A DNA stretch of 64,000 bases from Nitrosopumilus sp. (GTDB lineage: Archaea > Thermoproteota > Nitrososphaeria > Nitrososphaerales > Nitrosopumilaceae): the NCBI GenBank assembly GCA_965207445.1, contig CBDBLX010000002.1, positions 1,024,001-1,088,000 of the forward strand. The letters run 5' to 3'. How positions within the stretch are numbered: the stretch's first letter is position 1; the number at the start of each line of letters is the position of its first letter. This document shows, piece by piece, positions 1-64,000 of this stretch. Under the pieces are notes generated by a model. The model saw nothing but the letters and a program-made list of their open reading frames with translations, did not search any database and had not been told where the DNA came from. The translations under genes were made by a program, and so were the position numbers.

Positions 1-276
1 TCTTTGACTTTGTTGAAAAGATACCTCCTCGAGAACCTGCCCCTGGTGATGTGACTGTGTTTTAACACTGATGGGTATATTGTATTACACATCATGAAAA
101 ATCATATGTGGCGAGTTATATAAATAATCATATTTATTTATATATATTTTAAAAAAGTTATTACACTATGATTTTTTAGATTTTTGGCGTAATCACTAAT
201 TTCACATTTAGATAAATTGGTCATTTATGTTGTCCTAACGGTTAAAGGATATATGTAAGAGGCAAAAATACTAGAC

Positions 277-651
277 ATGTCTACTGATAAAATATACGAT
301 TATTCATTGATGTGTAAGTCCATTATGGATATTGACCCTCAGATACGTTTTGTAGGTGTGATAAATGAACGTGGCCGACTAGTTGCAGGAGGTATGCGTG
401 AAAACGTAGAACCACTTGAGAATGAAAAAGATGATGAGATGATGTTTATGGAACTTGCCTTGCGTGTTAAGATGCGTCGCGACTTTGATTCTCAGTTTGG
501 TGTGGTAAAGTTTGCGCTTGCATTAAGAGAACGAATACTTGCAATCAGCATATTACTAAATGAAGATATTTTGTATGTGGTTGCAGAGCCCGAAGCAGAT
601 TATGGAATTCTTCCAAAAAAAATTCTAGAAATTATTGATGCACAACATTAA
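277..651 (+). CDS. Roadblock-like thaumarchaeal protein (DUF6659-like)
   Basis: IRFVGVINERGRLVAGG...RRDFDSQFG pattern typical of this family. Confidence 0.7.
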   Translation: MSTDKIYDYSLMCKSIMDIDPQIRFVGVINERGRLVAGGMRENVEPLENEKDDEMMFMELALRVKMRRDFDSQFGVVKFALALRERILAISILLNEDILYVVAEPEADYGILPKKILEIIDAQH

Positions 652-993
652 CACAATGTGTGTTCTATTGTGACATGTGCAACTGAGATCATTTTAATCA
701 TTACTTTAACAAATGATCTTACTTTTACATTGTACTGATCATTTTTATACTATGCATTGTTCGTACGTGAGATGTCATTATTTAAAAAGCAAAAATTAGA
801 TGCACTCGAATCCGTCATAATAAACTGATTTATGCCTTGACTGTGTGTTTTTAATATATTCATTAATAATTATTAGTTTTTATCTGTGGTTTGTCTGTGT
901 TGATTATTTGTGATATCAAAAAATGTAAGGTATAAAATTGATCATATGTATACAAAATATATAAAAAGTATTTTTAATATCAGTATATTACTA

Positions 994-1407
994 CTAGGCC
1001 GGTGTAAATCCTTGGTAACCACTTGTCTGCTCTGCTTTGTCTGTAAAGTTTGGCTCAAACAATGATATGAGATAGTCATCTGGATCACGTATGACTGCAT
1101 TTTTACCTGCATCTTTCTCTATGATATCTCTGTGTATCGTGACGCCTTTTGTGCGTAGTTCTTCCACTGCAGACTTTAGATCACCTACTAAAAATCCAAT
1201 TGTGATTCCATTCTCAATTGAACTTCCTATGTGTGTTGCAGTCAGAGATGCAGGATGCAGACTCAACAATGCTCCAGAAACTCCGAGGTCTATCCATGCA
1301 CGTCTTTGATTCTTTATTGGCAGTCCTATGATCTCGTGATAGAATTCAAGTGATTTGTCGATGTCTTTTACTGCTAGTATGACGTTTCCAACTCGTTTAA
1401 TATTCAT
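994..1407 (-). CDS. VOC/glyoxalase family protein
   Basis: VILAVKDIDKSLEFY...IRDPDDYLISLFE; start taken at MNIKR. Confidence 0.85.
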   Translation of the reverse strand: MNIKRVGNVILAVKDIDKSLEFYHEIIGLPIKNQRRAWIDLGVSGALLSLHPASLTATHIGSSIENGITIGFLVGDLKSAVEELRTKGVTIHRDIIEKDAGKNAVIRDPDDYLISLFEPNFTDKAEQTSGYQGFTPA

Positions 1408-1723
1408 GTGTATACTGTGTGATAAGCTCTTTAAATCCATTTTGATTTGATGTTAATTATGTGGGGTCCCAAAACAAGTTCACCCCTATATCCAAATAAT
1501 TTGTGAGCATGAGGTGTGTTATTATCATCACCATATGTTGAGGTACCAACATTATTTTATTTTTGACTCTTTTGTGTTTTTTCTGATAATCTATTCTACT
1601 ATGAACTGATCCGGCTTATCCACAATTCTAAATTTCTGATTTCTGATATAACGCCACCGGGGGCTTTTGTGTCGATGCGTACGACGCGTATTGTATTTGT
1701 TTGTGATTCGCACATTTTCATTT

Positions 1724-1870
1724 GTGTGAATCAAACTCATTGGACACAATAATGAAATCACATACTTGTATTTGGTTACACTTGCTTGCATATCGAGTAT
1801 CGCGCATGTGATACATTTGGCTAGGAGTTATTTTTGAATAATCATATCAGTCATGGATGTTGATTTGCAC
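1724..1870 (+). mobile_element. ~148-bp MITE-like repeat, family B (copy 1, degenerate)
   Basis: Colinear similarity to 4796, 23975, 41508 and 59413; ends GTGTGAATCAAACTC and TTGATTTGCAC. Confidence 0.75.
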
Positions 1871-1919
1871 GCTTTTGAGACTAGTCAATGATACTATGAT
1901 GATTATGATACTATGATGA

Positions 1920-3035
1920 TTATGATGTTAGATTTGATACAATATCTGTGAACTTTTCAGAAGCGATCGGTTCTATATTCATAATCTTTACATTTTCACT
2001 TACATGCTCTGGGGTTTTTTGTCCAACTAGTGGTGCTAGTACTCCGGGTGCAGATCGTATGAACTGTAATGCACGTAGTGATGGAATCAAGTCTTCAAAT
2101 TCTGGCATGGTTCCCTGTTGTAGTAGCCTTCCTTGCATAAACGGCACGCTTGTAAATATGCCTATTCCAAGTGTGGATGCTGCTTGTAGTATGGACATTG
2201 ATTTGTCCTGTACTGTCTGATGTTTTGATAATAGAGCTTGGTCATAGTACATATTAAATGGTAACTGTACAAATTTAAACCCATTATTCTTACCTCCGAT
2301 CTCACGCGCCATATTCACTATTGTTTCAAGTGACAAATATTGAGGATTACCCTTGTCTACTCTAAAGCACTCCCATGTTGCCATTCCATAGTATCTGATC
2401 GTGCCCCTTGTACGCTTTTCTTCATACATTCTGATTACCTTTTCTAATTTCTCCATAAACTGTTCATGCGATACATCTTTCATCTGACCCTCTACTGCGT
2501 TGTGCAGATATACTAGATCAATACATTCAACGTTTAGATTTTTGAGACTGCGATCTATCTGATCTGAGAGATACTCTGGTGTCATACAGTGATACGATGA
2601 TGTAATGTCATCTGGTTTTATTATCTGGGTATCTGTATACTCTTGTTTTACATACTCCCAAAAACCCATATTCACATCTGCATCATTTGTGACATAACCT
2701 CCCTTTGTACATACAAAGAGTTGCTCGCGTATTGTGGGGTCATCTTGACTCAATTCGTTTATTGCTCTTCCAACTGAGCGTTCTGCCTTTTGAGATCTAT
2801 AATTTATCGCAGTATCTATAACATTAATTCCTGCATGAATGGATTTGACTACTGCATCTTTGACCATCTCATCTGTCTTATCATCTGCATCCCCTAGGTA
2901 CGTTCCAATACCCACGTTTGATAATGTTAGTTCTTCAAATGTCTTGTAATTGGTATTTAGCGCTGTTGATTGCTGTGCAAACTTTTTTGTACCCTCTGGT
3001 GTGGCATGTCCGGTTATCATACGAATACTCGTCAC
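1920..3035 (-). CDS. Aldo/keto reductase
   Basis: GIGTYLG, IDTAINYR, SERSVG and IDLVYLHN motifs. Confidence 0.9.
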   Translation of the reverse strand: MTSIRMITGHATPEGTKKFAQQSTALNTNYKTFEELTLSNVGIGTYLGDADDKTDEMVKDAVVKSIHAGINVIDTAINYRSQKAERSVGRAINELSQDDPTIREQLFVCTKGGYVTNDADVNMGFWEYVKQEYTDTQIIKPDDITSSYHCMTPEYLSDQIDRSLKNLNVECIDLVYLHNAVEGQMKDVSHEQFMEKLEKVIRMYEEKRTRGTIRYYGMATWECFRVDKGNPQYLSLETIVNMAREIGGKNNGFKFVQLPFNMYYDQALLSKHQTVQDKSMSILQAASTLGIGIFTSVPFMQGRLLQQGTMPEFEDLIPSLRALQFIRSAPGVLAPLVGQKTPEHVSENVKIMNIEPIASEKFTDIVSNLTS

Positions 3036-3205
3036 TTGATAAATTTATAATTTTATCATAATGCTTGTAACTCTCCACATTACACTTTATGCACAAACTT
3101 TACCATTTGTGATACAAAATGGTGATTGAACGGCTAATTAGGATATCTTCAACATGCGACTGCTTGTCGTTCATACAATATAAAGAGTAAAATGTACATA
3201 TTATG

Positions 3206-4114
3206 TTAATTTGGTATTATATCAAATGTTGCCACAAGCACTCCAACTATAAGCAGCACACCTGTTATGCGGCTAAATAATAACACTTTTGACAAGTGTG
3301 GTAATAGTATGTCAGTTGTGCTTGTGTGATGTTTAAACAACCCTCTACCTGCAAGTACAGCCAATGGAATTGTTGCAAGGGTTATCAGTATTGTAAGTGG
3401 TAGCGCACCCATCACGACACTTGTGATGATTGCTGCATATGTCACACCTGGAAACACCCAAAACATGCGCGCTGCGCGCCTTTTTCCAAGTACAATGACT
3501 AGTGTGCGACGTCCTTTTGACTTGTCTGCTGTATAGTCTGGAAATGATGCTACAAATAACACAAGTGATGATAGTGTGCCTATTGCAATGCTTGCAAGTG
3601 TGGCATCTATACTAAATTCTCCATATTGGATGTAAAATGACCCCAACACTATCATACTGCCCTTTACTGCCACAAAAAACTCACCTAGTCCAGAATTGAC
3701 TATCTTTGTAGAGTAAAAGTAAATTGACAATATTGCAAATCCAAGTATTGCTGCTATAATTACTCCATGTGTTACAACAAAGTACATTCCTATGGCGCCA
3801 CCAATCAAAAGTGATCCGAGCCCTGCTCTGTACACTGAAGACGGCTTTAGTAGTCCTTCTGGGAGAACCCCTGTCCCTCCACTTATCTTGGTTCTATCTG
3901 TGATCGTGTCTATTCCACGTTTATAGTCCCAATAGTCATTGAGCAGGTCCACACTTACATGTAGTGCTATTACTCCTGCAAGTGTTAATACTGCATCAAA
4001 AATATCTAGTGTGCCTGTGTGTCTTGATGATATTGCAAATGCTACTATAACTGCAATTACAGATGCGAGTAAAAAACGAACTCGTATTACACGCAACCAT
4101 ACTGATATGGACAT
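3206..4114 (-). CDS. menA: UbiA/MenA-family prenyltransferase
   Basis: NDYWDYKRGID and DYTADKSKGRRTL motifs; multiple transmembrane segments. Confidence 0.8.
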   Translation of the reverse strand: MSISVWLRVIRVRFLLASVIAVIVAFAISSRHTGTLDIFDAVLTLAGVIALHVSVDLLNDYWDYKRGIDTITDRTKISGGTGVLPEGLLKPSSVYRAGLGSLLIGGAIGMYFVVTHGVIIAAILGFAILSIYFYSTKIVNSGLGEFFVAVKGSMIVLGSFYIQYGEFSIDATLASIAIGTLSSLVLFVASFPDYTADKSKGRRTLVIVLGKRRAARMFWVFPGVTYAAIITSVVMGALPLTILITLATIPLAVLAGRGLFKHHTSTTDILLPHLSKVLLFSRITGVLLIVGVLVATFDIIPN

Positions 4115-4275
4115 GATAATGATGATGTATAATACATAATAATATTTCTACCATTTGTGTCAAATGACAGCATCAATATCTGTATAATTTTTAGATCTAT
4201 CAATTACATTTGATATAATTATAAATGAAAAAGTAATTTTACACAAAGTACGTATTTTAATACCAATGAGTATAA

Positions 4276-4719
4276 TCATACCAGTGACTCGTCGTTTACC
4301 TCAATTGGCTTTCTACCCATAAAACCATTGTCCATATCATGCCAGAACTTTATCTCCGTTTCTCCAAACTTCCAGCACAACCATACGTCTTTATCAAACC
4401 GCTTTGAGGGAAAGTCAACTAGTCCCTCATCAAGTCCTTTAAGTGAGACGCCCATTGACTCTATTAATTCAATTGTATGATATAGTCTAGTGACAGCTGA
4501 GTTTAATTTTTGTTTCAACTCTATGTATGTTTTCAGTGGGTTGAGATGTCTATTGTCACTGTATGTTTCGCTTTGAGCAATACTTGCATCTGTCATTATT
4601 ACCTGAATTCTTTTCTCTATCATTGTAATTTCGTTGCGTATCTCAAGTGCTTTTTTAAATTTTTCATTGATCTCTGGCAGTGTTGCATTTGCCTCTGAAA
4701 TGGTAAAATATTTGAACAT
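4276..4719 (-). CDS. DUF2203 family protein
   Basis: FTISEANATLP...GLVDFPS...LCWKFGE..I.FWH. Confidence 0.85.
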   Translation of the reverse strand: MFKYFTISEANATLPEINEKFKKALEIRNEITMIEKRIQVIMTDASIAQSETYSDNRHLNPLKTYIELKQKLNSAVTRLYHTIELIESMGVSLKGLDEGLVDFPSKRFDKDVWLCWKFGETEIKFWHDMDNGFMGRKPIEVNDESLV

Positions 4720-4795
4720 GTTTAATGTTGAATTTGCGGTGTTAAAAATCTTGTATCGTATGTGTATTAGTTTTAAACTACTGTAGGTTGTATTA

Positions 4796-4942
4796 CATGT
4801 GAACCAAGATCTTTGGATGCAATAATGAAATCACATACATGTATTGGTCACATTTCTGTTTGTATATTGAGTATCGTACATGTGGTGCATCTGCATGAGT
4901 AATTTTTGAATGATTACATCAGTCATAAAGATTGATTCACAC
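4796..4942 (+). mobile_element. MITE-like repeat, family B (copy 2)
   Basis: TGTGAACCAAGATCT...ATTGATTCACAC; shared core CAATAATGAAATCACATA and ATCAGTCAT. Confidence 0.75.
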
Positions 4943-5228
4943 TATATTAAATCATATTTTTTGATTTGTTTAATATATGGTGAATTATTCTTTACAAATG
5001 ATATTTTACAACACTGGAATTGAAAAATCAAATTGTTGAAAACTACATGTGTCGTTCTAATTATAATCTGTCTATTTAATATTACATGTATAAATATGAT
5101 GTAATTTCTTATCTCTATATTTTCAATTACTGCCCATCATCATCATCACCATATAATATTACTTGAACAACATGTGGTTTTTATAAAAATAAAGTGATAT
5201 TAATATGGCACATATTTTTATCATTATT

Positions 5229-5504
5229 ATGCAAAAAATAAAGTGCTCACACATACTAGTTGAAAAACAGACTCAGGCACTCTCTGTTCTTGAGCGACTC
5301 GAATCTGGTGAAAAATTTGGCAAGATTGCAAAAGAGGTCTCAATTGATACTCCAAGTGCAAAACGAGATGGGAATCTAGGATATTTTACACGTGGCAAGA
5401 TGGTAAAAAAGTTCGAAGATGTAGCATTTGCTTTACAAGTAGGACAAATATCAGAACCAGTAAAGACTGAATATGGGTATCATATTATAAAACGAACATC
5501 ATAA
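5229..5504 (+). CDS. Parvulin-type peptidyl-prolyl isomerase
   Basis: KCSHILV...GNLGYF.RGKMV..FE..AF...PVKTEYGYHII; start taken at MQKIK. Confidence 0.9.
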   Translation: MQKIKCSHILVEKQTQALSVLERLESGEKFGKIAKEVSIDTPSAKRDGNLGYFTRGKMVKKFEDVAFALQVGQISEPVKTEYGYHIIKRTS

Positions 5505-5702
5505 ATGGACATTACGCATTGATTACACATTTGATCAAATTTCAATGCAACAGTGTTTCAAATAAAGAATCAAAAATTCCATAGTAGACAAACATTGATG
5601 GATCAAGAACAACAAATGTATACATGAAAGATCAAAATATTTAGAATTACTGTTCTAATCACTAAACACATGCACCATACAGTCACATTCTTTGATCACA
5701 TA

Positions 5703-7295
5703 TTACATAAACGAGTCAAGTTTTGCACTTTTTTGTTGTTCACTAGCATCTTCACTACTTGCTACATCATCATAACTGTCATTGCTGATACCCTCATTAT
5801 CGGTGTCATCTCCTCGATTTATCTCCAAAAGATCTGACATTGTACCACCCATCGACTTTGCAGTCTTTATCTTTCTCTTTCCTATCCAATAATATGCCTC
5901 ATCTATGGTCCCTTTTGCAATCAATACTATCAACCTGCCGTCTGCTTTGCGTCCTGTTCTTCCTCGACGCTGAACATATCTAATGGAACTTGGAACGTTG
6001 TCATAAAATATTACATGATTTACCTCTGCAATGTCTAATCCTTCTTCTCCTACTCTAGTTGCTACCATTATGCGAAACTCGTCGTCTCTAAAACGTCTTA
6101 CAGTATCGACTTGCTCTTTTTGTTTTAGACCTGTCTTACCTGCCTTACCTATCAATTTACCTGATTTGATTCCTATATTGTCTAGTGTCTCACATATCAT
6201 ATCAACAGAGTCCCTATAACTAGTAAATATCAAGACCTTGCCACTTATTCCTTTGATCAGCTCTACGAGCTTTGAAATTTTAGGATGTTCTTTACCATTT
6301 TGTTGCATATGTTGTGCAAGTGAGACTGCTTGTGTAAAGTTCGGGTCGACTTCAAATAACTCCCTTATACCTACACCTTTTTTGGCACGTGCGCGTTGGC
6401 AGAACTTTAAAAATGGTGCAACACCGTGCGCCTCTAGTATACTTTGTGCATAATGTATCCTGATTGCTGTAAATAGTGGTGTTGCCGCAGCTCGCTTGTG
6501 ATCTAGTACGTAATCTCGTAACCGCAACAAGCTTGAAAGAGATGGATTATCATCCACACTTATTTTGTAACTGCGCATTATATCACATCTAAGTTTCAAA
6601 GCATTATGCAAAAGATTTTGTATTTTTTTGAGTTCTGGTGTTAAATCTACTCTGAACCACTCTGTCTCTGTTTTCTGTATATATGGTATGACATCAGGAC
6701 TTGACTCGCTGCGCTCTGCAACACTTGCAATGTATAGCCTTGATATTATCTCAGTTGCCTTTTCAATGTCACTTGGAAGCGTTGCTGTCATTCCTAGTAT
6801 GCGCGGTGACGTCGCCTCTAGCGCACTTGCTATTGCAGAGTATGCGTAATCACCTGTTGTACGATGTGCCTCATCAAATATCACCAATCCAAACATATCT
6901 GGAGTTATTATTTCACGACTCAAATCATTTTTAGTAATCTCTGGTGTTGCACATATTACACTTGCATTCCATAATCTTTTACGTGCAGATATGGAATCCC
7001 CACCAGTCACTAGTGATATGTCATCTATTGTAAGTGCATTTTGTAAAAATGTGTAATGCTGATTTACAAGTACACGTGTGGGTGCTAAAAATAACACTGC
7101 ACCAAATGACACATCCTCTGTTATGTTTGTCATATGTGATGCAATCACTTGTAGCGCAATTGCAGTTTTACCTAGACCTGTTGGAAGTACTATTATGCAG
7201 TTCTCTTTTGATGCTTGTGCTGCCATATCTGTCTGATATTTTCTATACTCTATGGTATTTTTGGCCACATACTTCATCTCGACGTATGATACCAT
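5703..7295 (-). CDS. Hef/FANCM-like SF2 helicase without a nuclease domain
   Basis: LPTGLGKT, DEAH, TAT, EEGLDI and QRRGRTGR motifs. Confidence 0.9.
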   Translation of the reverse strand: MVSYVEMKYVAKNTIEYRKYQTDMAAQASKENCIIVLPTGLGKTAIALQVIASHMTNITEDVSFGAVLFLAPTRVLVNQHYTFLQNALTIDDISLVTGGDSISARKRLWNASVICATPEITKNDLSREIITPDMFGLVIFDEAHRTTGDYAYSAIASALEATSPRILGMTATLPSDIEKATEIISRLYIASVAERSESSPDVIPYIQKTETEWFRVDLTPELKKIQNLLHNALKLRCDIMRSYKISVDDNPSLSSLLRLRDYVLDHKRAAATPLFTAIRIHYAQSILEAHGVAPFLKFCQRARAKKGVGIRELFEVDPNFTQAVSLAQHMQQNGKEHPKISKLVELIKGISGKVLIFTSYRDSVDMICETLDNIGIKSGKLIGKAGKTGLKQKEQVDTVRRFRDDEFRIMVATRVGEEGLDIAEVNHVIFYDNVPSSIRYVQRRGRTGRKADGRLIVLIAKGTIDEAYYWIGKRKIKTAKSMGGTMSDLLEINRGDDTDNEGISNDSYDDVASSEDASEQQKSAKLDSFM

Positions 7296-7342
7296 GACAG
7301 GAAATTTTTGATGGTAGTTTTATCTTTTATGATTATGTTTTG

Positions 7343-7422
7343 GCAACTGTTTGTTCATCTCCCAAATTTAGGCACAGATTTATCGCCTCACGTATGGCAC
7401 AAACGGGAGGTTGAGCGGTTAC
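7343..7422 (-). mobile_element. ~81-bp GTAAC...GTTAC MITE, family A (degenerate, inverted copy)
   Basis: Reverse complement shares GTAACCGCTCAACC and GATAAATCTGTGCCTAAATTTG with 48503-48583. Confidence 0.75.
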
Positions 7423-7589
7423 AGTGATTGTTCATGACGTTGAGTGTCAAATATGATGTATAATTTGTACAAAATTCAAATTATCAATTTAATGATCGAA
7501 AAATAAAATAATCTAATGTATGGTGAGCTTTATGACAAATCTGCTTTTTGTTGCGTTATACATAAAACCCCACTTATCATACACTATTC

Positions 7590-8108
7590 ATGTCTAAGCA
7601 TTTTGAAAGACCTAGTTGGGATGAATATTTTATGCTACAAGCAGAGCTTGCAAAACTACGCTCAAATTGCATCACACGTAAAGTGGGGGCTGTAATTGTA
7701 AGGAATCACCGTCAGATTGCAACAGGCTATAACGGAACACCGCCTGGAATTAAAAATTGCTACGAAGGTGGTTGTGAGAGATGTATGCGACGCATGAAAA
7801 ATGAGATACCCTCGGGTGCTTGTCTGGACAAATGTATGTGCAATCATGCAGAGGCAAATGCAATAATGCATTGTGCCCTACTGGGTATAGAGACATTATC
7901 TGCAAAAGATACTACATTATACACAACTTATGTGCCGTGTTTAGAGTGCACTAAAATGGCAATTACAGTAGGAATTAGGAGATTTGTGTGTCTTGCTGAT
8001 TATACTCAGGATGCCAGTCACCTGACACGTGAGGCATCTGTTGTAGTAGAAAAGATGGATCGCTCTTTACTTTTAAAATGGATAAAAGAACTTGCCTCAC
8101 CCATATAG
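7590..8108 (+). CDS. dCMP deaminase
   Basis: RPSWDEYF, TGYNG, HAEANAI and PCxxC motifs. Confidence 0.9.
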   Translation: MSKHFERPSWDEYFMLQAELAKLRSNCITRKVGAVIVRNHRQIATGYNGTPPGIKNCYEGGCERCMRRMKNEIPSGACLDKCMCNHAEANAIMHCALLGIETLSAKDTTLYTTYVPCLECTKMAITVGIRRFVCLADYTQDASHLTREASVVVEKMDRSLLLKWIKELASPI

Positions 8109-8145
8109 TTTCTAAGCTTATAACTGTCTCATCACAACGATATAT

Positions 8146-10719
8146 GTGAGAGTAGACCTAGGTGAGTCAAAGAACCCTGATAATATGCCCGTATCTATGC
8201 TGGTATCTGCTGTATATGATGGTGCGGCAAAAAAGGCACTGTTAAAGTTTTATGATCCTGACTCTAAGCTATTATATCTGTGGTGGGATGAAACTGCGCA
8301 CAAGCCATATTGTTATTCTAAACTGACACCTAATGAACTCGGATTTATAGAGTCACGAAAAGATGTATTTGAAGTCAAACAGGTAAAAAAACATAGTCTT
8401 ATTGATGATGCATCATGTACACTAACAAAAATTACCACATTTGATCCACTCTCAATTGGTGGTAAATCATACGGAGACAACTCTGAGCGTAGTATACGTG
8501 ATATAATTGACACGTGGGAGTCTGATATTAAATATTATGAGACATATGTCTATGACCGACAGATGATTGTCGGCAGGTATTACAAGGTCGAATCTGGCAT
8601 CCTGTCACCTGTTAACGTTGAGATATCCGATGAAGTCAACTTGGCACTAAAGAGTCTGCTATGGGATCATGTGGACAGTGAGAGTATGGTGGATGCTGAT
8701 GAGTTTCGTAAATGCATCTCTGACTGGGCCGAACTGCTCAATCAACCAATCCCTCAGATAAAACGACTCAGTGTAGATATAGAGGTAGAGTCGCCTAGTG
8801 GAAGACTACCTGATGCAAAAGTTGCAGACAACATCATAACTGCAGTGGGATTTGCAGGATCTAATGGTTTTGGAACCGTTCTAGTTCTAAAGACCAAAGA
8901 TACACCGCAAGGAGTAAACGAACTTGATCCTACAACAATTAATGTAAAATTTTACGAGCCTGATTGTGAGGTACAGATGATAAAAGATGCATTTGAAATT
9001 ATAAGTTCATACCCATTTGTACTCACATACAATGGAGATGACTTTGATCTGCCATATCTGTATAATAGAGCCGAGCGTCTTGGTATCAAAAAAGATGATA
9101 ATCCATTATACATGATGAAAGATGCTGCATCTCTTAAACAAGGTGTGCATATAGATCTCTACAAAACAATGTCAAATAGATCATTTCAGATATATGCATT
9201 TGGTTTCAAATACACTGACTTTTCACTAAATAGTGTCTCAAAGGCATTGTTGGGAAAAGAGAAGATTGATTATGGGTTAAAGTTTGATGAAATGACATTA
9301 TACCAGACTGCCAATTATTGCTATCATGATGCATTACTCACATATGAGTTGACTAGTTTTAATGGTGATATATTGATGAATCTGCTTGTCATCATATCCC
9401 GGATAGGCCGCATGCCAATTGATGATATTGCAAGGCTTGGTGTATCACAATGGATCAGGAGTTTGTTATACTATGAACACCGTATACGTGACTGTATTAT
9501 ACCGCGTAAAGACGAGCTTGCAAAACGTACTGAAGATGTCACGTCTGATGCTGTAATCAAAGACAAAAAGTATAGGGGTGGGTTGGTAGTTGAGCCTCAA
9601 AGTGGTGTTCACTTTAATGTAGTTGTGATGGACTTTGCAAGTCTATACCCGAGTATCATAAAGGTACGTAACTTGTCATATGAGACTGTTAGGTGCACTC
9701 ATGAAGAATGTAAAAAAAATGTCATTCCACAAACAAAACATTGGTCCTGCTCAAAACAAAATGGTATTACATCTATGATAATTGGCTCGTTGCGTGACTT
9801 GCGTGTCAATTATTACAAAAGCCTCTCAAAAAAAGAGACTCTGAGTGATGATCAACGTCAACAATACACTGCAGTCAGTCAAGCACTCAAAGTCATACTG
9901 AATGCAAGCTATGGTGTGATGGGAGCTGAAATATTCCCGTTGTACTTTTTACCTGCTGCTGAGGCCACCACTGCAATTGGCAGACATACTATACTAGAGA
10001 CCATAAAAAAGTGCAAAGAACGTAGCATTGATGTGTTGTATGGGGATACTGATTCACTGTTTATCAAAAATCCTACCAAAGATCAAATTACATATATCAT
10101 TAATCAGGCAAAAGCCGATCATGGCGTTGACTTGGAGATTGACAAAGAGTATCGATATTGTGTTTTGAGTAATAGAAAGAAGAACTATTTGGGGGTCTCA
10201 AAATCAGGCAAGGTGGATGTAAAGGGGCTTACTGGTAAAAAGTCACACACACCGCCATTTATCAAGAAACTATTTGCAGATGTGATTGGTGTTTTATCTA
10301 CTGTTAAAAACCCTGAAGAGTTTGAGCATGCAAAAAATGAAATCTCTATAATGATTAGAAAATATGGTGAGCAGGTTCAAAATTTAGAGATACCACTTGA
10401 GGATATGGCATTTAGTATGATGCTCAGCAAGTCTCCTGCAGAGTACATTAAAACGCAGCCTCAGCACATACGTGCTGCAAGACAACTTGAAGGCATAAAG
10501 GAGTTGAAACGTGGGGACAGGGTCTATTTTTTAAAAACTATTGGAAAACCTGGTGTGAGGCCACTTGAGATAGCACGAAAAAGTGAGATTGATATTACCA
10601 AATATATGGAATTTTTAGAGTCGACACTTGAGCAAGTCACTTCTACTATGGATTTGGACTTTGATGCTATATTAAAAAAACCAAAACAAGTTGGATTGGA
10701 TCAGTTCTTTTGGGGCTGA
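8146..10719 (+). CDS. polB: Family B DNA polymerase (PolB1)
   Basis: DIEV exonuclease motif, YNGDDFD, DFASLYPSII, KVILNASYG, YGDTDS; C-terminal PIP box QVGLDQFF. Confidence 0.97.
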   Translation: MRVDLGESKNPDNMPVSMLVSAVYDGAAKKALLKFYDPDSKLLYLWWDETAHKPYCYSKLTPNELGFIESRKDVFEVKQVKKHSLIDDASCTLTKITTFDPLSIGGKSYGDNSERSIRDIIDTWESDIKYYETYVYDRQMIVGRYYKVESGILSPVNVEISDEVNLALKSLLWDHVDSESMVDADEFRKCISDWAELLNQPIPQIKRLSVDIEVESPSGRLPDAKVADNIITAVGFAGSNGFGTVLVLKTKDTPQGVNELDPTTINVKFYEPDCEVQMIKDAFEIISSYPFVLTYNGDDFDLPYLYNRAERLGIKKDDNPLYMMKDAASLKQGVHIDLYKTMSNRSFQIYAFGFKYTDFSLNSVSKALLGKEKIDYGLKFDEMTLYQTANYCYHDALLTYELTSFNGDILMNLLVIISRIGRMPIDDIARLGVSQWIRSLLYYEHRIRDCIIPRKDELAKRTEDVTSDAVIKDKKYRGGLVVEPQSGVHFNVVVMDFASLYPSIIKVRNLSYETVRCTHEECKKNVIPQTKHWSCSKQNGITSMIIGSLRDLRVNYYKSLSKKETLSDDQRQQYTAVSQALKVILNASYGVMGAEIFPLYFLPAAEATTAIGRHTILETIKKCKERSIDVLYGDTDSLFIKNPTKDQITYIINQAKADHGVDLEIDKEYRYCVLSNRKKNYLGVSKSGKVDVKGLTGKKSHTPPFIKKLFADVIGVLSTVKNPEEFEHAKNEISIMIRKYGEQVQNLEIPLEDMAFSMMLSKSPAEYIKTQPQHIRAARQLEGIKELKRGDRVYFLKTIGKPGVRPLEIARKSEIDITKYMEFLESTLEQVTSTMDLDFDAILKKPKQVGLDQFFWG

Positions 10720-10723
10720 GTAT

Positions 10724-11023
10724 ATGGTTGAGCACCATTTTTTTGTTGACAGCTTTATACTGCATATAATTGGAATTTTGGCAGGTATTTTTATCCTTGC
10801 TGGGTGGGCCGAGCAGATATACAAAGGGTACAAGACAAAGCATCTGCAAGATGTCTCAACATATTTGATTATATTTATAGGAGCTGGTGCTGCTTTGTGG
10901 ACCATATATGGTGTATTTTTAAATGATGTATTTATTATTGGAACTAATGTGGCAGCTATTGTATTGATGGGTATAGTTTTAGCTATGCAAAAGAAATATG
11001 CAAACCAATCTAATAATATGTGA
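10724..11023 (+). CDS. SemiSWEET/PQ-loop membrane protein
   Basis: Three hydrophobic helices; QIYKGYKTK...DVS...LWTIYG...N pattern. Confidence 0.7.
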   Translation: MVEHHFFVDSFILHIIGILAGIFILAGWAEQIYKGYKTKHLQDVSTYLIIFIGAGAALWTIYGVFLNDVFIIGTNVAAIVLMGIVLAMQKKYANQSNNM

Positions 11024-11086
11024 TGTTTGGTTTTATAATTGTGTGTGTTGTATATGATGTGTATTGTTAATATATATATATTTTAA

Positions 11087-11172
11087 TATATATGTTATTA
11101 ATATATATGTTATTAATATGTATGTTATTAATGTGTATGTTATTAATGTGTATTTTAATATGTATGTTATTA
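11087..11172. repeat. Degenerate 14-bp tandem repeat (ATATATGTTATTAA-like)
   Basis: Directly visible tandem array in intergenic DNA. Confidence 0.8.
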
Positions 11173-11559
11173 TTTTTTAATATATTTTTTAAATACTCTC
11201 ATAGTTAAAATTATATGAAAAACACACTGGATAAAATCGATAATGTGCGATATAATTCAACAAAAATACAAAACAGATTATGTATGAAAATGAATATTTA
11301 AATATGTGATACATCTTGTAATCAGAAATGAACGCGTCCTGTAGATTTTATACTCTTGTGATATGTACATCCAATTGTATTGTTTGGAACACTCATTATG
11401 TTTACATACTGATCTATGACTTGTTTAAGTTGAACTATATTCACAGTAAATCATTTCTGGTTCGTTTGAGTGCCAATTTTCATAAAAACTCATATAAATT
11501 AATTACAAGTGTATCATATATCATACATATTAAATAACAGTTGATTTGAATTAAAAAAG

Positions 11560-12252
11560 TTGTTTGTCATAAATTGTAAAAACTATCCCCAAATCTCAAC
11601 TATACCTAGACTCAAAAGATTGATTACATCTGCTGCAAAATCATCTGCTAAATATGACATTATGATCGGTATTGCGCCTCCTACACATCTACTGAGCACT
11701 GCAACATCATATATCAAAGATGAAAAATTTGATACTAGTAAAATACTTGTTTTGTCTCAACACGTTGATTGTCATGATGCAGGTAGCACCACTGGATATG
11801 TGATCGCAGAATTGTTAAAAAATATAGGTGTTGCAGGTTGCATTGTCAATCACAGCGAGCATCGTATCAAGCCTAGTGAGATAAAATGTGTGATTGACAA
11901 ACTCTCAAAATTACGCCTGCTCTCTGTGTTATGTGTTCGCAACATTAGAGAAGCAAAGACGTATGCTACTCAGATCCGTCCTGATTATGTGGCAATTGAG
12001 CCTCCTGAGCTCATAGGATCTGGCATGGCAGTATCTACACATAGACCAGAATTGATATCGCGTGCTGCAGATGCAATACGTGGCTCTACATCACAATTGT
12101 TGTGCGGTGCTGGAATCATATCTGGAACTGATGTTGCAAAGGCAATCGAACTGGGCTCAAATGGAATATTGGTTGCAAGTGGCATAATTAAAAAAGATAC
12201 AAAATGGAGCAGTGCTATATCTGATCTTGCAAAACCTCTTGCCAACTACTAG
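11560..12252 (+). CDS. tpiA: Triosephosphate isomerase, archaeal type
   Basis: INCKNY, NHSEHR, AIEPPELIG and LVASG motifs. Confidence 0.93.
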   Translation: MFVINCKNYPQISTIPRLKRLITSAAKSSAKYDIMIGIAPPTHLLSTATSYIKDEKFDTSKILVLSQHVDCHDAGSTTGYVIAELLKNIGVAGCIVNHSEHRIKPSEIKCVIDKLSKLRLLSVLCVRNIREAKTYATQIRPDYVAIEPPELIGSGMAVSTHRPELISRAADAIRGSTSQLLCGAGIISGTDVAKAIELGSNGILVASGIIKKDTKWSSAISDLAKPLANY

Positions 12253-12498
12253 TAGAGATCATTTTGGATTGAGTAATACACGAATTACCAAGAGTGCAAA
12301 CTGATTACCCTTGTATTAAAAAACAAGATCCAATTTTAGATCTCATATCAACTGTTTTTGTGTTATCTTTGTTTGTATTGGTGCAAGCCCATTGAGAACA
12401 CACAGTCAACTAGTACCAAGAGTCATGGCTTGCACAAAACACCTGCAAACCAATTATAATCTAGAACACTTTGAGATAGATATACACATCTAGTCTTA

Positions 12499-12603
12499 AG
12501 TGAGAGTCTACATGCAGTGCCATTTACAACAGCGCATAGTTGGATAAAGCAATGTACTGGGGGATAGATTGAGTGAGAGTCTACATACGGTGCCATTTAC
12601 AAC
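12499..12603. repeat. 32-bp direct repeat pair separated by 41 bp
   Basis: AGTGAGAGTCTACATRCRGTGCCATTTACAAC at 12499-12530 and 12572-12603, 2 mismatches. Confidence 0.9.
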
Positions 12604-12658
12604 TTTAGATTCGTATGGCAATTGGTTTAATACACCCTTCATAGACGTATTCATTACA

Positions 12659-15355
12659 ATGAATAAAGAGATATATGCATTTGAAGAAGGTAGCGGGCAG
12701 GATCGTAAACTGTTAGGTGGCAAAGGTGCTGGCCTATGTGAGATGACTTCACTACGCCTTCCAGTTCCTCCAGGATTTACGATAACAACCAAAGTGTGTG
12801 ATGAATATTATAAAAATGGGAGAACATTACCAAATGGCCTTTTAGATAATGTAAAAAAACACATTACAAAGATGGGAAAAAAAACTGGCAAAACTTGGGG
12901 CTCTTCTGAGAATCCATTACTTGTATCTGTTAGGTCCGGAGCTGCAATATCGATGCCTGGTATGATGGATACCATACTTAATCTAGGACTTAATGATAAC
13001 ACTGTCAAAGGATTGGCGCAAAAGAGCTCTAATCCTAGATTTGCATGGGACTCGTACAGGCGGTTTGTTCAGTTATTTGGCAAGGTTGTGTTTGGAATTG
13101 ATGACAAGTTGTTTGATGATGTGATGGATGCAAAAAAGAGATCCCTGAATGCAAAAAATGACTCTGATCTGGATACAGAGTCATTACAACAACTAACCGC
13201 ATCATTCAAAGATATATGTGCAAAAGAGGGGCATAAATTCCCTACTGATCCTACTGTACAGCTAAAACTTGCAATAACTGCTGTCTTTGATAGCTGGATG
13301 GGTGAGCGAGCAAAAGTATATCGTGCAAAAAACCATATCACAAAAGATGTGGCAGCAGGTACTGCTGTCAATGTGGTTGCAATGGTGTTTGGAAATATGG
13401 GTGATGACAGTGCTACTGGCGTTGTGTTTACACGAAATCCTGGTGATGGGTCTAGGCAAATTTATGGTGACTATTTGAAAAATGCACAAGGTGAAGATGT
13501 GGTTGCAGGTGTCAGGACTGGAAAACATGTAGATGAGATGAAAAAAGAGATGCCAAAGTCATACGAGCAACTTGTAAAGACGTGTAATATGCTAGAGCGT
13601 CATTTCAGAGAGCCTCAAGATATAGAATTTACAATAGAGCAAGGGAAATTTTACCTGTTGCAAACACGTAATGCCAAAATGAATGCAACGAGTATGGTAC
13701 GTACATCAATTGAGATGGTAAATGAAAGGATGATAAACAAAGAAAAAGCCATCACTAGATTAAACGCAGAGCAGTTAGAACAACTATTACATGATATGAT
13801 TGACCCAACTGAGATGAAAAAGTACGATGAGGTTGCAAAAGGTATTGCCGCATCTCCTGGGGCTGCAAGTGGGGCTGCAATATTTGATGTTAAGCAAGCC
13901 ACTGAAATGGGAAAGGACGGACAAGATGTCATATTGGTTCGAGAAGAGACAAAGCCTGAGGATGTTCCTGCATTCTTTGAGTCACTAGGAATACTAACTA
14001 GCCGCGGTGGCAAATCGTCTCATGCTGCAGTAGTTGCACGGGGGATGGGCAAACCTTGCATCGTTGGATGCTCTAATCTCAAAATTACTGACAACTATTG
14101 CGTCACTGCTAGTGGCACAAAGATATCAAAAGGTGATATCATAACAATTGATGGTAGTACTGGTGCTGTATACAAGGGTGCAATACCTACAATAAAACCA
14201 AAGATAACTGCTGAGTTTAGACAGATTCTCAATTGGGCAACAAAAGCAAAACGACTTGGTATTCGTGCCAATGCCGATACACCCGAAGCTGCAAAACGAG
14301 CACGCGAGTATGGTGCAAATGGTATTGGGTTGTGTAGAACAGAGCGCATGTTCAATCAAAGTGATCGATTAAGCTTGTTTGTTGATATGATAATGGAAAA
14401 AGATACAACGCAGCGTGAAATACTGTTAAAGAAACTCGGACGACTTCAAAAAAGTGACTTTGTCAAGATACTTCAAGTCATGCAAGGATATCCAGTCACT
14501 ATACGATTATTGGACCCTCCACTGCACGAATTTTTACCAGATCCACAAAAACAAGAAGTAGATCTACGCAAATTAACAAATGCACAAAAACGTGACAAGT
14601 CCATAAAAAATGATGATATAGAACATGCACGTGCCAAACTTGAGCGTGCAAAGGAACTAGCAGAGGTCAATCCGATGATGGGTCATCGTGGTGTACGTGT
14701 TGGTGTGACGTATCCTGAGATATATCGCATGCAGATTCGCGCTGTATTTGAGGCACTTGCCGTATTGACCAAAAAAGGAATAAAAGCACATCCGCAGATC
14801 ATGATACCTCAAATTAGTAGCATTGATGAGTTGAATCACATCAAAGCGATATATGACGATGTAAAGCGGCAGGTACAAAAGGAAAATAATAATATCAAAC
14901 TAAAGGTAAACTTTGGTACCATGATCGAAGTAGTTCGAGCTGCTTTGACTGCTGACCAACTTGCCAACACCGCTGAGTTCTTTAGTTTTGGTACTAATGA
15001 CTTGACTCAGGGAACATTTAGTTTTAGCAGAGAAGATGTAGAAGGCAAGTTTATTCCAGAGTATCTTGACAAGGGACTGTTGGAGCAAAATCCATTTCAG
15101 TCAATTGATGAGTTTGGTGTGGGCCGATTGATGAGACATGCAATATCACTTGGTCGTCAAAAATCTAAAAACTTGGAAGTTGGTATATGTGGTGAGCATG
15201 GCGGTGACCCACAGTCTGTAATCTTTTGTCATAATGAGCACTTGAACTATGTTAGTGCATCTCCGCACCGTATCCCCATTGCAATTGTAGCTGCTGCGCA
15301 GGCAACTATTACACAAAAACACAATGTACATCATAAAACAAAATCAAAAAAGTAA
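12659..15355 (+). CDS. ppdK: Pyruvate phosphate dikinase
   Basis: LLGGKGA, VSVRSGA..SMPGMMDT, GGKSSHAAVVAR, FSFGTNDLTQ, GICGEHGG; start taken at MNKEIY downstream of a TTTAATA box. Confidence 0.97.
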   Translation: MNKEIYAFEEGSGQDRKLLGGKGAGLCEMTSLRLPVPPGFTITTKVCDEYYKNGRTLPNGLLDNVKKHITKMGKKTGKTWGSSENPLLVSVRSGAAISMPGMMDTILNLGLNDNTVKGLAQKSSNPRFAWDSYRRFVQLFGKVVFGIDDKLFDDVMDAKKRSLNAKNDSDLDTESLQQLTASFKDICAKEGHKFPTDPTVQLKLAITAVFDSWMGERAKVYRAKNHITKDVAAGTAVNVVAMVFGNMGDDSATGVVFTRNPGDGSRQIYGDYLKNAQGEDVVAGVRTGKHVDEMKKEMPKSYEQLVKTCNMLERHFREPQDIEFTIEQGKFYLLQTRNAKMNATSMVRTSIEMVNERMINKEKAITRLNAEQLEQLLHDMIDPTEMKKYDEVAKGIAASPGAASGAAIFDVKQATEMGKDGQDVILVREETKPEDVPAFFESLGILTSRGGKSSHAAVVARGMGKPCIVGCSNLKITDNYCVTASGTKISKGDIITIDGSTGAVYKGAIPTIKPKITAEFRQILNWATKAKRLGIRANADTPEAAKRAREYGANGIGLCRTERMFNQSDRLSLFVDMIMEKDTTQREILLKKLGRLQKSDFVKILQVMQGYPVTIRLLDPPLHEFLPDPQKQEVDLRKLTNAQKRDKSIKNDDIEHARAKLERAKELAEVNPMMGHRGVRVGVTYPEIYRMQIRAVFEALAVLTKKGIKAHPQIMIPQISSIDELNHIKAIYDDVKRQVQKENNNIKLKVNFGTMIEVVRAALTADQLANTAEFFSFGTNDLTQGTFSFSREDVEGKFIPEYLDKGLLEQNPFQSIDEFGVGRLMRHAISLGRQKSKNLEVGICGEHGGDPQSVIFCHNEHLNYVSASPHRIPIAIVAAAQATITQKHNVHHKTKSKK

Positions 15356-15669
15356 ATACTATTATTTTTTGTTAACTGTTTGTTTGAATAATATATGATG
15401 ATGTAATTAATATGATTATATATTATAAGATGTATTATATGATATATGACTTAATATATTATACAATATAATATATTATATAATATATTATGTAATATAT
15501 TGTGTAAATTATATGTTTATAAACAAAACATTTGACATTTGTTCTAACATTTGATTATATCTACAACAATTTGGTGTTAAAACACATCAGAGCGCGCATT
15601 ACTATTGAATAATATACTAAAACTATTTTTCACATAAACAAACAATAGACACCTGTAATTTGTAAATTC

Positions 15670-16230
15670 ATGCTACCTAGAATAGAGTCTATCAAGCAGA
15701 TGCGACAAAAAATTTCGATCACACAAAAGAAACTTGCAGATATGACCGGTGTTAGCACATCTATGATAAATCAGATAGAATCAGGCCGAACAAAGCCTAG
15801 TTATGATACTGCAAGAAAGATATTTGATGCGTTGGCAAAACTAGAGGGACAGACATATTCTAGTTGTGCAGGTGACTTTTGTAGTTTTGATATTATAATG
15901 CTTGAGCCGACAGACACCCTTCATGAGGCAGTAAAGACTATGCATCACCATTCTATTAGTCAAATTCCAATATTTGAACATAAAACAAATGTAGTAGGAC
16001 TCATTACAGAAGACGGTATTGTAAAACATCTCTCAGATGTAGGTGAGTCTGGACTCAAAAAGGCAAAAATATCTGAAAAGATGGATTCTCCACCTCCTAT
16101 CGTTGATTACAAAACCCCTGCAAACGTACTTGTTCCTTTGATCAGATATTCAAAGTGTATACTTGTCTCAAAAGAATCGAGAATAGTTGGTATAATTACT
16201 GCTTCAGATACACTCAAGATTATGGAGTGA
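15670..16230 (+). CDS. XRE-type HTH plus CBS-pair transcriptional regulator
   Basis: ITQKKLADMTGVS..INQIESG HTH followed by two CBS motifs. Confidence 0.9.
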   Translation: MLPRIESIKQMRQKISITQKKLADMTGVSTSMINQIESGRTKPSYDTARKIFDALAKLEGQTYSSCAGDFCSFDIIMLEPTDTLHEAVKTMHHHSISQIPIFEHKTNVVGLITEDGIVKHLSDVGESGLKKAKISEKMDSPPPIVDYKTPANVLVPLIRYSKCILVSKESRIVGIITASDTLKIME

Positions 16231-16279
16231 TGACAAGCAGTTATGGTTAGTGAAAGATATGTTTATTCTTTTGCTAACA

Positions 16280-16482
16280 TCCCTTAGGATCGGCATACTG
16301 TGAACATGCAGGAATTAAATTTTCCCCAATATGAGGTCGGACTTGTTTGTCTTTTTTACGGCTTGTTATGATATACAGTATACGTGACAGTTTATGTTTT
16401 TACTTGCGTGACTGCATCAAGATCATCTCTGGCAAATCGTAACCATTTCAGTGCCTCTTCCCATGCACATTTGATCGTTCAT
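16280..16482 (-). pseudogene. Degraded HEPN-domain gene remnant
   Basis: Frameshifted pieces WEEALKWLRFARDDLDAV and *QAVKKTNKSDLILG...HVHSM resemble the HEPN W..A..DL, QQA.EK..KA and H.L motifs. Confidence 0.45.
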
Positions 16483-16615
16483 ATAACATTTAATCTCTTT
16501 AAAAACTACATAAATCACAATGCCAATTATGTGTAGTTTTCTATCTACCTCATCAGGAATTCGATGATATCTTTACTTGTGGATATATAATCTAACATAT
16601 ATCGTGTTGCCATTT

Positions 16616-17023
16616 TCACTCTGGATGCTCGCACAGTTCTGTCAGCACACCATATAATGACTTTGGATGTATGAACGTGACTTTGGTTCCTTCGGAACCA
16701 TCCCTTACATCGCCTAAAAATCTCACATCAGCATCTGTCTTCATTCTACTCACCTCATCATGTATATCCGGTGTTGCTAGTGCCATGTGGTGCAATCCTG
16801 GTCCTCTCGTGTCTAGGAATTTTTTAATCGGACTAGTGTCCCTTGTAGGTTGCATCAACTCTATTCTTCCATTATCCATGCGAATTATTGCTACTTTGAC
16901 ACCTTCTGATTCTACTGTTTCATATTCTACTGTCTTTGCGCCGAGAGCCTTTTTGTATACTTGGGCCGCTGCCTCTACATCATTTACTGCAATTGCTATA
17001 TGATCTATTTTCATCATTGTCAT
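16616..17023 (-). CDS. mce: Methylmalonyl-CoA epimerase
   Basis: IDHIAIAV, IELMQP, GLHHMAL, FIHPKS..GVLTEL. Confidence 0.95.
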   Translation of the reverse strand: MTMMKIDHIAIAVNDVEAAAQVYKKALGAKTVEYETVESEGVKVAIIRMDNGRIELMQPTRDTSPIKKFLDTRGPGLHHMALATPDIHDEVSRMKTDADVRFLGDVRDGSEGTKVTFIHPKSLYGVLTELCEHPE

Positions 17024-17028
17024 ATTTA

Positions 17029-18654
17029 TTAGAACACCTCCTTTGGCTCATATTTGCCAAATACGTCTCTAAACACATTACTTATCTCACCTGTTGTTGC
17101 ATATGCTTTTGCCGCATTGATGATATGTGGCATCAGATTCTCATCTGGTTTTGTCGCAGCTATATCTGATAACCTTACTAGTGCCTTTGAGCACTTGTTT
17201 GCATCTCGTGATGCACGTAATTCTTTTAGTGCCTTTTTTTGCTGTCGTTCTACTTTGTTTCCTATTCGAAGTAGTTTTGGTTGTTTTTCATCTACATCCT
17301 GATACTTGTTGACTCCGACTATTATTCTCTGCAAATCATCTGTCTCTTTTTTAAGTCTGTATGCGTTTTGTCTTATCTCTGATTGGAAGAATCCTCGCTC
17401 AATTGCCTTTACAGAGCCTCCCATCTTCCGTATCTTTTTGAGATACCGCCATACATCATCTTCCATTTTGGAACACAAGTCTTCTAAATAGTGTGAGCCT
17501 CCCATCGGGTCAACTGTTTTTGTAATACCTGACTCATGTGCCATTATCTGCTGTGTACGTAATGCAATCTTGGCAGACTCTTGTGTTGGAAGCGCTAGTG
17601 CTTCGTCACGTGAGTTTGTATGCAGAGATTGTGTACCTCCTAGTACTGCTGCCATTGTCTGAATCGCAACTCGGACTATGTTGTTGTCTGGTTGCTGTGC
17701 AGTCAATGATTCTCCGCTTGTCTGGGTGTGAAATTTCAATTGCATTGATTTTGGATTCTTTGCATGAAACATCTCCCGTAGTATGCGTGCATATACTGTA
17801 CGTGCCACTCGAAACTTTGCTATTTCTTCGAAAAACTCTATTGTACAACAGAAAAAGAATGAAAGTCTGGGTGCAAAATCATCTATACGTAATCCGCGCT
17901 CAATGCATGTCTCAATATATGCAATCGCATTTGCAAGTGTAAATGCCACCTCTTGTGTAGCGGTACATCCTGCCTCTCTCATGTGATATCCTGATATTGA
18001 TACTGGATACCATGATGGTACCTCTTTTGCACAGTATGCGATCATGTCGCCGATTAGCCGCATGGATGGTGCCGGTGGATAAATGTAGGTGTTTCTTGCA
18101 ATGTATTCTTTTAATATGTCATTTTGAGTGGTACCTCGAAGCTGTGCAGGTGTGAATCCTTGTGATTGACCTACTGTAATATAATATGCTAGTAGTGTGG
18201 ATGCTGTAGAGTTTATCGTCATTGATGTGCTGACCTTGCCAAGTGGAATGCCATCGAATGCTTGATGCATATCTTTGATTGATGTAATTGATACTCCAAC
18301 CTTACCAACTTCACCTTCTGCTTGTGGTGCATCAGAGTCATACCCTATCTGAGTTGGCAAGTCAAAGGCCATGCTGAGTCCTGTCTGTCCCTTTTCAAGC
18401 ATAAACTTGAAACGCTCATTTGTAAGTTTGGCATCTCCGAACCCAGAGTACTGTCGCATAGTCCAGAATCTATCACGGTACATTCCTTCATGTATGCCAC
18501 GTGTGAATGGATATTTACCTGCGTCTGGTACTGTATATTTTTTTGTATTATTGTGTTTGTATATGCGCTTTACCTCAAAATTAGAATCAGTGAATATCTC
18601 TTTTTTTTGCGTCTTGTCATCACTTGCATTTTTGGATACCATTGTATGTGCCAC
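17029..18654 (-). CDS. mcmA: Methylmalonyl-CoA mutase large subunit (3-HP/4-HB cycle)
   Basis: YPFTRG, WTMRQYSGFG, GTTQNDILKEY, QSLHTNSRDEALALP. Confidence 0.95.
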   Translation of the reverse strand: MAHTMVSKNASDDKTQKKEIFTDSNFEVKRIYKHNNTKKYTVPDAGKYPFTRGIHEGMYRDRFWTMRQYSGFGDAKLTNERFKFMLEKGQTGLSMAFDLPTQIGYDSDAPQAEGEVGKVGVSITSIKDMHQAFDGIPLGKVSTSMTINSTASTLLAYYITVGQSQGFTPAQLRGTTQNDILKEYIARNTYIYPPAPSMRLIGDMIAYCAKEVPSWYPVSISGYHMREAGCTATQEVAFTLANAIAYIETCIERGLRIDDFAPRLSFFFCCTIEFFEEIAKFRVARTVYARILREMFHAKNPKSMQLKFHTQTSGESLTAQQPDNNIVRVAIQTMAAVLGGTQSLHTNSRDEALALPTQESAKIALRTQQIMAHESGITKTVDPMGGSHYLEDLCSKMEDDVWRYLKKIRKMGGSVKAIERGFFQSEIRQNAYRLKKETDDLQRIIVGVNKYQDVDEKQPKLLRIGNKVERQQKKALKELRASRDANKCSKALVRLSDIAATKPDENLMPHIINAAKAYATTGEISNVFRDVFGKYEPKEVF

Positions 18655-18875
18655 ATATCACATATTTAAAAATCTAAAAAATGACACGATTAATCATGTT
18701 TTGTGCTACTTGAGTGCACTGGATATGAATTTTTAAAAGATCGTGTTTAGGTGTTGTTTTTTGTTATTATGATAAACAGGCCGTTTGAATAGTTGATGGT
18801 CATTGACATTTAATTATTGGGTGATTTTTTTGGGATTACATACACTAGTATACTTCTCTGCGCGCGGTGATTGAT

Positions 18876-19316
18876 ATGACTGACATCATCATACTCCTTT
18901 TTGTTTTTGCATTCGTGATCGCAGCGCTTGCGGTGATCATGTTCAAACAGAACCAAAAGATCGAGCGCGCAAACGCAGATAAACACCAAGCCCTTGTAGC
19001 ACAACGGCAACAATATGAAACAAAACACAAGCAAGCATTAAAGGCACAACGAAGCATCACGAAAGGACAGATAACAGAACACATGTTGCCTGTCATGAAA
19101 GAATTCCGCGACAAGCACAACTTGAATGACGCGCGCTTTGTGGGCAAACCCATAGACTACATAGTATTTGATGGGCTGGCGGATGGCACAGATGTAACGG
19201 TTACGTTTGTAGAGTGCAAGACAGGCAAGTCACAACTGAACGCGAACGAAAGGTCCGTACGGGATGCGATCGACAACAAGCGCGTAAAGTGGGAAATCAT
19301 ACGCATAGACGGCTAG
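18876..19316 (+). CDS. Holliday junction resolvase-like PD-(D/E)XK protein with N-terminal TM anchor (Endonuc_Holl-like)
   Basis: KGQITEHMLP, DARFVGKPIDYIVFDG, FVECKTGKSQL..NE; higher GC than flanks. Confidence 0.85.
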   Translation: MTDIIILLFVFAFVIAALAVIMFKQNQKIERANADKHQALVAQRQQYETKHKQALKAQRSITKGQITEHMLPVMKEFRDKHNLNDARFVGKPIDYIVFDGLADGTDVTVTFVECKTGKSQLNANERSVRDAIDNKRVKWEIIRIDG

Positions 19317-19877
19317 CAACAGACACACTCTCTCTCTTTTTTTGATCAGTATATTTATCGATATAATCCCCTTTTTTCAGGTTTTATTACTTTGATTGTT
19401 GATGTATTTTCTGGACTGGCATATTGTTATTGTGGGCATCTTTTTAAAATGTTGAACTAAAAACAAGTATCTTTGTTATGGTGTTTGCGTGTGTGTGTAC
19501 AATGAGATAACATATTTAGAAAAATTATGTGATCTATACGATCTATGTCAACAAAGTTACTGATTAAATACAAAGTGTATGGTGATGGTAAATGGAAAAT
19601 ATTCATTGGCAACAATACATGTTTAACATATTGGGTCGAGATGATGATCAACTGTCAATTCCTTGTTATGTGACTGTGTTTGTATAATACAGATATTATT
19701 GGTATTGTCATCATATGTATTTCTGAACTATCTGTGGTAGTGAGAAAGGAAAAAAGACAAAAGGAGAAGAAAAGTAAAAATAAAGCCTATACGAGGAAGC
19801 GTCCAAATTACCAACAATTATGACAATAATTTTTTTACATCATAACTTCTTTTTACCTGATATTACATACTGTAACC

Positions 19878-20321
19878 ATGGATAAGACGATTGAAAAATA
19901 TGGTGCCATGTTTGTATTAGATACAAATGTTGTAATTCGTGCCTGTGAAGACAAAGCTTTTGCGCAGCATGTCAGGGCGTGTATGGGAGCAAACACATCT
20001 GAGATTGTAATAAACTCCAAAGTAGAGTCAGAACTGATGCGAAATGGACTTTCTATGGACATTGTACCTGTAATACTAAAAGCCAATCTTAATGTTGATG
20101 ATATACAATATCGCGTTATATCTGATAAAGAACATAATGGTGCCAAATGGCTTGAGCAGAGACATAAAACATTGCATCGAGGTGACAGTGACATTTTGGC
20201 ATTTGCACATACTCACGGGTTTGTGCTACTCACATGCGATACGGGGTTGATAAAAGCAGCACGTGATGTGGGGGTAAAATGCATCAACCCTGATACTAGA
20301 AAACGTCACAAGTCTCTTTAA
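19878..20321 (+). CDS. PIN-domain protein
   Basis: VLDTNVV...E...GDSDILA...LLTCD..L. Confidence 0.8.
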   Translation: MDKTIEKYGAMFVLDTNVVIRACEDKAFAQHVRACMGANTSEIVINSKVESELMRNGLSMDIVPVILKANLNVDDIQYRVISDKEHNGAKWLEQRHKTLHRGDSDILAFAHTHGFVLLTCDTGLIKAARDVGVKCINPDTRKRHKSL

Positions 20322-20438
20322 GATTATCTAAATTCAAAATTATGAATTTGATATAATCATATGTTATGTAATGTCCATTTAAAGACACACTGTTTATTTT
20401 TACCAATTATAACATATCAATAATGCATTTGTCGCAGA

Positions 20439-21449
20439 TTATTTTAACAGAGATTTTGTTATATAATCACTTACATTAAATGGATTGGACTTACACAACA
20501 CAAGCCTGTCTATGTATTTTTGAACCGATTTATCAGAGCCAAACATTTCATCGAGTTTTATACGTGCATTTGAGATTACCATATCATACACTTCTGATTT
20601 TAGTCGCAGACGTCTCTTTGATTCTGTGTATTGTTCTTTTGATTTTACATCTTTTGCTATTTTCATGAGTGTCTTTGCAAATTTTGTTATAGTGGTGTTT
20701 TGTTTTATTGATGTTTTTAGTACGATTTTAGATGTAGTGTTGTTATGTGATTGTGTAGTGCTATTGTTTTTAGAATGTGTGCTTTTTTTATTTGCATCAT
20801 TTTGTATGTCTATCTGCTCTGCTACAAAGTCACGAATTGCATCATATAATTTATCTGCTCCTGTCAAATCTGACTTGTTGACCACATAGATGTCACCAAT
20901 TTCTGTCAGTCCTGCTTTTATTGCTTGTATACTGTCCCCTGTATGGGGGTTGAACACTACAGTTGTAATGTCTACAATCTTTGATATGTCTACTTCTGTC
21001 TGTCCTGCCCCGACACTTTCGATTATAATTGGATCAAATCCTGCATACTCGAGTATTCGTATACTGTTTCTCAAAGATGCTGATACTGCTCCTGTAGCAC
21101 CTCTTGATGCGATGCTTCTGATGTATGTTCCTGTGTCTGCTGATTCTGTCATTCTGACACGATCCCCTAGTATGGCTCCTCCTGTAATGTGACTGGTTGG
21201 ATCTATTGCTAATACTGCAGGTGTTGTACCCATACGATTCAAAGCTACTACTGTCTTGTTGATCAATGAACTTTTACCTGCGCCTGCCGGACCTGTTATG
21301 CCTATTATTGTAGAATCTGTAGTCTTTGCAAATATTTTTTTGGCTAATTTACGTGCGTCTGTAGGATTGTTCTCAATTATTGTAATTGCTTTTGCAACTG
21401 CTCCGCGTTTGCCTTTTTTAAGATCGTTTAATAGTTTTGTTATATCCAT
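20439..21449 (-). CDS. meaB: Methylmalonyl-CoA mutase-associated GTPase
   Basis: GITGPAGAGKSS, AIDPTS..TGGAILGDRVRM, ESVGAGQ, NKSD. Confidence 0.93.
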   Translation of the reverse strand: MDITKLLNDLKKGKRGAVAKAITIIENNPTDARKLAKKIFAKTTDSTIIGITGPAGAGKSSLINKTVVALNRMGTTPAVLAIDPTSHITGGAILGDRVRMTESADTGTYIRSIASRGATGAVSASLRNSIRILEYAGFDPIIIESVGAGQTEVDISKIVDITTVVFNPHTGDSIQAIKAGLTEIGDIYVVNKSDLTGADKLYDAIRDFVAEQIDIQNDANKKSTHSKNNSTTQSHNNTTSKIVLKTSIKQNTTITKFAKTLMKIAKDVKSKEQYTESKRRLRLKSEVYDMVISNARIKLDEMFGSDKSVQKYIDRLVLCKSNPFNVSDYITKSLLK

Positions 21450-21670
21450 GACATATCATTGCATAGAGTAGAATAAAACTTGTAAGATTACTTGTAATTA
21501 GATGTGTTAGTGTTTTGCACTCTCTCTGCGTGTGTGTATTTAGTTGATGGTTCGTTTATGACTGGTATGTTTGTGAATAGTATGTTTCTGAATGGTATGT
21601 TTCTGACTGGTGTTGTGTGAGTTGAACAATTTTAATAAAGATATTTGTAAGATGTGCCCATCATATCATC

Positions 21671-22204
21671 ATGACACTTGTGGATGTTGCAAAGACTGCT
21701 GTTGGACTCAAAGACGTAAAGCGCTCTGGATGGATCAAAAGACTATCTATTGCAGACGGTGAATCTGTTGCAGATCATTCCTACTCTACTACTATCATAA
21801 GCATGTTGTTATCTGACAGTTTAAATCTTGACTCGGAGCGTGTGATGAAGATGGCACTCTTGCATGACTTGGCAGAGTCTAAGATTGGCGATATAATTCC
21901 AGGCCAGATATCAGATGCACTAAAGGAGAAAATTGAAACTAGTGCATTCTTTGAGATTGTATCTCTACTACCTGATAATTTAAAGTCTCAATATGTTTCA
22001 ATTTGGCAAGAATTTTGCGCAGGCAAAACTACTGAATCTCAGATAGTAAGACAAGCAGATAAACTTGAAATGTCTCTTCAAGCAGTCACATACAAAAACA
22101 AAGGACTAGCAACTGCAAAAGAGATTGAGATATTCTTAAACGCAACAGACAAAGTGATAACAGATGATACTGCAAGGGACTTTTTTACTAAACTTGTCAA
22201 CTAG
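21671..22204 (+). CDS. HD-domain hydrolase (YfbR/HDDC2-like)
   Basis: RSGW...ESVADHS...LHDLAE...GD...ADKLE. Confidence 0.9.
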   Translation: MTLVDVAKTAVGLKDVKRSGWIKRLSIADGESVADHSYSTTIISMLLSDSLNLDSERVMKMALLHDLAESKIGDIIPGQISDALKEKIETSAFFEIVSLLPDNLKSQYVSIWQEFCAGKTTESQIVRQADKLEMSLQAVTYKNKGLATAKEIEIFLNATDKVITDDTARDFFTKLVN

Positions 22205-22327
22205 ATCAAATACAATGTCTCACATCTTTGAATCATTTTTGAGTTAAACGTGTATTGTTATATTGTTTTTAGATTTGATTTACTATCCATTACATAGAAT
22301 TTTAAACTGTTCACGCGTATATGATAC

Positions 22328-22819
22328 ATGGTCTCGCGCGCTCAAGTTCTGATACCCATATCTATTGCAGCCATTATCGTTGGTGTGGCGGGTATATACT
22401 CTATTCCTCAAGAAAGCAAGCTTGAGACTGTAAAGTTTCCAATGGGTATGATAAAGGTAGATGATATCATACTAGAGGTACAAATAGCAGAAACTGAACC
22501 GCAACGTGTACGCGGTTTGATGTTTCAAGAACAAATGCCGTATGATGAGGGCATGATATTTGTGTTCCCTGAGCAGGGTTCGTACTCACTCTGGATGCTT
22601 AATATGCAGTTTGCACTTGATATGATATGGTTCGATGAGTTTGGCAATGTGGTGCACATTGAGACTGATGTACCTCCATGTAAAACGGCATTAGAGATTA
22701 CTACCTGTCAGAGTATTATCCCTGATGGAATGGCCACATATATCTTGGAAGTGACTGCTGGATTTGTCGATATGTATAACATCACACCTGACTCTAAACT
22801 AGAGATAATCTCAATTTAA
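22328..22819 (+). CDS. DUF192 family exported protein
   Basis: RVRGLMF...GMIFVF...WM.NM.FALDMIW...YILEV.AG. Confidence 0.9.
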   Translation: MVSRAQVLIPISIAAIIVGVAGIYSIPQESKLETVKFPMGMIKVDDIILEVQIAETEPQRVRGLMFQEQMPYDEGMIFVFPEQGSYSLWMLNMQFALDMIWFDEFGNVVHIETDVPPCKTALEITTCQSIIPDGMATYILEVTAGFVDMYNITPDSKLEIISI

Positions 22820-23309
22820 ATTAACACGTTACATAATTCCTTGACATCTGAGTAAAACAAAATATCATGTATGTATGGCAGACTTGTAGCATAGATACAA
22901 GGCATCTTAGATAACATGTGATTACTTGATTCGTGACAATTCTGACTGAGATGCCATCAATTCCAATTATGTATTTCTGTATCTGTACGCAATTTACAAC
23001 ATACATGGGACTTGCCTGCATCAAATGTCATACAAATTTCTCTGCCCATCAGTAGCATCACATTGTAGGTAAATATCGTATTGTTGATCTCTTGAATTGT
23101 ATTTTGATTTTTTTTTGCCTTGTCCGAATCACAAAGATTATTTTAAGTGCTAATATAACAATCTCCGCAATACACTATGTGCAATGCCTTGGCCCATTTT
23201 TCCCACTTTCTGTGGTTTTTCATATTTGGGTTCAAGGTATTAGAAAAGCTTGTGGTAATTATCTGCAGGGGTGTGACTTTTGGGTAAAGCATTCAGAAAT
23301 TATACAACA

Positions 23310-23345
23310 CATTAATTTAAGGTAATACGTAACTATCTGGACCTG
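23310..23345 (+). repeat. Left arm of ~36-bp imperfect inverted repeat
   Basis: CATTAATTTAAGGTAATACGTAACTATCTGGACCTG versus reverse complement of 27281-27316, CATTTAAATTAGGTAAACGTAACTATTTGGACCTTG. Confidence 0.8.
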
Positions 23346-23378
23346 ATTTTTTGGATAATTTGAACATTTAATTACACA

Positions 23379-23960
23379 TTAAATGATCTTTTTATGTAAT
23401 GGGTCTGAAATGACTTGAATACTTGACTCTATCTTTGAAATATCTTTAACCAGAATATCTGTCAAGAGATCAAACAAATTTTCATCTTTGTGATTGTACC
23501 TAAACTCGATATACTTGCGATATAATGGGACATGTGTTTTTGGAACACCATGATATGCATACAGAAAATTTTTGGCAAACTCCAAAAACCTTCAATACAG
23601 TTTATGTACACATCATCTCTAACATATTCATCCCTACTATGAGTCACCACTTGATGTGTACTGAGCCCATCAAGTGTGCCGTATGTAGTATGTTCATCTG
23701 CACAGTACAAAGAATCTGACATAGTATGCTTTTCAATTATGGGTCTGAGTGTTTTTTGCTTTCAATTAGGCATAATAAATGTGCAAATTAGTCCATTTTT
23801 AGAATGTGTGCCAAAGACGAGTGTTTTTCCTGCAGCTCCCACACCCCGTTTTCCTTTTCGATTACCTCCAAACATTGCCTCATCCAATTCTACTTTACCA
23901 CCAAAGACGAGTTTTGAAGATGTGTCATATATGGCCTGTCTGAATAACATGAATGTTTGC
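23379..23960 (-). pseudogene. IS1595-family transposase, frameshifted and 5'-truncated
   Basis: Three pieces: GKVELDEAMFGG..KGKRG.GAAGK.LVFG; H.RDEYV...IN.IEGFWS; YHGV...H..LY...EFRYN. Confidence 0.9.
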
Positions 23961-23974
23961 TCAATGGTACAAAG

Positions 23975-24123
23975 GTATGAACCAAGCTCTTTGAATACAA
24001 TAATAAAATCACATATCTGTATTTGGTTATATCCTTACTTGAATATAGAATTCTGCATTTGTGCGATGCTTGACTCGGTACTATTTTTTAATGACCATAT
24101 CAGTCATAGAGCTTGGTTCACAC
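23975..24123 (+). mobile_element. MITE family B (copy 3, best-preserved terminal inverted repeats)
   Basis: GTATGAACCAAGCTCT...AGAGCTTGGTTCACAC 16-bp inverted repeat with 1 mismatch; abuts the truncated 5' end of the IS1595 transposase. Confidence 0.85.
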
Positions 24124-24370
24124 GAATTTTCTTTTCATATTTTATTTTTAATTGAATACATGCATCATCTGCTTTGTCTGGTCTTTTTTGACTCATGGTG
24201 TTGGTAAAGAGCTTTGATCATATATGTGTATTTATTGTTTCCACTGATTTAGATAGATTAATTTAAGTATAAAAAAATATTATCGTAAAACCTCAAAATC
24301 TAAATTATTTTATTTATTCATATTCAAATTTTAAATGAATATATCCGTCAGGAAGGTTGGTTCAGATGAT

Positions 24371-24377
24371 TTTTATA
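24371..24377 (+). promoter_or_regulatory. Candidate TATA box for the gene starting at 24399
   Basis: TTTTATA about 22-28 nt upstream of the ATG, matching archaeal leaderless spacing. Confidence 0.5.
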
Positions 24378-24398
24378 GTACGTTGGAGTCGCAGTTGT

Positions 24399-26367
24399 AT
24401 GACTATTTCATTAATTAGACAGCTGCGCGTCAAGCAGAGATCTGTTCCCTCTCAATCCCCCCCCCTCTCACACCCCACTCCATCATTCTAACGCGCAACA
24501 TCACCTTTTTACAATAATAACGCCTCTTTTACTTGCCGGAATTATAATCACAATAGTTGCAGCCGTTCCGGCAGCTGACTGGGCCGGCGCCGGCCACGGT
24601 TATGCCGTCCCCCCAATCCCCGACGACCTGAACAGGGCGGCCGTCACGTTCAACTCGCCCTCGGGCGGTGGCACCCTGATAGGGACCGTGACGCTCGAGC
24701 GCCCCGCCACCAAGCAGATGAAGTTCGCAGCCGAGATACGCGAGTGTGTTGTGGACCTGGGCAACGTCGGCAATATCCCACTCCGGTCGGCTAACATGTG
24801 CGGCAGCGACGCGCGCGCCAGCCTGGACCCCAACGACGCGGGGCGCGACTTTTCGCGCAACGTAATCTGGACGGACTCCACCAAGAGCACCGTAGCATAC
24901 TACTATATCCCGACGTACAGGACGATAACCATAGAGAAGGGCCAACAGACCGCCGACGCTACGTGGCAGACGCACAACGACGGCACGTCAAACACGCAGT
25001 CGTTCACGGTGGCGGTCACGCCCCTCACCGGGGGCCCCGTGTACGCACACCACTGGGTGGATCCGGCGAGGCCGCCGGCCGGGACGTTCATGTCCCAGCA
25101 CCACTGGAAGGCGCAGATAAACCCCCCGGTGGTGACTGTCGGCGCAAGTGGTTCCACCAACGTCGTGGAGGGCACCGAGCTCCAAGTACGATTCACCGCA
25201 GCCCCGGCTGCGAACCCGGCGATTCAATTAACCTTCTCCATCTCGGAGACCGGGGACGTTATACACTCTAGCATTGAGGGCATCCGAACCAATATGATCG
25301 AGAGCGGTCTTACCTATAGAATTACGACCCAAGGCGACAGCACCGACGAGGTCGACAGCACCGTCACGGTATCGCTGCGCGCGGGGGACGGCTACACCGT
25401 GGGCAGCCCGTCCAGCGTCACCTTCACCGTCCGCGACAACGACCCAGGCCCACTGGGCAGCGGCAGCCCCCAGCCCCCCACTACCGTCTCGATAGGCATA
25501 GCGGGCGGCGGCGCAGAGGGCGACCCCGTCTCGTTCGGCATCGGCGCGTCCCCCGCGCCCCTGTCGCCTTTGCCAGTCAACGTCACCCTTTCGGGCGCCG
25601 GGAACGTACTCAACGCCTCTGACGCGGGCTGGCGCATCGTGGAGATCCCGCCGATCGGCTCGTATACATTGGAGGTTCCGACCATAGATGACGGCGTCAT
25701 AGACGTCAACAATGTTACGCTCACGATAAACCCAGGCGCCGGCTACACGCCGGGCCAATTTGCAAGCTGGACCGTGGACGTCCAGGACGCCGGGACGACG
25801 TCAAGCCTGATGCAGCCGCCCGTGTACGACAAGCTCACCCAGGCTCAGAATCTGACGGCAGTCGCCATAGACCCAGCGCTGGTCGCCAACGTGACCGCGA
25901 TGGCGTCCCAGGTGCAGCACGGCGCAGACCATGTGGACAGGTGGAACCGCGTTCTAGCTGCCTTTGGTGAGATTGACCACTCAAACCCGATGACCGCAGC
26001 AGAGGCCCGCGACAACGCCGAGAAATACAGCAGCCCGCTGTGGCCAAAGATTGCAGACGTGCTGACATTGCTAGATGCGGCGGCAGCAGAACAAGACGGG
26101 CCGCAGACGCCGCCGGACGTACCGACTGAGCCGGACGCGCCGCCCGCCATAGACCCTGCGCTGATCAACAACGTCAGGGAGCTGGCGGCACAGACGCAGC
26201 ACGGCGATGCGCACGTCGACCGCTGGAACCGCGTGCTGGCCGCATTCGGCGAGATTACCCACGACAACCCGATGACCGCAGCAGAGGCGCAAACCAATGC
26301 AGAAAAGTACAGCAGCCCACTATGGCCGCAGATTGCAAAAGTACTAACGCAGCTTGAGTCAAGGTAG
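24399..26367 (+). CDS. GC-rich secreted surface protein (two Calx-beta/Ig-like repeats, two HVDRWNRVLAAFG repeats), frameshifted at a C9 tract (24457-24465)
   Basis: Main frame is open from 24415 through a signal-like segment LFTIITPLLLAGIIITIVAAVPAA; the upstream ATG is in another frame and C9 to C8 joins them into a 655-aa protein. Confidence 0.8.
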
Positions 26368-26438
26368 GTGTTAACCTCGTGCCTAGATTTTCACCATTTG
26401 TGTGATTTTTTTTGCCCCACCTGTTCCAAATGCTACAA

Positions 26439-26502
26439 GTCAGTATTTCGCAATGTGTTTTATATGATTTTATTTGAATAATATGCAATCTCGTTAAACA
26501 TT
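26439..26502 (+). mobile_element. 64-bp repeat family D, probable ISH3-like left end
   Basis: Near-identical to 35850-35913; CAGTA-type start; precedes an ISH3-like transposase remnant. Confidence 0.6.
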
Positions 26503-26599
26503 GATGATCATACTTGATCAAATTAAATAGAAAATACAATATATGGGGATATTCTAATACCTTTCATCATATATGAAAAATTAGGTACCAAAACATCAA

Positions 26600-27129
26600 T
26601 ATGAATTAGGACAAGTAAATTATAAAGTTTTACGAAAACGATTCGACGATCTCAGACTAAACATATCAACCAGATATAACAGCAAGTATGGTGTGAATGA
26701 TTATCTTGGTACACTTGCAACCATATCGTTCAATAACATGTGTGTAAATGCAGCAACGCACAAAAGAAAACGTAATGAGGCTAACTATTTTAGAAAAAGC
26801 GAGCGCATAAGCATCCCATCTGAAAATACTGTGCTCAAATGCCTAAAGAGTACAGATCTAGAGCAAGTAAAACAATGGGGTGACGAGAACGTCAAATGTT
26901 TAACAATGCCAGAAAATACAACATGCTCAAAAAAGGCCAAGCACTATTGCAATTGATGACTGGATGGGAATATTATGGCAAGGCACTCAAACCTGAGATG
27001 CTAAAAACAAAGCACAAAAATGGCACCGCGATTTCATTCGTTTATGACACAGCACAAGTGGGAAATCAAGCAGAACATACCTTTGTTTACACTTTACTTA
27101 CATTGATATCTAGAACTCAGTCGATTTAG
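26600..27129 (+). pseudogene. ISH3-like (IS4 superfamily) transposase remnant
   Basis: Fragments IPSENTVL..L, AIDD..EYYG and KNGT...F.Y.T in shifted frames. Confidence 0.6.
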
Positions 27130-27280
27130 TGACCTGTGATTGCATTTTGGGCAAACTTGCCCTCATGCCCATCTTTTCTTGAGAAAAATGCCTTACTTTT
27201 TGTCAAATTATTTACTAAGATTTTTGGATGGTTGTTAGGCACTACCTAGGCGTGAAATTATTTATCAATATGTGCTCTTT

Positions 27281-27316
27281 CAAGGTCCAAATAGTTACGT
27301 TTACCTAATTTAAATG
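27281..27316 (-). repeat. Right arm of ~36-bp inverted repeat
   Basis: Pairs with 23310-23345; contains the IS66-like end CCAAATAGTTAC. Confidence 0.8.
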
Positions 27317-27351
27317 CAAAACGTATTATCTTTGATTTTTAAAACTACCAT

Positions 27352-28083
27352 ATGAGAAAGATATTACTTTTACCTCTGTTTCTTGGCATTGCTGCTGCAA
27401 TAACGTTTGCCGGATTATTAATCACTGATTCAAATTTTACAACACATGATGATGATGATGCATTGTCTGTCACCCAACCATTGAGTGTACCTTTTGATGA
27501 TGTGGCACAAAAATCTGAGTTGGAAATACCTCCTGCTATATTTACATATTATGATACTGAGAGTGTGTCTGATTCCTTGATGGCATATGGACTACTTTTG
27601 TCTGTACCTGTACCTGTAACAGATCATACAATATCAAAGTATTGTACATATTATAATGGCACATCTGAGAAATTTGAGTCTGTTTCGTACTGTACGACAA
27701 GTGGAATTTCAGACAAGAATGGTATTACTGTTGGAAATTTTAACTTAGGTGGCGATATATCAAATCCTGTAGTATCAATTACTGTATTGGACCCTGTACT
27801 GTCTATTGAGACTGGACACACGATGCCTGCTATGATCTTTGCAGGTGTGATAGAGGGACTTGTATGTGACTGTTGGGCTGAAAAGAAACCTGGCGGATTT
27901 ACATCTGTATTGGAGTGGATGAGTAAATCAGAGTCGATACTAGTTGAAAATCCTGATAAAACATCACTAAAGTCTACTATAGGTGGTCTTGCAGATGGTG
28001 TTACGGTTACACTAGAAGCCACTGCACTATCTAATGGATATCAATGGTCGCTAGTCATATTACAACAGCAACCCCCATCATAA
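27352..28083 (+). CDS. Membrane-anchored hypothetical protein
   Basis: N-terminal hydrophobic helix, Cys-containing domain (LVCDCW), host-like composition. Confidence 0.7.
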   Translation: MRKILLLPLFLGIAAAITFAGLLITDSNFTTHDDDDALSVTQPLSVPFDDVAQKSELEIPPAIFTYYDTESVSDSLMAYGLLLSVPVPVTDHTISKYCTYYNGTSEKFESVSYCTTSGISDKNGITVGNFNLGGDISNPVVSITVLDPVLSIETGHTMPAMIFAGVIEGLVCDCWAEKKPGGFTSVLEWMSKSESILVENPDKTSLKSTIGGLADGVTVTLEATALSNGYQWSLVILQQQPPS

Positions 28084-28220
28084 CCCCCATCATAATAATG
28101 CAATAATGTGCACAATTACATTCATATATGATTCTAACTATATTGATCCTGTTAATACTTGAAACATATCACTCATATGGTAACCACTAGATTATTATCC
28201 AATCATTCATTGCATAAATA

Positions 28221-29048
28221 ATGGAAAAGATAAAACAAAAATCTCGTGTACTGTTGTATTACAATCGCTCAAAAAAGTGGCTCGTTACAATAAAAAAAGG
28301 TGAACAACTACATACTCACATTGGTGTACTGTCTCATGATGATGCCATTGGAAAAGAGTATGGCATGCGAATTACAACAAACAAGTCAAAATATGTCTAT
28401 TTGATAAAACCTACTTTGTATGACCATGTTATGAAACTACAACATGGTACACAGATCATCTATCCAAAAGAATTGGGATACATTGTGGCACGCGCCGGTA
28501 TTGGAAGTGGCCAAAAGATACTAGAGATTGGGACTGGAAGCGGTTCACTAACATCTTTTGTGGCAAATATTGTGAGGCCTCGTGGACATGTGTACTCGTT
28601 TGATGTAAATGATGACTTTTTAAAAATTGCACAAAAAAACATAGATCGTGCTGGTGTTGATAAATACGTGACATTGCACAATCTTGATGTAAAAAAACTT
28701 GACTTTGATGAAACTGATCCATGCTGTGATAATGATGACTCGATGCCTGTTTGTGATGCAGATTTGGCCATAATTGATTTGGGTGATCCATGGACTGTAT
28801 TGCCTCAAGTACGAAAAATGCTAAAGGGAAGTGGTTCTTTATTTGCTATATGTCCGACTATGAATCAGTTGGAAAAATTGACAGAAGCTCTAGTTGAAAA
28901 TGAGTTTACTGATATAGAGTCTACTGAGCAAATAATAAGAAACATTGATGCACGAGTTGGCAAGACACGTCACTCTTTTGATGGGATTGGACACACCACA
29001 TACTTGTGTTTTGCACGTAAAGTATTTTTTGAAAAAAATACGTTGTGA
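28221..29048 (+). CDS. trmI: tRNA (adenine-N1)-methyltransferase
   Basis: TQIIYPKE, LEIGTGSGSLT, IDLGDPW and IGHTTYL motifs. Confidence 0.93.
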   Translation: MEKIKQKSRVLLYYNRSKKWLVTIKKGEQLHTHIGVLSHDDAIGKEYGMRITTNKSKYVYLIKPTLYDHVMKLQHGTQIIYPKELGYIVARAGIGSGQKILEIGTGSGSLTSFVANIVRPRGHVYSFDVNDDFLKIAQKNIDRAGVDKYVTLHNLDVKKLDFDETDPCCDNDDSMPVCDADLAIIDLGDPWTVLPQVRKMLKGSGSLFAICPTMNQLEKLTEALVENEFTDIESTEQIIRNIDARVGKTRHSFDGIGHTTYLCFARKVFFEKNTL

Positions 29049-29149
29049 TGACCACTCAACTTTATGTGTATACTAGTTAAAAACTAGATAATCTTTTCGT
29101 GATTTTTCGATTTTATTACTGGCGCTCTTATCTCAATTATTAAGTATCT

Positions 29150-29800
29150 ATGAGATATCCCAAGACGTAATAACGGGACTGGTCAAAAAATTGGCCAAAA
29201 AAGATGACAAGATTGCAGAACAACAGCAGATCATTGAGAGTATGGAGAGTGAGTTGAGGGTATACAAGGATAGGGTGAACTATGGTGATGATGATGGTGT
29301 GTGTGAAAAGATAATGATGCTGACAGTGGAGCAGAAGAAAAAAAAGAACTCGGGCAAAAAAAGACCCGGCGTGAATACCGACGCGCCGTGGTCGTGTATG
29401 AGGCGCAAAAAATTGGCTTGATCCCAAGACGGTTGCAGCAGAGACGCAAAAAAAGAAGAAGAAAGCCGGGGGCCCAGAAGGACCACAGAGGTGCGTCGCG
29501 CAGGGGAAAAGTTGACAAGACTGTACACATCTAATCCGGATTATGCGACGGGTGTGAAATATTTGATGGGATAAGAGTCAAGACCATTCGCAAGCGCATA
29601 ATTGACTTGGGCAAACCTAGGCGAACCACAAGTGAAGTGATGTATGTTAAGAATGAGGCTGTGTCCGGAATGCCTCATCCATGTCATCCCGCACGCAGAT
29701 GACATACATGGTACGTCATTTGGGCCGAGCTTGCGCGCACAAATCCACACATACCGGGACGGACATGCAACAGACGACATCCATAGTCCAGTTTCGTCCC
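29150..29800 (+). pseudogene. IS66-family (ISBst12-like) transposase N-terminal remnant
   Basis: Coiled coil, then KPGAQKDHRG, CPEC and GTSFGPSLRA pieces in shifted frames. Confidence 0.7.
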
Positions 29801-29897
29801 CTACAGGCATAATTGACCAATACGGCTGGCAGGGTTGTCGCCACATGGGTATGAATTTGACCTGATCTGATACCATTTGAGACAATACCAACTCCTC

Positions 29898-29915
29898 GTA
29901 ACGTTTAACCGTTAC
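29898..29915. repeat. Collapsed GTAAC...GTTAC end (GTAACGTTTAACCGTTAC)
   Basis: Resembles family A ends and 48774-48788; 17 bp upstream of the 29933 gene. Confidence 0.5.
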
Positions 29916-29932
29916 TATACCCACCGTCACAC

Positions 29933-30409
29933 ATGACAGATCCGCGCCTGGCAAGATTCATCCAGTTCCTAGAGGATGAGAACTTGGTAAAATTTGACAT
30001 AGACGGAGAAGGAGAGCGCCAGTTTGAGAACCGGTTCCTGATTCAAAAGTATGTGTTTCTGGCCCAGAAATTCGGGCTTGACCTGCCGTATGACTATGAC
30101 ATTTACACGTGCGGGCCCTACTCCAGTGCCCTTACTAAAACTTACTACAGCATGGCAAGAAACGGGAATGTGTACATGCTGGCCGACAACTCGTCCTTGG
30201 GGGCGTCGTTTGACGCGGAGGGATTCCTCAAGGCAATACGCGACAAGGACAAGCTCTGGCTAAGGGCTGCCACCACCCTGATCAGCTGTGGCAAGCGTTA
30301 CAAAGATCGCGGGGATCTGGTTGAGATTACCAAGTACATAGAAGACGACGAGGAGGACATGCACGTCTCAAAAACATTGTCAGATCTGGAAGCATTACGT
30401 ATTTTGTAA
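29933..30409 (+). CDS. YwgA/Panacea (SocA)-like protein, putative antitoxin
   Basis: RFLIQKYVFLAQ...YDYDIY..GPYS..L motif; GC-richer than host. Confidence 0.65.
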   Translation: MTDPRLARFIQFLEDENLVKFDIDGEGERQFENRFLIQKYVFLAQKFGLDLPYDYDIYTCGPYSSALTKTYYSMARNGNVYMLADNSSLGASFDAEGFLKAIRDKDKLWLRAATTLISCGKRYKDRGDLVEITKYIEDDEEDMHVSKTLSDLEALRIL

Positions 30410-30633
30410 GTCGTCCCGGATTTAGTCGGGTATTTCTGGATACACACTCAAACAGAGCGCTCTCGTATTTCTTGATCTTCAGGTTCTCCAGCATGTCGTT
30501 GTCGCGGGTAAAAAAGAACTTGGAGTCGGGATCGGCCAGCACCTCTGACAGAATCATCGCATCGTTCGGTGTCAGTCGATCATCAAGTTCATGTATGTCC
30601 GGCATTATACGCGGCGTATTCATGCGGGTACTC
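30410..30633 (-). pseudogene. PIN-domain C-terminal fragment truncated at an IS66-type end
   Basis: LTPNDAMIL...FFTRD.DML; no N-terminal DTN motif; abuts GGGTGAACGGTTAC at 30634-30647. Confidence 0.6.
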
Positions 30634-30704
30634 GGGTGAACGGTTACTTTTAAAAAACAACACTTGATGGACAAAAATTTATTATTCTCTGATGTGGCTA
30701 GTAT

Positions 30705-31766
30705 ATGGAATCGCATAATAGTAATGTTCTAGTAGATGATAATGATACTTTGTCACCTTTGAATGCATCATACGTCAATGATAAAACCATGGCAGATTTT
30801 TTACCTGCACGACATACATCATCACGAAAAGGGCAAAACGGTAAAGTGTTAGTTGTCGGTGGCAGTAACATATACCATGGCGCACCTATACTCTCGTCAC
30901 TTGCTGCCCTCAGATTTTGTGCAGATTTGGTGTACACTGCAGTACCAAAGATGAATGCTGTTGCTACTAGGGCAATATCATCTGACTTGATCGTACTCCC
31001 AATGGTAGATGCAAAGTTAACTAGGGGCTCTGTTGCAAAATTACTTGGCATGGTATCAAAACACACTTCTACTACCATACATCATAATCCTACCTCATCA
31101 AATCATACTAGCAATGATATGCAAGTTCAAACAAACTCCAATCATTCAACTTTAAACAACGCACAAACCAAATCTACACCACATGGCAGTCTTGATTCTG
31201 CTGCAATTGGAATGGGACTTGCAATCCAAGATCGTACTGCATTAATACGACTAGTAGACTCCCTTGTAAAATCTGATGTTCGTCTGGTCTTGGATGCATC
31301 TGCATTGGTCCCTGAGATCAAAAACACAATTAAAAATACACGTACAATAGTGACTCCTCATGCTGGTGAATTCCTACACCTGTTTGGCCATACCGTACCG
31401 CCAATCTCATCTAATATACAAGAAAGAATAGACATTGTCAGGGATCACGCATTGGATATGGGCATTACCATAATACTAAAGGGCTCAATTGATATAATAT
31501 CTGATGGCAAGATTACCTACTTGTGTGATGCAGGAACACCTGGAATGACCACTGGTGGAACAGGCGATGTTTTAACAGGTATTGCAGCAGGTGCTCTTGC
31601 AATATGTGATGATTCACTAAAAGCAGCAACCGTTGCAGCATATGTGAATGGCAAAGCAGGTGAGATTGTCTCCAAATCTTATAGTTATCATATGATTGCA
31701 AGTGATTTAATTGATGCAATACCTGTGGCACTCTCAGGTTTTGATCGCGTGACTACAAAAAAGTAA
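30705..31766 (+). CDS. nnrD: ADP-dependent NAD(P)H-hydrate dehydratase
   Basis: KGQNGKVLVVGGS..YHGAP, VTPHAGEF, GGTGDVLTG; His/Asn/Thr-rich insert. Confidence 0.92.
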   Translation: MESHNSNVLVDDNDTLSPLNASYVNDKTMADFLPARHTSSRKGQNGKVLVVGGSNIYHGAPILSSLAALRFCADLVYTAVPKMNAVATRAISSDLIVLPMVDAKLTRGSVAKLLGMVSKHTSTTIHHNPTSSNHTSNDMQVQTNSNHSTLNNAQTKSTPHGSLDSAAIGMGLAIQDRTALIRLVDSLVKSDVRLVLDASALVPEIKNTIKNTRTIVTPHAGEFLHLFGHTVPPISSNIQERIDIVRDHALDMGITIILKGSIDIISDGKITYLCDAGTPGMTTGGTGDVLTGIAAGALAICDDSLKAATVAAYVNGKAGEIVSKSYSYHMIASDLIDAIPVALSGFDRVTTKK

Positions 31767-33274
31767 TGCACAGTATAATAAGTCATCTGAATATACACTG
31801 TGTTGTGAAACGACAAAAAATAATTAACAAACAGACTAGTAAAGATGATCCAATTAATGCGATAATTAGGCGCGTATCTAAAGGCACTGATGAGATGATA
31901 TCAAACCTACAGCAATTGATCAGAGAACCTAGCGTATCTGCAAAAGGGCAAGGTCTAGAGAGCTGTGCCAAAACCCTATCTGATATGTTAATTGGTGCTG
32001 GATTACACTCTGAGATACTATATCTAAATAAATCTACAAATGCAGCTCCACCAATTGTATATGCTGAGATTCTCTCAAAGACAAACCCTACAAAGACACT
32101 CTTATTTTATAATCATTATGATGTGCAACCTGAAGAACCACTTGAGCAGTGGAGATATCCACCGTTTGAGGGTGTCAAAAAAGGCAACAAGGTGTATGGA
32201 CGCGGGGCCATCGATGACAAGGGTGAGATTGTAGCGCGGCTGTGCGCAGTGAAATCATATGTAAAAGAGATGGGTGGTGACATTCCTTGTAATATCAAAT
32301 TTTTGATCGAAGGTGAAGAAGAGATAGGAAGTAATCATATAACACAATACATGAAAAAATATCGTAGAAAATTTACATGTGATGCTGTAATATGGGAGTT
32401 TGGTTACGTTAGTCCTGATTGTCGTCCTATTGTTGGTCTGGGTATGAAAGGTCTAATGTTCGTAGAGTTGAGTGCACGAGGCCCTGTGAGAGATGCACAC
32501 TCTAGTTTGGCCGTACTGATCAAAAATCCTGCATGGCGGCTTGTGCAAGCACTACATGCGATACGCAGAGAAACTGACGGGCGTATATTGATTCGTGGCT
32601 GGTATGATGATGTCAAAGATCTTTCTGCAACTGATCTAAAACTATTGAGAGCCGAGCCGTTTGATGAGGAACAGTTCAAAAAAGAGTATGGTATACGCGA
32701 TTTTGTAGGTGGTGTACATGGTATGGCTGCTAAAAAAGCACTAGCTGCAACACCGACATGCAATATTGCAGGTATAATATCTGGATATACTGCTAGTGGT
32801 GCCAAGACAGTATTGCCTGCTATTGCAACAGTCAAACTTGACTTTAGATTGGTTCCAGAAATGATTCCTCAAAAGCAGTTTAAGTTACTCAAAAAACATC
32901 TCGCATCGACAGGTTTCTCTGATATATGTGCGACCATGCTACATGCTGAATCTGCTGCTAGAACTGATCCTACAAATCTGTTTGTTTGTAATGTTGCAGA
33001 TGCCGCTGAGTCGTCGTTTCAAGCTACTCCAATACTAAATGTGTCGAATCCTGCAACGGGTCCAATGTATGCGTTTACTCAAGTATTGGGGAATATACCA
33101 TGTGTGTCAGTTGGTGGCACTCATGTCTACTCTAAGATACACTCGCCAAATGAGTTTGCACGAATCGATCTTTTGAAAAAGACTGCCAAATGTATGTGCT
33201 ATGTAATAGATAACTTTGGCAGGTTCTCTTCCACGCAAGAAAAACAACTTAAAGACAAAGTGCCGTATTGTTAA
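31766..33274 (+). CDS. M20/DapE-family metallopeptidase
   Basis: YNHYDVQP, GRGAIDDKG, EGEEEIGS, HSPNE; true start may lie slightly downstream. Confidence 0.9.
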   Translation: MHSIISHLNIHCVVKRQKIINKQTSKDDPINAIIRRVSKGTDEMISNLQQLIREPSVSAKGQGLESCAKTLSDMLIGAGLHSEILYLNKSTNAAPPIVYAEILSKTNPTKTLLFYNHYDVQPEEPLEQWRYPPFEGVKKGNKVYGRGAIDDKGEIVARLCAVKSYVKEMGGDIPCNIKFLIEGEEEIGSNHITQYMKKYRRKFTCDAVIWEFGYVSPDCRPIVGLGMKGLMFVELSARGPVRDAHSSLAVLIKNPAWRLVQALHAIRRETDGRILIRGWYDDVKDLSATDLKLLRAEPFDEEQFKKEYGIRDFVGGVHGMAAKKALAATPTCNIAGIISGYTASGAKTVLPAIATVKLDFRLVPEMIPQKQFKLLKKHLASTGFSDICATMLHAESAARTDPTNLFVCNVADAAESSFQATPILNVSNPATGPMYAFTQVLGNIPCVSVGGTHVYSKIHSPNEFARIDLLKKTAKCMCYVIDNFGRFSSTQEKQLKDKVPYC

Positions 33275-33275
33275 T

Positions 33276-34001
33276 ATGGACGGTCTCACTACACTGAAAG
33301 CCGAGGACAAGTGGCTCCTGGTCATTGTGAACCTGCTTCCGTACGTTGAGGGCAGGACCATGCTACAGAAATTTGGAATGTTGTCATTTTATGAGGTTCT
33401 CAAGGATGAGGAGTTTTTTGACGACTGGAGGCCTAGCCATTATGGCGGATACAGTCCCAGACTAGCAAACAGCCTGAAGCGCCTGAAGGCGGACGGTTAC
33501 GTCCGAGCCGACAAAGTGACTGTCGAGCGCGACTATCAGGTCAACAGGTATTCGTTAACAGAAGCGGGTAGACGCGCAATAGCAGAGTTCGAAACCGATT
33601 CGTTGCGGCTTGAAAAAATAAAAACGATTCTGTCTCACTATTTCACTCGGACACTGAATGATCTCTTGGCAGATGTGTATCAAAGATATCCCGAACTGGC
33701 GGCCAACAGTAAGATTATTGCAGACGTAAACAGGACTTTGGATCCCAGCTCACGTATGGAACATGAATCCGAGACCGGAATAGGAGAACAGTCAAAAACA
33801 ACCTGCATGACGATCCCTGCACACCAACATGTACTTGGAGATATAGACTTTAGGGAAAAACTGGCAAAATCCATAGGACTGGACAGAGTCCCGGATCTGG
33901 ATCCGCAGGCCTTTGATCGTATCCAAGGAATCCTGTCCGAGCACATCGGCACGGATCACTTTGACGCCGTGGAGGCGGTCAGGGAAGTGAGGGATTGTTG
34001 A
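33276..34001 (+). CDS. Panacea/YwgA-like winged-helix antitoxin-like protein
   Basis: GRTMLQK...W.P..YGGYS..L...YSLT..G; paralog of 54200-54946. Confidence 0.7.
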   Translation: MDGLTTLKAEDKWLLVIVNLLPYVEGRTMLQKFGMLSFYEVLKDEEFFDDWRPSHYGGYSPRLANSLKRLKADGYVRADKVTVERDYQVNRYSLTEAGRRAIAEFETDSLRLEKIKTILSHYFTRTLNDLLADVYQRYPELAANSKIIADVNRTLDPSSRMEHESETGIGEQSKTTCMTIPAHQHVLGDIDFREKLAKSIGLDRVPDLDPQAFDRIQGILSEHIGTDHFDAVEAVREVRDC

Positions 34002-34230
34002 AAAAATCATATCTGGATGCCAACATACTGATTGCCATATCTGTGGGCCCTGACAAGGAACGCGATCAGTTCAAGATGGCCAGAGGGGTGTTGAACGATA
34101 TCAAAAACGGCGTGATCATTGGAATCGTGTCCTCCTTGGTGTTGATGGAGGTGATCTCCGTCATGCGCAAGCAGAAGGTAAGGAGGTAGTGGGTCATTTG
34201 GATTCGATGTCACTCGAGGAGCAATCCAAG
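33995..34230 (+). pseudogene. PIN/VapC toxin, truncated
   Basis: YLDANILI...SSLVLMEV, stop after 64 aa; overlaps the upstream gene's stop. Confidence 0.75.
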
Positions 34231-34288
34231 TTTGTGTTGCATGAGAAAATTAAAAAAAATATTAAAAAATAAATTTTTGGTGTATATA

Positions 34289-34738
34289 TTAGTGGAGTAT
34301 CCTTGGAACCTTTCTGATTGCTTGAACAATCGATACTCTTCCAGGACCTGCTACCATGATCAAAAGTGATCCTGCAAGCAGTATGACATCAAACTCGACT
34401 CCACGTTCCCCCGTCATACTTGTAGCACCCTTTACGTAGAATATCGCACCGACCATCACTATAGAAATTATCGCACCTGAGAATCTACTAAGCACACCTA
34501 TAATGAGTAGTATTCCTGGTACTACTTCTGCAAGTGCGATTGGAATCTGTAGTTCTGGTGGAAGACCCATGTTTGGCAAAGCATTTGCAAATCCTGGATT
34601 AAATTTACCTATTCCATGCAGTATGAATATAACACCTATAGAAGCCCTGATGCCCATAAAGGCAGCATCATTGAATATTGTGTTTTTGATTCCTGCTGTT
34701 CCCATGATTGACAACATACATGTTGCTATAAAAACCAT
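34289..34738 (-). CDS. DoxX family membrane protein
   Basis: R..IG.IF..HG..KF...GVEFD...GPGR.S. Confidence 0.9.
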   Translation of the reverse strand: MVFIATCMLSIMGTAGIKNTIFNDAAFMGIRASIGVIFILHGIGKFNPGFANALPNMGLPPELQIPIALAEVVPGILLIIGVLSRFSGAIISIVMVGAIFYVKGATSMTGERGVEFDVILLAGSLLIMVAGPGRVSIVQAIRKVPRILH

Positions 34739-34969
34739 ATTGTGTTATTTGTAACTTGAATTGTCCTGTAGGTGGTTTTGCCTTGGCATGTGCGTCTATG
34801 CATGATTATGTTGTATGGCGAAATTATGACACCCTCATTTCAACCCCTACAACGTATGCTATGCACCGTGACGTAAAAACCCGATTATTTTATGCCCAAT
34901 TCACTGAATTGACAACATTACCATCCTACTATACTAATTGCCAAAAATTGACACTAGACCATGTTGTGG

Positions 34970-35014
34970 CAAACACATGTCACAACTCTATGAGATGACA
35001 TCATTTTCTGACAC
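34970..35014 (+). repeat. ~45-bp palindromic repeat family E
   Basis: AAACACATGTCACAACTCT..GAGATGACATCATTTTCTGACAC matches the reverse complement of 59367-59410. Confidence 0.7.
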
Positions 35015-35134
35015 CAGAATTGTATACAAATTGATAAATTTGACATTATGAATGATTTACCCAATAATGTGCAAATATAATCATAAAAATAGTCTTGGTA
35101 AACCCTTTAATTATCAAGATCTGCCACAAAATAC

Positions 35135-35749
35135 ATGTCAATGTACATGCCAGGTGCTACTGCTGTTGGTGTAACGTTTGAAAACGGTATTGTACTTGCA
35201 AGTGAGCGGAGGATTGCATTTGGAAACTTTCTTGTAAGCAAGTCTACCCAAAAGACCTTTGAGATTACACCAAAGGTTGGTGCAACATGTGCAGGATTGG
35301 TAGCTGACATGCAGATACTCTCATTACAGATATCAGCGTTGGCCAAGATTAGAAAGATGGATATTAAGCGTGATGTTCCGCCAAATACCATTGCCAAGAT
35401 GATGTCAAACATGATGTATGAGCGCAGGTATTTTCCACTATTAACTCAGGTTATAGTGGGTGGTGTAGTTGGCACGCCCGCATTATATACTTTGGATCCG
35501 TTAGGCTCTGTTTTACCTGACAAATATGCTGCTGTAGGAACTGGCGCTGAGATGGCACTAGGTGTCCTTGACCCACAATTTTCAGATAATATGTCACAGG
35601 ATGATGCTATAGCAATTGTACGTACTGCTATAAACTCTGCATCTCTTAGAGATGCAGCAAGCGGTGATGGGGTTGATATTATGGTAATTACTGGTGACTC
35701 TTTGCAGATGCATACTGAACAGTTGAACCTAAAGCCTACAACTGTATAA
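35135..35749 (+). CDS. psmB: Proteasome beta subunit (GATAVG type, probably non-catalytic)
   Basis: GIVLASERR, AGLVADMQ, DPLGS and RDAASGDG motifs. Confidence 0.93.
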   Translation: MSMYMPGATAVGVTFENGIVLASERRIAFGNFLVSKSTQKTFEITPKVGATCAGLVADMQILSLQISALAKIRKMDIKRDVPPNTIAKMMSNMMYERRYFPLLTQVIVGGVVGTPALYTLDPLGSVLPDKYAAVGTGAEMALGVLDPQFSDNMSQDDAIAIVRTAINSASLRDAASGDGVDIMVITGDSLQMHTEQLNLKPTTV

Positions 35750-35849
35750 TGACTTTATTTACACGTTTGGACACGGACAATGTCTGTTTGATTTTGTGTT
35801 TGTTTATTTGTACGCATACGTGCATAGTTCTATACATGGACGCGATTAC

Positions 35850-35913
35850 GTCAGTAGTTCACAATGTGTTTTATATGATTTTATTTGAATAATCTACAAT
35901 ATAGTTGAACATT
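35850..35913 (+). mobile_element. 64-bp repeat family D, solo copy
   Basis: Near-identical to 26439-26502. Confidence 0.65.
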
Positions 35914-35927
35914 ACTTTTTTTTGTAT

Positions 35928-36413
35928 CTAGTCTCTAATCTCTTTTGCCATCTCCCAAATGTTATCTGATACGTAATGTAGATTTCTTAATATCTCCCCT
36001 CTTGATGCTGACTGTGCCTCATCACTTGACATGAGCGCCTGTCCGATTGCCAGATAGTTTCCCTTTGATTCTTCTCTTATACACACAATGTCATCTTTTT
36101 TAAATTTGCCAATCTTTGTAATTCCTGGTCTCATTAAATTGGCTCCTTTGCAGATAAATTTGATTGCACCCATATCGACTATTACATGTGGGATCTTTTC
36201 TAACATGTCAGTTTCTGTTAAAAGTGGCAGGTATATTCCATCTTTGGTCCTTGCAATTTTAATTCCTGTACCTGTTAATATGCACTCATTATCATCAATA
36301 TCATACATTTTGAGATTCTTTATTTTTGGAATTTTGATAATATTATTCCACTTTTCAGATATGTCGTTTAGTGTTATATTTGTCTCACTCTTTGAGATTA
36401 GATTTGATTTCAT
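35928..36413 (-). CDS. PUA-domain RNA-binding protein (MCT-1-like)
   Basis: VDMGAIKFICKGANLMRPGI...LHYVSD.IW; start taken at MKSNL. Confidence 0.88.
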   Translation of the reverse strand: MKSNLISKSETNITLNDISEKWNNIIKIPKIKNLKMYDIDDNECILTGTGIKIARTKDGIYLPLLTETDMLEKIPHVIVDMGAIKFICKGANLMRPGITKIGKFKKDDIVCIREESKGNYLAIGQALMSSDEAQSASRGEILRNLHYVSDNIWEMAKEIRD

Positions 36414-36418
36414 GTATG

Positions 36419-37474
36419 TCAACTCGGGGAAATTCTCTGTCGTATGTATAACAGATCTCGAAGTATTGCGCTTGCAGTCTCCATACCACCTGCACCACAT
36501 CCGATAATAGTCTGTGTCCCAGAGTGCTCTGAGGTAAATGATATTGCATTTAGAGTGCCATTGACGCATAAAGGATCGTCTTTTGATATTTCAACTGGCT
36601 CTACACTCATATGGTTATTTTTACATGTGGCAGTCATTTTTATCACTTTATCATTTTTGGCTGCTCTTTTGATATCTGCAGACGTGACATTTCTAATACC
36701 TGTGCATTTGACATCGGGCATAGTAACCTTCATGTTCATTATCCAGTTTGCTAATATAACTAATTTAGCTGCTGCATCCAGTCCGTCTAGGTCAAGGGAT
36801 TCGTCTGCCTCTACATATCCTCTTTTACGTGCATCTTGTAGTGCCTCTTTTGGAGACATTCCAGACGTCATACATGATAATATGTAATTTGTCGTGCCGT
36901 TTAATATACCACTAAATGATGTAATTTGTTCACCACATAGGCTGTTCTTTGCATAGTCTAGTATTGGAGTACCTCCACCTACTGTACCGCTGAATTTGAA
37001 CATTACTTGGTTGTATGTTGCAAGTTCATTTAATGATGGAAATGCAAGTGCCAGTGGCCCTTTGTTAACTGATACAACATGTAGTTTGTGTTTCATTGCA
37101 GTTGTAATGTTGGTCATGCCAGGTTCTGCATGTGTGTAGTTACTTGGTGTGGTCTCTACTAAAACATCTGCATCTGATGCTATTGATTCAATTACGTGTG
37201 TGGCGTTGTCTTTTGTAATATTATGAACTGACTTGGTAATGTGGTATTTTGTATCTGGTTTGTCATATTTGGCAACTGTACCGTATGTGTTCTTGACTTT
37301 GATGAGTTTTGAGCCATCAAGACCTGATGTATCCCATGCGACACCACCACTGTCTGTTACTGCTATTATACGCGGTTTTAGACCATACTTTGTATAAAGA
37401 TCATCTGATCGTGTCTCTAGTAATCTTATTAGACTTTGTCCAACAACACCAAAACCACACAAAATTATTCGCAT
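36419..37474 (-). CDS. hom: Homoserine dehydrogenase
   Basis: GFGVVG, NKGPLA, GILNGTTNYIL, DAAAK and GAGGMETA motifs. Confidence 0.95.
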   Translation of the reverse strand: MRIILCGFGVVGQSLIRLLETRSDDLYTKYGLKPRIIAVTDSGGVAWDTSGLDGSKLIKVKNTYGTVAKYDKPDTKYHITKSVHNITKDNATHVIESIASDADVLVETTPSNYTHAEPGMTNITTAMKHKLHVVSVNKGPLALAFPSLNELATYNQVMFKFSGTVGGGTPILDYAKNSLCGEQITSFSGILNGTTNYILSCMTSGMSPKEALQDARKRGYVEADESLDLDGLDAAAKLVILANWIMNMKVTMPDVKCTGIRNVTSADIKRAAKNDKVIKMTATCKNNHMSVEPVEISKDDPLCVNGTLNAISFTSEHSGTQTIIGCGAGGMETASAILRDLLYIRQRISPS

Positions 37475-37873
37475 ACAATCACCTTAGCACATGTCTTCTT
37501 TTCTAGTTATGTATTGGGGTTGCGACTGTGTGATGATTTCATCATGTATGTATTTTGAGTGCCATGTATGATAATTTGAGTTTTTATCTATTATACTTGT
37601 TTGATACACAATATTTTTTGTTTTAGCTGTAAATTTACTCTTTATACTATTCATTATAGTTCAGCATATCTGCCTGATCTGAGTTATTTTATGATTGTGG
37701 TTTGTTAAATGTGTGTAATCCTGTAAGCAGACACTATTATGATCTGACATGTCCATTACACTTTATTTTTTCTTTTGCAGTTATGTCTTTTGTTGTTTGT
37801 TTACATGTATGGATTTTAGTGGGCGTTTCTTTACTTTAAATATATACTATGATCACATATATACAAATATTTA

Positions 37874-38302
37874 TTAATGATCATTTTCATGCAACAATGA
37901 CAGTGAATTGATACAGTATCTCAAGTTGGTCGGAGCTGGACCATCATCAAACACGTGTCCTAGATGAGCGCCACACTTGTTGCAGTTGACCTCTACTCGC
38001 GTCATACCGTGTGATGTATCTGAGATGTACTCGATATTTTCATCTCGTAAGGGTTTCCAAAAGCTTGGCCAACCAGACCCAGAATCAAACTTTGCATCAG
38101 ATGAGAATAACTCCTCATTACAACATGAACATATGTATTTGCCTTTGGGACTATGTGTGTTATATCTACCAGAAAAAGGTGGCTCTGTTCCATGGTTTAT
38201 GCATACCTCAAATTGTTCTGGTGAAAGTACTGTCTTCCATTCCTGTGGTGTTTTTTTTGATGTGTTTGTATCTGGTACCTTACTATCTGCATCTTTTGTC
38301 AT
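37874..38302 (-). CDS. msrB: Methionine-R-sulfoxide reductase
   Basis: [21 protein letters not shown] and RYCINS motifs. Confidence 0.96.
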
Positions 38303-38375
38303 TATTTTTACTTTCTAGAGTGTTGTTTTTAGATGTTTACCTGTTGATATTTTGTGCATAGTTGTCGCAAACACA

Positions 38376-40133
38376 TTACGAGCGCAAACTCTTTCGTTTT
38401 TTCTCTACTGTACGTTTTTCTGACTCAAAACGCTCCAAGTCGTACTCTTTGAGATCTACGAATTTAATTGCCTTGCACAATACAGGATGTACACGTTTTA
38501 TCTGCAAATACATCTGTTGTGCCACTCTTCTATAGTCTGCATGCCCTTGTGGTATAGTACGCAACTCTATCATATGAGATGCCTCTCTGAGATTCATTTT
38601 AATCATGTATGGATAGTTATAAGCAAAATTAACCACATATTGTGCCTGTTGTGGATATTTTTTACTTATTGTATCAAATGCATCTTTGGTAGTGTCTAAT
38701 GCCTCTTTGTATGCCTTGTGCATTCCTATCTCTTTGATCTGTTTTGGGATATCATATCCATGGTTTGTTGTAAGTAGTTGTCTGTGCATTGTGAGTATAC
38801 GATGTCTGTGCAGATCTCTGAACATCCCAAAATTGTTGCATAGATCAAATGTGTATGATGTTGCCTCAAATGCTCTTGTTAACCTATGTCTTCGATTCGA
38901 GCGTAAATTCACTAGTCTGTTTATGATACGTATCTTTTGTTCGTGTGACATTTTGGTTTTTGTATGATGTAATACATGCTGATAAAGAGTACCATTTGAG
39001 TATTCATACAATATGGATGCAACTATTTTGTTTATTGCATCTGACTCTTTGTCGCACTCTACAAGATATGTTGTTGTGCCTTTGTTTTGTAATGTTCTAT
39101 TTGGTGTTTTGTTTTGTGGTGTTTTGTTTTGTGGTGTTTTGTTTTGTGGTGTTTTGTTTTGTGGTGTTTGGTTTGACGTTACATTGTATTGCACAGCTGC
39201 CTTTTTGGCAATATTATTTGCACGTGATATGTAATCCCGCATGTCGTATCCATACTTACCTTTTGAGCGTTTTAGAAATGCCCCAATAACACTTTCAAGC
39301 TCAATACGTATACTCTTGGCTAGATGTCTTTCTTCTATTAAATTCGATGATTCAAGTACATACAACAAGTACTCAAATGCTCGTCCGTTTCCAGTAATTC
39401 CAACATTTGTCATGGTTGCTGCAGGTAACAAACCACGCAACACATCGAGTGCTTTTGCTTTTGTAGATCCGTTGTATATCATCTTTGCATATGCAATGTC
39501 CGCATCATTTGTTAGTTTATCATATGTATTATCATTTTTTTGTTCACTAGTCGAGTCTTTGAATCGATACATCTCAATTGGATATAACTCTCTTACATGT
39601 TTGATCATAGGTTCTACTGCATCAGAGTATACGTCAAATGATAGATTACATGAATCTTCATACATGTCTGCATACTTTGATTCCATTATGATTGGTTCAC
39701 GATAAAACATGTATGATCCGTCTTGCTGTTTTTTATTCCATGTCACATATCGTGAAGATTTTTCTAAATATGACAGTCCTATCCTTCTATCTTGTATAGT
39801 TTTGACTGCAATGTTTGATAATCCTTCGATTGCGATCTGAGCCTCTCCAAGTTCTGCTACAGAGTCATCACCGTATTGGGCTAGTACACGCTCATAGAAT
39901 TTCTCACCGCGGCTTTGATCTGATAAAAATTCGTCTAGGAATACGCGCCGCATACCCTTTGTAGTACGACTATATCTGGACATCAATGCGCCTCTATCTA
40001 CTTGCCGCGGAGTTGTGATTGCAAATACCTGTTTGTCGGTGTTTGAAAAGTGTTTTTCAAGTACCTTGATCTCTTTTTGTGTGAATTTTTCAGATGTGGC
40101 AGAGTGCATGTAAGATGCGTTATAATTCGTCAA
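38376..40133 (-). CDS. thyX: Flavin-dependent thymidylate synthase, tandem-domain type
   Basis: [36 protein letters not shown]. Confidence 0.9.
39102..39175. repeat. 15-bp in-frame tandem repeat (QNKTP, 4 perfect plus 1 degenerate) in thyX
   Basis: TGGTGTTTTGTTTTG repeated. Confidence 0.95.
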
Positions 40134-40547
40134 TTAGACTTTTTGCCTTTGTGTATCTGGTGGTGTTTCATCAGTAGTAGAGGTAGTTGCAGAAGCGGTA
40201 CTATTTTTATGATCGGGTTTTGACTTTAGACTACTTATCTTTATCAGGTTCGGTCCCATATCATTTTTATTTGCACCTGTTGCTGAGTTTTTATTATTTC
40301 CTTTAGATTGCCATCTTAGTAACACTTCTTTAAATGCAGCCGCATCTGCTTCGTTTTCTGTATACATTAACGTGGTCACCCAAAACCCACCATTTGCAGT
40401 CTTTCCTCCAACAGAGTTCATCCAAAAGTCACTTGGCAGTTCTGTCATAATTTTAGAGTCTGGGTTCTTTGACTCTGTCACCCACCTACTTGCTACAAAA
40501 TTTGTGATCTTTACTAGATCATCTTTTTGAATCATGATATGTGTCAT
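40134..40547 (-). CDS. Hypothetical protein with low-complexity tail
   Basis: 137-aa ORF abutting thyX, host-like composition. Confidence 0.6.
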   Translation of the reverse strand: MTHIMIQKDDLVKITNFVASRWVTESKNPDSKIMTELPSDFWMNSVGGKTANGGFWVTTLMYTENEADAAAFKEVLLRWQSKGNNKNSATGANKNDMGPNLIKISSLKSKPDHKNSTASATTSTTDETPPDTQRQKV

Positions 40548-40633
40548 TTTAGGTGATTTTTTAATTTTACTAAATTGCCTTTTACACTGGTCATTATGTG
40601 TATTTTTATAATGATGTATTGGGTAATAATATC

Positions 40634-41212
40634 ATGAAGATTTACACTAAAACTGGTGATGATGGAAATACTGGGTTGCAGGGTGGACTGCGAATCTCAA
40701 AGGCGCATACAAGAATTGCGGCTTATGGCGCTATTGATGAGGCAAATGCGTCACTTGGCGTTGCCATATCTCATAAAGATGAGTATCCATTGGAGATATC
40801 ATCTATCCTTTCAAAAATACAAAATGATCTTTTTATAGTTGGCGCTGATCTATCCAATCCAAATTTACTAGACATGAAAAATAGAGTGACACTTGATATG
40901 ATTAAATCACTTGAGATGTCAATTGACAAATTTGACTCTGAGTTGCCTACTCTTACATCTTTTATTCTTCCTGGTGGTGCGACTGCTGCGGCATGTTTAC
41001 ACCATACGCGTGCTATTGTGCGCAGAGCAGAGTCACTTGTAATTAAACTATCAGAATCTGATGAGATTAACTTGCAGTGTACAATATATTTAAACAGACT
41101 CTCTGATCTTTTATTTGTGCTCTCACGTACAATAAATAAACATATGAACTGTGAGGAAGAAAGATGGCATTCATCTGAAAGTACATCGAACAGTTGTCCA
41201 TTTTCAAAATGA
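40634..41212 (+). CDS. pduO: PduO-type cob(I)alamin adenosyltransferase
   Basis: KIYTKTGDDG.T, YG.IDE.N, FILPGG, RRAE, YLNRLSD. Confidence 0.95.
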   Translation: MKIYTKTGDDGNTGLQGGLRISKAHTRIAAYGAIDEANASLGVAISHKDEYPLEISSILSKIQNDLFIVGADLSNPNLLDMKNRVTLDMIKSLEMSIDKFDSELPTLTSFILPGGATAAACLHHTRAIVRRAESLVIKLSESDEINLQCTIYLNRLSDLLFVLSRTINKHMNCEEERWHSSESTSNSCPFSK

Positions 41213-41250
41213 TAAGCTTTAATTTCCAAGATCAATTAATGTATTTATGT

Positions 41251-41324
41251 GCCGGGGTAGCTCAGCCCGGGAGAGCACTCGGCTGAAGACCGAGCCGTCG
41301 CGCGTTCAAATCTCGCCCCCGGCA
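41251..41324 (+). tRNA. tRNA-Phe(GAA), intronless, CCA not encoded
   Basis: Acceptor GCCGGGG/CCCCGGC; anticodon arm CTCGG-CTGAAGA-CCGAG; TTCAAAT T-loop. Confidence 0.95.
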
Positions 41325-41507
41325 TCTTTTTATTATTAGAAAAGTACACTGCACGATTTATCGTTTAGCCAAACATCTTGTTGTTATTTTGATAATTTTA
41401 AACCAAGAATGACTCATATTTCATTTGAGGATTATGTGTGTTGAACGCTTAGATTTACTGTGCGTTGTATTTTATGTCCATGTTGTGGTTTCCTATAGCG
41501 ACGGGTA

Positions 41508-41655
41508 GTATGAACCAAGCTCTTTGTATACAATAATAAAATCATATATCTGTATTTAGTAACATCCCTGCTTGTATATGGAATCCTGCATCTGCGCGAC
41601 GCTTGACTTGGTGCTATTTTTAATGACCATATCAGTCATAGTGTTTGGTTCGCAC
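41508..41655 (+). mobile_element. MITE family B (copy 4)
   Basis: GTATGAACCAAGCTCT...TTGGTTCGCAC; closest to copy 3. Confidence 0.85.
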
Positions 41656-41679
41656 CCGGTTTTTCTTATTTTCATTATA

Positions 41680-41797
41680 TATGGTGGTGTGATTAAAGAT
41701 CAGATACTTTGATCGATTACCCCCTTAAAATCAGGCATATGTGTCCTGAACATAAAAAGTAGAACACCATCGGATCTTTACTGAAATTATTATGCAT
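41680..41797 (-). mobile_element. MITE family C (diverged, inverted copy)
   Basis: Reverse complement begins ATGCATAATAATTTCAGTAAAGATCCGAT, like 51617; ATTAAAGATC inverted repeats. Confidence 0.7.
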
Positions 41798-42044
41798 CTG
41801 TAGATGAGGCTGAGGTATGTGTTATATTAAAAGGAGATATGTTAAAGGCTGCTGCTAAAACTCTTGATCAACACTCGACGACATACTTGTCGCCATGTTG
41901 CGTCTCTTTTACATATCCTTGAAAGATTTTGACGAGTTCAGGGTCAGTTGTAATAGTTTGTGGGGGTGATGAGGTGTCGTCTTTGGGAATAGTATTGGAA
42001 TTTACATTAAATTGAATCGTGCTAAATTGGCGTACATGGACTTT
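41798..42044 (-). pseudogene. Degraded copy of the HVDRWNRVLAAF surface-protein repeat
   Basis: DPELVKIFQGYVKETQHGDKYVVEC*SRVLAAAF aligns with DPALINNVRELAAQTQHGDAHVDRWNRVLAAF; the W codon is TGA. Confidence 0.7.
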
Positions 42045-42125
42045 GTCACCATTCAACACTCGTGCCTGCTTCAGATGTTAGGCGGTGAATCTGTACCTAA
42101 ATTTGAAAAGGGGTTGAACGGTTAC
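42045..42125 (+). mobile_element. 81-bp MITE family A
   Basis: GTCACCATTCAAC...AATCTGTACCTAAATTTGAAAAGGGGTTGAACGGTTAC. Confidence 0.85.
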
Positions 42126-42210
42126 ATTTGTGCATTATTAATCTATAATAATCATATACTAATCTAGAGTTAAATTTAATACCTCGTCAATCCCCCGTTT
42201 TTCAACATTC

Positions 42211-42657
42211 ATGGCCAAAAAAGACACAAACACTAGCACAAAGACGTCTCGATCAAAAAAGAGTGGTTCTGGTGGCAAAAAGCCAACTGGTTCTATAAAA
42301 AATACTAAAAAGAGGCTAACTGACAAAAAGACTGCTTCCAAGACGGCGACTAAAAGTACCAAAAAGACTGCTTCCAAGACGGCGACTAAAAATACCAAAA
42401 AGACTACTGGACCAAAAAAACCTTCAAAATCTACTAAATCAATAAAATCCACTACAAAAAAGACTAATAGTATTACCAAAAAGACTGCCAAGAAAGGCAA
42501 ACGTACTACAAAGAAATCTACAATCCCGTCTCACGCAGATATGATGGATATGGGAATTGTGATTGTAGATGATGATATAGAAGTCGATAAAGAAAAAATT
42601 AACGAAGAGCGTAGGGCATACTTGGAAGAGGCACGATCTCAAGAGGCTTTTGACTAG
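42211..42657 (+). CDS. Lys/Thr/Ser-rich basic protein with acidic C-terminal tail
   Basis: H1-like composition; 36-bp duplication at 42325-42396. Confidence 0.7.
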   Translation: MAKKDTNTSTKTSRSKKSGSGGKKPTGSIKNTKKRLTDKKTASKTATKSTKKTASKTATKNTKKTTGPKKPSKSTKSIKSTTKKTNSITKKTAKKGKRTTKKSTIPSHADMMDMGIVIVDDDIEVDKEKINEERRAYLEEARSQEAFD

Positions 42658-42836
42658 ATGATACAATTACGTAATGGTACCTGTGTAAATTACCTGAAGA
42701 CTTTGTGTATTTTCAAAAAATGACACACTATATTTTTACATAAATGATCGTTAAACTCACAATACACTGTGATTGATTTTACCACATATGCGCGTCTTGT
42801 GACGTCACTATTATTAGAGATAAACATGCATAATTC

Positions 42837-43892
42837 ATGGGGCTCAAAAAATACACTGCAACACGTCTAGTCACTATGTTTGGTGTTCTTATGATAACAC
42901 TACTAATAACAATTGCACTAGTCGGATCCAATATGGATAGCATACTAAAGCAAGGTATTGCATTTCAAGTAAGATCTGAGATAACTGAAAATCCTGCAAC
43001 AGCAGAAAGATTCACAACTGTTGAAGAGTTTGAAGGGTTTATTCAAGAACGTATTGACCATAGAACCCAGCTATTGGGACTTGATGAGCCGTGGTACTCG
43101 CCACAACGTATCGGACTTGCAATGTACAAGATACTTTTGCTTGACTTTGGTCATGCAACATTTCTTACAAGCGACTCTGGTTCAACTGATGTCAAAGATA
43201 TCATACTAGAGAAACTTCCGCGCACAATACTCTTGTTTACTACTGCTACAATCATAATCTCGATAATTGGAATATTTTTAGGTGCACTTGCAGGAAGCAA
43301 GATTGGCTCTACTGTTGATAGATTAACATCAAGTTTTGCAGTGATCAGCTCTAGTTTTCCAGTATGGTGGGTTGGTATGATAATGATATTTTTATTTGCA
43401 TTTACATATCAGATATTTCCTGCACGTGCAACACCTGATATTCCATCTACAGACCCTGGCTATGTGCTTGCACTATTGTATCATATGGCACTGCCTCTGA
43501 TAACTATCGTTATGATTGGATTTGGTGCATGGGCATATCTGGTAAGAAATTTTATGGCAGGTATTATGCAAGAAGATTTCATATCTGCAAAAAAGACAAT
43601 CGGTATAAAATCTAAAAAGATTGTATATATTCACGCACTAAAAAACGCTGCACCACCAATCATTACCATATTGGCGCTAAGTCTCTCAGGATCACTTGGA
43701 GGGGCTATAATAACTGAGGCTGTATTTGACTGGCCTGGAATGGGACGTCTCTACTTTGAGGCTATAACTGTCATGGATCTTCCTGTCATAATTGGTGCTA
43801 CGTATACACTTACAGTCTTCTTTCTTCTGAGTATATTTATAGCTGATATATTATATGGTTATTTTGATCCAAGGGTAAGAACGGCAAAATGA
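42837..43892 (+). CDS. Peptide/nickel ABC permease (DppB/OppB-like)
   Basis: HALKNA, GAIITEAVFDWPGMG, DILYGYFDPRVR. Confidence 0.92.
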   Translation: MGLKKYTATRLVTMFGVLMITLLITIALVGSNMDSILKQGIAFQVRSEITENPATAERFTTVEEFEGFIQERIDHRTQLLGLDEPWYSPQRIGLAMYKILLLDFGHATFLTSDSGSTDVKDIILEKLPRTILLFTTATIIISIIGIFLGALAGSKIGSTVDRLTSSFAVISSSFPVWWVGMIMIFLFAFTYQIFPARATPDIPSTDPGYVLALLYHMALPLITIVMIGFGAWAYLVRNFMAGIMQEDFISAKKTIGIKSKKIVYIHALKNAAPPIITILALSLSGSLGGAIITEAVFDWPGMGRLYFEAITVMDLPVIIGATYTLTVFFLLSIFIADILYGYFDPRVRTAK

Positions 43893-45349
43893 ACGACAAC
43901 CAACCCTCAATCAAATCATCTGCAAAGCAAAAAATTGATAGTAATGATGAAAACAATAACAACACCCTTCACTTTAACAGCATAATACACGAACTACTTT
44001 CAAATAGGATGGGTATTGCGGGAATCGCCATTTTAGCTACACTAATCGTGATATCACTTGTCACCATTGTAGTTATTCCTATTGAGACGTTTCAAGAGTG
44101 GAACAATCCAAAAAGTTGGATATCATACCCAAAAACTGCTGTACCTGCATGGGTGAATACAGGCCTTGGTGAAAAGATCCCAGAACACTTGATATTTGAT
44201 ACTCCTACATCAACTTTTGTACAACATACAGATGCCGTCACACAAACAACACATGAATTTCTTATACATTATAATTATGATGACTTTCCAAATGACTTTA
44301 TCTATAGTTTTTTAACACAATATGAAGGATCACCGCTTGTTCAAGTTTCAATTACTAGACCTGATGGTCATACTATACTACTGCTCTCAAAATCACTCCC
44401 TTTTTCAGATGGTGTCATATCACACTCGGAGCGAATATTTTCAACTGACAATATAATAAAAAAAAATGTAATGCTTCAGTCACATGTATTTGAATACGAT
44501 ATATCTGATATGCCTATTGAAAATGTCGTATTTGCAGCAGACATGTATGAAAACAACAACAACAATAGTCCTGATGTCCTTCAGGGAACATACACACTAC
44601 ATGTGAATTTTTACAGTATCTCTGATGATCTAAATGTACACGAGTCACAATTGATAGTTGGTGGTAAAGCGTTTGGATTGATGGGTACTGATGAACTAAG
44701 ACGTGATCTTGCAATTGGATTATTGTGGGGAACGCCTCTTGCGTTATTCATCGGAATTACTGTTGCAGTAGCGTCTGTTATGGCGGGGCTTTTGTATGGG
44801 GTTTATGCAGGGTATAGAGGAAAAAAGACTGATGAGGTGATGATGCGATTTAATGATGTCATATACGCATTGCCTGCACTGCCATTTCTTATTATACTGT
44901 CTGTTACGGTTAGTAATAGTATACTGTTAATGATTGGATTCTTGATGATATTTGGATGGGTCGGTGTGGCAAAAGTTGCACGAAGTATGTCATTGCAGAT
45001 TAAGACTCGTGGGTATGTGGATGCTGCTGAGATAATGGGCCAGAGACGATTTATAATTATAACAAAACATATAGTTCCACAACTATTACCTTATGCATTT
45101 GCAAGCATTGCAATATCCGTTCCAGCTGCAATCACAACTGAGGCAGGACTCAGTTTCCTTGGACTCGGTGATCCTAGTTTTCCAACATGGGGGCAAATTT
45201 TGCATGATGCAAACACATTTGGTGCTGCTGCGAGAGGATTGTGGTGGTGGATGATGCCGCCTGGCGTTATGATTGCGATTACTGGCTTGGCCTTTGTATT
45301 TATTGGAAATGCTCTTGATAATATTGTGAATCCAAAACTTCGGCGCTGA
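43889..45349 (+). CDS. Peptide/nickel ABC permease (DppC/OppC-like)
   Basis: GTDELRRD, EAGLSFLGLG, WG..L, NPKLR. Confidence 0.92.
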   Translation: MNDNQPSIKSSAKQKIDSNDENNNNTLHFNSIIHELLSNRMGIAGIAILATLIVISLVTIVVIPIETFQEWNNPKSWISYPKTAVPAWVNTGLGEKIPEHLIFDTPTSTFVQHTDAVTQTTHEFLIHYNYDDFPNDFIYSFLTQYEGSPLVQVSITRPDGHTILLLSKSLPFSDGVISHSERIFSTDNIIKKNVMLQSHVFEYDISDMPIENVVFAADMYENNNNNSPDVLQGTYTLHVNFYSISDDLNVHESQLIVGGKAFGLMGTDELRRDLAIGLLWGTPLALFIGITVAVASVMAGLLYGVYAGYRGKKTDEVMMRFNDVIYALPALPFLIILSVTVSNSILLMIGFLMIFGWVGVAKVARSMSLQIKTRGYVDAAEIMGQRRFIIITKHIVPQLLPYAFASIAISVPAAITTEAGLSFLGLGDPSFPTWGQILHDANTFGAAARGLWWWMMPPGVMIAITGLAFVFIGNALDNIVNPKLRR

Positions 45350-45616
45350 TCTTATGTATGTAATTATTTTATTGTAAAGTATATTATTATTAACATATTA
45401 CTACTATTAACATATTATTATTAACATATTGCTATTAACATATTATTAATATTGTTGATAATAACAAATACTGGAAATTATTTTTGTAAAAGCTGTACCG
45501 TCTGTACCAATTCATAAATTAATTATCAAATTAACTGACAAAGTATTCCTTTACAAGCAAACAAATCACCACACTAGCATACTTGATCTGAAAGTATGCT
45601 TTTTGCCAAATTGCTT

Positions 45617-45976
45617 TTATTCAAAGTTATATTCACGTATTATAGATATTGCATTATCACTTAATCTAATAGTATAATTTCTTGAATTTGGGTCTGTCTC
45701 TTTTGATTGAGCTAGCGTTTCTGTAAATGCCGTCTTTTTTTCATCAACTGCACCTGATTCATGTGCACACAAGTTGAATGCTTTGAGATTTAGATTTTTT
45801 TGTAACATATGTTCGATGAATTTTTTATATGCTGTGGGGTTATCCCATGACACGTTTCGTTCATTACATGCTGCTATCCAGACATCCACAGAGTTGTGGA
45901 ATGCCACTTTTTGGCGTAAATCTTCTAATTGCATTAAAAATCTGCCCGTTGCATCTTTGATCCACATCTTGGACAT
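45617..45976 (-). CDS. Hypothetical protein
   Basis: 119-aa ORF, host-like, coupled to the upstream gene. Confidence 0.6.
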   Translation of the reverse strand: MSKMWIKDATGRFLMQLEDLRQKVAFHNSVDVWIAACNERNVSWDNPTAYKKFIEHMLQKNLNLKAFNLCAHESGAVDEKKTAFTETLAQSKETDPNSRNYTIRLSDNAISIIREYNFE

Positions 45977-46260
45977 GTACCGCCTTTGTGTTTGTGGTTA
46001 CACACTAAACAGACATACTTGATTCCACCTGAACCTGTTTGTGAGCCAAGTCCAAAAAATCCACCTCTTCCATTATCTGAACTAGATGATCTATAACCCC
46101 GCATACGGTTTGCGTATTGGCGCCTAAGTAAAAGTGGAAATGCTATAAACAGACCAATGGCAACTACAAGCCCGATTGGAAATGGTAGTATTATCTGTAA
46201 TACAATACTTACTGCAAGGGATGCAAATAAAAATACCAAATATTTTTTGTAAGAAAACAT
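45934..46260 (-). CDS. Two-TM protein with C-terminal zinc ribbon
   Basis: Two hydrophobic helices then CLVC...CPRC. Confidence 0.7.
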   Translation of the reverse strand: MFSYKKYLVFLFASLAVSIVLQIILPFPIGLVVAIGLFIAFPLLLRRQYANRMRGYRSSSSDNGRGGFFGLGSQTGSGGIKYVCLVCNHKHKGGTCPRCGSKMQRADF

Positions 46261-46374
46261 AAAACAATTTTACTTGAAACAAGTTATAAAGTTTGTGTCG
46301 TTGTGAATGTTGCTCAAAAATATAAGATCATGTTAAATTTATGGTGTGCAATATTAACTCTTACTATATTGTTC

Positions 46375-46455
46375 GTAACCGTTCAACCCCCGTATCTGCA
46401 CCAGAAGTTAGACGATGAATCTGTGCCTAAATTTGAGAAGGGGTTGAACGGTTAC
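46375..46455 (+). mobile_element. 81-bp MITE family A with perfect 16-bp terminal inverted repeats (IS66-type GTAA ends)
   Basis: GTAACCGTTCAACCCC...GGGGTTGAACGGTTAC; marks the left edge of the GC-richer island. Confidence 0.9.
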
Positions 46456-46627
46456 CTACCTTCGATCAGTCTGTTTTAAATAGACGATAGCGCAACATAT
46501 TACATGTCAAATAAGCAAGTTGAAGAGATTGAAAAAGACGTGAAAGATCTGTTTTATAGGGATCAGGAGTTGCCCCAGCCATACGCAGTACCTGTTCCGA
46601 TAGGCGACGGGATAAAGACTGGCAAGC

Positions 46628-47191
46628 CTAGGCCTCCGCCCGACGATCAAACCTGAAGTGTTGTCGTAGTTTTGTCATCATGCCCGGAATCTTCCGGCTC
46701 AGGTATACTTCGTGCTCGTCCATCCACTCATAGTACTGGTAGGCCTGTTTCGGCACCGAACCGTCGGTCTGTTGATCCTGCATACGCTTCGCGTTGGCCA
46801 AAAATTCGTTATGCATTTTTATCCGCTTGAAGATGTTTTGCGTGGGTTGCTGTAGATTTGGTTCCAGAAAATTGATTTTCCCAGAGGAGATCAGACTGTC
46901 GTAAAAATCATGATTTAGATACTTGCTCATGAAATACAGGGTTTTCTTTCCTGAACGGCCTTCCATGTCCACACGACCAAAATTTTTAGGAGGTTTGTCA
47001 TAGTCCAGACTGCGTAGCGTGTCCCAGAGCTCAAGATACAGGTTTTGAGACGCCCGCATCTTTTCGCTGTTTTTGTCCTTGAAATGCTTGTATGCAGATA
47101 TGAACACTGTGAGGATTGTGGCAACTGCAGCCGCGCTGCCCAGCAGGTTGTTCTCTATCAGGTTGGAGAAGATCCACTAAATAGGTTCCAT
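46628..47191 (-). pseudogene. Single-TM hypothetical protein with in-frame TAG at codon 5
   Basis: MEPI*WIFSNLIENNLLGSAAAVATILTVFISAY... is in frame with ORF 46628-47107. Confidence 0.55.
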
Positions 47192-48103
47192 GTATGTCTT
47201 TATGCCAAGAGCAGTTTATGAACATGACGATCAGGTGGATCTGCTGGCGTGCAACAGTCCATGGCCGATCCCATCATTTACGCGCAGGAAAAATACCGTG
47301 CAGCCACAAGTATGAAAAAAAAGGATGAGGGATATTGTAAGCGTCCCGTTTCGCTTTCTGTCGTCATCACAGGGAACTAGAACCCACTGCGGGTTTTACT
47401 CCCTTTAGACCCGCTCACCCATAGGGTTCGAGTCCCTTTTTGCCGCCTGCTCTAGTACGACCTTGCCGTTTGGCAGCACGCCTATGAACCTACAATTCTG
47501 CGTCATGATAAGATGTTCTGCAGTGTCTGCATCTGCAACTAGCTGGCTATTGCTGCAACCTGACCTGTTATCTTGCTGGTACGTTGTAGTACCTCTAGCA
47601 CAAGGTCAAGCTGCTCCGGTGTTGCACTCTCAATTGCCGCCTGGGCCTGTCGCTTGTTCTCTAGCAGGTGGTCTGCATTGTCGGCCTGGTCCAGAAGATC
47701 TTTTGATCGTCCAAATGCATCTCGCGAGGTTGGTGCGTAATTCATCAAATTGCCACCTGTATCGCACTTGCAAAGCCATCTGCAAATATCGCCAGAGTTT
47801 TATGTGCATATATTTAATAAGCTCATATATAAAAGTATCTGCGCGTATACCAAAAGTGACTTATAGGGGCATCCCAATTGAATAATTGTGATGTCACCAA
47901 AGGGGATGCTAAACAACGTTGACTAGCCAATGTTATCAACGTATCGTTTGTGAAGTGCGGTAGAACGACGACATATGGTGGGTTGTCACAACATACTATG
48001 CTACACAGAATGACACCCATTACAATGCATGGTTTGTGATGAATGTGGTGTCTGCTTGTTGTTTGTGTAAATTTAGTGTGTGGGTTTCAAATAAGAACAA
48101 ATT

Positions 48104-48502
48104 ATGGAGGCAGACCGTACAGTGACAGATCAGCACAAGCGACGCGAAGGTTATTGGACGTATTACGAGCAGGCACGTAAATCTGAGCAGGATTTTATGC
48201 GCAAGATATGGTTGTCGGCGATACGGAAAAACCCACATCCGTGCAAGGAAAAGAAGACAAATAGGGGATGTAAGCCTGTACACTCGCGTGACAAGATGGA
48301 TTTTTTGTATCTTTTAAAAGTTGCAAAAAATATTCCTTTTCGTGACGTGATAAATGATCTTGTACATATGTATGATGAATGGGTTGACGAGACGAAGCCT
48401 GATTATAGTTGGGTAACCAAACATATGCAAACAATTGATCTCGATTGGCTTGATTCTATTTTGGCATATGCTGCCAATATGTGTCTAACTGAACTTAAAA
48501 AA
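48104..48502 (+). pseudogene. Transposase N-terminal region (IS5/ISNCY-like), truncated by a family A MITE
   Basis: W..Y..A, RG.KP and PDYS motifs; frame runs into the MITE (...KVLNGY). Confidence 0.6.
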
Positions 48503-48583
48503 GTAACAGTTCAACCCCCGTATCTGCACCCGAAGTTAGACGATAAATCTGTGCCTAAATTTGAGAAGGTGTTGAACGGTTAC
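48503..48583 (+). mobile_element. 81-bp MITE family A
   Basis: About four mismatches to 46375-46455. Confidence 0.9.
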
Positions 48584-48852
48584 TAACAAAATATGATCAC
48601 AGGTCAATTAGTTGAGTAATTTTCTGACCAGATGCAAAAAATAATCAAACATGTTTTCAACATTTTGGGCACTTTCTCACATATCGTGTTTATCATTTAG
48701 ATTTATGTAAATTCGATCACAGTAATGATCGGTGATCGCTGTTGCTGTGTCTGTATACATACTTACAGAATATGGGTTTAACTGTTACGTGGATGGAGGC
48801 GTTTTGATTTAACACCCTAACGTTAAATTATTTCAACTCTGATCAAATTTTT

Positions 48853-48921
48853 TAAACCAAAATTATCACAGTATATAATCATAAGAATTTAAGTGTCCAC
48901 TTCAAAAAGCAAAATAGTTAC
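48853..48921 (+). repeat. GTTAC-terminated repeat family F (copy 1)
   Basis: AATTTAAGTGTCCACTTCAAAAAGCAAAATAGTTAC identical to the end of 55542-55617 and similar to 52675-52710. Confidence 0.85.
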
Positions 48922-48927
48922 AAAAAT

Positions 48928-49611
48928 TTAGAGTGCTGATGCTACCTTTGTCAGGTCTGACAATGTATAGGCAGCAGAGATCAGCTGTATTTGGGTCCTG
49001 TCGTCATAGAAGATCAGCTTTGATATTCTTCCGTTTTCAGGATCCCCGTCCACGCCAACGGCATCAAAACCGTTTACCACGACACTCTGAGTGTGGGGAC
49101 GTTCCCGCAGGACATCCGTGCGCCACTTTTTAATGTCAAAATCATCGTGCACTCTGTCGTACAGTATGATGATCCCATGAGAGTCCATCACGTCTCCAAA
49201 CGTCTCGAGTTTGTTGTAGTCTATGGATTCCGGTCCGTAGATCACCGTGGCCAGTCTGGCCCTTTCTGATGCGGTTCCCTTGGTCATCAGTGCCTTGACT
49301 TCCAGACCGGCCGGAAGTAGCGTGGACTCTGTTACCTTGTAATGCGTTTTTGCGGATAACTCCTCTACATTTGGATACGTCATTCCATACATTTTTTCCA
49401 GCTCAAAGGAGTACGGCACTTTGGCGGCGGCAAGCGACTCGGAGTATTTTCCAAGATACGGTAGGTCTTGCGCCTGCGACGCGTCTTGCACCCAGGCAAA
49501 CCCGGCGCTGGTAATTCCGACCGAAACCGCCAGAGATATAACCAGAGTTTTTTTCAGCAAGTCTCGGACCCTCCTACGCCAACCTTGATGTTTTTGTAAG
49601 CGGGCGTACAT
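48928..49611 (-). CDS. Exported hypothetical protein
   Basis: Signal-like segment LVISLAVSVGITSAGFAW; about 50% GC by eye; start probably near 49557. Confidence 0.65.
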   Translation of the reverse strand: MYARLQKHQGWRRRVRDLLKKTLVISLAVSVGITSAGFAWVQDASQAQDLPYLGKYSESLAAAKVPYSFELEKMYGMTYPNVEELSAKTHYKVTESTLLPAGLEVKALMTKGTASERARLATVIYGPESIDYNKLETFGDVMDSHGIIILYDRVHDDFDIKKWRTDVLRERPHTQSVVVNGFDAVGVDGDPENGRISKLIFYDDRTQIQLISAAYTLSDLTKVASAL

Positions 49612-50272
49612 TGGGTTATGAACCCGCCATTTGTGTCGTATTCTTCATCGTTGTATGTCCAGTAACTCCACCTGGAACCGTCATGCACTTTGATGTACTT
49701 TACGTCTGTCTTGGGAACTGACGTATCGTCATCTATGGATTCAACCCCAACGACCACATCTCCGTAAGTACTATTCATGATGAGACCGGCTCGTTTGTTA
49801 CCACTTTGATATGCATGCCACTTCATATCCTTGTTCGTGTCTGATATTTCATAGTATATGTTCTCAGACGGGATGACGGATCCGCTCAGTCTATGTTCGT
49901 AATAATTGCCATCTTGCATGTATGCTACGTAGTGATGTTCTTCGGAGTTATAGCATATTTCATCTATTTGTCCTGATGCCACTCCGATCTCTATCCAGTC
50001 ACCGTTGGGAAAGAGAACCCAAGTGGCTACCAGCGAGAATCCATCGCCGTTTGGCGAGCATGAATCTGATGTTGTCATGTCGGGAACCGTCACTCTTGCT
50101 TTGACGCCTGATGCACTAAATGATTCTGTGCTGTGGATCTCTTGAGTTCCGAGGCATTTCCCAAACCAGCCCCAGTATCTTCAGCAGAAGTCGAGCTGGC
50201 CGAGGGGATCAACACCACTCCCAACAGGATTGGAAGCACGGTCAAGATTGTTTTTGTGCGTTTTGCAGTCAT
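49554..50272 (-). pseudogene. Secreted Cys-containing beta-rich protein, frameshifted near 50180
   Basis: Signal-peptide ORF (50090-50287) and body ORF (49554-50093) join with one added base: ...SAE/RYWGWFGKCLGTQE... Confidence 0.6.
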
Positions 50273-50483
50273 TGCACACCCTTGCACCCTGTGTTATATA
50301 ATGAGGTCTACCCAGATCTGGAGTGCCTTTTGGTCATTGGGTCTGAGAGATTGGTGTCTAATTCCGATCCACAGGTAAGATCCTTTCTTTCAGAAGATAT
50401 TCACAGAACTATTTTCGATTTACGCACCAATCCCGGTTTTCCCAATCAACATTTATTGATCTGTACAAGTTCGCTTCACGTTG

Positions 50484-50967
50484 ATGAAGAAGAGAAAGAA
50501 GCATTTTACATTCAGATTAGATGAGGATTTGTACGATGAATTGGAGATGGAATCAGAAAGAAAAGACATCACACCACCCATGCTGATGGACAAACTAACC
50601 AAAAACCATCTGACACGTGACAAATTTTTTGACGAGTTAGGATTTATTCCAGTATCCACGGACTGCCTTAAAGTCATCCTAGAAAAATTAGATGAAAAAA
50701 TGCCGAACTTGATGGCGAGAGCATCAGCAACACCAAGATAGGGGAATACGTCACTTATTTCTATCATAAAAATGATAGAACAGCTTGTTGATTTTTCTGG
50801 AATTGTACCTTTCCACCCCGAAGATTCAGAAAAGAGAACAACAATGGCACTGTATCGTACACTATACACCACATTAACAAGAATTACTCGTTGTTCTTGA
50901 AAGGAATGCTGTTTGGCGCCATAGAAAAAACGTTGAAGACAAGAGGAGTAAACCTAGTGGATAGTGA
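50484..50967 (+). pseudogene. Ribbon-helix-helix regulator-like gene, frameshifted
   Basis: HFTFRLDEDLYDELE N-terminus; continuation in other frames; ends at a family C fragment (50968-50991). Confidence 0.55.
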
Positions 50968-51332
50968 TTTCATTAAAGATCCGATAGTTTTTACAGGCGA
51001 TTTCGGCTAGGCAGGAGGGTATGGAGTGGAAAAATAAACGTAATTGGCACTATGTGTAGCAGATACCGTGTGGTGGCCAGAAGAGAGACGAGGAATTGGG
51101 TGTGTATGTCAGTGGCAGGTATTGGGTAACTTTTGATCATTTGGTTGAATTAATTTGACCTTGAGTGTCAAAAGTCGATGTGGCCATTAGTGTTTAATGA
51201 ATCCCCACAAAATGGTACATCGACTAGTATTCGCCGATGCCATATTTAACGACTCTGCAGGCAGATCGTCTTGTGGCATCGACGAGGTGCGTATTTTTTG
51301 AAGACAGCCTATGTAGAAAGAGGGGACGGGTT

Positions 51333-51616
51333 CATGCCCGACGTGTCCCTGGAAGATCTAAAAGCCGCCTACCGCAAAGAGCCTCCGGGCAAGTCCCGGG
51401 ACAGACTGCAGGCAGCAGTTGGGCGAAAAAAGGGCAAGAGTGAGTCTGCAATAGCCGCCCAGCTCGGACGCAGCCAGAGCGTCATATCCGAGTGGTTCAA
51501 CAGGCTACAATCAGAGGGCTTGGAGGGCAGATATGACCGCAAGAGCCACTGGCAGGCCGTGCAGACTCACAAAAGAACAACAAGAACAGGCAAAAGCCGA
51601 TCTGAGTAGAGAGCCG
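51333..51616 (+). pseudogene. IS630-family transposase HTH fragment
   Basis: RLQA...IA..LGRS...I..W..R...EGLEG..D, then GRPCRLTKEQ after a frameshift. Confidence 0.75.
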
Positions 51617-51844
51617 ATGCATAATAGTTTCATTAAAGATCCGATAGTTTTCTAATATTTTGTATTCATAATATGTGCTCAACTTCGAGATGAATATCAA
51701 TCAAAATATAGGATCTTTAATCATATTAGTATGCATAATAGTTTCATTAAAGATCCGATAGTTTTCTAATATTTTGTATTCATAATATGTGCTCAACTTC
51801 GAGATGAATATCAATCAAAATATAGGATCTTTAATCATATCAGT
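51617..51844 (+). mobile_element. Tandem pair of 114-bp MITE family C units
   Basis: 51617-51730 equals 51731-51844 with 1 mismatch; each has ATTAAAGATCC...GGATCTTTAAT inverted repeats. Confidence 0.9.
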
Positions 51845-51925
51845 ATGCACAATACGTCAGATCATCACGATGCGTCACTCACGGTGCGGGGGAAGGTATA
51901 TTGACACTTGGCGGTGACACAAGCC

Positions 51926-52480
51926 ATGGCCGTAACATACACCGAGAGGATAGGTAACATCTTTGTTGACAGGAACAAGAGATGTGGCGCGGGCGCCGAT
52001 GACACTGTCATTATCTCCAGGACATCCATGGCAGAAGGCAGGCAGGCTGTCCGGACAAAGGCAGGCAGGCAAGCAGAGATCCGGCTCAGGCGCGGCATCG
52101 CACTGCGTCACGGGGACATACTGGAAGGTTCGGACCCGGCAGCCAAAACTGCGAGAAAAAGGACGCTGGTGGTAAAGCAGGCCCGTGAAAAGGTCATACT
52201 GGCAAAGTTTCTTGCTTGGGATCCAACTGAAAACTATGATCTTTATTACAACCTGACGTATGAGACGCCCCTGCAGGTGGGCCACATACTGGGCGAGATG
52301 CGCAAGCCCCTCTCGATCAGGAAGGACGGGGATGCGGTCTCGTTTCCCATACGAGACAACTCGGAGCTCAAAGAATTTGAGAAAAAGATCCGGGGGGTGA
52401 GCGGCGACGTGGAGGCCGAGATCACAAGAGAAGTATTCATAGAGGGACTCCTAGACGAGAGCCACTACGGGGATTACTGA
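51926..52480 (+). CDS. ureE: UreE-like urease accessory protein, orphan
   Basis: R....T..G....I.L.RG..LRHGDIL...VV.Q..E.V...GH.LG...P pattern. Confidence 0.7.
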   Translation: MAVTYTERIGNIFVDRNKRCGAGADDTVIISRTSMAEGRQAVRTKAGRQAEIRLRRGIALRHGDILEGSDPAAKTARKRTLVVKQAREKVILAKFLAWDPTENYDLYYNLTYETPLQVGHILGEMRKPLSIRKDGDAVSFPIRDNSELKEFEKKIRGVSGDVEAEITREVFIEGLLDESHYGDY

Positions 52481-52674
52481 CAGGGACATTTCCTAGGATG
52501 CGGCCGGCTTGGGTGCCTGACAGGATGCGCCTAAGGCGGACTCCCGCGCATTGGAGTGCCCTGGCGGCAGAGGATCATATGCGGCGGCATGGGCGCGTAA
52601 CCACGGCGGCGGGCGTCTCTCGTGTGGACCGTCCGCGCACCATGCCCACTTCAACCGCGTTTTCAAGAGAACCG

Positions 52675-52710
52675 AATTTAAATGCCCACTTTACAAAGCA
52701 AAATAGTTAC
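52675..52710 (+). repeat. Repeat family F (copy 2, diverged)
   Basis: AATTTAAATGCCCACTTTACAAAGCAAAATAGTTAC. Confidence 0.75.
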
Positions 52711-53012
52711 GACTGAACCGTGATCTGAGATGCACTTTACAACGCCCGTCCCGATGCCAAGTCCAACTTTGAGCATGCATTTAGACGTCTCATCTGCATA
52801 TAAGGGCAAATTCTGCGAGAATGCAAAAAACAACTGGGCACACGGTCGCCTACTTGTCAGTCTGGCAGATCTCACGTGTTTTTAATGATCATAATTCAGT
52901 AAACAAAAGATATATCAAGATCCCACACTATACATTATCATCGGTAAAGGAGGACCGTGATGGTTCGTCGAGCTCGTCTTTGATCTCGCCTTTCCGGACA
53001 TTATTCTCATTA

Positions 53013-53795
53013 TCATACCCACTTGTCATAGCTTGGTATGACATACGGCTCATACGCAATCTTGCCGTCTCTGTCAAAGAATCGCTCTATCTGCCTGAAC
53101 CTGTTACTCTTCTGCCTTTCAAAATGGCCCCAGATCGTCCTGCTGCATACGTCAACCAGTTGAATTCCAGGACTCATCTCAGAGGGAAACATGTGGACTG
53201 CGTTCAGTACTCTTTCCAGCCTGTCTTCTGCCACAAACGGGAGTCCACTTCTTTGGGTGCGCCTTCTTTCCTTTCAATTCATGGATCAGATGCCTCACTT
53301 CTTTGTCTTTTTGTGTTCATCTTCATCCACAACCACTGATCCCACGTGCTGTCCACGTTCCAGATACATGGAGAATCTGCGAATCGTAGACCTCATTGCA
53401 AATATGCGGGGGCTGTATATGTTATCATAATATACTTTTTTCATATGTGCCTTGTTTATGACAGTTGCAAAAATCACCGGGTTTGACGATGAAATTATAT
53501 CAAATATTTTATCGGAGAGTTCCTTGCGCTGCCAATCTTCGAGATGTGAAAACATGTTCGTGCCAAAAATTATGTCGTGATAGTTAATCTCATAATGCCT
53601 TTTTGGCATATTCTCGTGCTTACGTTCCGGAACAAATTCTGCCAACAAGTCCCTGACATTTTCAGACGCCTTCATATCTGCCTCTGGTTCCAGAACTAGG
53701 CCTGCCTGCACGTACCACTTTACCCTGCTTTTTCCAAACGGCGGAGGCCAGCCGGTGTCGCCTGTGGCATCCAGATAGATTGTCTTTGCCGCCAG
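53013..53795 (-). pseudogene. DUF3800-family gene, frameshifted
   Basis: IYLDATGDTG start and S..SPGIQLVD.C C-terminal motif lie in different frames. Confidence 0.75.
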
Positions 53796-54199
53796 TTAGT
53801 TCACACTCCGAGACCTTTTGTCATCTGTTGATTTCATACAGACATCTGCAGTGGATACTGGGGTATCAAGACGCCACCCCGATCCTTGCAACGGCATGTT
53901 CAAGCTCGTATCTCTCTTTCTTTTCCCTGCGCAGTACAGCATTGTACTTGTCTAAGTCAAGGTACTTGTGTGTATGTTTGCAGTCAGTATGCCAACAATA
54001 TCACCTAGTCTGCACGATACTAAATACTCACACAATACCTGATATCACCAAATATGTGTGCCATATTTTTTTGACCTGCTTGCAACAGTAACACATCAGT
54101 CCCGCATGATAACAGCAGCCATTAGAGTATGGAAGGTGCCAACGATTAATGCAGTAGAATCCTCAGAAAAAAACAATTTAAAGAAACGGTTACCATGAT

Positions 54200-54946
54200 A
54201 TGGGCATGGGAAACAAGCCATGTTTGAAAATAGAAGAAAAGTGGCTTTTGTCAATTATAAATATGTTTACATATATTGAGGGAAGGACGAGACTGCAAAA
54301 AATTGGACTGATCTCTTTTTTTGAAGAACTTCAAGACGAAGCATTCTTTGATGACTGGAGGCCATACAAATACGGGGGATACAGCCGCCGCTTGGCGGCC
54401 AGTCTAGCACACAAAAAATTGGACTGGAAGAATCGGGGCACATCCGATCCGATGAAGTGCTTGACTGTACAGGACAGTGTTTGCAGATATTCGCTGACCG
54501 AACTAGGACGGCAAGAAATCGGGGACTTTTCTAGAATGAACGCATCAAAGATCAACGACCTAAGACAAACCATATCATATTACCAGTCACTTCCATTGAA
54601 AGAACTTTTGAATGCAGTTTACCAAAAATACCCACACCTTACAAAAAACAGTGAGATTATTGCAGACGTAAACAAGACCACGGATCTCAATTTGCACTCT
54701 GTATACGAGCCCACTGATCCGCCCCGATCAGGACCGTCAGAAATGATTCCCGCGTCCCCTCCAGCAGACCGGCACGTATTTGGAGACTTGGATTTCAGAG
54801 AAGAGCTGGCAAAATCCATCGGGCTGGAGGGGGTTCCGGACTTGGATCCGCGGTCCTTTGATCGCATCAAGGGATTGTGGTCCAAACGAATGGGCGCGGA
54901 ACCGTTTGATGCCGTGGAGGCGATCAGAGAAGTGAGAAGTTGGTAA
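54200..54946 (+). CDS. Panacea/YwgA-like antitoxin-like protein (paralog of 33276)
   Basis: GRTRLQK...FDDWRPYKYGGYS; shared C-terminus DFREELAKSIGL..VPDLDP..FDRI.G...FDAVEA.REVR. Confidence 0.72.
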   Translation: MGMGNKPCLKIEEKWLLSIINMFTYIEGRTRLQKIGLISFFEELQDEAFFDDWRPYKYGGYSRRLAASLAHKKLDWKNRGTSDPMKCLTVQDSVCRYSLTELGRQEIGDFSRMNASKINDLRQTISYYQSLPLKELLNAVYQKYPHLTKNSEIIADVNKTTDLNLHSVYEPTDPPRSGPSEMIPASPPADRHVFGDLDFREELAKSIGLEGVPDLDPRSFDRIKGLWSKRMGAEPFDAVEAIREVRSW

Positions 54947-55497
54947 GAAAGACATACCTTGACTCGAGCATACTGCTCCCTGATGGTCGGTCCAGAAAAG
55001 GAATCAGACCAATTCCGAATGGCCACGGGAATCCTAGGCGAGATCAAAAGCGGCAAGATCGTGGGGGGTTGTGTCTCCACTGGCACTGATGGAGGTGGTG
55101 ACTGTTTTGCGCGTGAAAAAAGGCCGGGAAAAACGCATTCTGGACGAACTACCATTCGATGAACGGCTCGAGTACATATTGCGCGAAAGCAAGTAGATGC
55201 ATGATGATTTAAGCGGAGTTGGTGCGGATGCCACACCTGAAATTCGAGCAGGGTGGAAGACGCATGGATGCGGGCGCCATCATGAGGAATGCCCTGGATA
55301 TCCTGCGTGGCACCACAGGAAAGTTACAGTGTGGAGGGAATTCCATGTTCCGGGGGGTGGGGCCTGCAGACGTGATTCATGCCATGCTGGCAAAAAGAGC
55401 AGGTTGTGACGAGCTGGTGACTTTTGATACGGGCTTTGAAGAACTGCACACGTTTGACGAGTTTGAGGACTTGAAATTTCGAGTCATGAAATGGTAA
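54940..55497 (+). pseudogene. PIN/VapC toxin, multiply frameshifted
   Basis: YLDSSIL, STLALMEV and ADVIHAMLA...LVTFD..F pieces in different frames. Confidence 0.78.
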
Positions 55498-55541
55498 ATC
55501 TCATTTTGCTTGCGACAAACGGATTCACTGCGTTTATGCGC

Positions 55542-55617
55542 TAAACCAAAATTATCATATACATATATACATAATCATAAAAATTTAAGTGTCCACTTCA
55601 AAAAGCAAAATAGTTAC
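55542..55617 (+). repeat. Repeat family F (copy 3)
   Basis: Near-identical to 48853-48921. Confidence 0.85.
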
Positions 55618-55663
55618 GGGGAAAGGAAGAAACATACACACATAACATACACAGGTCACTTAT

Positions 55664-56755
55664 ATGCCAGTTTTAATATGGCAGAGTAAAATGACAAATA
55701 AGCGCATGAGAATAACATTCATCCATCACATCAACGATAAATTTTATGGTGGGCGACACTTTGATAATACAAGTTACGAATTTTTGGTGCGGGCGCTATC
55801 GGAGCATCCGGATGTAGAATATACAAAACTTCCGATATCCGCTGAGTTTGATGCCACCTGCCTAAAGGATAAGACAGATGCAGTGATTCTGTCTGCTATA
55901 CGTGACTACAACATACCAAAAATTACCGGTCTAAAATCATTGGATGTGCCAGTACTCGTAAAGATCGGAGACTTTCATGACTCAAAGAGATATGGTACGG
56001 GCGCAAAAAACTATGACGATTGGGGTGTTGATTGTCTGTTTAATTTTATGTCTTCTCGATATTTTTATGACTGGTATCCAGATCACATGAATTACAAGAC
56101 AATATTTTTTGGAGTTGAGCCGTCCTTGTACAAAGCACCAAAGTCATATGATCAACGCATCAAAGATCAGATACTGGTTAGCGGCGCTGCGGATCATGTG
56201 GATCCACTTGCATACAGAATGCCATACCTAAAGTGGCTTCCACGTCACATGCGTTATTCTATAAAAGATAAACTAATGTGGTTATTACGACTGAGAGAAC
56301 CTAATGTTTCCATGTATCAAAAGATCATGTACCCGATACACACAGCGTACCATTTTTACAAATTAAGGACGGACTGTAAGTTGTTGCCATATGTTACTGA
56401 TCAAACAAACCTTGCCAGTGACATGACGTACCAACAGTTGTTGTACACCTATTGTGGAGCAATTGCGGCCACTACATTCTACCCTACTATAAAATACTGG
56501 GAGATTGCAGCTGCCGGCTGTCTTACGTTTATGGAGATTACTAAACGTAATTATGGCAACTATCTAGGATTTCGTGATGGTGTCAACTGTATAGTAATAA
56601 ATGAACACAACTACCGCGAAAAGTTTGAAAAATTCCTTGATAATCCTGATTCATATGTTGGTATTGCTGATATGGGCCGTAAATATGCCCTAGAGAACTT
56701 TAGTAATGACGTGGCAGCGGACTCTCTTGTTTCATTAATTAGTGAGTTTGCATAA
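55664..56755 (+). CDS. GT-B glycosyltransferase (CgeB-like)
   Basis: KYWEIAAAG.L...GF.DG.N...IA..GR...L.N C-terminal domain. Confidence 0.75.
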   Translation: MPVLIWQSKMTNKRMRITFIHHINDKFYGGRHFDNTSYEFLVRALSEHPDVEYTKLPISAEFDATCLKDKTDAVILSAIRDYNIPKITGLKSLDVPVLVKIGDFHDSKRYGTGAKNYDDWGVDCLFNFMSSRYFYDWYPDHMNYKTIFFGVEPSLYKAPKSYDQRIKDQILVSGAADHVDPLAYRMPYLKWLPRHMRYSIKDKLMWLLRLREPNVSMYQKIMYPIHTAYHFYKLRTDCKLLPYVTDQTNLASDMTYQQLLYTYCGAIAATTFYPTIKYWEIAAAGCLTFMEITKRNYGNYLGFRDGVNCIVINEHNYREKFEKFLDNPDSYVGIADMGRKYALENFSNDVAADSLVSLISEFA

Positions 56756-56892
56756 CTTGTTCAACTATGTGACTATATTATATGTTGGCGTTTAGACAAA
56801 AATTATTTGAGCGTACACCTGCCGCTACTATTAAAGCGATGTTACAAATATTGATAAACCTTTTTAAGCAAAGTATATTGAAAGTTGACATA

Positions 56893-59151
56893 ATGAACCG
56901 TTTAGCAATTATTGTTATATTTATGATGGCTCCGATTCTCATCTCCGGCACGCACTTTAATTCAACTATGGATGCATTTGGTGCAAGTAAAGATGTTTGT
57001 GGATTGCAACTCTGCTCTGAGCTTGAGGATGAACAAAGCACACCTGATATTTCATCCCACGACAATGACTCTGTACAAAAAGACAACATTGTAGACATTG
57101 CAACAATTAGTGCATCACTTTACAAAGGGTATTATGATGATCGTTCTGTATATTATGTCATAACTGATAGTAGTGATCTTACACACGCACAGATAATTAG
57201 TGAGTCTCAAAAAACCCAAGTGAGTTTTACGCCCTCATTGAGCATGATATCTGATGAATCTACTCCTGCAGCATACATGTTTACAAATGGTGTACGTGGT
57301 GATGGCATACATGGATTCCAAAATGAGGTGTTTACAGTCACGCCGACTATATCTCGTACTTTTTCTTCTCTAGTTGATGCTTTTCACGTAACGTGGAATA
57401 ATGATGTATTACCAAAGATACTAACTTCTGAAAATGACATAATGATTGCAAAAGATAATGGCGATGTAACTATAACAAATATTGATGTTGTATTGAATGT
57501 ACCTCAGTTTAAGATTACTCCTGTTCAATCTACAATGTTAGATAGAATGACTGAACGCCTATTGACACTTCCTCTCCACTATGGGTATCATGACGGAAAA
57601 AAGGTATATGGTCTGGTGTTGGATTCTAGTGATGAGCAGCTTGCAAATATGATAACAGTTTTACAAAATTTTGAATCCAATCGTGCACCGCTACTTGCAA
57701 GTAGCATTGATTCATCCTCAAAGGTATTTGTATTTACAAATGGAATTAAAGGACCTGGACTAGAGGGATTCCAAAGACAAGTCTTTACTGCTGCTGTATC
57801 TGATGAGGGATATTTGCCACTTTTGTCACCTGTATATGTGACGTGGAATGATGGTTCTACTCCTGAACTTTTTACTTCTGAGGATGAAATTATGATGGCC
57901 GCTGAATCCGGTGATGTTATGCTAACTGATTCAAATATTGTAATTAACATGCCTTTACTTGTTATTACTGATGAGCAGTCTGCCTTACTACCGGCAAATT
58001 TTGTATCGTCTGATGATGCTGTTTCACCATTTGTGATAACTGATGACACAGAGATGATGACGGACAAACCCGGTACCTCTGATGACACAGAGATGATGAC
58101 GGACAAACCCAGTACCTCTGATGACACAGAGATGATGGACACCCCCAGTACATCTGAGGACTCAGCGACACATGGTAATGATGTGCCCCCTACCCTAAAA
58201 CTTGCCCGAGCAAGTGTTTCTGTGGATATTCCATTGCACAAGGGATATTACAATGGTGGTGATGTTTATTACATCATTACGGATTCTAGTGATAAAACAC
58301 ATGCTGATGTAATTACTAAAAGTCAGGGTTGGCAGGTTGAGTTAGCACCTTTCCTTAAAAATGCACCTGATAAAGCACTATCTCCAACATACATGTTTAC
58401 AAATGGAATTCAAGGTGATGGTGTTCATGGATTCCAAAGCGAAGTTTTCACAAGTACTCCTGAACAATCCGATGTGTATAGCGCCCTTACTTCTCATGTC
58501 CATGTCACGTGGCACAACGATGTGACCCCTCGCATACTCGATTCACAAGATGCAATATTAGCTGCTGCAGATGCAGGCGATGTGTTACTAACTGACATTG
58601 ATGTGGTGATAAATATGCCTCATATTATGTGGCCTGGTGGTCAAATGATGATCAAAGATGACAAGAATGTACATGATGAGACGCCATATGGTGGAGGACA
58701 GATACTTGATATTGATACTGAGAAAATGACAGTAACATTTGTAGCTCATAGAGGATGGGGACCACATGGGCAAACTGCGTACTATATAGTAACTGATGCA
58801 ACTCCGAGTGGACCTGCTAATGCAATGGGTGTTGTAGCGGCCGATACTGCGGCTAGCTTGATTGTTAATTCTGCTGCTGTTGATCTGTATCAATTTACAA
58901 ATGGTATTTCTGGTCCAGGACCGTTGGGATTCCAACCAGGTATTGCAAGTTCAACTTTGGGTGACGCTGGATATTCTCCAATGTGGCGTATATACTTGAT
59001 CACGTGGAACAATCCTGATGATGCACGACTGTTGCAAACTGTATCTGATATTAACTATTATATGGATCAAGATATGATAACTGTGAATCTTGCACGTCCT
59101 ATGAATAGCGATCATATTGTAAATTGCCCATTTATTGATCCGTTCCAATAG
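56893..59151 (+). CDS. Large exported repeat protein with four related domains
   Basis: Signal peptide; repeated GYY.G..VYY.ITDSSD...FTNGI.G.G..GFQ...V.W...N.P modules. Confidence 0.8.
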   Translation: MNRLAIIVIFMMAPILISGTHFNSTMDAFGASKDVCGLQLCSELEDEQSTPDISSHDNDSVQKDNIVDIATISASLYKGYYDDRSVYYVITDSSDLTHAQIISESQKTQVSFTPSLSMISDESTPAAYMFTNGVRGDGIHGFQNEVFTVTPTISRTFSSLVDAFHVTWNNDVLPKILTSENDIMIAKDNGDVTITNIDVVLNVPQFKITPVQSTMLDRMTERLLTLPLHYGYHDGKKVYGLVLDSSDEQLANMITVLQNFESNRAPLLASSIDSSSKVFVFTNGIKGPGLEGFQRQVFTAAVSDEGYLPLLSPVYVTWNDGSTPELFTSEDEIMMAAESGDVMLTDSNIVINMPLLVITDEQSALLPANFVSSDDAVSPFVITDDTEMMTDKPGTSDDTEMMTDKPSTSDDTEMMDTPSTSEDSATHGNDVPPTLKLARASVSVDIPLHKGYYNGGDVYYIITDSSDKTHADVITKSQGWQVELAPFLKNAPDKALSPTYMFTNGIQGDGVHGFQSEVFTSTPEQSDVYSALTSHVHVTWHNDVTPRILDSQDAILAAADAGDVLLTDIDVVINMPHIMWPGGQMMIKDDKNVHDETPYGGGQILDIDTEKMTVTFVAHRGWGPHGQTAYYIVTDATPSGPANAMGVVAADTAASLIVNSAAVDLYQFTNGISGPGPLGFQPGIASSTLGDAGYSPMWRIYLITWNNPDDARLLQTVSDINYYMDQDMITVNLARPMNSDHIVNCPFIDPFQ
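58040..58160. repeat. 39-bp in-frame tandem repeat (SDDTEMMTDKP.T, about 3 copies)
   Basis: Directly visible. Confidence 0.9.
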
Positions 59152-59366
59152 TGAATTAACCAATATTTGAATATTGTATATTTTTTAAATAACTTTAAAT
59201 TTTTTGATCTAATTATTTATTTATTTAGTGTATGTTATATGATATATGTACGTGCAGTTGGAATGTACATACTCAACACGAGTTCATATGATGACGAAAA
59301 AAGCAACGCAGGCTCTTGGCCATGTTATACATTGACCAAAGACATGAGTTTAGAGCACTTGCTGTA

Positions 59367-59410
59367 GTGTCGGGAAATAATGTCACCTCAGAGTTGTGAC
59401 ATGTATTTCC
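59367..59410 (-). repeat. Palindromic repeat family E (copy 2)
   Basis: GGAAATAATGTCAC-N9-GTGACATGTATTTCC hairpin; matches 34970-35014. Confidence 0.7.
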
Positions 59411-59412
59411 TA

Positions 59413-59554
59413 GTGTGAACCAAACTCTTTGGATACAATAATGAAATTACATGTATTTTGTCACATCCCTGTCTGCATGTCAAGTATTGTACATGCGATG
59501 AATTTGGTTAGGAGTTATTTTGAATGATTATATCAGTCATGGATTGACTCACAC
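59413..59554 (+). mobile_element. MITE family B (copy 5)
   Basis: GTGTGAACCAAACTCT...GATTGACTCACAC. Confidence 0.8.
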
Positions 59555-59589
59555 CTTTTTACTATACTTTTGATTAATGAGTGCAATGT

Positions 59590-61182
59590 TTAGAGTATGC
59601 CTGTCTTGTCTGTAATTATTTTACCTGGATTCATTATCTTTGTTGGATCAAAGAGCTCTTTGAGCAAGATAAATTGCTTTAGATTTTTTTGACCATATTG
59701 TGCAGCAACGAATCCTGAGCGAGCCAATCCATCTCCGTGCTCACCGGTCATACTTCCGTTTAATGCAAATACGCGCTCAAAATATTCTGCTGTAATTTTT
59801 TGAAGTATTTTGTTTGTACTGTTTTTTTGACACACTAGTCTGACATGTATGTTACCATTTCCTACATGTCCATATGTGATGGTTCGTGTACCATACTTTT
59901 GATTAATTGTCTGTAATGATGCAAATAACGCTGGCAATGACTGAGTTGGAACCGTTGCATCCTCTATTACATGCGGTACATGTTTTTCATCTGTATTATT
60001 CTTTATTGATACAAGGCTATAATGTAGTGCAGAGTCTCTGTATCTCCACCATCTTGTTATCTCTTCATTGTCAGTTGTAGATATTAGATCTATTGCATTA
60101 ATTGCTACTGATGATGCAAAATATTTTGAATCTGCTGCTGCATTGTTGGTGTTTGTGGTATGTTTGGTTGTATTATTGTTTGCATAATTTTGTGTGTTAT
60201 TATCATCATCATTATCCTCGTTGTAATCGTCGAGTTTTTCATACTCTACAAACAACAAACATACTGTCTGTTTTTTAAATTCATATTCTATATTGTCTAG
60301 TATAACCTTGTCTACAAATTCTACTGCTGTTGGTCTCACATGATCTGCTGTAATTTGTATACAATCTGAGATTGCATCTGCTATTGATGTGTATTGTAAT
60401 ATGTACAATTGACGTGATGTTGATCTTTTGATTGTCTTTAATTCTGCTGATGTAATGATGCCAAGCGTACCTTCTGATCCTACAAGCACCTTGTGTGTAT
60501 CTTGTATGGTATTGACTGCATCTAGTCTATATCCTGATGCGTTTTTTGAAACTCTGGGAAACTTTTCAATCTCTATATGTTTTGCAATATCTAATATTTT
60601 ATAGCCTGTTGTGGTATCCTCTGGTAATTTTACAATATTGCCTGTACCGTCTATCATAGTTATACTATTTACGTTGTCTATGGTGCATCCGTACTTTAAG
60701 CTCTGACTACCTGCTGCATTGTTTGCAATCATTCCCCCAATGGTGCAAAACGGACCCACTGATGGATTTGGTGCAAATATTGTGGTTGTATGTGACGACT
60801 TGTAGTGATTTTCATTGGAGTTTAATGTGTCATCTAATCTGCCTTTTGTTATACCTGCACCTACTGTGACATTATTACTGCTGATTTTAACATCACTGAG
60901 GTTTTGCATATCTAGTATGATTCCACAATTCAGAGCACCTCCGACTAGTCCGGTTCCACCGCCTCTTGGTGTAATTGGTATCTTTGTCTCTTTTGCAACC
61001 ATAACTGCACTTGAGATGTCGTCTTGATCTTTTGGTATGACTATTATATCTGGTAGTATTGTGTATGAGCTTGCATCTACTGAATAATATCTTGTATAAT
61101 GCACTGCGGACTCTACAACTCCAGATATGACTGATTCCAATCTTGATCGTATGTGTGGTATGTCGTACATGTTGGACATCAT
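59590..61182 (-). CDS. FAD-linked oxidase (GlcD/Dld-like)
   Basis: PRGGGTGL.GG, TIGGMIANNAAG, GSEGTLG, GH.GNGNIH, GEHGDG, FDP..IMNPGK. Confidence 0.93.
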   Translation of the reverse strand: MMSNMYDIPHIRSRLESVISGVVESAVHYTRYYSVDASSYTILPDIIVIPKDQDDISSAVMVAKETKIPITPRGGGTGLVGGALNCGIILDMQNLSDVKISSNNVTVGAGITKGRLDDTLNSNENHYKSSHTTTIFAPNPSVGPFCTIGGMIANNAAGSQSLKYGCTIDNVNSITMIDGTGNIVKLPEDTTTGYKILDIAKHIEIEKFPRVSKNASGYRLDAVNTIQDTHKVLVGSEGTLGIITSAELKTIKRSTSRQLYILQYTSIADAISDCIQITADHVRPTAVEFVDKVILDNIEYEFKKQTVCLLFVEYEKLDDYNEDNDDDNNTQNYANNNTTKHTTNTNNAAADSKYFASSVAINAIDLISTTDNEEITRWWRYRDSALHYSLVSIKNNTDEKHVPHVIEDATVPTQSLPALFASLQTINQKYGTRTITYGHVGNGNIHVRLVCQKNSTNKILQKITAEYFERVFALNGSMTGEHGDGLARSGFVAAQYGQKNLKQFILLKELFDPTKIMNPGKIITDKTGIL

Positions 61183-61214
61183 AATTACTATTACTATTAT
61201 TATTACTACTACTA

Positions 61215-62534
61215 TTATATAATCATTCTATAATAGTCCCATCTTTCTGGATCAAACTGTGCGACAAATTCTAGCCCTTTTTCTTTAGCAGTTCTCTTCT
61301 CTACAACTTCACGAAGCGCAAAACTTGTAAGATACTTGTACTTTTTTGCAGTCGCTTGCATGATGAACATGTTGCGCATACTGTTTCCACCCTTTAGACC
61401 CCAGTACCCTCTCTTTAGTCCCATCGGTTCCAGAAATACCGTATTTGATTTACCGTGATTCTTATCTTGTATTTCTTCTCGTAACTTGTAGTGCTCCAAA
61501 GGTCCACCTTTGGCATATCCAACTATCTTTCCATTTGGGCCATTGATTCGCAGTGTGGTGAGTATGGTATGTGGATCTTTTATCGATTCATTGAATGTCT
61601 CTTTTTTAAACTGAAGTGGGACTGGAAGTTCCATGAATATCTCTCGTATATCTTTGATAAACTCTGAATTCCATCGTGTACTTGTGGTCTCAATTATAGG
61701 TATTAATTTCAGATTCTCATATGCATGCTCTGCCTGTATGGTGATCTCTTCTTGCCTTGCTTGAAAGAATGATAACACAGTGTTGTAAAAATTTCTTCTC
61801 ATCTGCTTTGGTAAAATTGCTAGTATTGACATTAGAATATCTACCTCACCATTGAGCAACTCTTCAAAATACGCAACAGATTTTTGAATAATTATAGATG
61901 GATTCCATGCAAGCGCATGTGCATTCATCTTTGCCATCTCCATGGCCTTTGTAAAGTCACCTAATGCATACCCACTCATACGATCAACGACTGAGAGGTA
62001 TCTGCCAATTCTCATTATATGATGTTGAAATTCTTCATTATCTCTTGCTTTTTCTGAATTTGCAAAACATTTCTTGGCTCTCTCTTCTGCATCTTTCTTG
62101 ATCTTTCCACTCCATGGATATGTGGTACGCAATATGAGAACCTTTACAATCTCAAAGTCGATATTTGCAGTATTTATCAAATTTTGCAGCTTTTGGTCTT
62201 TTGATATGAACTCAAGTACATCTTTCTCATGAGGTTTGTCGACATTCTTGAGAGGGTCAAGGTCATGAAAGAGTGCTGCCACATATAGATACTTTGCATC
62301 TTCTTGGCTTATTGGCACCTGTTGTTGATGTAGTGCAAGTAGCGCTATATACGTGACTTCTAACTCGTGTCTTATGTTGTGATACCCATAGTATTTAGTA
62401 CCGAGTCCTCTGACCTCAAAGAGGTTGATTGTATACTCTAGCATATCGATATAGCACTTTTCACCAATACCTTTCTGTTTCATTACATCTATTATGGCCT
62501 CTTTTGTTGGATGCATATTTACTGTTGTTTGCAA
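61215..62534 (-). CDS. HD-domain protein with GNAT-like C-terminus
   Basis: YHN..H, AALFHD and D motifs; IVGY...Y.G..GG C-terminal region. Confidence 0.7.
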   Translation of the reverse strand: MQTTVNMHPTKEAIIDVMKQKGIGEKCYIDMLEYTINLFEVRGLGTKYYGYHNIRHELEVTYIALLALHQQQVPISQEDAKYLYVAALFHDLDPLKNVDKPHEKDVLEFISKDQKLQNLINTANIDFEIVKVLILRTTYPWSGKIKKDAEERAKKCFANSEKARDNEEFQHHIMRIGRYLSVVDRMSGYALGDFTKAMEMAKMNAHALAWNPSIIIQKSVAYFEELLNGEVDILMSILAILPKQMRRNFYNTVLSFFQARQEEITIQAEHAYENLKLIPIIETTSTRWNSEFIKDIREIFMELPVPLQFKKETFNESIKDPHTILTTLRINGPNGKIVGYAKGGPLEHYKLREEIQDKNHGKSNTVFLEPMGLKRGYWGLKGGNSMRNMFIMQATAKKYKYLTSFALREVVEKRTAKEKGLEFVAQFDPERWDYYRMII

Positions 62535-62698
62535 TTTATTTGTTAATGCACTAGAGTGTTTTTAAACATCACTTTTGTGGATTTGTAATCATTATGACCT
62601 GTATGTTATGAGTGCATTGTGGTGCACATTTTTATCATTTCTAGTCTAATTGACCGTATTACACAAGATTCAATAGCACATCTTATTGTCAACATATA

Positions 62699-63187
62699 GT
62701 GCAGAACAACCACGACATTATACAATTACTTGCAGATAATATCATACCCAATGCATCTAGGATCACCTTGAGCATGTATGATGACCATTTCTCTGATGAG
62801 TACTTGATATCAGATGTCTCTGTGTATGATCCACCGCCTCCAAGAGATACAGCTGCTAGAGGTTGTTCTAACCCTGCTGATAATAGTACATACTTTACAA
62901 AAAGTCCTATATGTCGTATGAAATGCAGTGTTGCTGATGCATCGATACTTGATGCTACAACATCAAAGATGCTTGGCCCTGAAACTGACTTTTCGGGAGT
63001 ATATGTCAACATTAAAACTGACACAGTTGCACTACGGTTACTGGCCAATATTATAAACAGTGCACATATCCAACCAGAATCTATTGCACATCTTGGACTT
63101 GTGATTGTAGATGTAATTGATGCTATCACTGGTAAAAACATATCATCTGATGATTTACTCAAACTTGTGAATTCTACTACATCTTGA
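62699..63187 (+). CDS. Hypothetical protein
   Basis: 162-aa ORF, host-like composition. Confidence 0.55.
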   Translation: MQNNHDIIQLLADNIIPNASRITLSMYDDHFSDEYLISDVSVYDPPPPRDTAARGCSNPADNSTYFTKSPICRMKCSVADASILDATTSKMLGPETDFSGVYVNIKTDTVALRLLANIINSAHIQPESIAHLGLVIVDVIDAITGKNISSDDLLKLVNSTTS

Positions 63188-63267
63188 GTTAAATGCTGTT
63201 GTTGTGCTGTGTATGTTAGTTTTAAATATATAATCATATTTTATAAATGGTATTGTTATTTTATCGT

Positions 63268-63342
63268 TGTGTGGCTGTGTGGCTGTATGGCTGTATGGTT
63301 GTGTGACTGTGTGACTGTGTGGCTGTGTGGCTGTGTGGCTGT
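63268..63342. repeat. 8-bp tandem repeat (TGTGTGGC, about 9 copies)
   Basis: Directly visible, immediately downstream of the J-domain gene stop. Confidence 0.9.
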
Positions 63343-63345
63343 TAA

Positions 63346-64000
63346 TTAGTTGTTCATATATGCGTCATATTTTTTTCTCAACATCTCGTCTGATAAGACT
63401 TCGTATGCTTTGTTGATTTCGACCATTGCATAATCAAAGTCGTCTGCTTTGTTGTCTGCATTCTTGTGCGCCATATCATTACTATGATTTTGTTTCACAC
63501 GGTCTGGATGAACTTCTTTTGCAAGACTCCTGTACGCATTTTTTATCTCTGTTTTTGTAGCATTGTGGTTGATTCCTAGCACTTTGTAATAGTTGGGTAA
63601 TTGGTCACCTGTATTGTGCATGTCACCGAATAACTCTTTTGGGGGCTTTGATCTCTTACGTGTTCCAATTTCCTCGTAATCATCTGACCATTCTGAGTGG
63701 TACTTTTCATACGTTCTATCTTTTTTTGATGCATACTCCTCAGAATCATAATCTGTCTTTTTTCGCAGTATTATGTCTCTTGCAAGAAATAAAAATATCC
63801 CAACTACTATTATTGCAAAACCTGCAAATATTGTAATCTTTTCATCATCAGAGACCTCGAGGTTCATATCTGTACTACTAGAATCCTGTGCAAATGCAGT
63901 CTGCGATATGTGGTGATGTTGTAAAGCCGCGCTGTTGTTTTGTTTATCGTCATGTGGTAAAATCTCTGTAATTGTAGTGTGCGATAGTCCAAATGTTGCA
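63346..64000 (-). CDS. Membrane-anchored DnaJ-domain protein, 5' end outside the window
   Basis: NYYKVLG...YRSLAKEVHPD...INKAYEVLSD; frame stays open to the window edge. Confidence 0.85.
   Translation of the reverse strand, partial: ATFGLSHTTITEILPHDDKQNNSAALQHHHISQTAFAQDSSSTDMNLEVSDDEKITIFAGFAIIVVGIFLFLARDIILRKKTDYDSEEYASKKDRTYEKYHSEWSDDYEEIGTRKRSKPPKELFGDMHNTGDQLPNYYKVLGINHNATKTEIKNAYRSLAKEVHPDRVKQNHSNDMAHKNADNKADDFDYAMVEINKAYEVLSDEMLRKKYDAYMNN

Follow-up and report, generated by a model that had tools for sequence, protein, structure and literature searches.

The stretch of DNA analysed here (64,000 nucleotides of a Nitrosopumilus sp. genome, called the window below) carries a gene whose beginning and body lie in different reading frames. 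Behind a TATA-like box, the likely start codon opens a frame that stops after 30 aa, and the first 20 codons of this short frame are the leader of the full protein; the same leader also opens the in-frame proteins P0048, P0002 and P0003. The rest of the protein is encoded in a long open frame that overlaps the first one across a run of nine cytosines (Table 1). The body has a GC content of 64% versus 39.6% for the genome. On record, the gene appears as a 549-aa form without the signal (P0001). The TATA-like box, the 30-aa frame, the C9 and the long frame had been listed in a preliminary description of the sequence, and we recover each of them, including the lack of an ATG before the signal-like segment of the long frame. 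Two details that it missed concern the junction itself: compared with the closest paralog, the run is an interrupted C11 (C9-T-C), and an A is absent 8 nt downstream (at 24473/24474) that is present in the paralog and in contigs assembled from sequencing runs. The gene is flanked by dispersed repeats and by a transposase remnant, and an 18-nt inverted pair (23327-23344 and 27283-27300) brackets the whole insert of gene, IS1595 remnant and repeats.

Table 1. Features of the locus and its neighbours (positions within the window).
Feature	Position	Strand	Remarks
Presumed methylmalonyl-CoA mutase-like gene (by eye)	17029-18654		Ordinary core neighbour
Presumed MeaB-like gene with Asn/Ser/Thr-rich insert (by eye)	20439-21449	-	Ordinary core neighbour
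Broken IS1595-family transposase remnant	23379-23950	-	PF12762, E 1.3e-8 on 23465-23722
Dispersed repeat upstream of the promoter	24123-24364	.	About 17 further genome copies
TATA-like box TTTTTATA	24370-24377	+	28 nt before the ATG; spacing apparently of the leaderless type
30-aa frame from likely start ATG 24399 (OFF product)	24399-24491	+	Stop TAA 24489-24491
Long open frame, 650 aa stop to stop	24415-26367	+	Uninterrupted body
C9 run, candidate switch	24457-24465	+	58 nt after the ATG; T-C next
Hydrophobic segment of predicted signal peptide LFTIITPLLLAGIIITIVAAV	24505-24567	+	Hydropathy 2.73 over 15 residues; translation
N-terminal beta-rich domain	24637-25023	+	P0048 residues 83-211; low-confidence model; atlas lead to Calx-beta/LapA clusters, score 0.88, a lead only
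Calx-beta-like beta-sandwich	25129-25434	+	Confident part of model; Foldseek to NCX/Calx CBD1 chains 2dpk, 3e9t, 3gin
Second beta-sandwich, common to whole paralog family	25483-25779	+	Low-confidence model
C-terminal helical repeat x2 (213 nt, 75% identical), family-defining	25863-26357	+	No Pfam family over cut-off
Dispersed repeat downstream	26433-27000	.	About 25 copies; continues past the compared stretch

What does the run do to the product? When run lengths from 6 to 12 are translated in silico, the long protein arises only from C8 (655 aa) and C11 (656 aa), as had been proposed, and by this translation the length of the run alone sets whether the gene yields a truncated or a full-length product. 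At 9 nt the homopolymer is of switchable length, inside the C. jejuni range of 7-13 discussed below, and it lies within the 5' coding region. Ahead of the hydrophobic segment the long frame offers no ATG, GTG or TTG (in this frame GTG first occurs at 24688 and ATG at 24718, both past that segment). Beyond the junction the gene is undamaged: the body contains no stop codon, and 626 of 636 aligned residues are identical to those of P0048, a 658-aa protein from another assembly that has the same leader in frame with the body.

Taken on its own, a C9 is unremarkable, because the genome (G000) has four C/G runs of exactly 9 where 1.6 are expected. Runs of at least 11 are another matter, with 34 observed (lengths 11-24) versus roughly 0.08 expected from base composition, while A/T runs of at least 9 match expectation. 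The element of the locus that is not chance is the position of the C9, which is common to nine paralogs. Twelve loci, the window gene included, share the C-terminal helical repeat (p1352, a weak member with neither run nor helical repeat, is left out of this count), and ten of them have a C/G run of 9-19 nt between the ATG and the hydrophobic segment. Four of the ten share a C-leader with poly-C (C9 in the window gene, and C15, C15 and C12), and the others carry poly-G in three further leader types: MITTRH (G19, G11 and G14), LRTRALR (G12 and G17) and MILSRD (G13). The preliminary description had proposed to look for similar tracts elsewhere and for N-terminal poly-Pro in homologs; the former are thus found at the same place in nine paralogs with four leader types, and the latter as poly-Pro or poly-Gly of varying length. 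Selection for poly-Pro at the protein level was considered as an explanation and rejected, as internal poly-Pro uses mixed codons. Of the two remaining loci, one has a G12 placed 37 nt before its ATG and the other has no run.

Paralogs are not independent observations. In local blastn the four C-leaders are linked to each other and the three MITTRH leaders are linked to each other, with only partial links among the rest, and the ten runs therefore amount to about four independent placements and not ten. The run leaves four of the ten copies in frame, three off by +1 and three off by -1 (six out in total), and four in ten is compatible with one third being in frame. By pattern match, nine of the ten have a TATA-like sequence 28-33 nt before the ATG, which is the spacing of leaderless archaeal genes, and nine of the ten have no in-frame ATG between the run and the hydrophobic segment (the exception is p2346, with an in-frame ATG after its run). 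With the shortest run of the ten, and one that is interrupted by a T, the window copy is the least convincing case in a pattern that is strong overall.

The spread of frames bears on the possibility that the cell reads through the junction as it stands. Ribosomal or transcriptional slippage, or a start at CTG 24442, would give constant low expression without any change in the DNA. The CTG is indeed in frame with the long frame, p2346 has its later ATG, and there is precedent both for +1 shifting at CCC-C and for slippage of polymerases on homopolymers. The preliminary description had itself named the CTG as one alternative to a switch. However, in p2151, a paralog whose run leaves it in frame, the CTG falls outside the frame and is thus not a conserved start, and one programmed shift does not fit paralogs that are off by +1, off by -1 or in frame, with runs of C in some and of G in others. 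We consider recoding or an alternative start to be highly improbable.

The gene bodies speak to a different explanation, namely that no selection is involved: a replication-strand-biased process would lengthen G runs wherever they are tolerated in repair-poor lineages, redundant and dispensable paralogs would be struck, and the window copy would be an early pseudogene. Its interrupted run, the lost neighbouring A and the mobile-element debris at its flanks are what one would expect of such a gene. Against this, the runs are always at the start and never in the GC-rich bodies, which together span 24,167 nt in the ten run-bearing paralogs, contain 47 potential seed runs of 5-7 and none longer, and have no internal stop. 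Nor do the copies that are out of frame look like relics. We counted private single-base changes over the last 310 codons, leaving out columns with gaps and those lacking a 60% majority. The six OFF copies have 9 non-synonymous and 12 synonymous changes versus a site ratio of 3.0:1, a synonymous excess with p 0.002 at that ratio and p 0.03 at a lenient one; among the ON copies the counts are 16 and 32, to which one divergent copy contributes most. The window copy contributes one change of each kind to the OFF total, so it is as a group that the OFF copies are apparently not long dead.

If the run is a switch, alleles in both states should exist. P0048, the sole other member of the P0001 cluster, supplies the ON counterpart to the OFF allele of the window, at the level of the protein and with a junction sequence that differs as well. 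Six of its ten differences from the window protein fall in the first 66 residues, and several of them are as in p2151, so leaders may have been exchanged between copies or merged in assembly. Since the P0048 junction differs and its leader resembles that of p2151, ON and OFF here are not a pure difference in run length. Other assemblies encode leaders with differing Pro/Gly counts (P0002, P0005/P0052, P0021/P0063, P0057 and P0060; proteins alone). A comparison of P0057 with P0019 adds that, in a genome with a contig of 2.32 Mb, one copy has the MITTRH leader of the G000 type and stands beside copies with that genome's own leaders; exchange between co-occurring archaea is possible, judging from the P0057 leader. 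Contigs from four sequencing runs of one sample give C13, C14, C15 and C15 on a junction of the p2151 type (one contig each; C15 is in frame), a spread that mixes merged paralog paths, may be sequencing noise, and is at most suggestive of length variation in the population.

The same material bears on whether the C9 is simply a consensus error at a homopolymer, in which case the window gene would be in frame. The assembly consists of two contigs and is likely of long-read origin, the ortholog P0048 is in frame, and the window allele (C 24403, T 24466, no A 24473) is absent from the contigs of five sequencing runs, of which four cover the C run and the fifth covers 34 nt of the leader stretch, contigs being prone to drop variants. 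However, homopolymers elsewhere in this assembly mostly keep the frame: A/T runs of at least 8 lying deep within long frames leave it intact in 90 cases and break it in 2 (312 unclassifiable), and for G/C runs of 6-10 the corresponding counts are 64 and 8 (136 unclassifiable). The allele is also set apart by two substitutions, a kind of change that homopolymer error does not produce. A consensus error at the window gene is very unlikely in our estimation, and even if true for this copy it would leave the ten runs and their position real.

Long runs are found well beyond this family, and their distribution can be read in two ways. Some fall where a bacterial geneticist would look for contingency genes. 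A G15 (L202, G000:C2:1302281-1302295) splits a restriction-modification gene with Mrr, ResIII, helicase and N6-methylase parts, in which one base fewer would give 1464 aa. An N6/N4 DNA methylase has a C12 (L203, G000:C2:985039-985050) 25 nt behind its ATG that keeps the frame, making the gene a candidate for phase variation that is now ON. Runs of G16 and G10 are at or in glycosyltransferase genes (L205 and L206; G000:C2:1817955 and 2270707), and G runs lie 37-393 nt upstream of four giant FG-GAP/fn3/NHL proteins (L207, L208 and L209; G000:C2:1527981, 863313 and 1959491; also 1477258), of which L208, a frame of 3743 aa, ends in the C-terminal block of the window family. A helicase reading of the genes behind C2:1477258 and 1527981 was rejected, the long frame being FG-GAP/fn3/NHL in the one of the two that was scanned. 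A G16 at an HSPGG motif (L204, G000:C2:1229673-1229688) breaks a frame that we take to resemble a ClpP-type protease; the fragment scanned gave no Pfam match. On the other hand, about half of the 42 runs of at least 8 in G000 are at no surface, defence or glycosyl gene, and many are intergenic or in the ends of IS66 elements (two runs are at such elements), as unselected expansion would predict. A shared motif, gtaaccg[t/c]tcaa, stands directly before several intergenic C runs (G000:C2:43262, 581870, 1189832, 1376925, 1631556 and 2472868; C1:61249) and could mark the end of a repeat or transposon at which runs are seeded.

A profile search of G000, a genome that is 96% complete, returned neither the MutS nor the MutL family, and NucS gave one partial match below cut-off. 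In a set of 150 further genomes of the genus, C11 does not occur in 92, and in 10 there are at least 50 overlapping matches; long runs therefore mark a subset of lineages.

Relatives show how far the association between runs and this family extends. The C-terminal part of the protein matched 7 of 400 genomes of the taxonomic family, in three genera; the full protein had no match in 60 drawn relatives and matched one locus in genome contigs. A 15-nt leader pattern, searched in metagenome contigs, hit 119 loci of which none was leader-like, the pattern being too short. Of 15 regions that we fetched from relatives of the three genera, 11 have a run of at least 9 at the start of the gene, and these fall mainly into two arrangements. 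In four (L248, L250, L252 and L257) the ATG, run and signal are frameshifted by one base behind unrelated leaders; the run of L252 lies within the signal peptide, L257 is a weak homolog, and in three of the four a further in-frame start follows shortly after the run. In six (L244, L246, L249, L247, L253 and L254) the run is placed just before the gene's own start, and in L244:70, L246:1074 and L249:1471 (coding-strand positions) a TATA-like pattern precedes it by 7-10 nt; L253 and L254 are duplicates of one another, carrying C13 and C9 respectively. The rest comprise an ambiguous run (L255), two regions without a run, one uncertain case and one that is garbled at an N gap. This recurrence in unrelated leaders and three genera is left unexplained by unselected expansion.

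That explanation draws its best support from six run-rich genomes of the genus (G145, G150, G152, G156, G162 and G163, picked as such), which hold 19-55 C/G runs of at least 11 each. Along their main contigs these runs form 2-5 same-strand blocks (p <=7e-4), which can be read, from sequence, as replication-linked expansion; such expansion favours the neutral account and may equally supply the raw material for switches. In G000 itself strand segregation is not significant (15 blocks of 33, p 0.24). Among 60 sampled runs (the first ten listed from each of the six), 23 are intergenic with no start nearby, again as an unselected process would have it, and 28 are at or near a start, most of them upstream of the ATG and not inside the frame. 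Half of these 28 belong to genes with a hydrophobic N-terminus versus a baseline of 215 of 1513 in G000 (nominal p 8e-6, inflated by paralogs). With the intact OFF copies and the confinement of runs to gene starts on the other side of the balance, we judge it unlikely that expansion without selection accounts for the window gene and its paralogs.

What would such a switch control? The structure model, built on P0048, has a mean pLDDT of 54.5 and is confident for the beta-sandwich at residues 247-348 and for the two helical repeats. Foldseek places this beta-sandwich with 2dpk, 3e9t and 3gin (TM-score by target 0.60-0.65, rmsd 3.6-4.6, 115-122 columns), and E-values are similar for transglutaminase and other beta-sandwiches. 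The Calx-beta-like fold is thus found on the model and not by profile: PF03160 is not detected in the window protein at E up to 1 or 0.1, nor is any Pfam family over cut-off, and a PDB sequence search with the protein gave nothing under E 0.19. More distant homologs help here, as many of a set of 25 carry PF03160 or PF20579 and match mainly residues 240-470. The likeness to Calx-beta and LapA-BapA repeat proteins therefore consists of a beta-sandwich matching Calx CBD1 and of bacterial homologs with both families over the matched region, whereas the window protein itself has no Pfam match to either and has, at its C-terminus, a pair of helical repeats assigned to no named family. An atlas search with the helical repeat gave no usable match; other organisms have it too, in Calx-beta/BapA proteins (P0023-P0047), one of them source-named Rhodobacter. 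The hydrophobic N-terminal segment and the extracellular-type folds predict exposure at the surface, and we describe the protein as a predicted secreted, Calx-beta-like protein. The preliminary description had called it adhesin-like; the predicted secreted beta-sandwich fits the surface part of that label, and the protein may serve in adhesion.

Putting these observations together, we think it probable that the window locus is a case of pilC-type phase variation in an archaeon, in which the run would switch reversibly. The in-frame allele and the runs in nine paralogs support the earlier reading of a contingency locus that is currently OFF. By this model, the C9 between the start codon and the predicted signal peptide would set the frame and act as a slipped-strand on/off switch, now OFF. 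The mRNA would be leaderless and begin at ATG 24399, and consequently no other start would rescue export. Replication slippage without MutS and MutL would change run length frequently, and the ten run-bearing paralogs would switch independently to give a population with mixed subsets of related surface proteins. Such subsets could be a form of bet-hedging towards the host, viruses or an attachment niche, with selection for heterogeneity. By analogy with C. jejuni, the window copy would turn on slowly, and its run, interrupted and shorter than those of the other nine, would make it slower to switch than any of them.

The arrangement is like that of pilC1 and pilC2 of Neisseria gonorrhoeae, paralogous surface/adhesin genes in which a G/C homopolymer (poly-G) in the signal-peptide coding region sets the frame, as given in the available part of the source (PMC13017665). 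It differs in its archaeal host, in having ten copies versus one or two, in using poly-C and poly-G behind unrelated leaders, in its likely leaderless mRNAs and in a protein unrelated to PilC, and it is known here from sequence alone. Phase-variable genes of Campylobacter jejuni belong to surface structures, glycosyltransferases and restriction-modification, classes that recur among the runs of G000. The C. jejuni genome likewise has dozens of long poly-G/poly-C runs, and the portion of the study at hand gives, for a 9-nt run, 0.001 insertions and 0.0002 deletions per division (PMC8224891, Table 2). Compared with the runs of 7-13 described there, the archaeal runs are longer (mostly 11-24) and about half fall outside such gene classes; length 9 favours insertion in C. 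jejuni, whereas the window copy needs one deletion or two insertions.

Surveys of 5'-biased tracts, with archaeal genomes included, have also read 5' placement as a signature of reversible inactivation (PMC2831843; PMC3315296, both as far as their accessible text goes). In the former, which covers 18 archaea, the bias is described, in the text available, for poly(A) and poly(T) tracts of 5-8 nt and is stated to be absent for poly(C), for poly(G) and for tracts longer than 8, whereas here long G/C runs sit on one gene family; the accessible text of the latter names bacterial species for an N-terminal homopolymer excess. A 2025 review, in the part at hand, leaves the distribution of phase variation across archaea to future work (PMC11868660), and the available text of a preprint states that contingency loci are known in archaea with a 1987 repeat survey as its sole archaeal citation (10.1101/2025.10.21.683753). 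Our search of the full-text literature, mostly judged from abstracts and with most subscription journals and supplements outside its scope, did not turn up a description of a comparable system for this archaeal group. What this analysis adds is an in-frame allele of the window gene at 98% identity, a sign of selection among the OFF copies, the finding that the family's runs recur across three genera and in two wirings, and the strand bias.

More broadly, and as a tentative proposal that could well prove too ambitious, we suggest that host-associated ammonia-oxidising archaea may possess a full bacterial-style phasome. Long G/C runs, supplied by a replication-strand-biased process, would repeatedly have been taken up by one Calx-beta-like family of surface proteins, behind unrelated leaders and in no fewer than three genera, alongside switches of restriction-modification and glycosyltransferase genes. 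In this joint proposal, one wiring would be the frameshift switch between ATG and signal peptide, whose ten loci would allow up to 1024 surface combinations, and the other a run of variable length separating the TATA box from the start, through which leaderless transcription would be tuned. The names attached to homologs put the organism in Nitrososphaerota/Thaumarchaeota. It probably has an animal host; its gene content, of a kind counted as typical of sponge association, suggests a sponge habitat.

Two consequences follow for the study of these archaea. Gene callers miss or truncate such proteins, as the recorded form of the window gene illustrates, and the secreted-protein inventories of such genomes are therefore undercounted. 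Furthermore, phase variation in archaeal symbionts becomes directly testable on named loci with existing reads. Multi-locus phase variation has been described almost only in bacterial pathogens and commensals; if the runs reported here do switch, an archaeon would be hedging its surface, its glycans and its methylation in the way that Neisseria and Campylobacter do.

Follow-up and report, generated by a model that had tools for sequence, protein, structure and literature searches.

Leftover tips of IS66-type elements in a 10-kb mosaic island of a Nitrosopumilus genome

Results

Organization of the island

The island comprised blocks of cargo genes, tips of IS66-type elements and debris of other IS types (Table 1). 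All coordinates without a prefix are positions in the window, which is the whole 64,000-nt stretch of DNA that was analysed. The blocks between IS66-type ends ranged from 1.1 to 3.8 kb; they held several genes each, on either strand, along with conserved promoters and remnants of IS elements. Six cargo genes were broken or cut, and IS5-, IS630- and IS6-type ends delimited other blocks. The cargo labels given earlier in a sequence-only reading were mostly supported (RHH-like, UreE_N, DUF3800, PIN, and Glyco_trans_1_2), but that reading had overlooked ~2 kb of other IS debris, which consisted of the IS5-like stretch, the tandem MITEs and an element that we take to be IS630-like from its protein pattern.

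Table 1. Features of the island, in window positions.
Feature	Position	Strand	Remarks
MITE A copy 1	46375..46455	.	81-bp IS66-type MITE, 16-bp TIR GTAACCGTTCAACCCC, without TSD
Cargo block: small + ORF (46502-46657), membrane-anchored 159-aa ORF (46628-47107)	46456..47313	-	
Low-copy repeated segment	47314..47724	.	
5' half of IS5/IS4-like element (DDE_Tnp_1), cut by MITE A copy 2	47725..48502	+	
MITE A copy 2	48503..48583	.	flanks: IS5-like left, IS66 B right
IS66 element B left end, first 205 bp	48584..48788	-	90% to intact copy
IS66 element F left end, first ~132-133 bp, cut by B	48789..48921	-	90% identity
Secreted-protein gene pair	48922..50333	-	frameshift near 50177 in first gene; second gene (227 aa) intact
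RHH/CopG-like regulator (86 aa) and broken partner	50442..50961	+	79% to G137
5' half of IS630-like element	50962..51621	+	HTH domains by Pfam
Two tandem 114-bp MITEs with IS630-like terminus	51617..51850	.	~60 copies genome-wide
ureE-like block ending in IS6-type terminus (GGTTCTCTTGAAAACGCGG on - strand)	51846..52673	+	
F left-end stub, 37 bp	52674..52710	-	89% identity
Actin-like (ALP_N, ParM-like) gene, first ~22 codons	52711..52806	-	cut exactly at F end
DUF3800 gene, broken near 53297	53013..53795	-	homologue in G102 is intact (261 aa)
Toxin-antitoxin-like pair: winged-helix-like protein (248 aa, intact), broken PIN gene	54200..55497	+	
F left-end stub, 76 bp	55542..55617	-	87% identity
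Glycosyltransferase, intact, 363 aa	55664..56755	+	83% to G112; no IS end behind gene

The 159-aa ORF carried an in-frame stop 4 codons past its likely ATG at 47191. The block containing it was 78% identical to a block of genome G102, which had an IS6-type MITE in place of MITE A, within ~5 bp of its position; in the same genome, an A-like end lay 106 bp past DUF3800. The IS5/IS4-like stretch was common to at least 21 copies. MITE A copy 2 joined two unrelated sequences, because its left flank was IS5-like and its right flank belonged to IS66 B. The leader of the secreted pair was shared with 17 other places on C2, and a paralogue of the pair (C2:432.8-434.2 kb) likewise adjoined an IS66 left-end stub. 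The IS66 left end lay 6 bp past the stop of the pair in the island and 37 bp past it in the paralogue. A possible IS5-like right end at 50418-50432 was a 13/15 look-alike with neither inner homology nor TSD, and was rejected. Genome G112 had both the ureE-like block and its IS6-type terminus (89%), and its glycosyltransferase homologue sat among other sugar-modifying genes. The toxin-antitoxin-like pair had a paralogue at 33216-34245 in the window and was 67% identical to its homologue in G058.

IS66-type ends of the island

The GTTAC ends of the island are leftover tips of IS66-type elements. A genome-wide catalogue of such ends contained 365 ends, and a shuffled 600-kb sequence gave no false ones; it is incomplete, since TIRs were not found for 8 further IS66 remnants and a GTAT-type family was missed. 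The catalogue and intact element copies bore out the IS66/ISBst12 assignment of all six ends listed in the sequence-only reading (46455, 48583, 48788, 48921, 52710, and 55617). Two of these, 46455 and 48583, were indeed IS66 tips but not one-sided ones: each closed a complete 81-bp MITE on the right, and the corresponding left tips (GTAAC at 46375 and 48503) pointed the opposite way. A weak end suggested at 54193 had no other copy in the genome and fell outside the catalogue. The motif there, TTTAAAGAAACGG, was promoter sequence, which was kept upstream of the G058 homologue without the GTTAC. The stop of the last gene had been noted to overlap a sequence resembling the left end of family A, but no end was present; TAACTTGTTCAAC (56753-56765) was a stop codon plus 3' UTR, and G112 and G142 kept it downstream of their homologues of the glycosyltransferase.

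At least eight ends per 10.4 kb were found in 6 of 2478 intervals, which fell into three regions including the island. This clustering was above chance. Among the nine clusters (71 solo ends), the island was the sole run of four same-strand solo ends. The 5-mer GTTAC alone was weak, as the + strand of the island had 13 GTTAC and 9 GTAAC with ~7 expected per strand. Ends had also been placed mostly at junctions of unrelated cargo. This was true of 4 of the 10 junctions between cargo blocks, but the others lacked an IS66 end, and two ends instead truncated genes, the IS5-like transposase at 48502 and the actin-like gene at 52711.

The reported lack of target duplications (TSDs) held. No exact 8- or 9-bp partner of any island end occurred anywhere, the matches with one mismatch were AT-rich and distant, and no partner was matched at the ancestral neighbour loci (C2 ~940 kb and ~1844 kb). 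No TSD-flanked pair of ends enclosed an island block, and no intact transposase was found within the island. Unique island blocks were at single-copy depth in run X2 (24–30x vs. 28–33x in the flanks). Joints of excised or circular blocks between ends, proposed earlier as a check, were absent from the contigs of all four runs, which drop rare forms.

Synteny was interrupted on both sides of the island in all five relatives, the flanks being non-adjacent, and MITE A copy 1 marked the left breakpoint. Homologues of the cargo were single, scattered and unlinked, and occurred in other contexts of other genomes of the genus with 67–89% identity. An IS66-type end stood beside the cargo at only one of nine relative loci.

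Three read joints were observed (46455>48653, 48921>48598, and 48922>50962). Their short sides comprised 28–44 letters, all repeat, and the joints were absent from the assembly; thus they cannot be placed and were not used as evidence. Run X1, from a second study (share 0.06, depth 2–5), yielded pieces of the island only. One of its contigs had other sequence left of 46459, which was not found in the genome and is a lead only.

IS66 elements and MITE A in the genome

The genome-wide mapping of end families that had been proposed, and the search for an intact IS66 transposase with matching ends, were both productive. DDE_Tnp_IS66 (PF03050) had 46 matches genome-wide, and intact copies of the cognate B and F elements were present outside the window, among them B at C2:333082-335208 and F at C2:164677-166581. 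Element B was ~2.13 kb with a 9-bp TSD, and its intact copies had frames of 557–562 aa; element F was 1.9 kb with an 8-bp TSD and open frames of 495 aa. Elements F, Cc, and D duplicated 8 bp of target, whereas B and MITE A duplicated 9 bp, so that 8-bp and 9-bp subfamilies coexisted.

MITE A comprised 126 full copies with a mean pairwise identity of ~81% over 81 bp, and one weak match among 150 relatives. Thirty-six copies lay within 8–9-bp duplications (exact 9-bp in 21, exact 8-bp in 4), and 85 had no TSD. Similarly, 263 of 353 ends on C2 had no local TSD partner. A known repeat in the flank continued across the MITE in 0 of 35 copies without TSD (43 flank tests) vs. 4 of 10 with TSD (Fisher p = 0.0014). 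The repeat never resumed past TSD-less MITEs, which indicated that these copies are rearrangement joints. Thus, two thirds of the family marked one-sided rearrangements. Reciprocal TSD partners among the orphans were near chance (2 vs. 0–1 exact 9-mers; 8 vs. 4–13 with one mismatch), which fits deletion rather than inversion.

Thirteen of 14 insertions of IS66 into IS66 were located 49–295 bp from the host end. AT-richness was rejected as the cause of this subterminal targeting, since the contrast was small (GC 0.36–0.46 vs. 0.40–0.47). MITE A showed no orientation bias genome-wide (80 copies paired; 36 of 79 neighbours alike vs. 39 expected). Neighbouring solo ends were co-oriented in 10 of 13 cases with the island (p = 0.046) and in 7 of 10 without it; general co-orientation was not established, as p was 0.17 once the island was removed.

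Two TSD-flanked composites with IS66-type ends and passenger genes were detected elsewhere, at C2:43250-46685 and C2:2172838-2177135, the latter with F ends. Facing end pairs less than 40 kb apart on C2 had a matching TSD in 17 of 532 cases vs. 0.06 expected, none of them in the island. The insertion sites of both composites looked intergenic in a reading-frame empty-site test, and composite C2:43250-46685 was found as one unit in none of the 150 relatives. The suggestion that cargo is mobilised in trans was therefore supported elsewhere in the genome, but not for the island itself.

Discussion

Origin of the island

Most likely, foreign genes accumulated in the island and were cut and joined by several IS66-type elements; in itself it is the unexceptional outcome of a burst of IS activity. 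The earlier idea of a reusable cassette platform in the island was not supported, with ends at 4 of 10 junctions only, cut genes, no TSD-flanked block and single-copy depth. We consider it probable that nested and independent insertions followed by one-sided deletions, at a synteny breakpoint, produced this structure. The GTTAC ends are termini of three IS66-family elements, and these elements would have inserted independently, partly nested, into a dispensable stretch at the rearrangement breakpoint. Likely transposase-driven one-sided deletions would then have left only the right-hand tips: an end may have attacked nearby DNA, deleting the intervening sequence. Deletion from an end places that end against unrelated sequence without a TSD. 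The cargo may have arrived piecemeal by horizontal transfer, helped by IS66, IS6-type, IS630-like, and IS5-like elements.

In the island, F was interrupted by B at base 133, and B in turn by MITE A at base 205. In any nest of such elements every left tip reads GTAAC and every right tip GTTAC; once the left halves are gone, the GTTAC ends that survive all face the same way, and no special mechanism is needed. Nesting alone accounts only for the co-orientation of 48583, 48788, and 48921. Local duplication of one F end was also considered, and was unsupported by the 37–133 aligned bases of the stubs, which make a weak test.

A different history, in which cargo accreted through directly repeated F copies, seems unlikely. 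Circular DNA (a plasmid or excised circle) carrying F and cargo would have joined a resident F repeatedly, by cointegration or by recombination as in IS26 translocatable units (the model is described in PMC7986276), and later deletions would have removed all but the left end of each F. Such a history agrees with the shared orientation of the three F left ends, which lie 3.8 and 2.9 kb apart, with the stub of an actin-like (plasmid-type) gene at one of them and with the F ends of the composite at C2:2172838-2177135, and it also expects no TSDs. However, every block between ends was a mosaic with other IS debris, no derived change was common to the three F stubs, and no F right end survived in the island; the rarity of IS66-type ends beside cargo in relatives and the missing circle joints argue in the same direction. 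Some observations do run against nested insertion and deletion: three solo F left ends on the same strand within 6.7 kb are the genome extreme, solo F ends outside the island are right to left by ~18 to 6, and IS ends recur at nearly the same point beside some cargo. This recurrence would be expected of mobile modules and equally of selection that spares genes.

The missing halves might alternatively have been lost by homologous recombination of the host between repeats, with the same anatomy; this we regard as doubtful. The genome contains at least 126 copies of the MITE and IS elements by the dozen. An exchange between direct copies fuses two loci around a single copy that lacks a TSD, as at 48503, and TSD-less joints of this kind would also result if young repeats recombined. 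Yet inversions should leave reciprocal TSD halves, which were at chance level, 81 bp at the present mean identity is a poor substrate today, and a second repeat was absent at the 52711 cut. Misassembly across repeats is very improbable. The genome is repeat-rich, with 5.5% contamination and a second haplotype contig, and no run contig spanned the whole island; but run contigs with 0 differences crossed the 52710 junction (52398-53852) and the junction of the glycosyltransferase with the core (56529-58069), and others tied unique DNA to the F stub 55542-55617 from both sides. These contigs perhaps come from the source sample and are thus not independent, and they left repeats of 81 bp and longer unbridged.

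The island is not an integron-like cassette array. The attC core consensus is RYYYAAC ... GTTRRRY. Such cores were present in 0 of 124 MITE A copies, and GTTRRRY in 0 of the five other listed ends. No integron integrase was matched in the genome, which is 96% complete, one weak tyrosine recombinase falling below the cut-off, and comparison of 45000-58000 with Rfam returned 0 matches at E ≤ 0.5. An array of the CALIN type, in which a tyrosine recombinase would use the palindromic ends like attC sites, would draw on the hairpin fold of MITE A (z ~ -6) and on the existence of archaeal CALINs (bioRxiv 10.1101/2022.02.06.479319). The F stubs had no such fold, the cargo genes ran in both directions with their own promoters, and the 8–9-bp duplications around MITE A copies are a DDE signature. 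This reading, to which we give next to no credence, is refuted by the TSDs together with the presence of cognate transposases of the DDE type.

Comparison with known systems

By the ISfinder definition, the ISBst12 group of IS66 has a single ORF, no TnpB accessory gene and an 8-bp target duplication. The elements here were alike in their GTAA termini, 16–24-bp TIRs, one DDE_Tnp_IS66 ORF per element and, for F, Cc, and D, an 8-bp TSD; the TnpB gene (PF05717) was not found in the genome. They differed in the 9-bp duplications made by B and MITE A and in their size of 1.9–2.5 kb, and, in contrast with MITE derivatives of that group, two thirds of the MITE copies were rearrangement joints. The group name itself appears in PMC8024623.

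The two C2 composites resemble transporter IS66 (tIS66, e.g., ISPa75-fosZ; PMC12888890) and MITE-bounded composites (TIME-COMPs; PMC13367494), both of which hold passengers within their ends. The island blocks form no demonstrable composite, because no facing pair with a TSD was present. Pseudo-compound arrays of IS26/IS6 consist of direct remnants and unrelated cargo without TSDs (PMC7986276). The island is similar and has one IS6-type end; however, its repeated ends are IS66, exist only as stubs of 37–133 bp, and came with no visible circular unit. Integron cassettes carry one promoterless gene per site and are mostly co-oriented. The likeness of the island to integron arrays and CALINs (bioRxiv 10.1101/2022.02.06.479319) is superficial (small unrelated genes, a toxin-antitoxin-like pair, and palindromic repeats), and it differs in having no IntI or attC cores, TSD-making DDE elements, and multi-gene, two-way blocks with their own promoters.

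Implications

IS66 transposases of this archaeon may aim 50–300 bp inside other IS66 ends and produce one-sided joints, so that old ends would serve as landing pads for successive cargo; we put this forward tentatively, as a possibility of rather low probability. If true, landing pads and composites together would amount to a transposase-driven platform for gene accretion in archaea, in the role of integrons in bacteria.

In a survey that covered 21 thaumarchaeal genomes and appeared in 2019, composite DNA transposons were said not to have been detected in archaea (PMC6563490), with which the IS66-end composites and their passengers in this archaeon contrast. The genome also offers a large natural sample of IS66 behaviour, and our literature search found no description of one-sided MITE joints, 8/9-bp subfamilies and nesting near ends. 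Both the composites and this sample would help explain the scrambling of genomes in this lineage and the movement of surface and toxin-antitoxin genes between related archaea.

IS66-Type Ends in the Island

The sequence-only reading described the island (46375–56765) as cassette-like blocks with co-oriented GTTAC ends that may serve as a reusable gene-capture platform mobilised in trans. The observation was borne out in part, and the interpretation was supported in part. Six of the listed ends were IS66-type termini (see table). The end listed at 54193 was not: it is single-copy in the genome and lies within a TATA-like stretch conserved in a relative (G058). The TAACTTGTTCAAC motif at the stop of the last gene, likened to the left end of MITE A, proved to be the stop codon with the adjoining 3′ UTR, a stretch that is also conserved in two relatives, G112 and G142. 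Target duplications (TSDs) were indeed absent, and an exact TSD partner was found for no island end.

Positions of the features (coordinates in the window, C2:1024001–1088000, unless a contig, C1 or C2, or a fetched locus of a relative is named)
Feature	Position	Details
MITE A, whole copy	46455	right tip
MITE A, whole copy	48583	right tip
B left end	48788	205 bp
F left end	48921	133 bp
F left end	52710	37 bp
F left end	55617	76 bp
Secreted pair	48922–50333	~94%-identical variant in the likely source sample, ~2.5x genome depth, extra base at 50177
Leader of secreted pair, ~90 bp	50230–50345 (- strand)	promoter + MTAKRTK-type signal-peptide start
ureE block	51846–52673	three further ureE-like copies in genome
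Glycosyltransferase	56175–56672 (stretch with the variant)	high-depth variant in the likely source sample
Composite 1 (L066, L072)	C2:43250–46685	B2-type end + MITE A; exact 9-bp TSD
Composite 1, also	C1:61237–66346	plus IS5-like insertion
Composite 2 (L067)	C2:2172838–2177135	F ends; exact 8-bp TSD
Further element	~C2:1.80 Mb	114-bp inverted repeats, flanks match 7/9
Two same-strand IS66 transposase genes	L060:1685–8697 (G149)	flank secreted-protein homologue + core gene
Dispersed ~150-bp repeat (D4/D5/D8)	1724–1870, 4797–4942, 23975–24123, 41508–41655, 59413–59556	probably a further MITE
Surface-type protein gene, 559 aa	24688–26367	GC-rich (up to 64%), internal repeats; paralogue at C2:1222755
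Second winged-helix + PIN pair	33216–34245	PIN gene broken there too
DUF7482 protein, 789 aa	56782–59151	three domain stretches; best matches in relatives ~420–480 aa

The clustering of ends in the island exceeds chance: at least eight ends occurred in 6 of 2478 windows, the island among them, and four same-strand solo ends in one run were found nowhere else in the genome. The ends at 48583, 48788 and 48921 formed a single nest, in which B cuts F at base 133 and the MITE cuts B at base 205. Any nest would carry GTTAC on every right-hand tip, irrespective of element orientation. Both island MITEs were two-ended. The part that stayed unusual was the presence of three F left ends, all solo, within 6.7 kb. 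These three stubs had no derived change in common, which weakly favours separate copies. Accretion of the island through repeated F copies is one way to read them, and we regard it as unlikely; the island is probably an IS graveyard with decaying cargo.

IS66 Elements and MITE A

The island parts are of known kinds: IS66 elements of the ISBst12 type, MITEs, and composites of IS66 or MITE type that carry passenger genes. Five IS66 element types (B, B2, Cc, D and F) were delimited in the genome (2.6 Mb, 96% complete), which held 46 matches to the transposase family and no TnpB. Element B (2.13 kb) had the terminus GTAACAGTTCAACCCC and a 9-bp TSD, and element F (1.9 kb) the terminus GTAACTATTTTGC and an 8-bp TSD; B2 was broken, with a terminal inverted repeat (TIR) identical to that of MITE A. 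MITE A (81 bp, 16-bp TIRs) gave 173 BLAST hits. Its 126 full copies had exact 9-bp (21) or 8-bp (4) TSDs, TSDs with one (11) or two mismatches (5), or none (85); at most one mismatch arose in 0.075% of random flank pair draws. Since B and MITE A are alike in TSD length and in 15 of 16 TIR bases, B is the likely mobiliser. MITE A showed no orientation bias in the genome; a published survey reported a weak bias at most for IS66 in bacteria (PMC3971601).

On C2, 263 of the 353 ends were without a TSD. Among MITE copies flanked by a known repeat, the repeat resumed beyond the MITE in 0 of 35 without a TSD vs. 4 of 10 with one, and re-pairing of orphan ends was not above chance. Together these are a signature of one-sided deletion, which could proceed via intramolecular transposition or via recombination between copies; flanking repeat loss is described for replicative elements in PMC7986276. 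The outer flank of 15 of the 353 ends (14 events) lay in another IS66 element. Thirteen of these events fell 49–295 bp from the host end, in DNA representing 36% of IS66-covered sequence (p = 1.5e-5 in a test that is partly circular, as the events themselves create short remnants, and is confined to five reference elements). F had entered the left end of B at three positions, and its orientation there never varied.

TSD-Flanked Composites

There were 532 facing end pairs <40 kb apart on C2, and 17 had matching outer flanks (0.06 expected): 13 unit IS elements, two split or tandem MITEs and two composites. Besides an IS66 remnant, composite 1 carried genes for a membrane protein of 107 aa and for a secreted protein of 273 aa, the latter with the leader seen in the island's secreted pair; the genes in composite 2 encode a membrane protein of 135 aa and a protein of the nucleotidyltransferase-HEPN type. 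Thus the proposed mobilisation of cargo in trans via IS66 ends found support elsewhere in the genome, but not at the island ends, which were without exact TSD partners. Passenger-carrying composites of IS66 (PMC12888890) and of MITEs (PMC13367494) are a known kind. Our literature search, in which most subscription papers were missing, found no study of IS66 composites in archaea or of IS66 subterminal targeting.

Cargo Blocks and Junctions

The ends had been placed mostly at cargo junctions; an IS66 end was present at only four of the ten junctions between non-IS blocks: core/TM block (MITE A), small repeat/secreted pair (IS5-like half, MITE A, B and F), ureE/actin stub (IS6-type end and F stub) and toxin-antitoxin/glycosyltransferase (F stub). 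RHH/ureE had an IS630-like half and two 114-bp MITEs, and TM block/small repeat, secreted pair/RHH, actin stub/DUF3800, DUF3800/toxin-antitoxin and glycosyltransferase/core had no IS end. Two ends cut genes. A DDE_Tnp_1 transposase gene was cut at 48502 by MITE A, and a gene whose longer paralogue matches ALP_N was reduced to ~22 codons by the F end at 52710. Six cargo genes were broken or cut (TM ORF, first secreted gene, RHH partner, actin-like, DUF3800 and PIN), and the DUF3800 and PIN breaks were both covered by run contigs with 0 substitutions.

The comparison with integron attC sites did not hold, as the island failed the integron tests. Excision or a circle of an inter-end block was seen in 0 of 6 listed read joints from four runs, all contigs, three of them from one sample that is possibly the source. 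Depth in run X2 was 24–30x in unique blocks vs. 28–33x in the flanks. Gene content suggests a Nitrosopumilus-like ammonia-oxidising archaeon. One of the runs, of low share, carries the label sponge metagenome; PMC7848895 reports highly variable transposase load among sponge thaumarchaeotes.

The secreted-pair leader recurred at 17 other C2 places (72–85%), each running into different downstream sequence; it is possibly a swappable export and expression module. The secreted-pair and glycosyltransferase variants of the sample were absent from the assembly, which suggests that a co-resident relative has the same cargo.

Comparison with Relatives

In all five relatives examined, 10–17 kb separated the two flanking core genes, which also differed in orientation; the neighbours upstream of these genes mapped on C2 mostly to ~940 kb and ~1844 kb. 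This indicated that the island joins two breakpoints. No empty site was found in these five relatives.

Of 150 genomes in the genus, 26 matched some part of the island (two candidates scored per genome). The eight long matches were each to a single block, at 67–89% identity and always in another context. Among nine fetched relative loci, IS66 transposases lay <3 kb from cargo in two, and an IS66-type end adjoined cargo in one (DUF3800, G102). At 46459, the TM block had three left neighbours at nearly one base: MITE A, an IS6-type MITE (G102) and a third, different sequence (one low-depth contig of run X1, from another study). The ureE block and its IS6-type terminus were common to G112 (L056:167–955, 89%), and an IS6-type MITE took the place of MITE A in G102 (L057:5206–5352). 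The comparisons with relatives indicated that the cargo modules do move, but with ends of several families.
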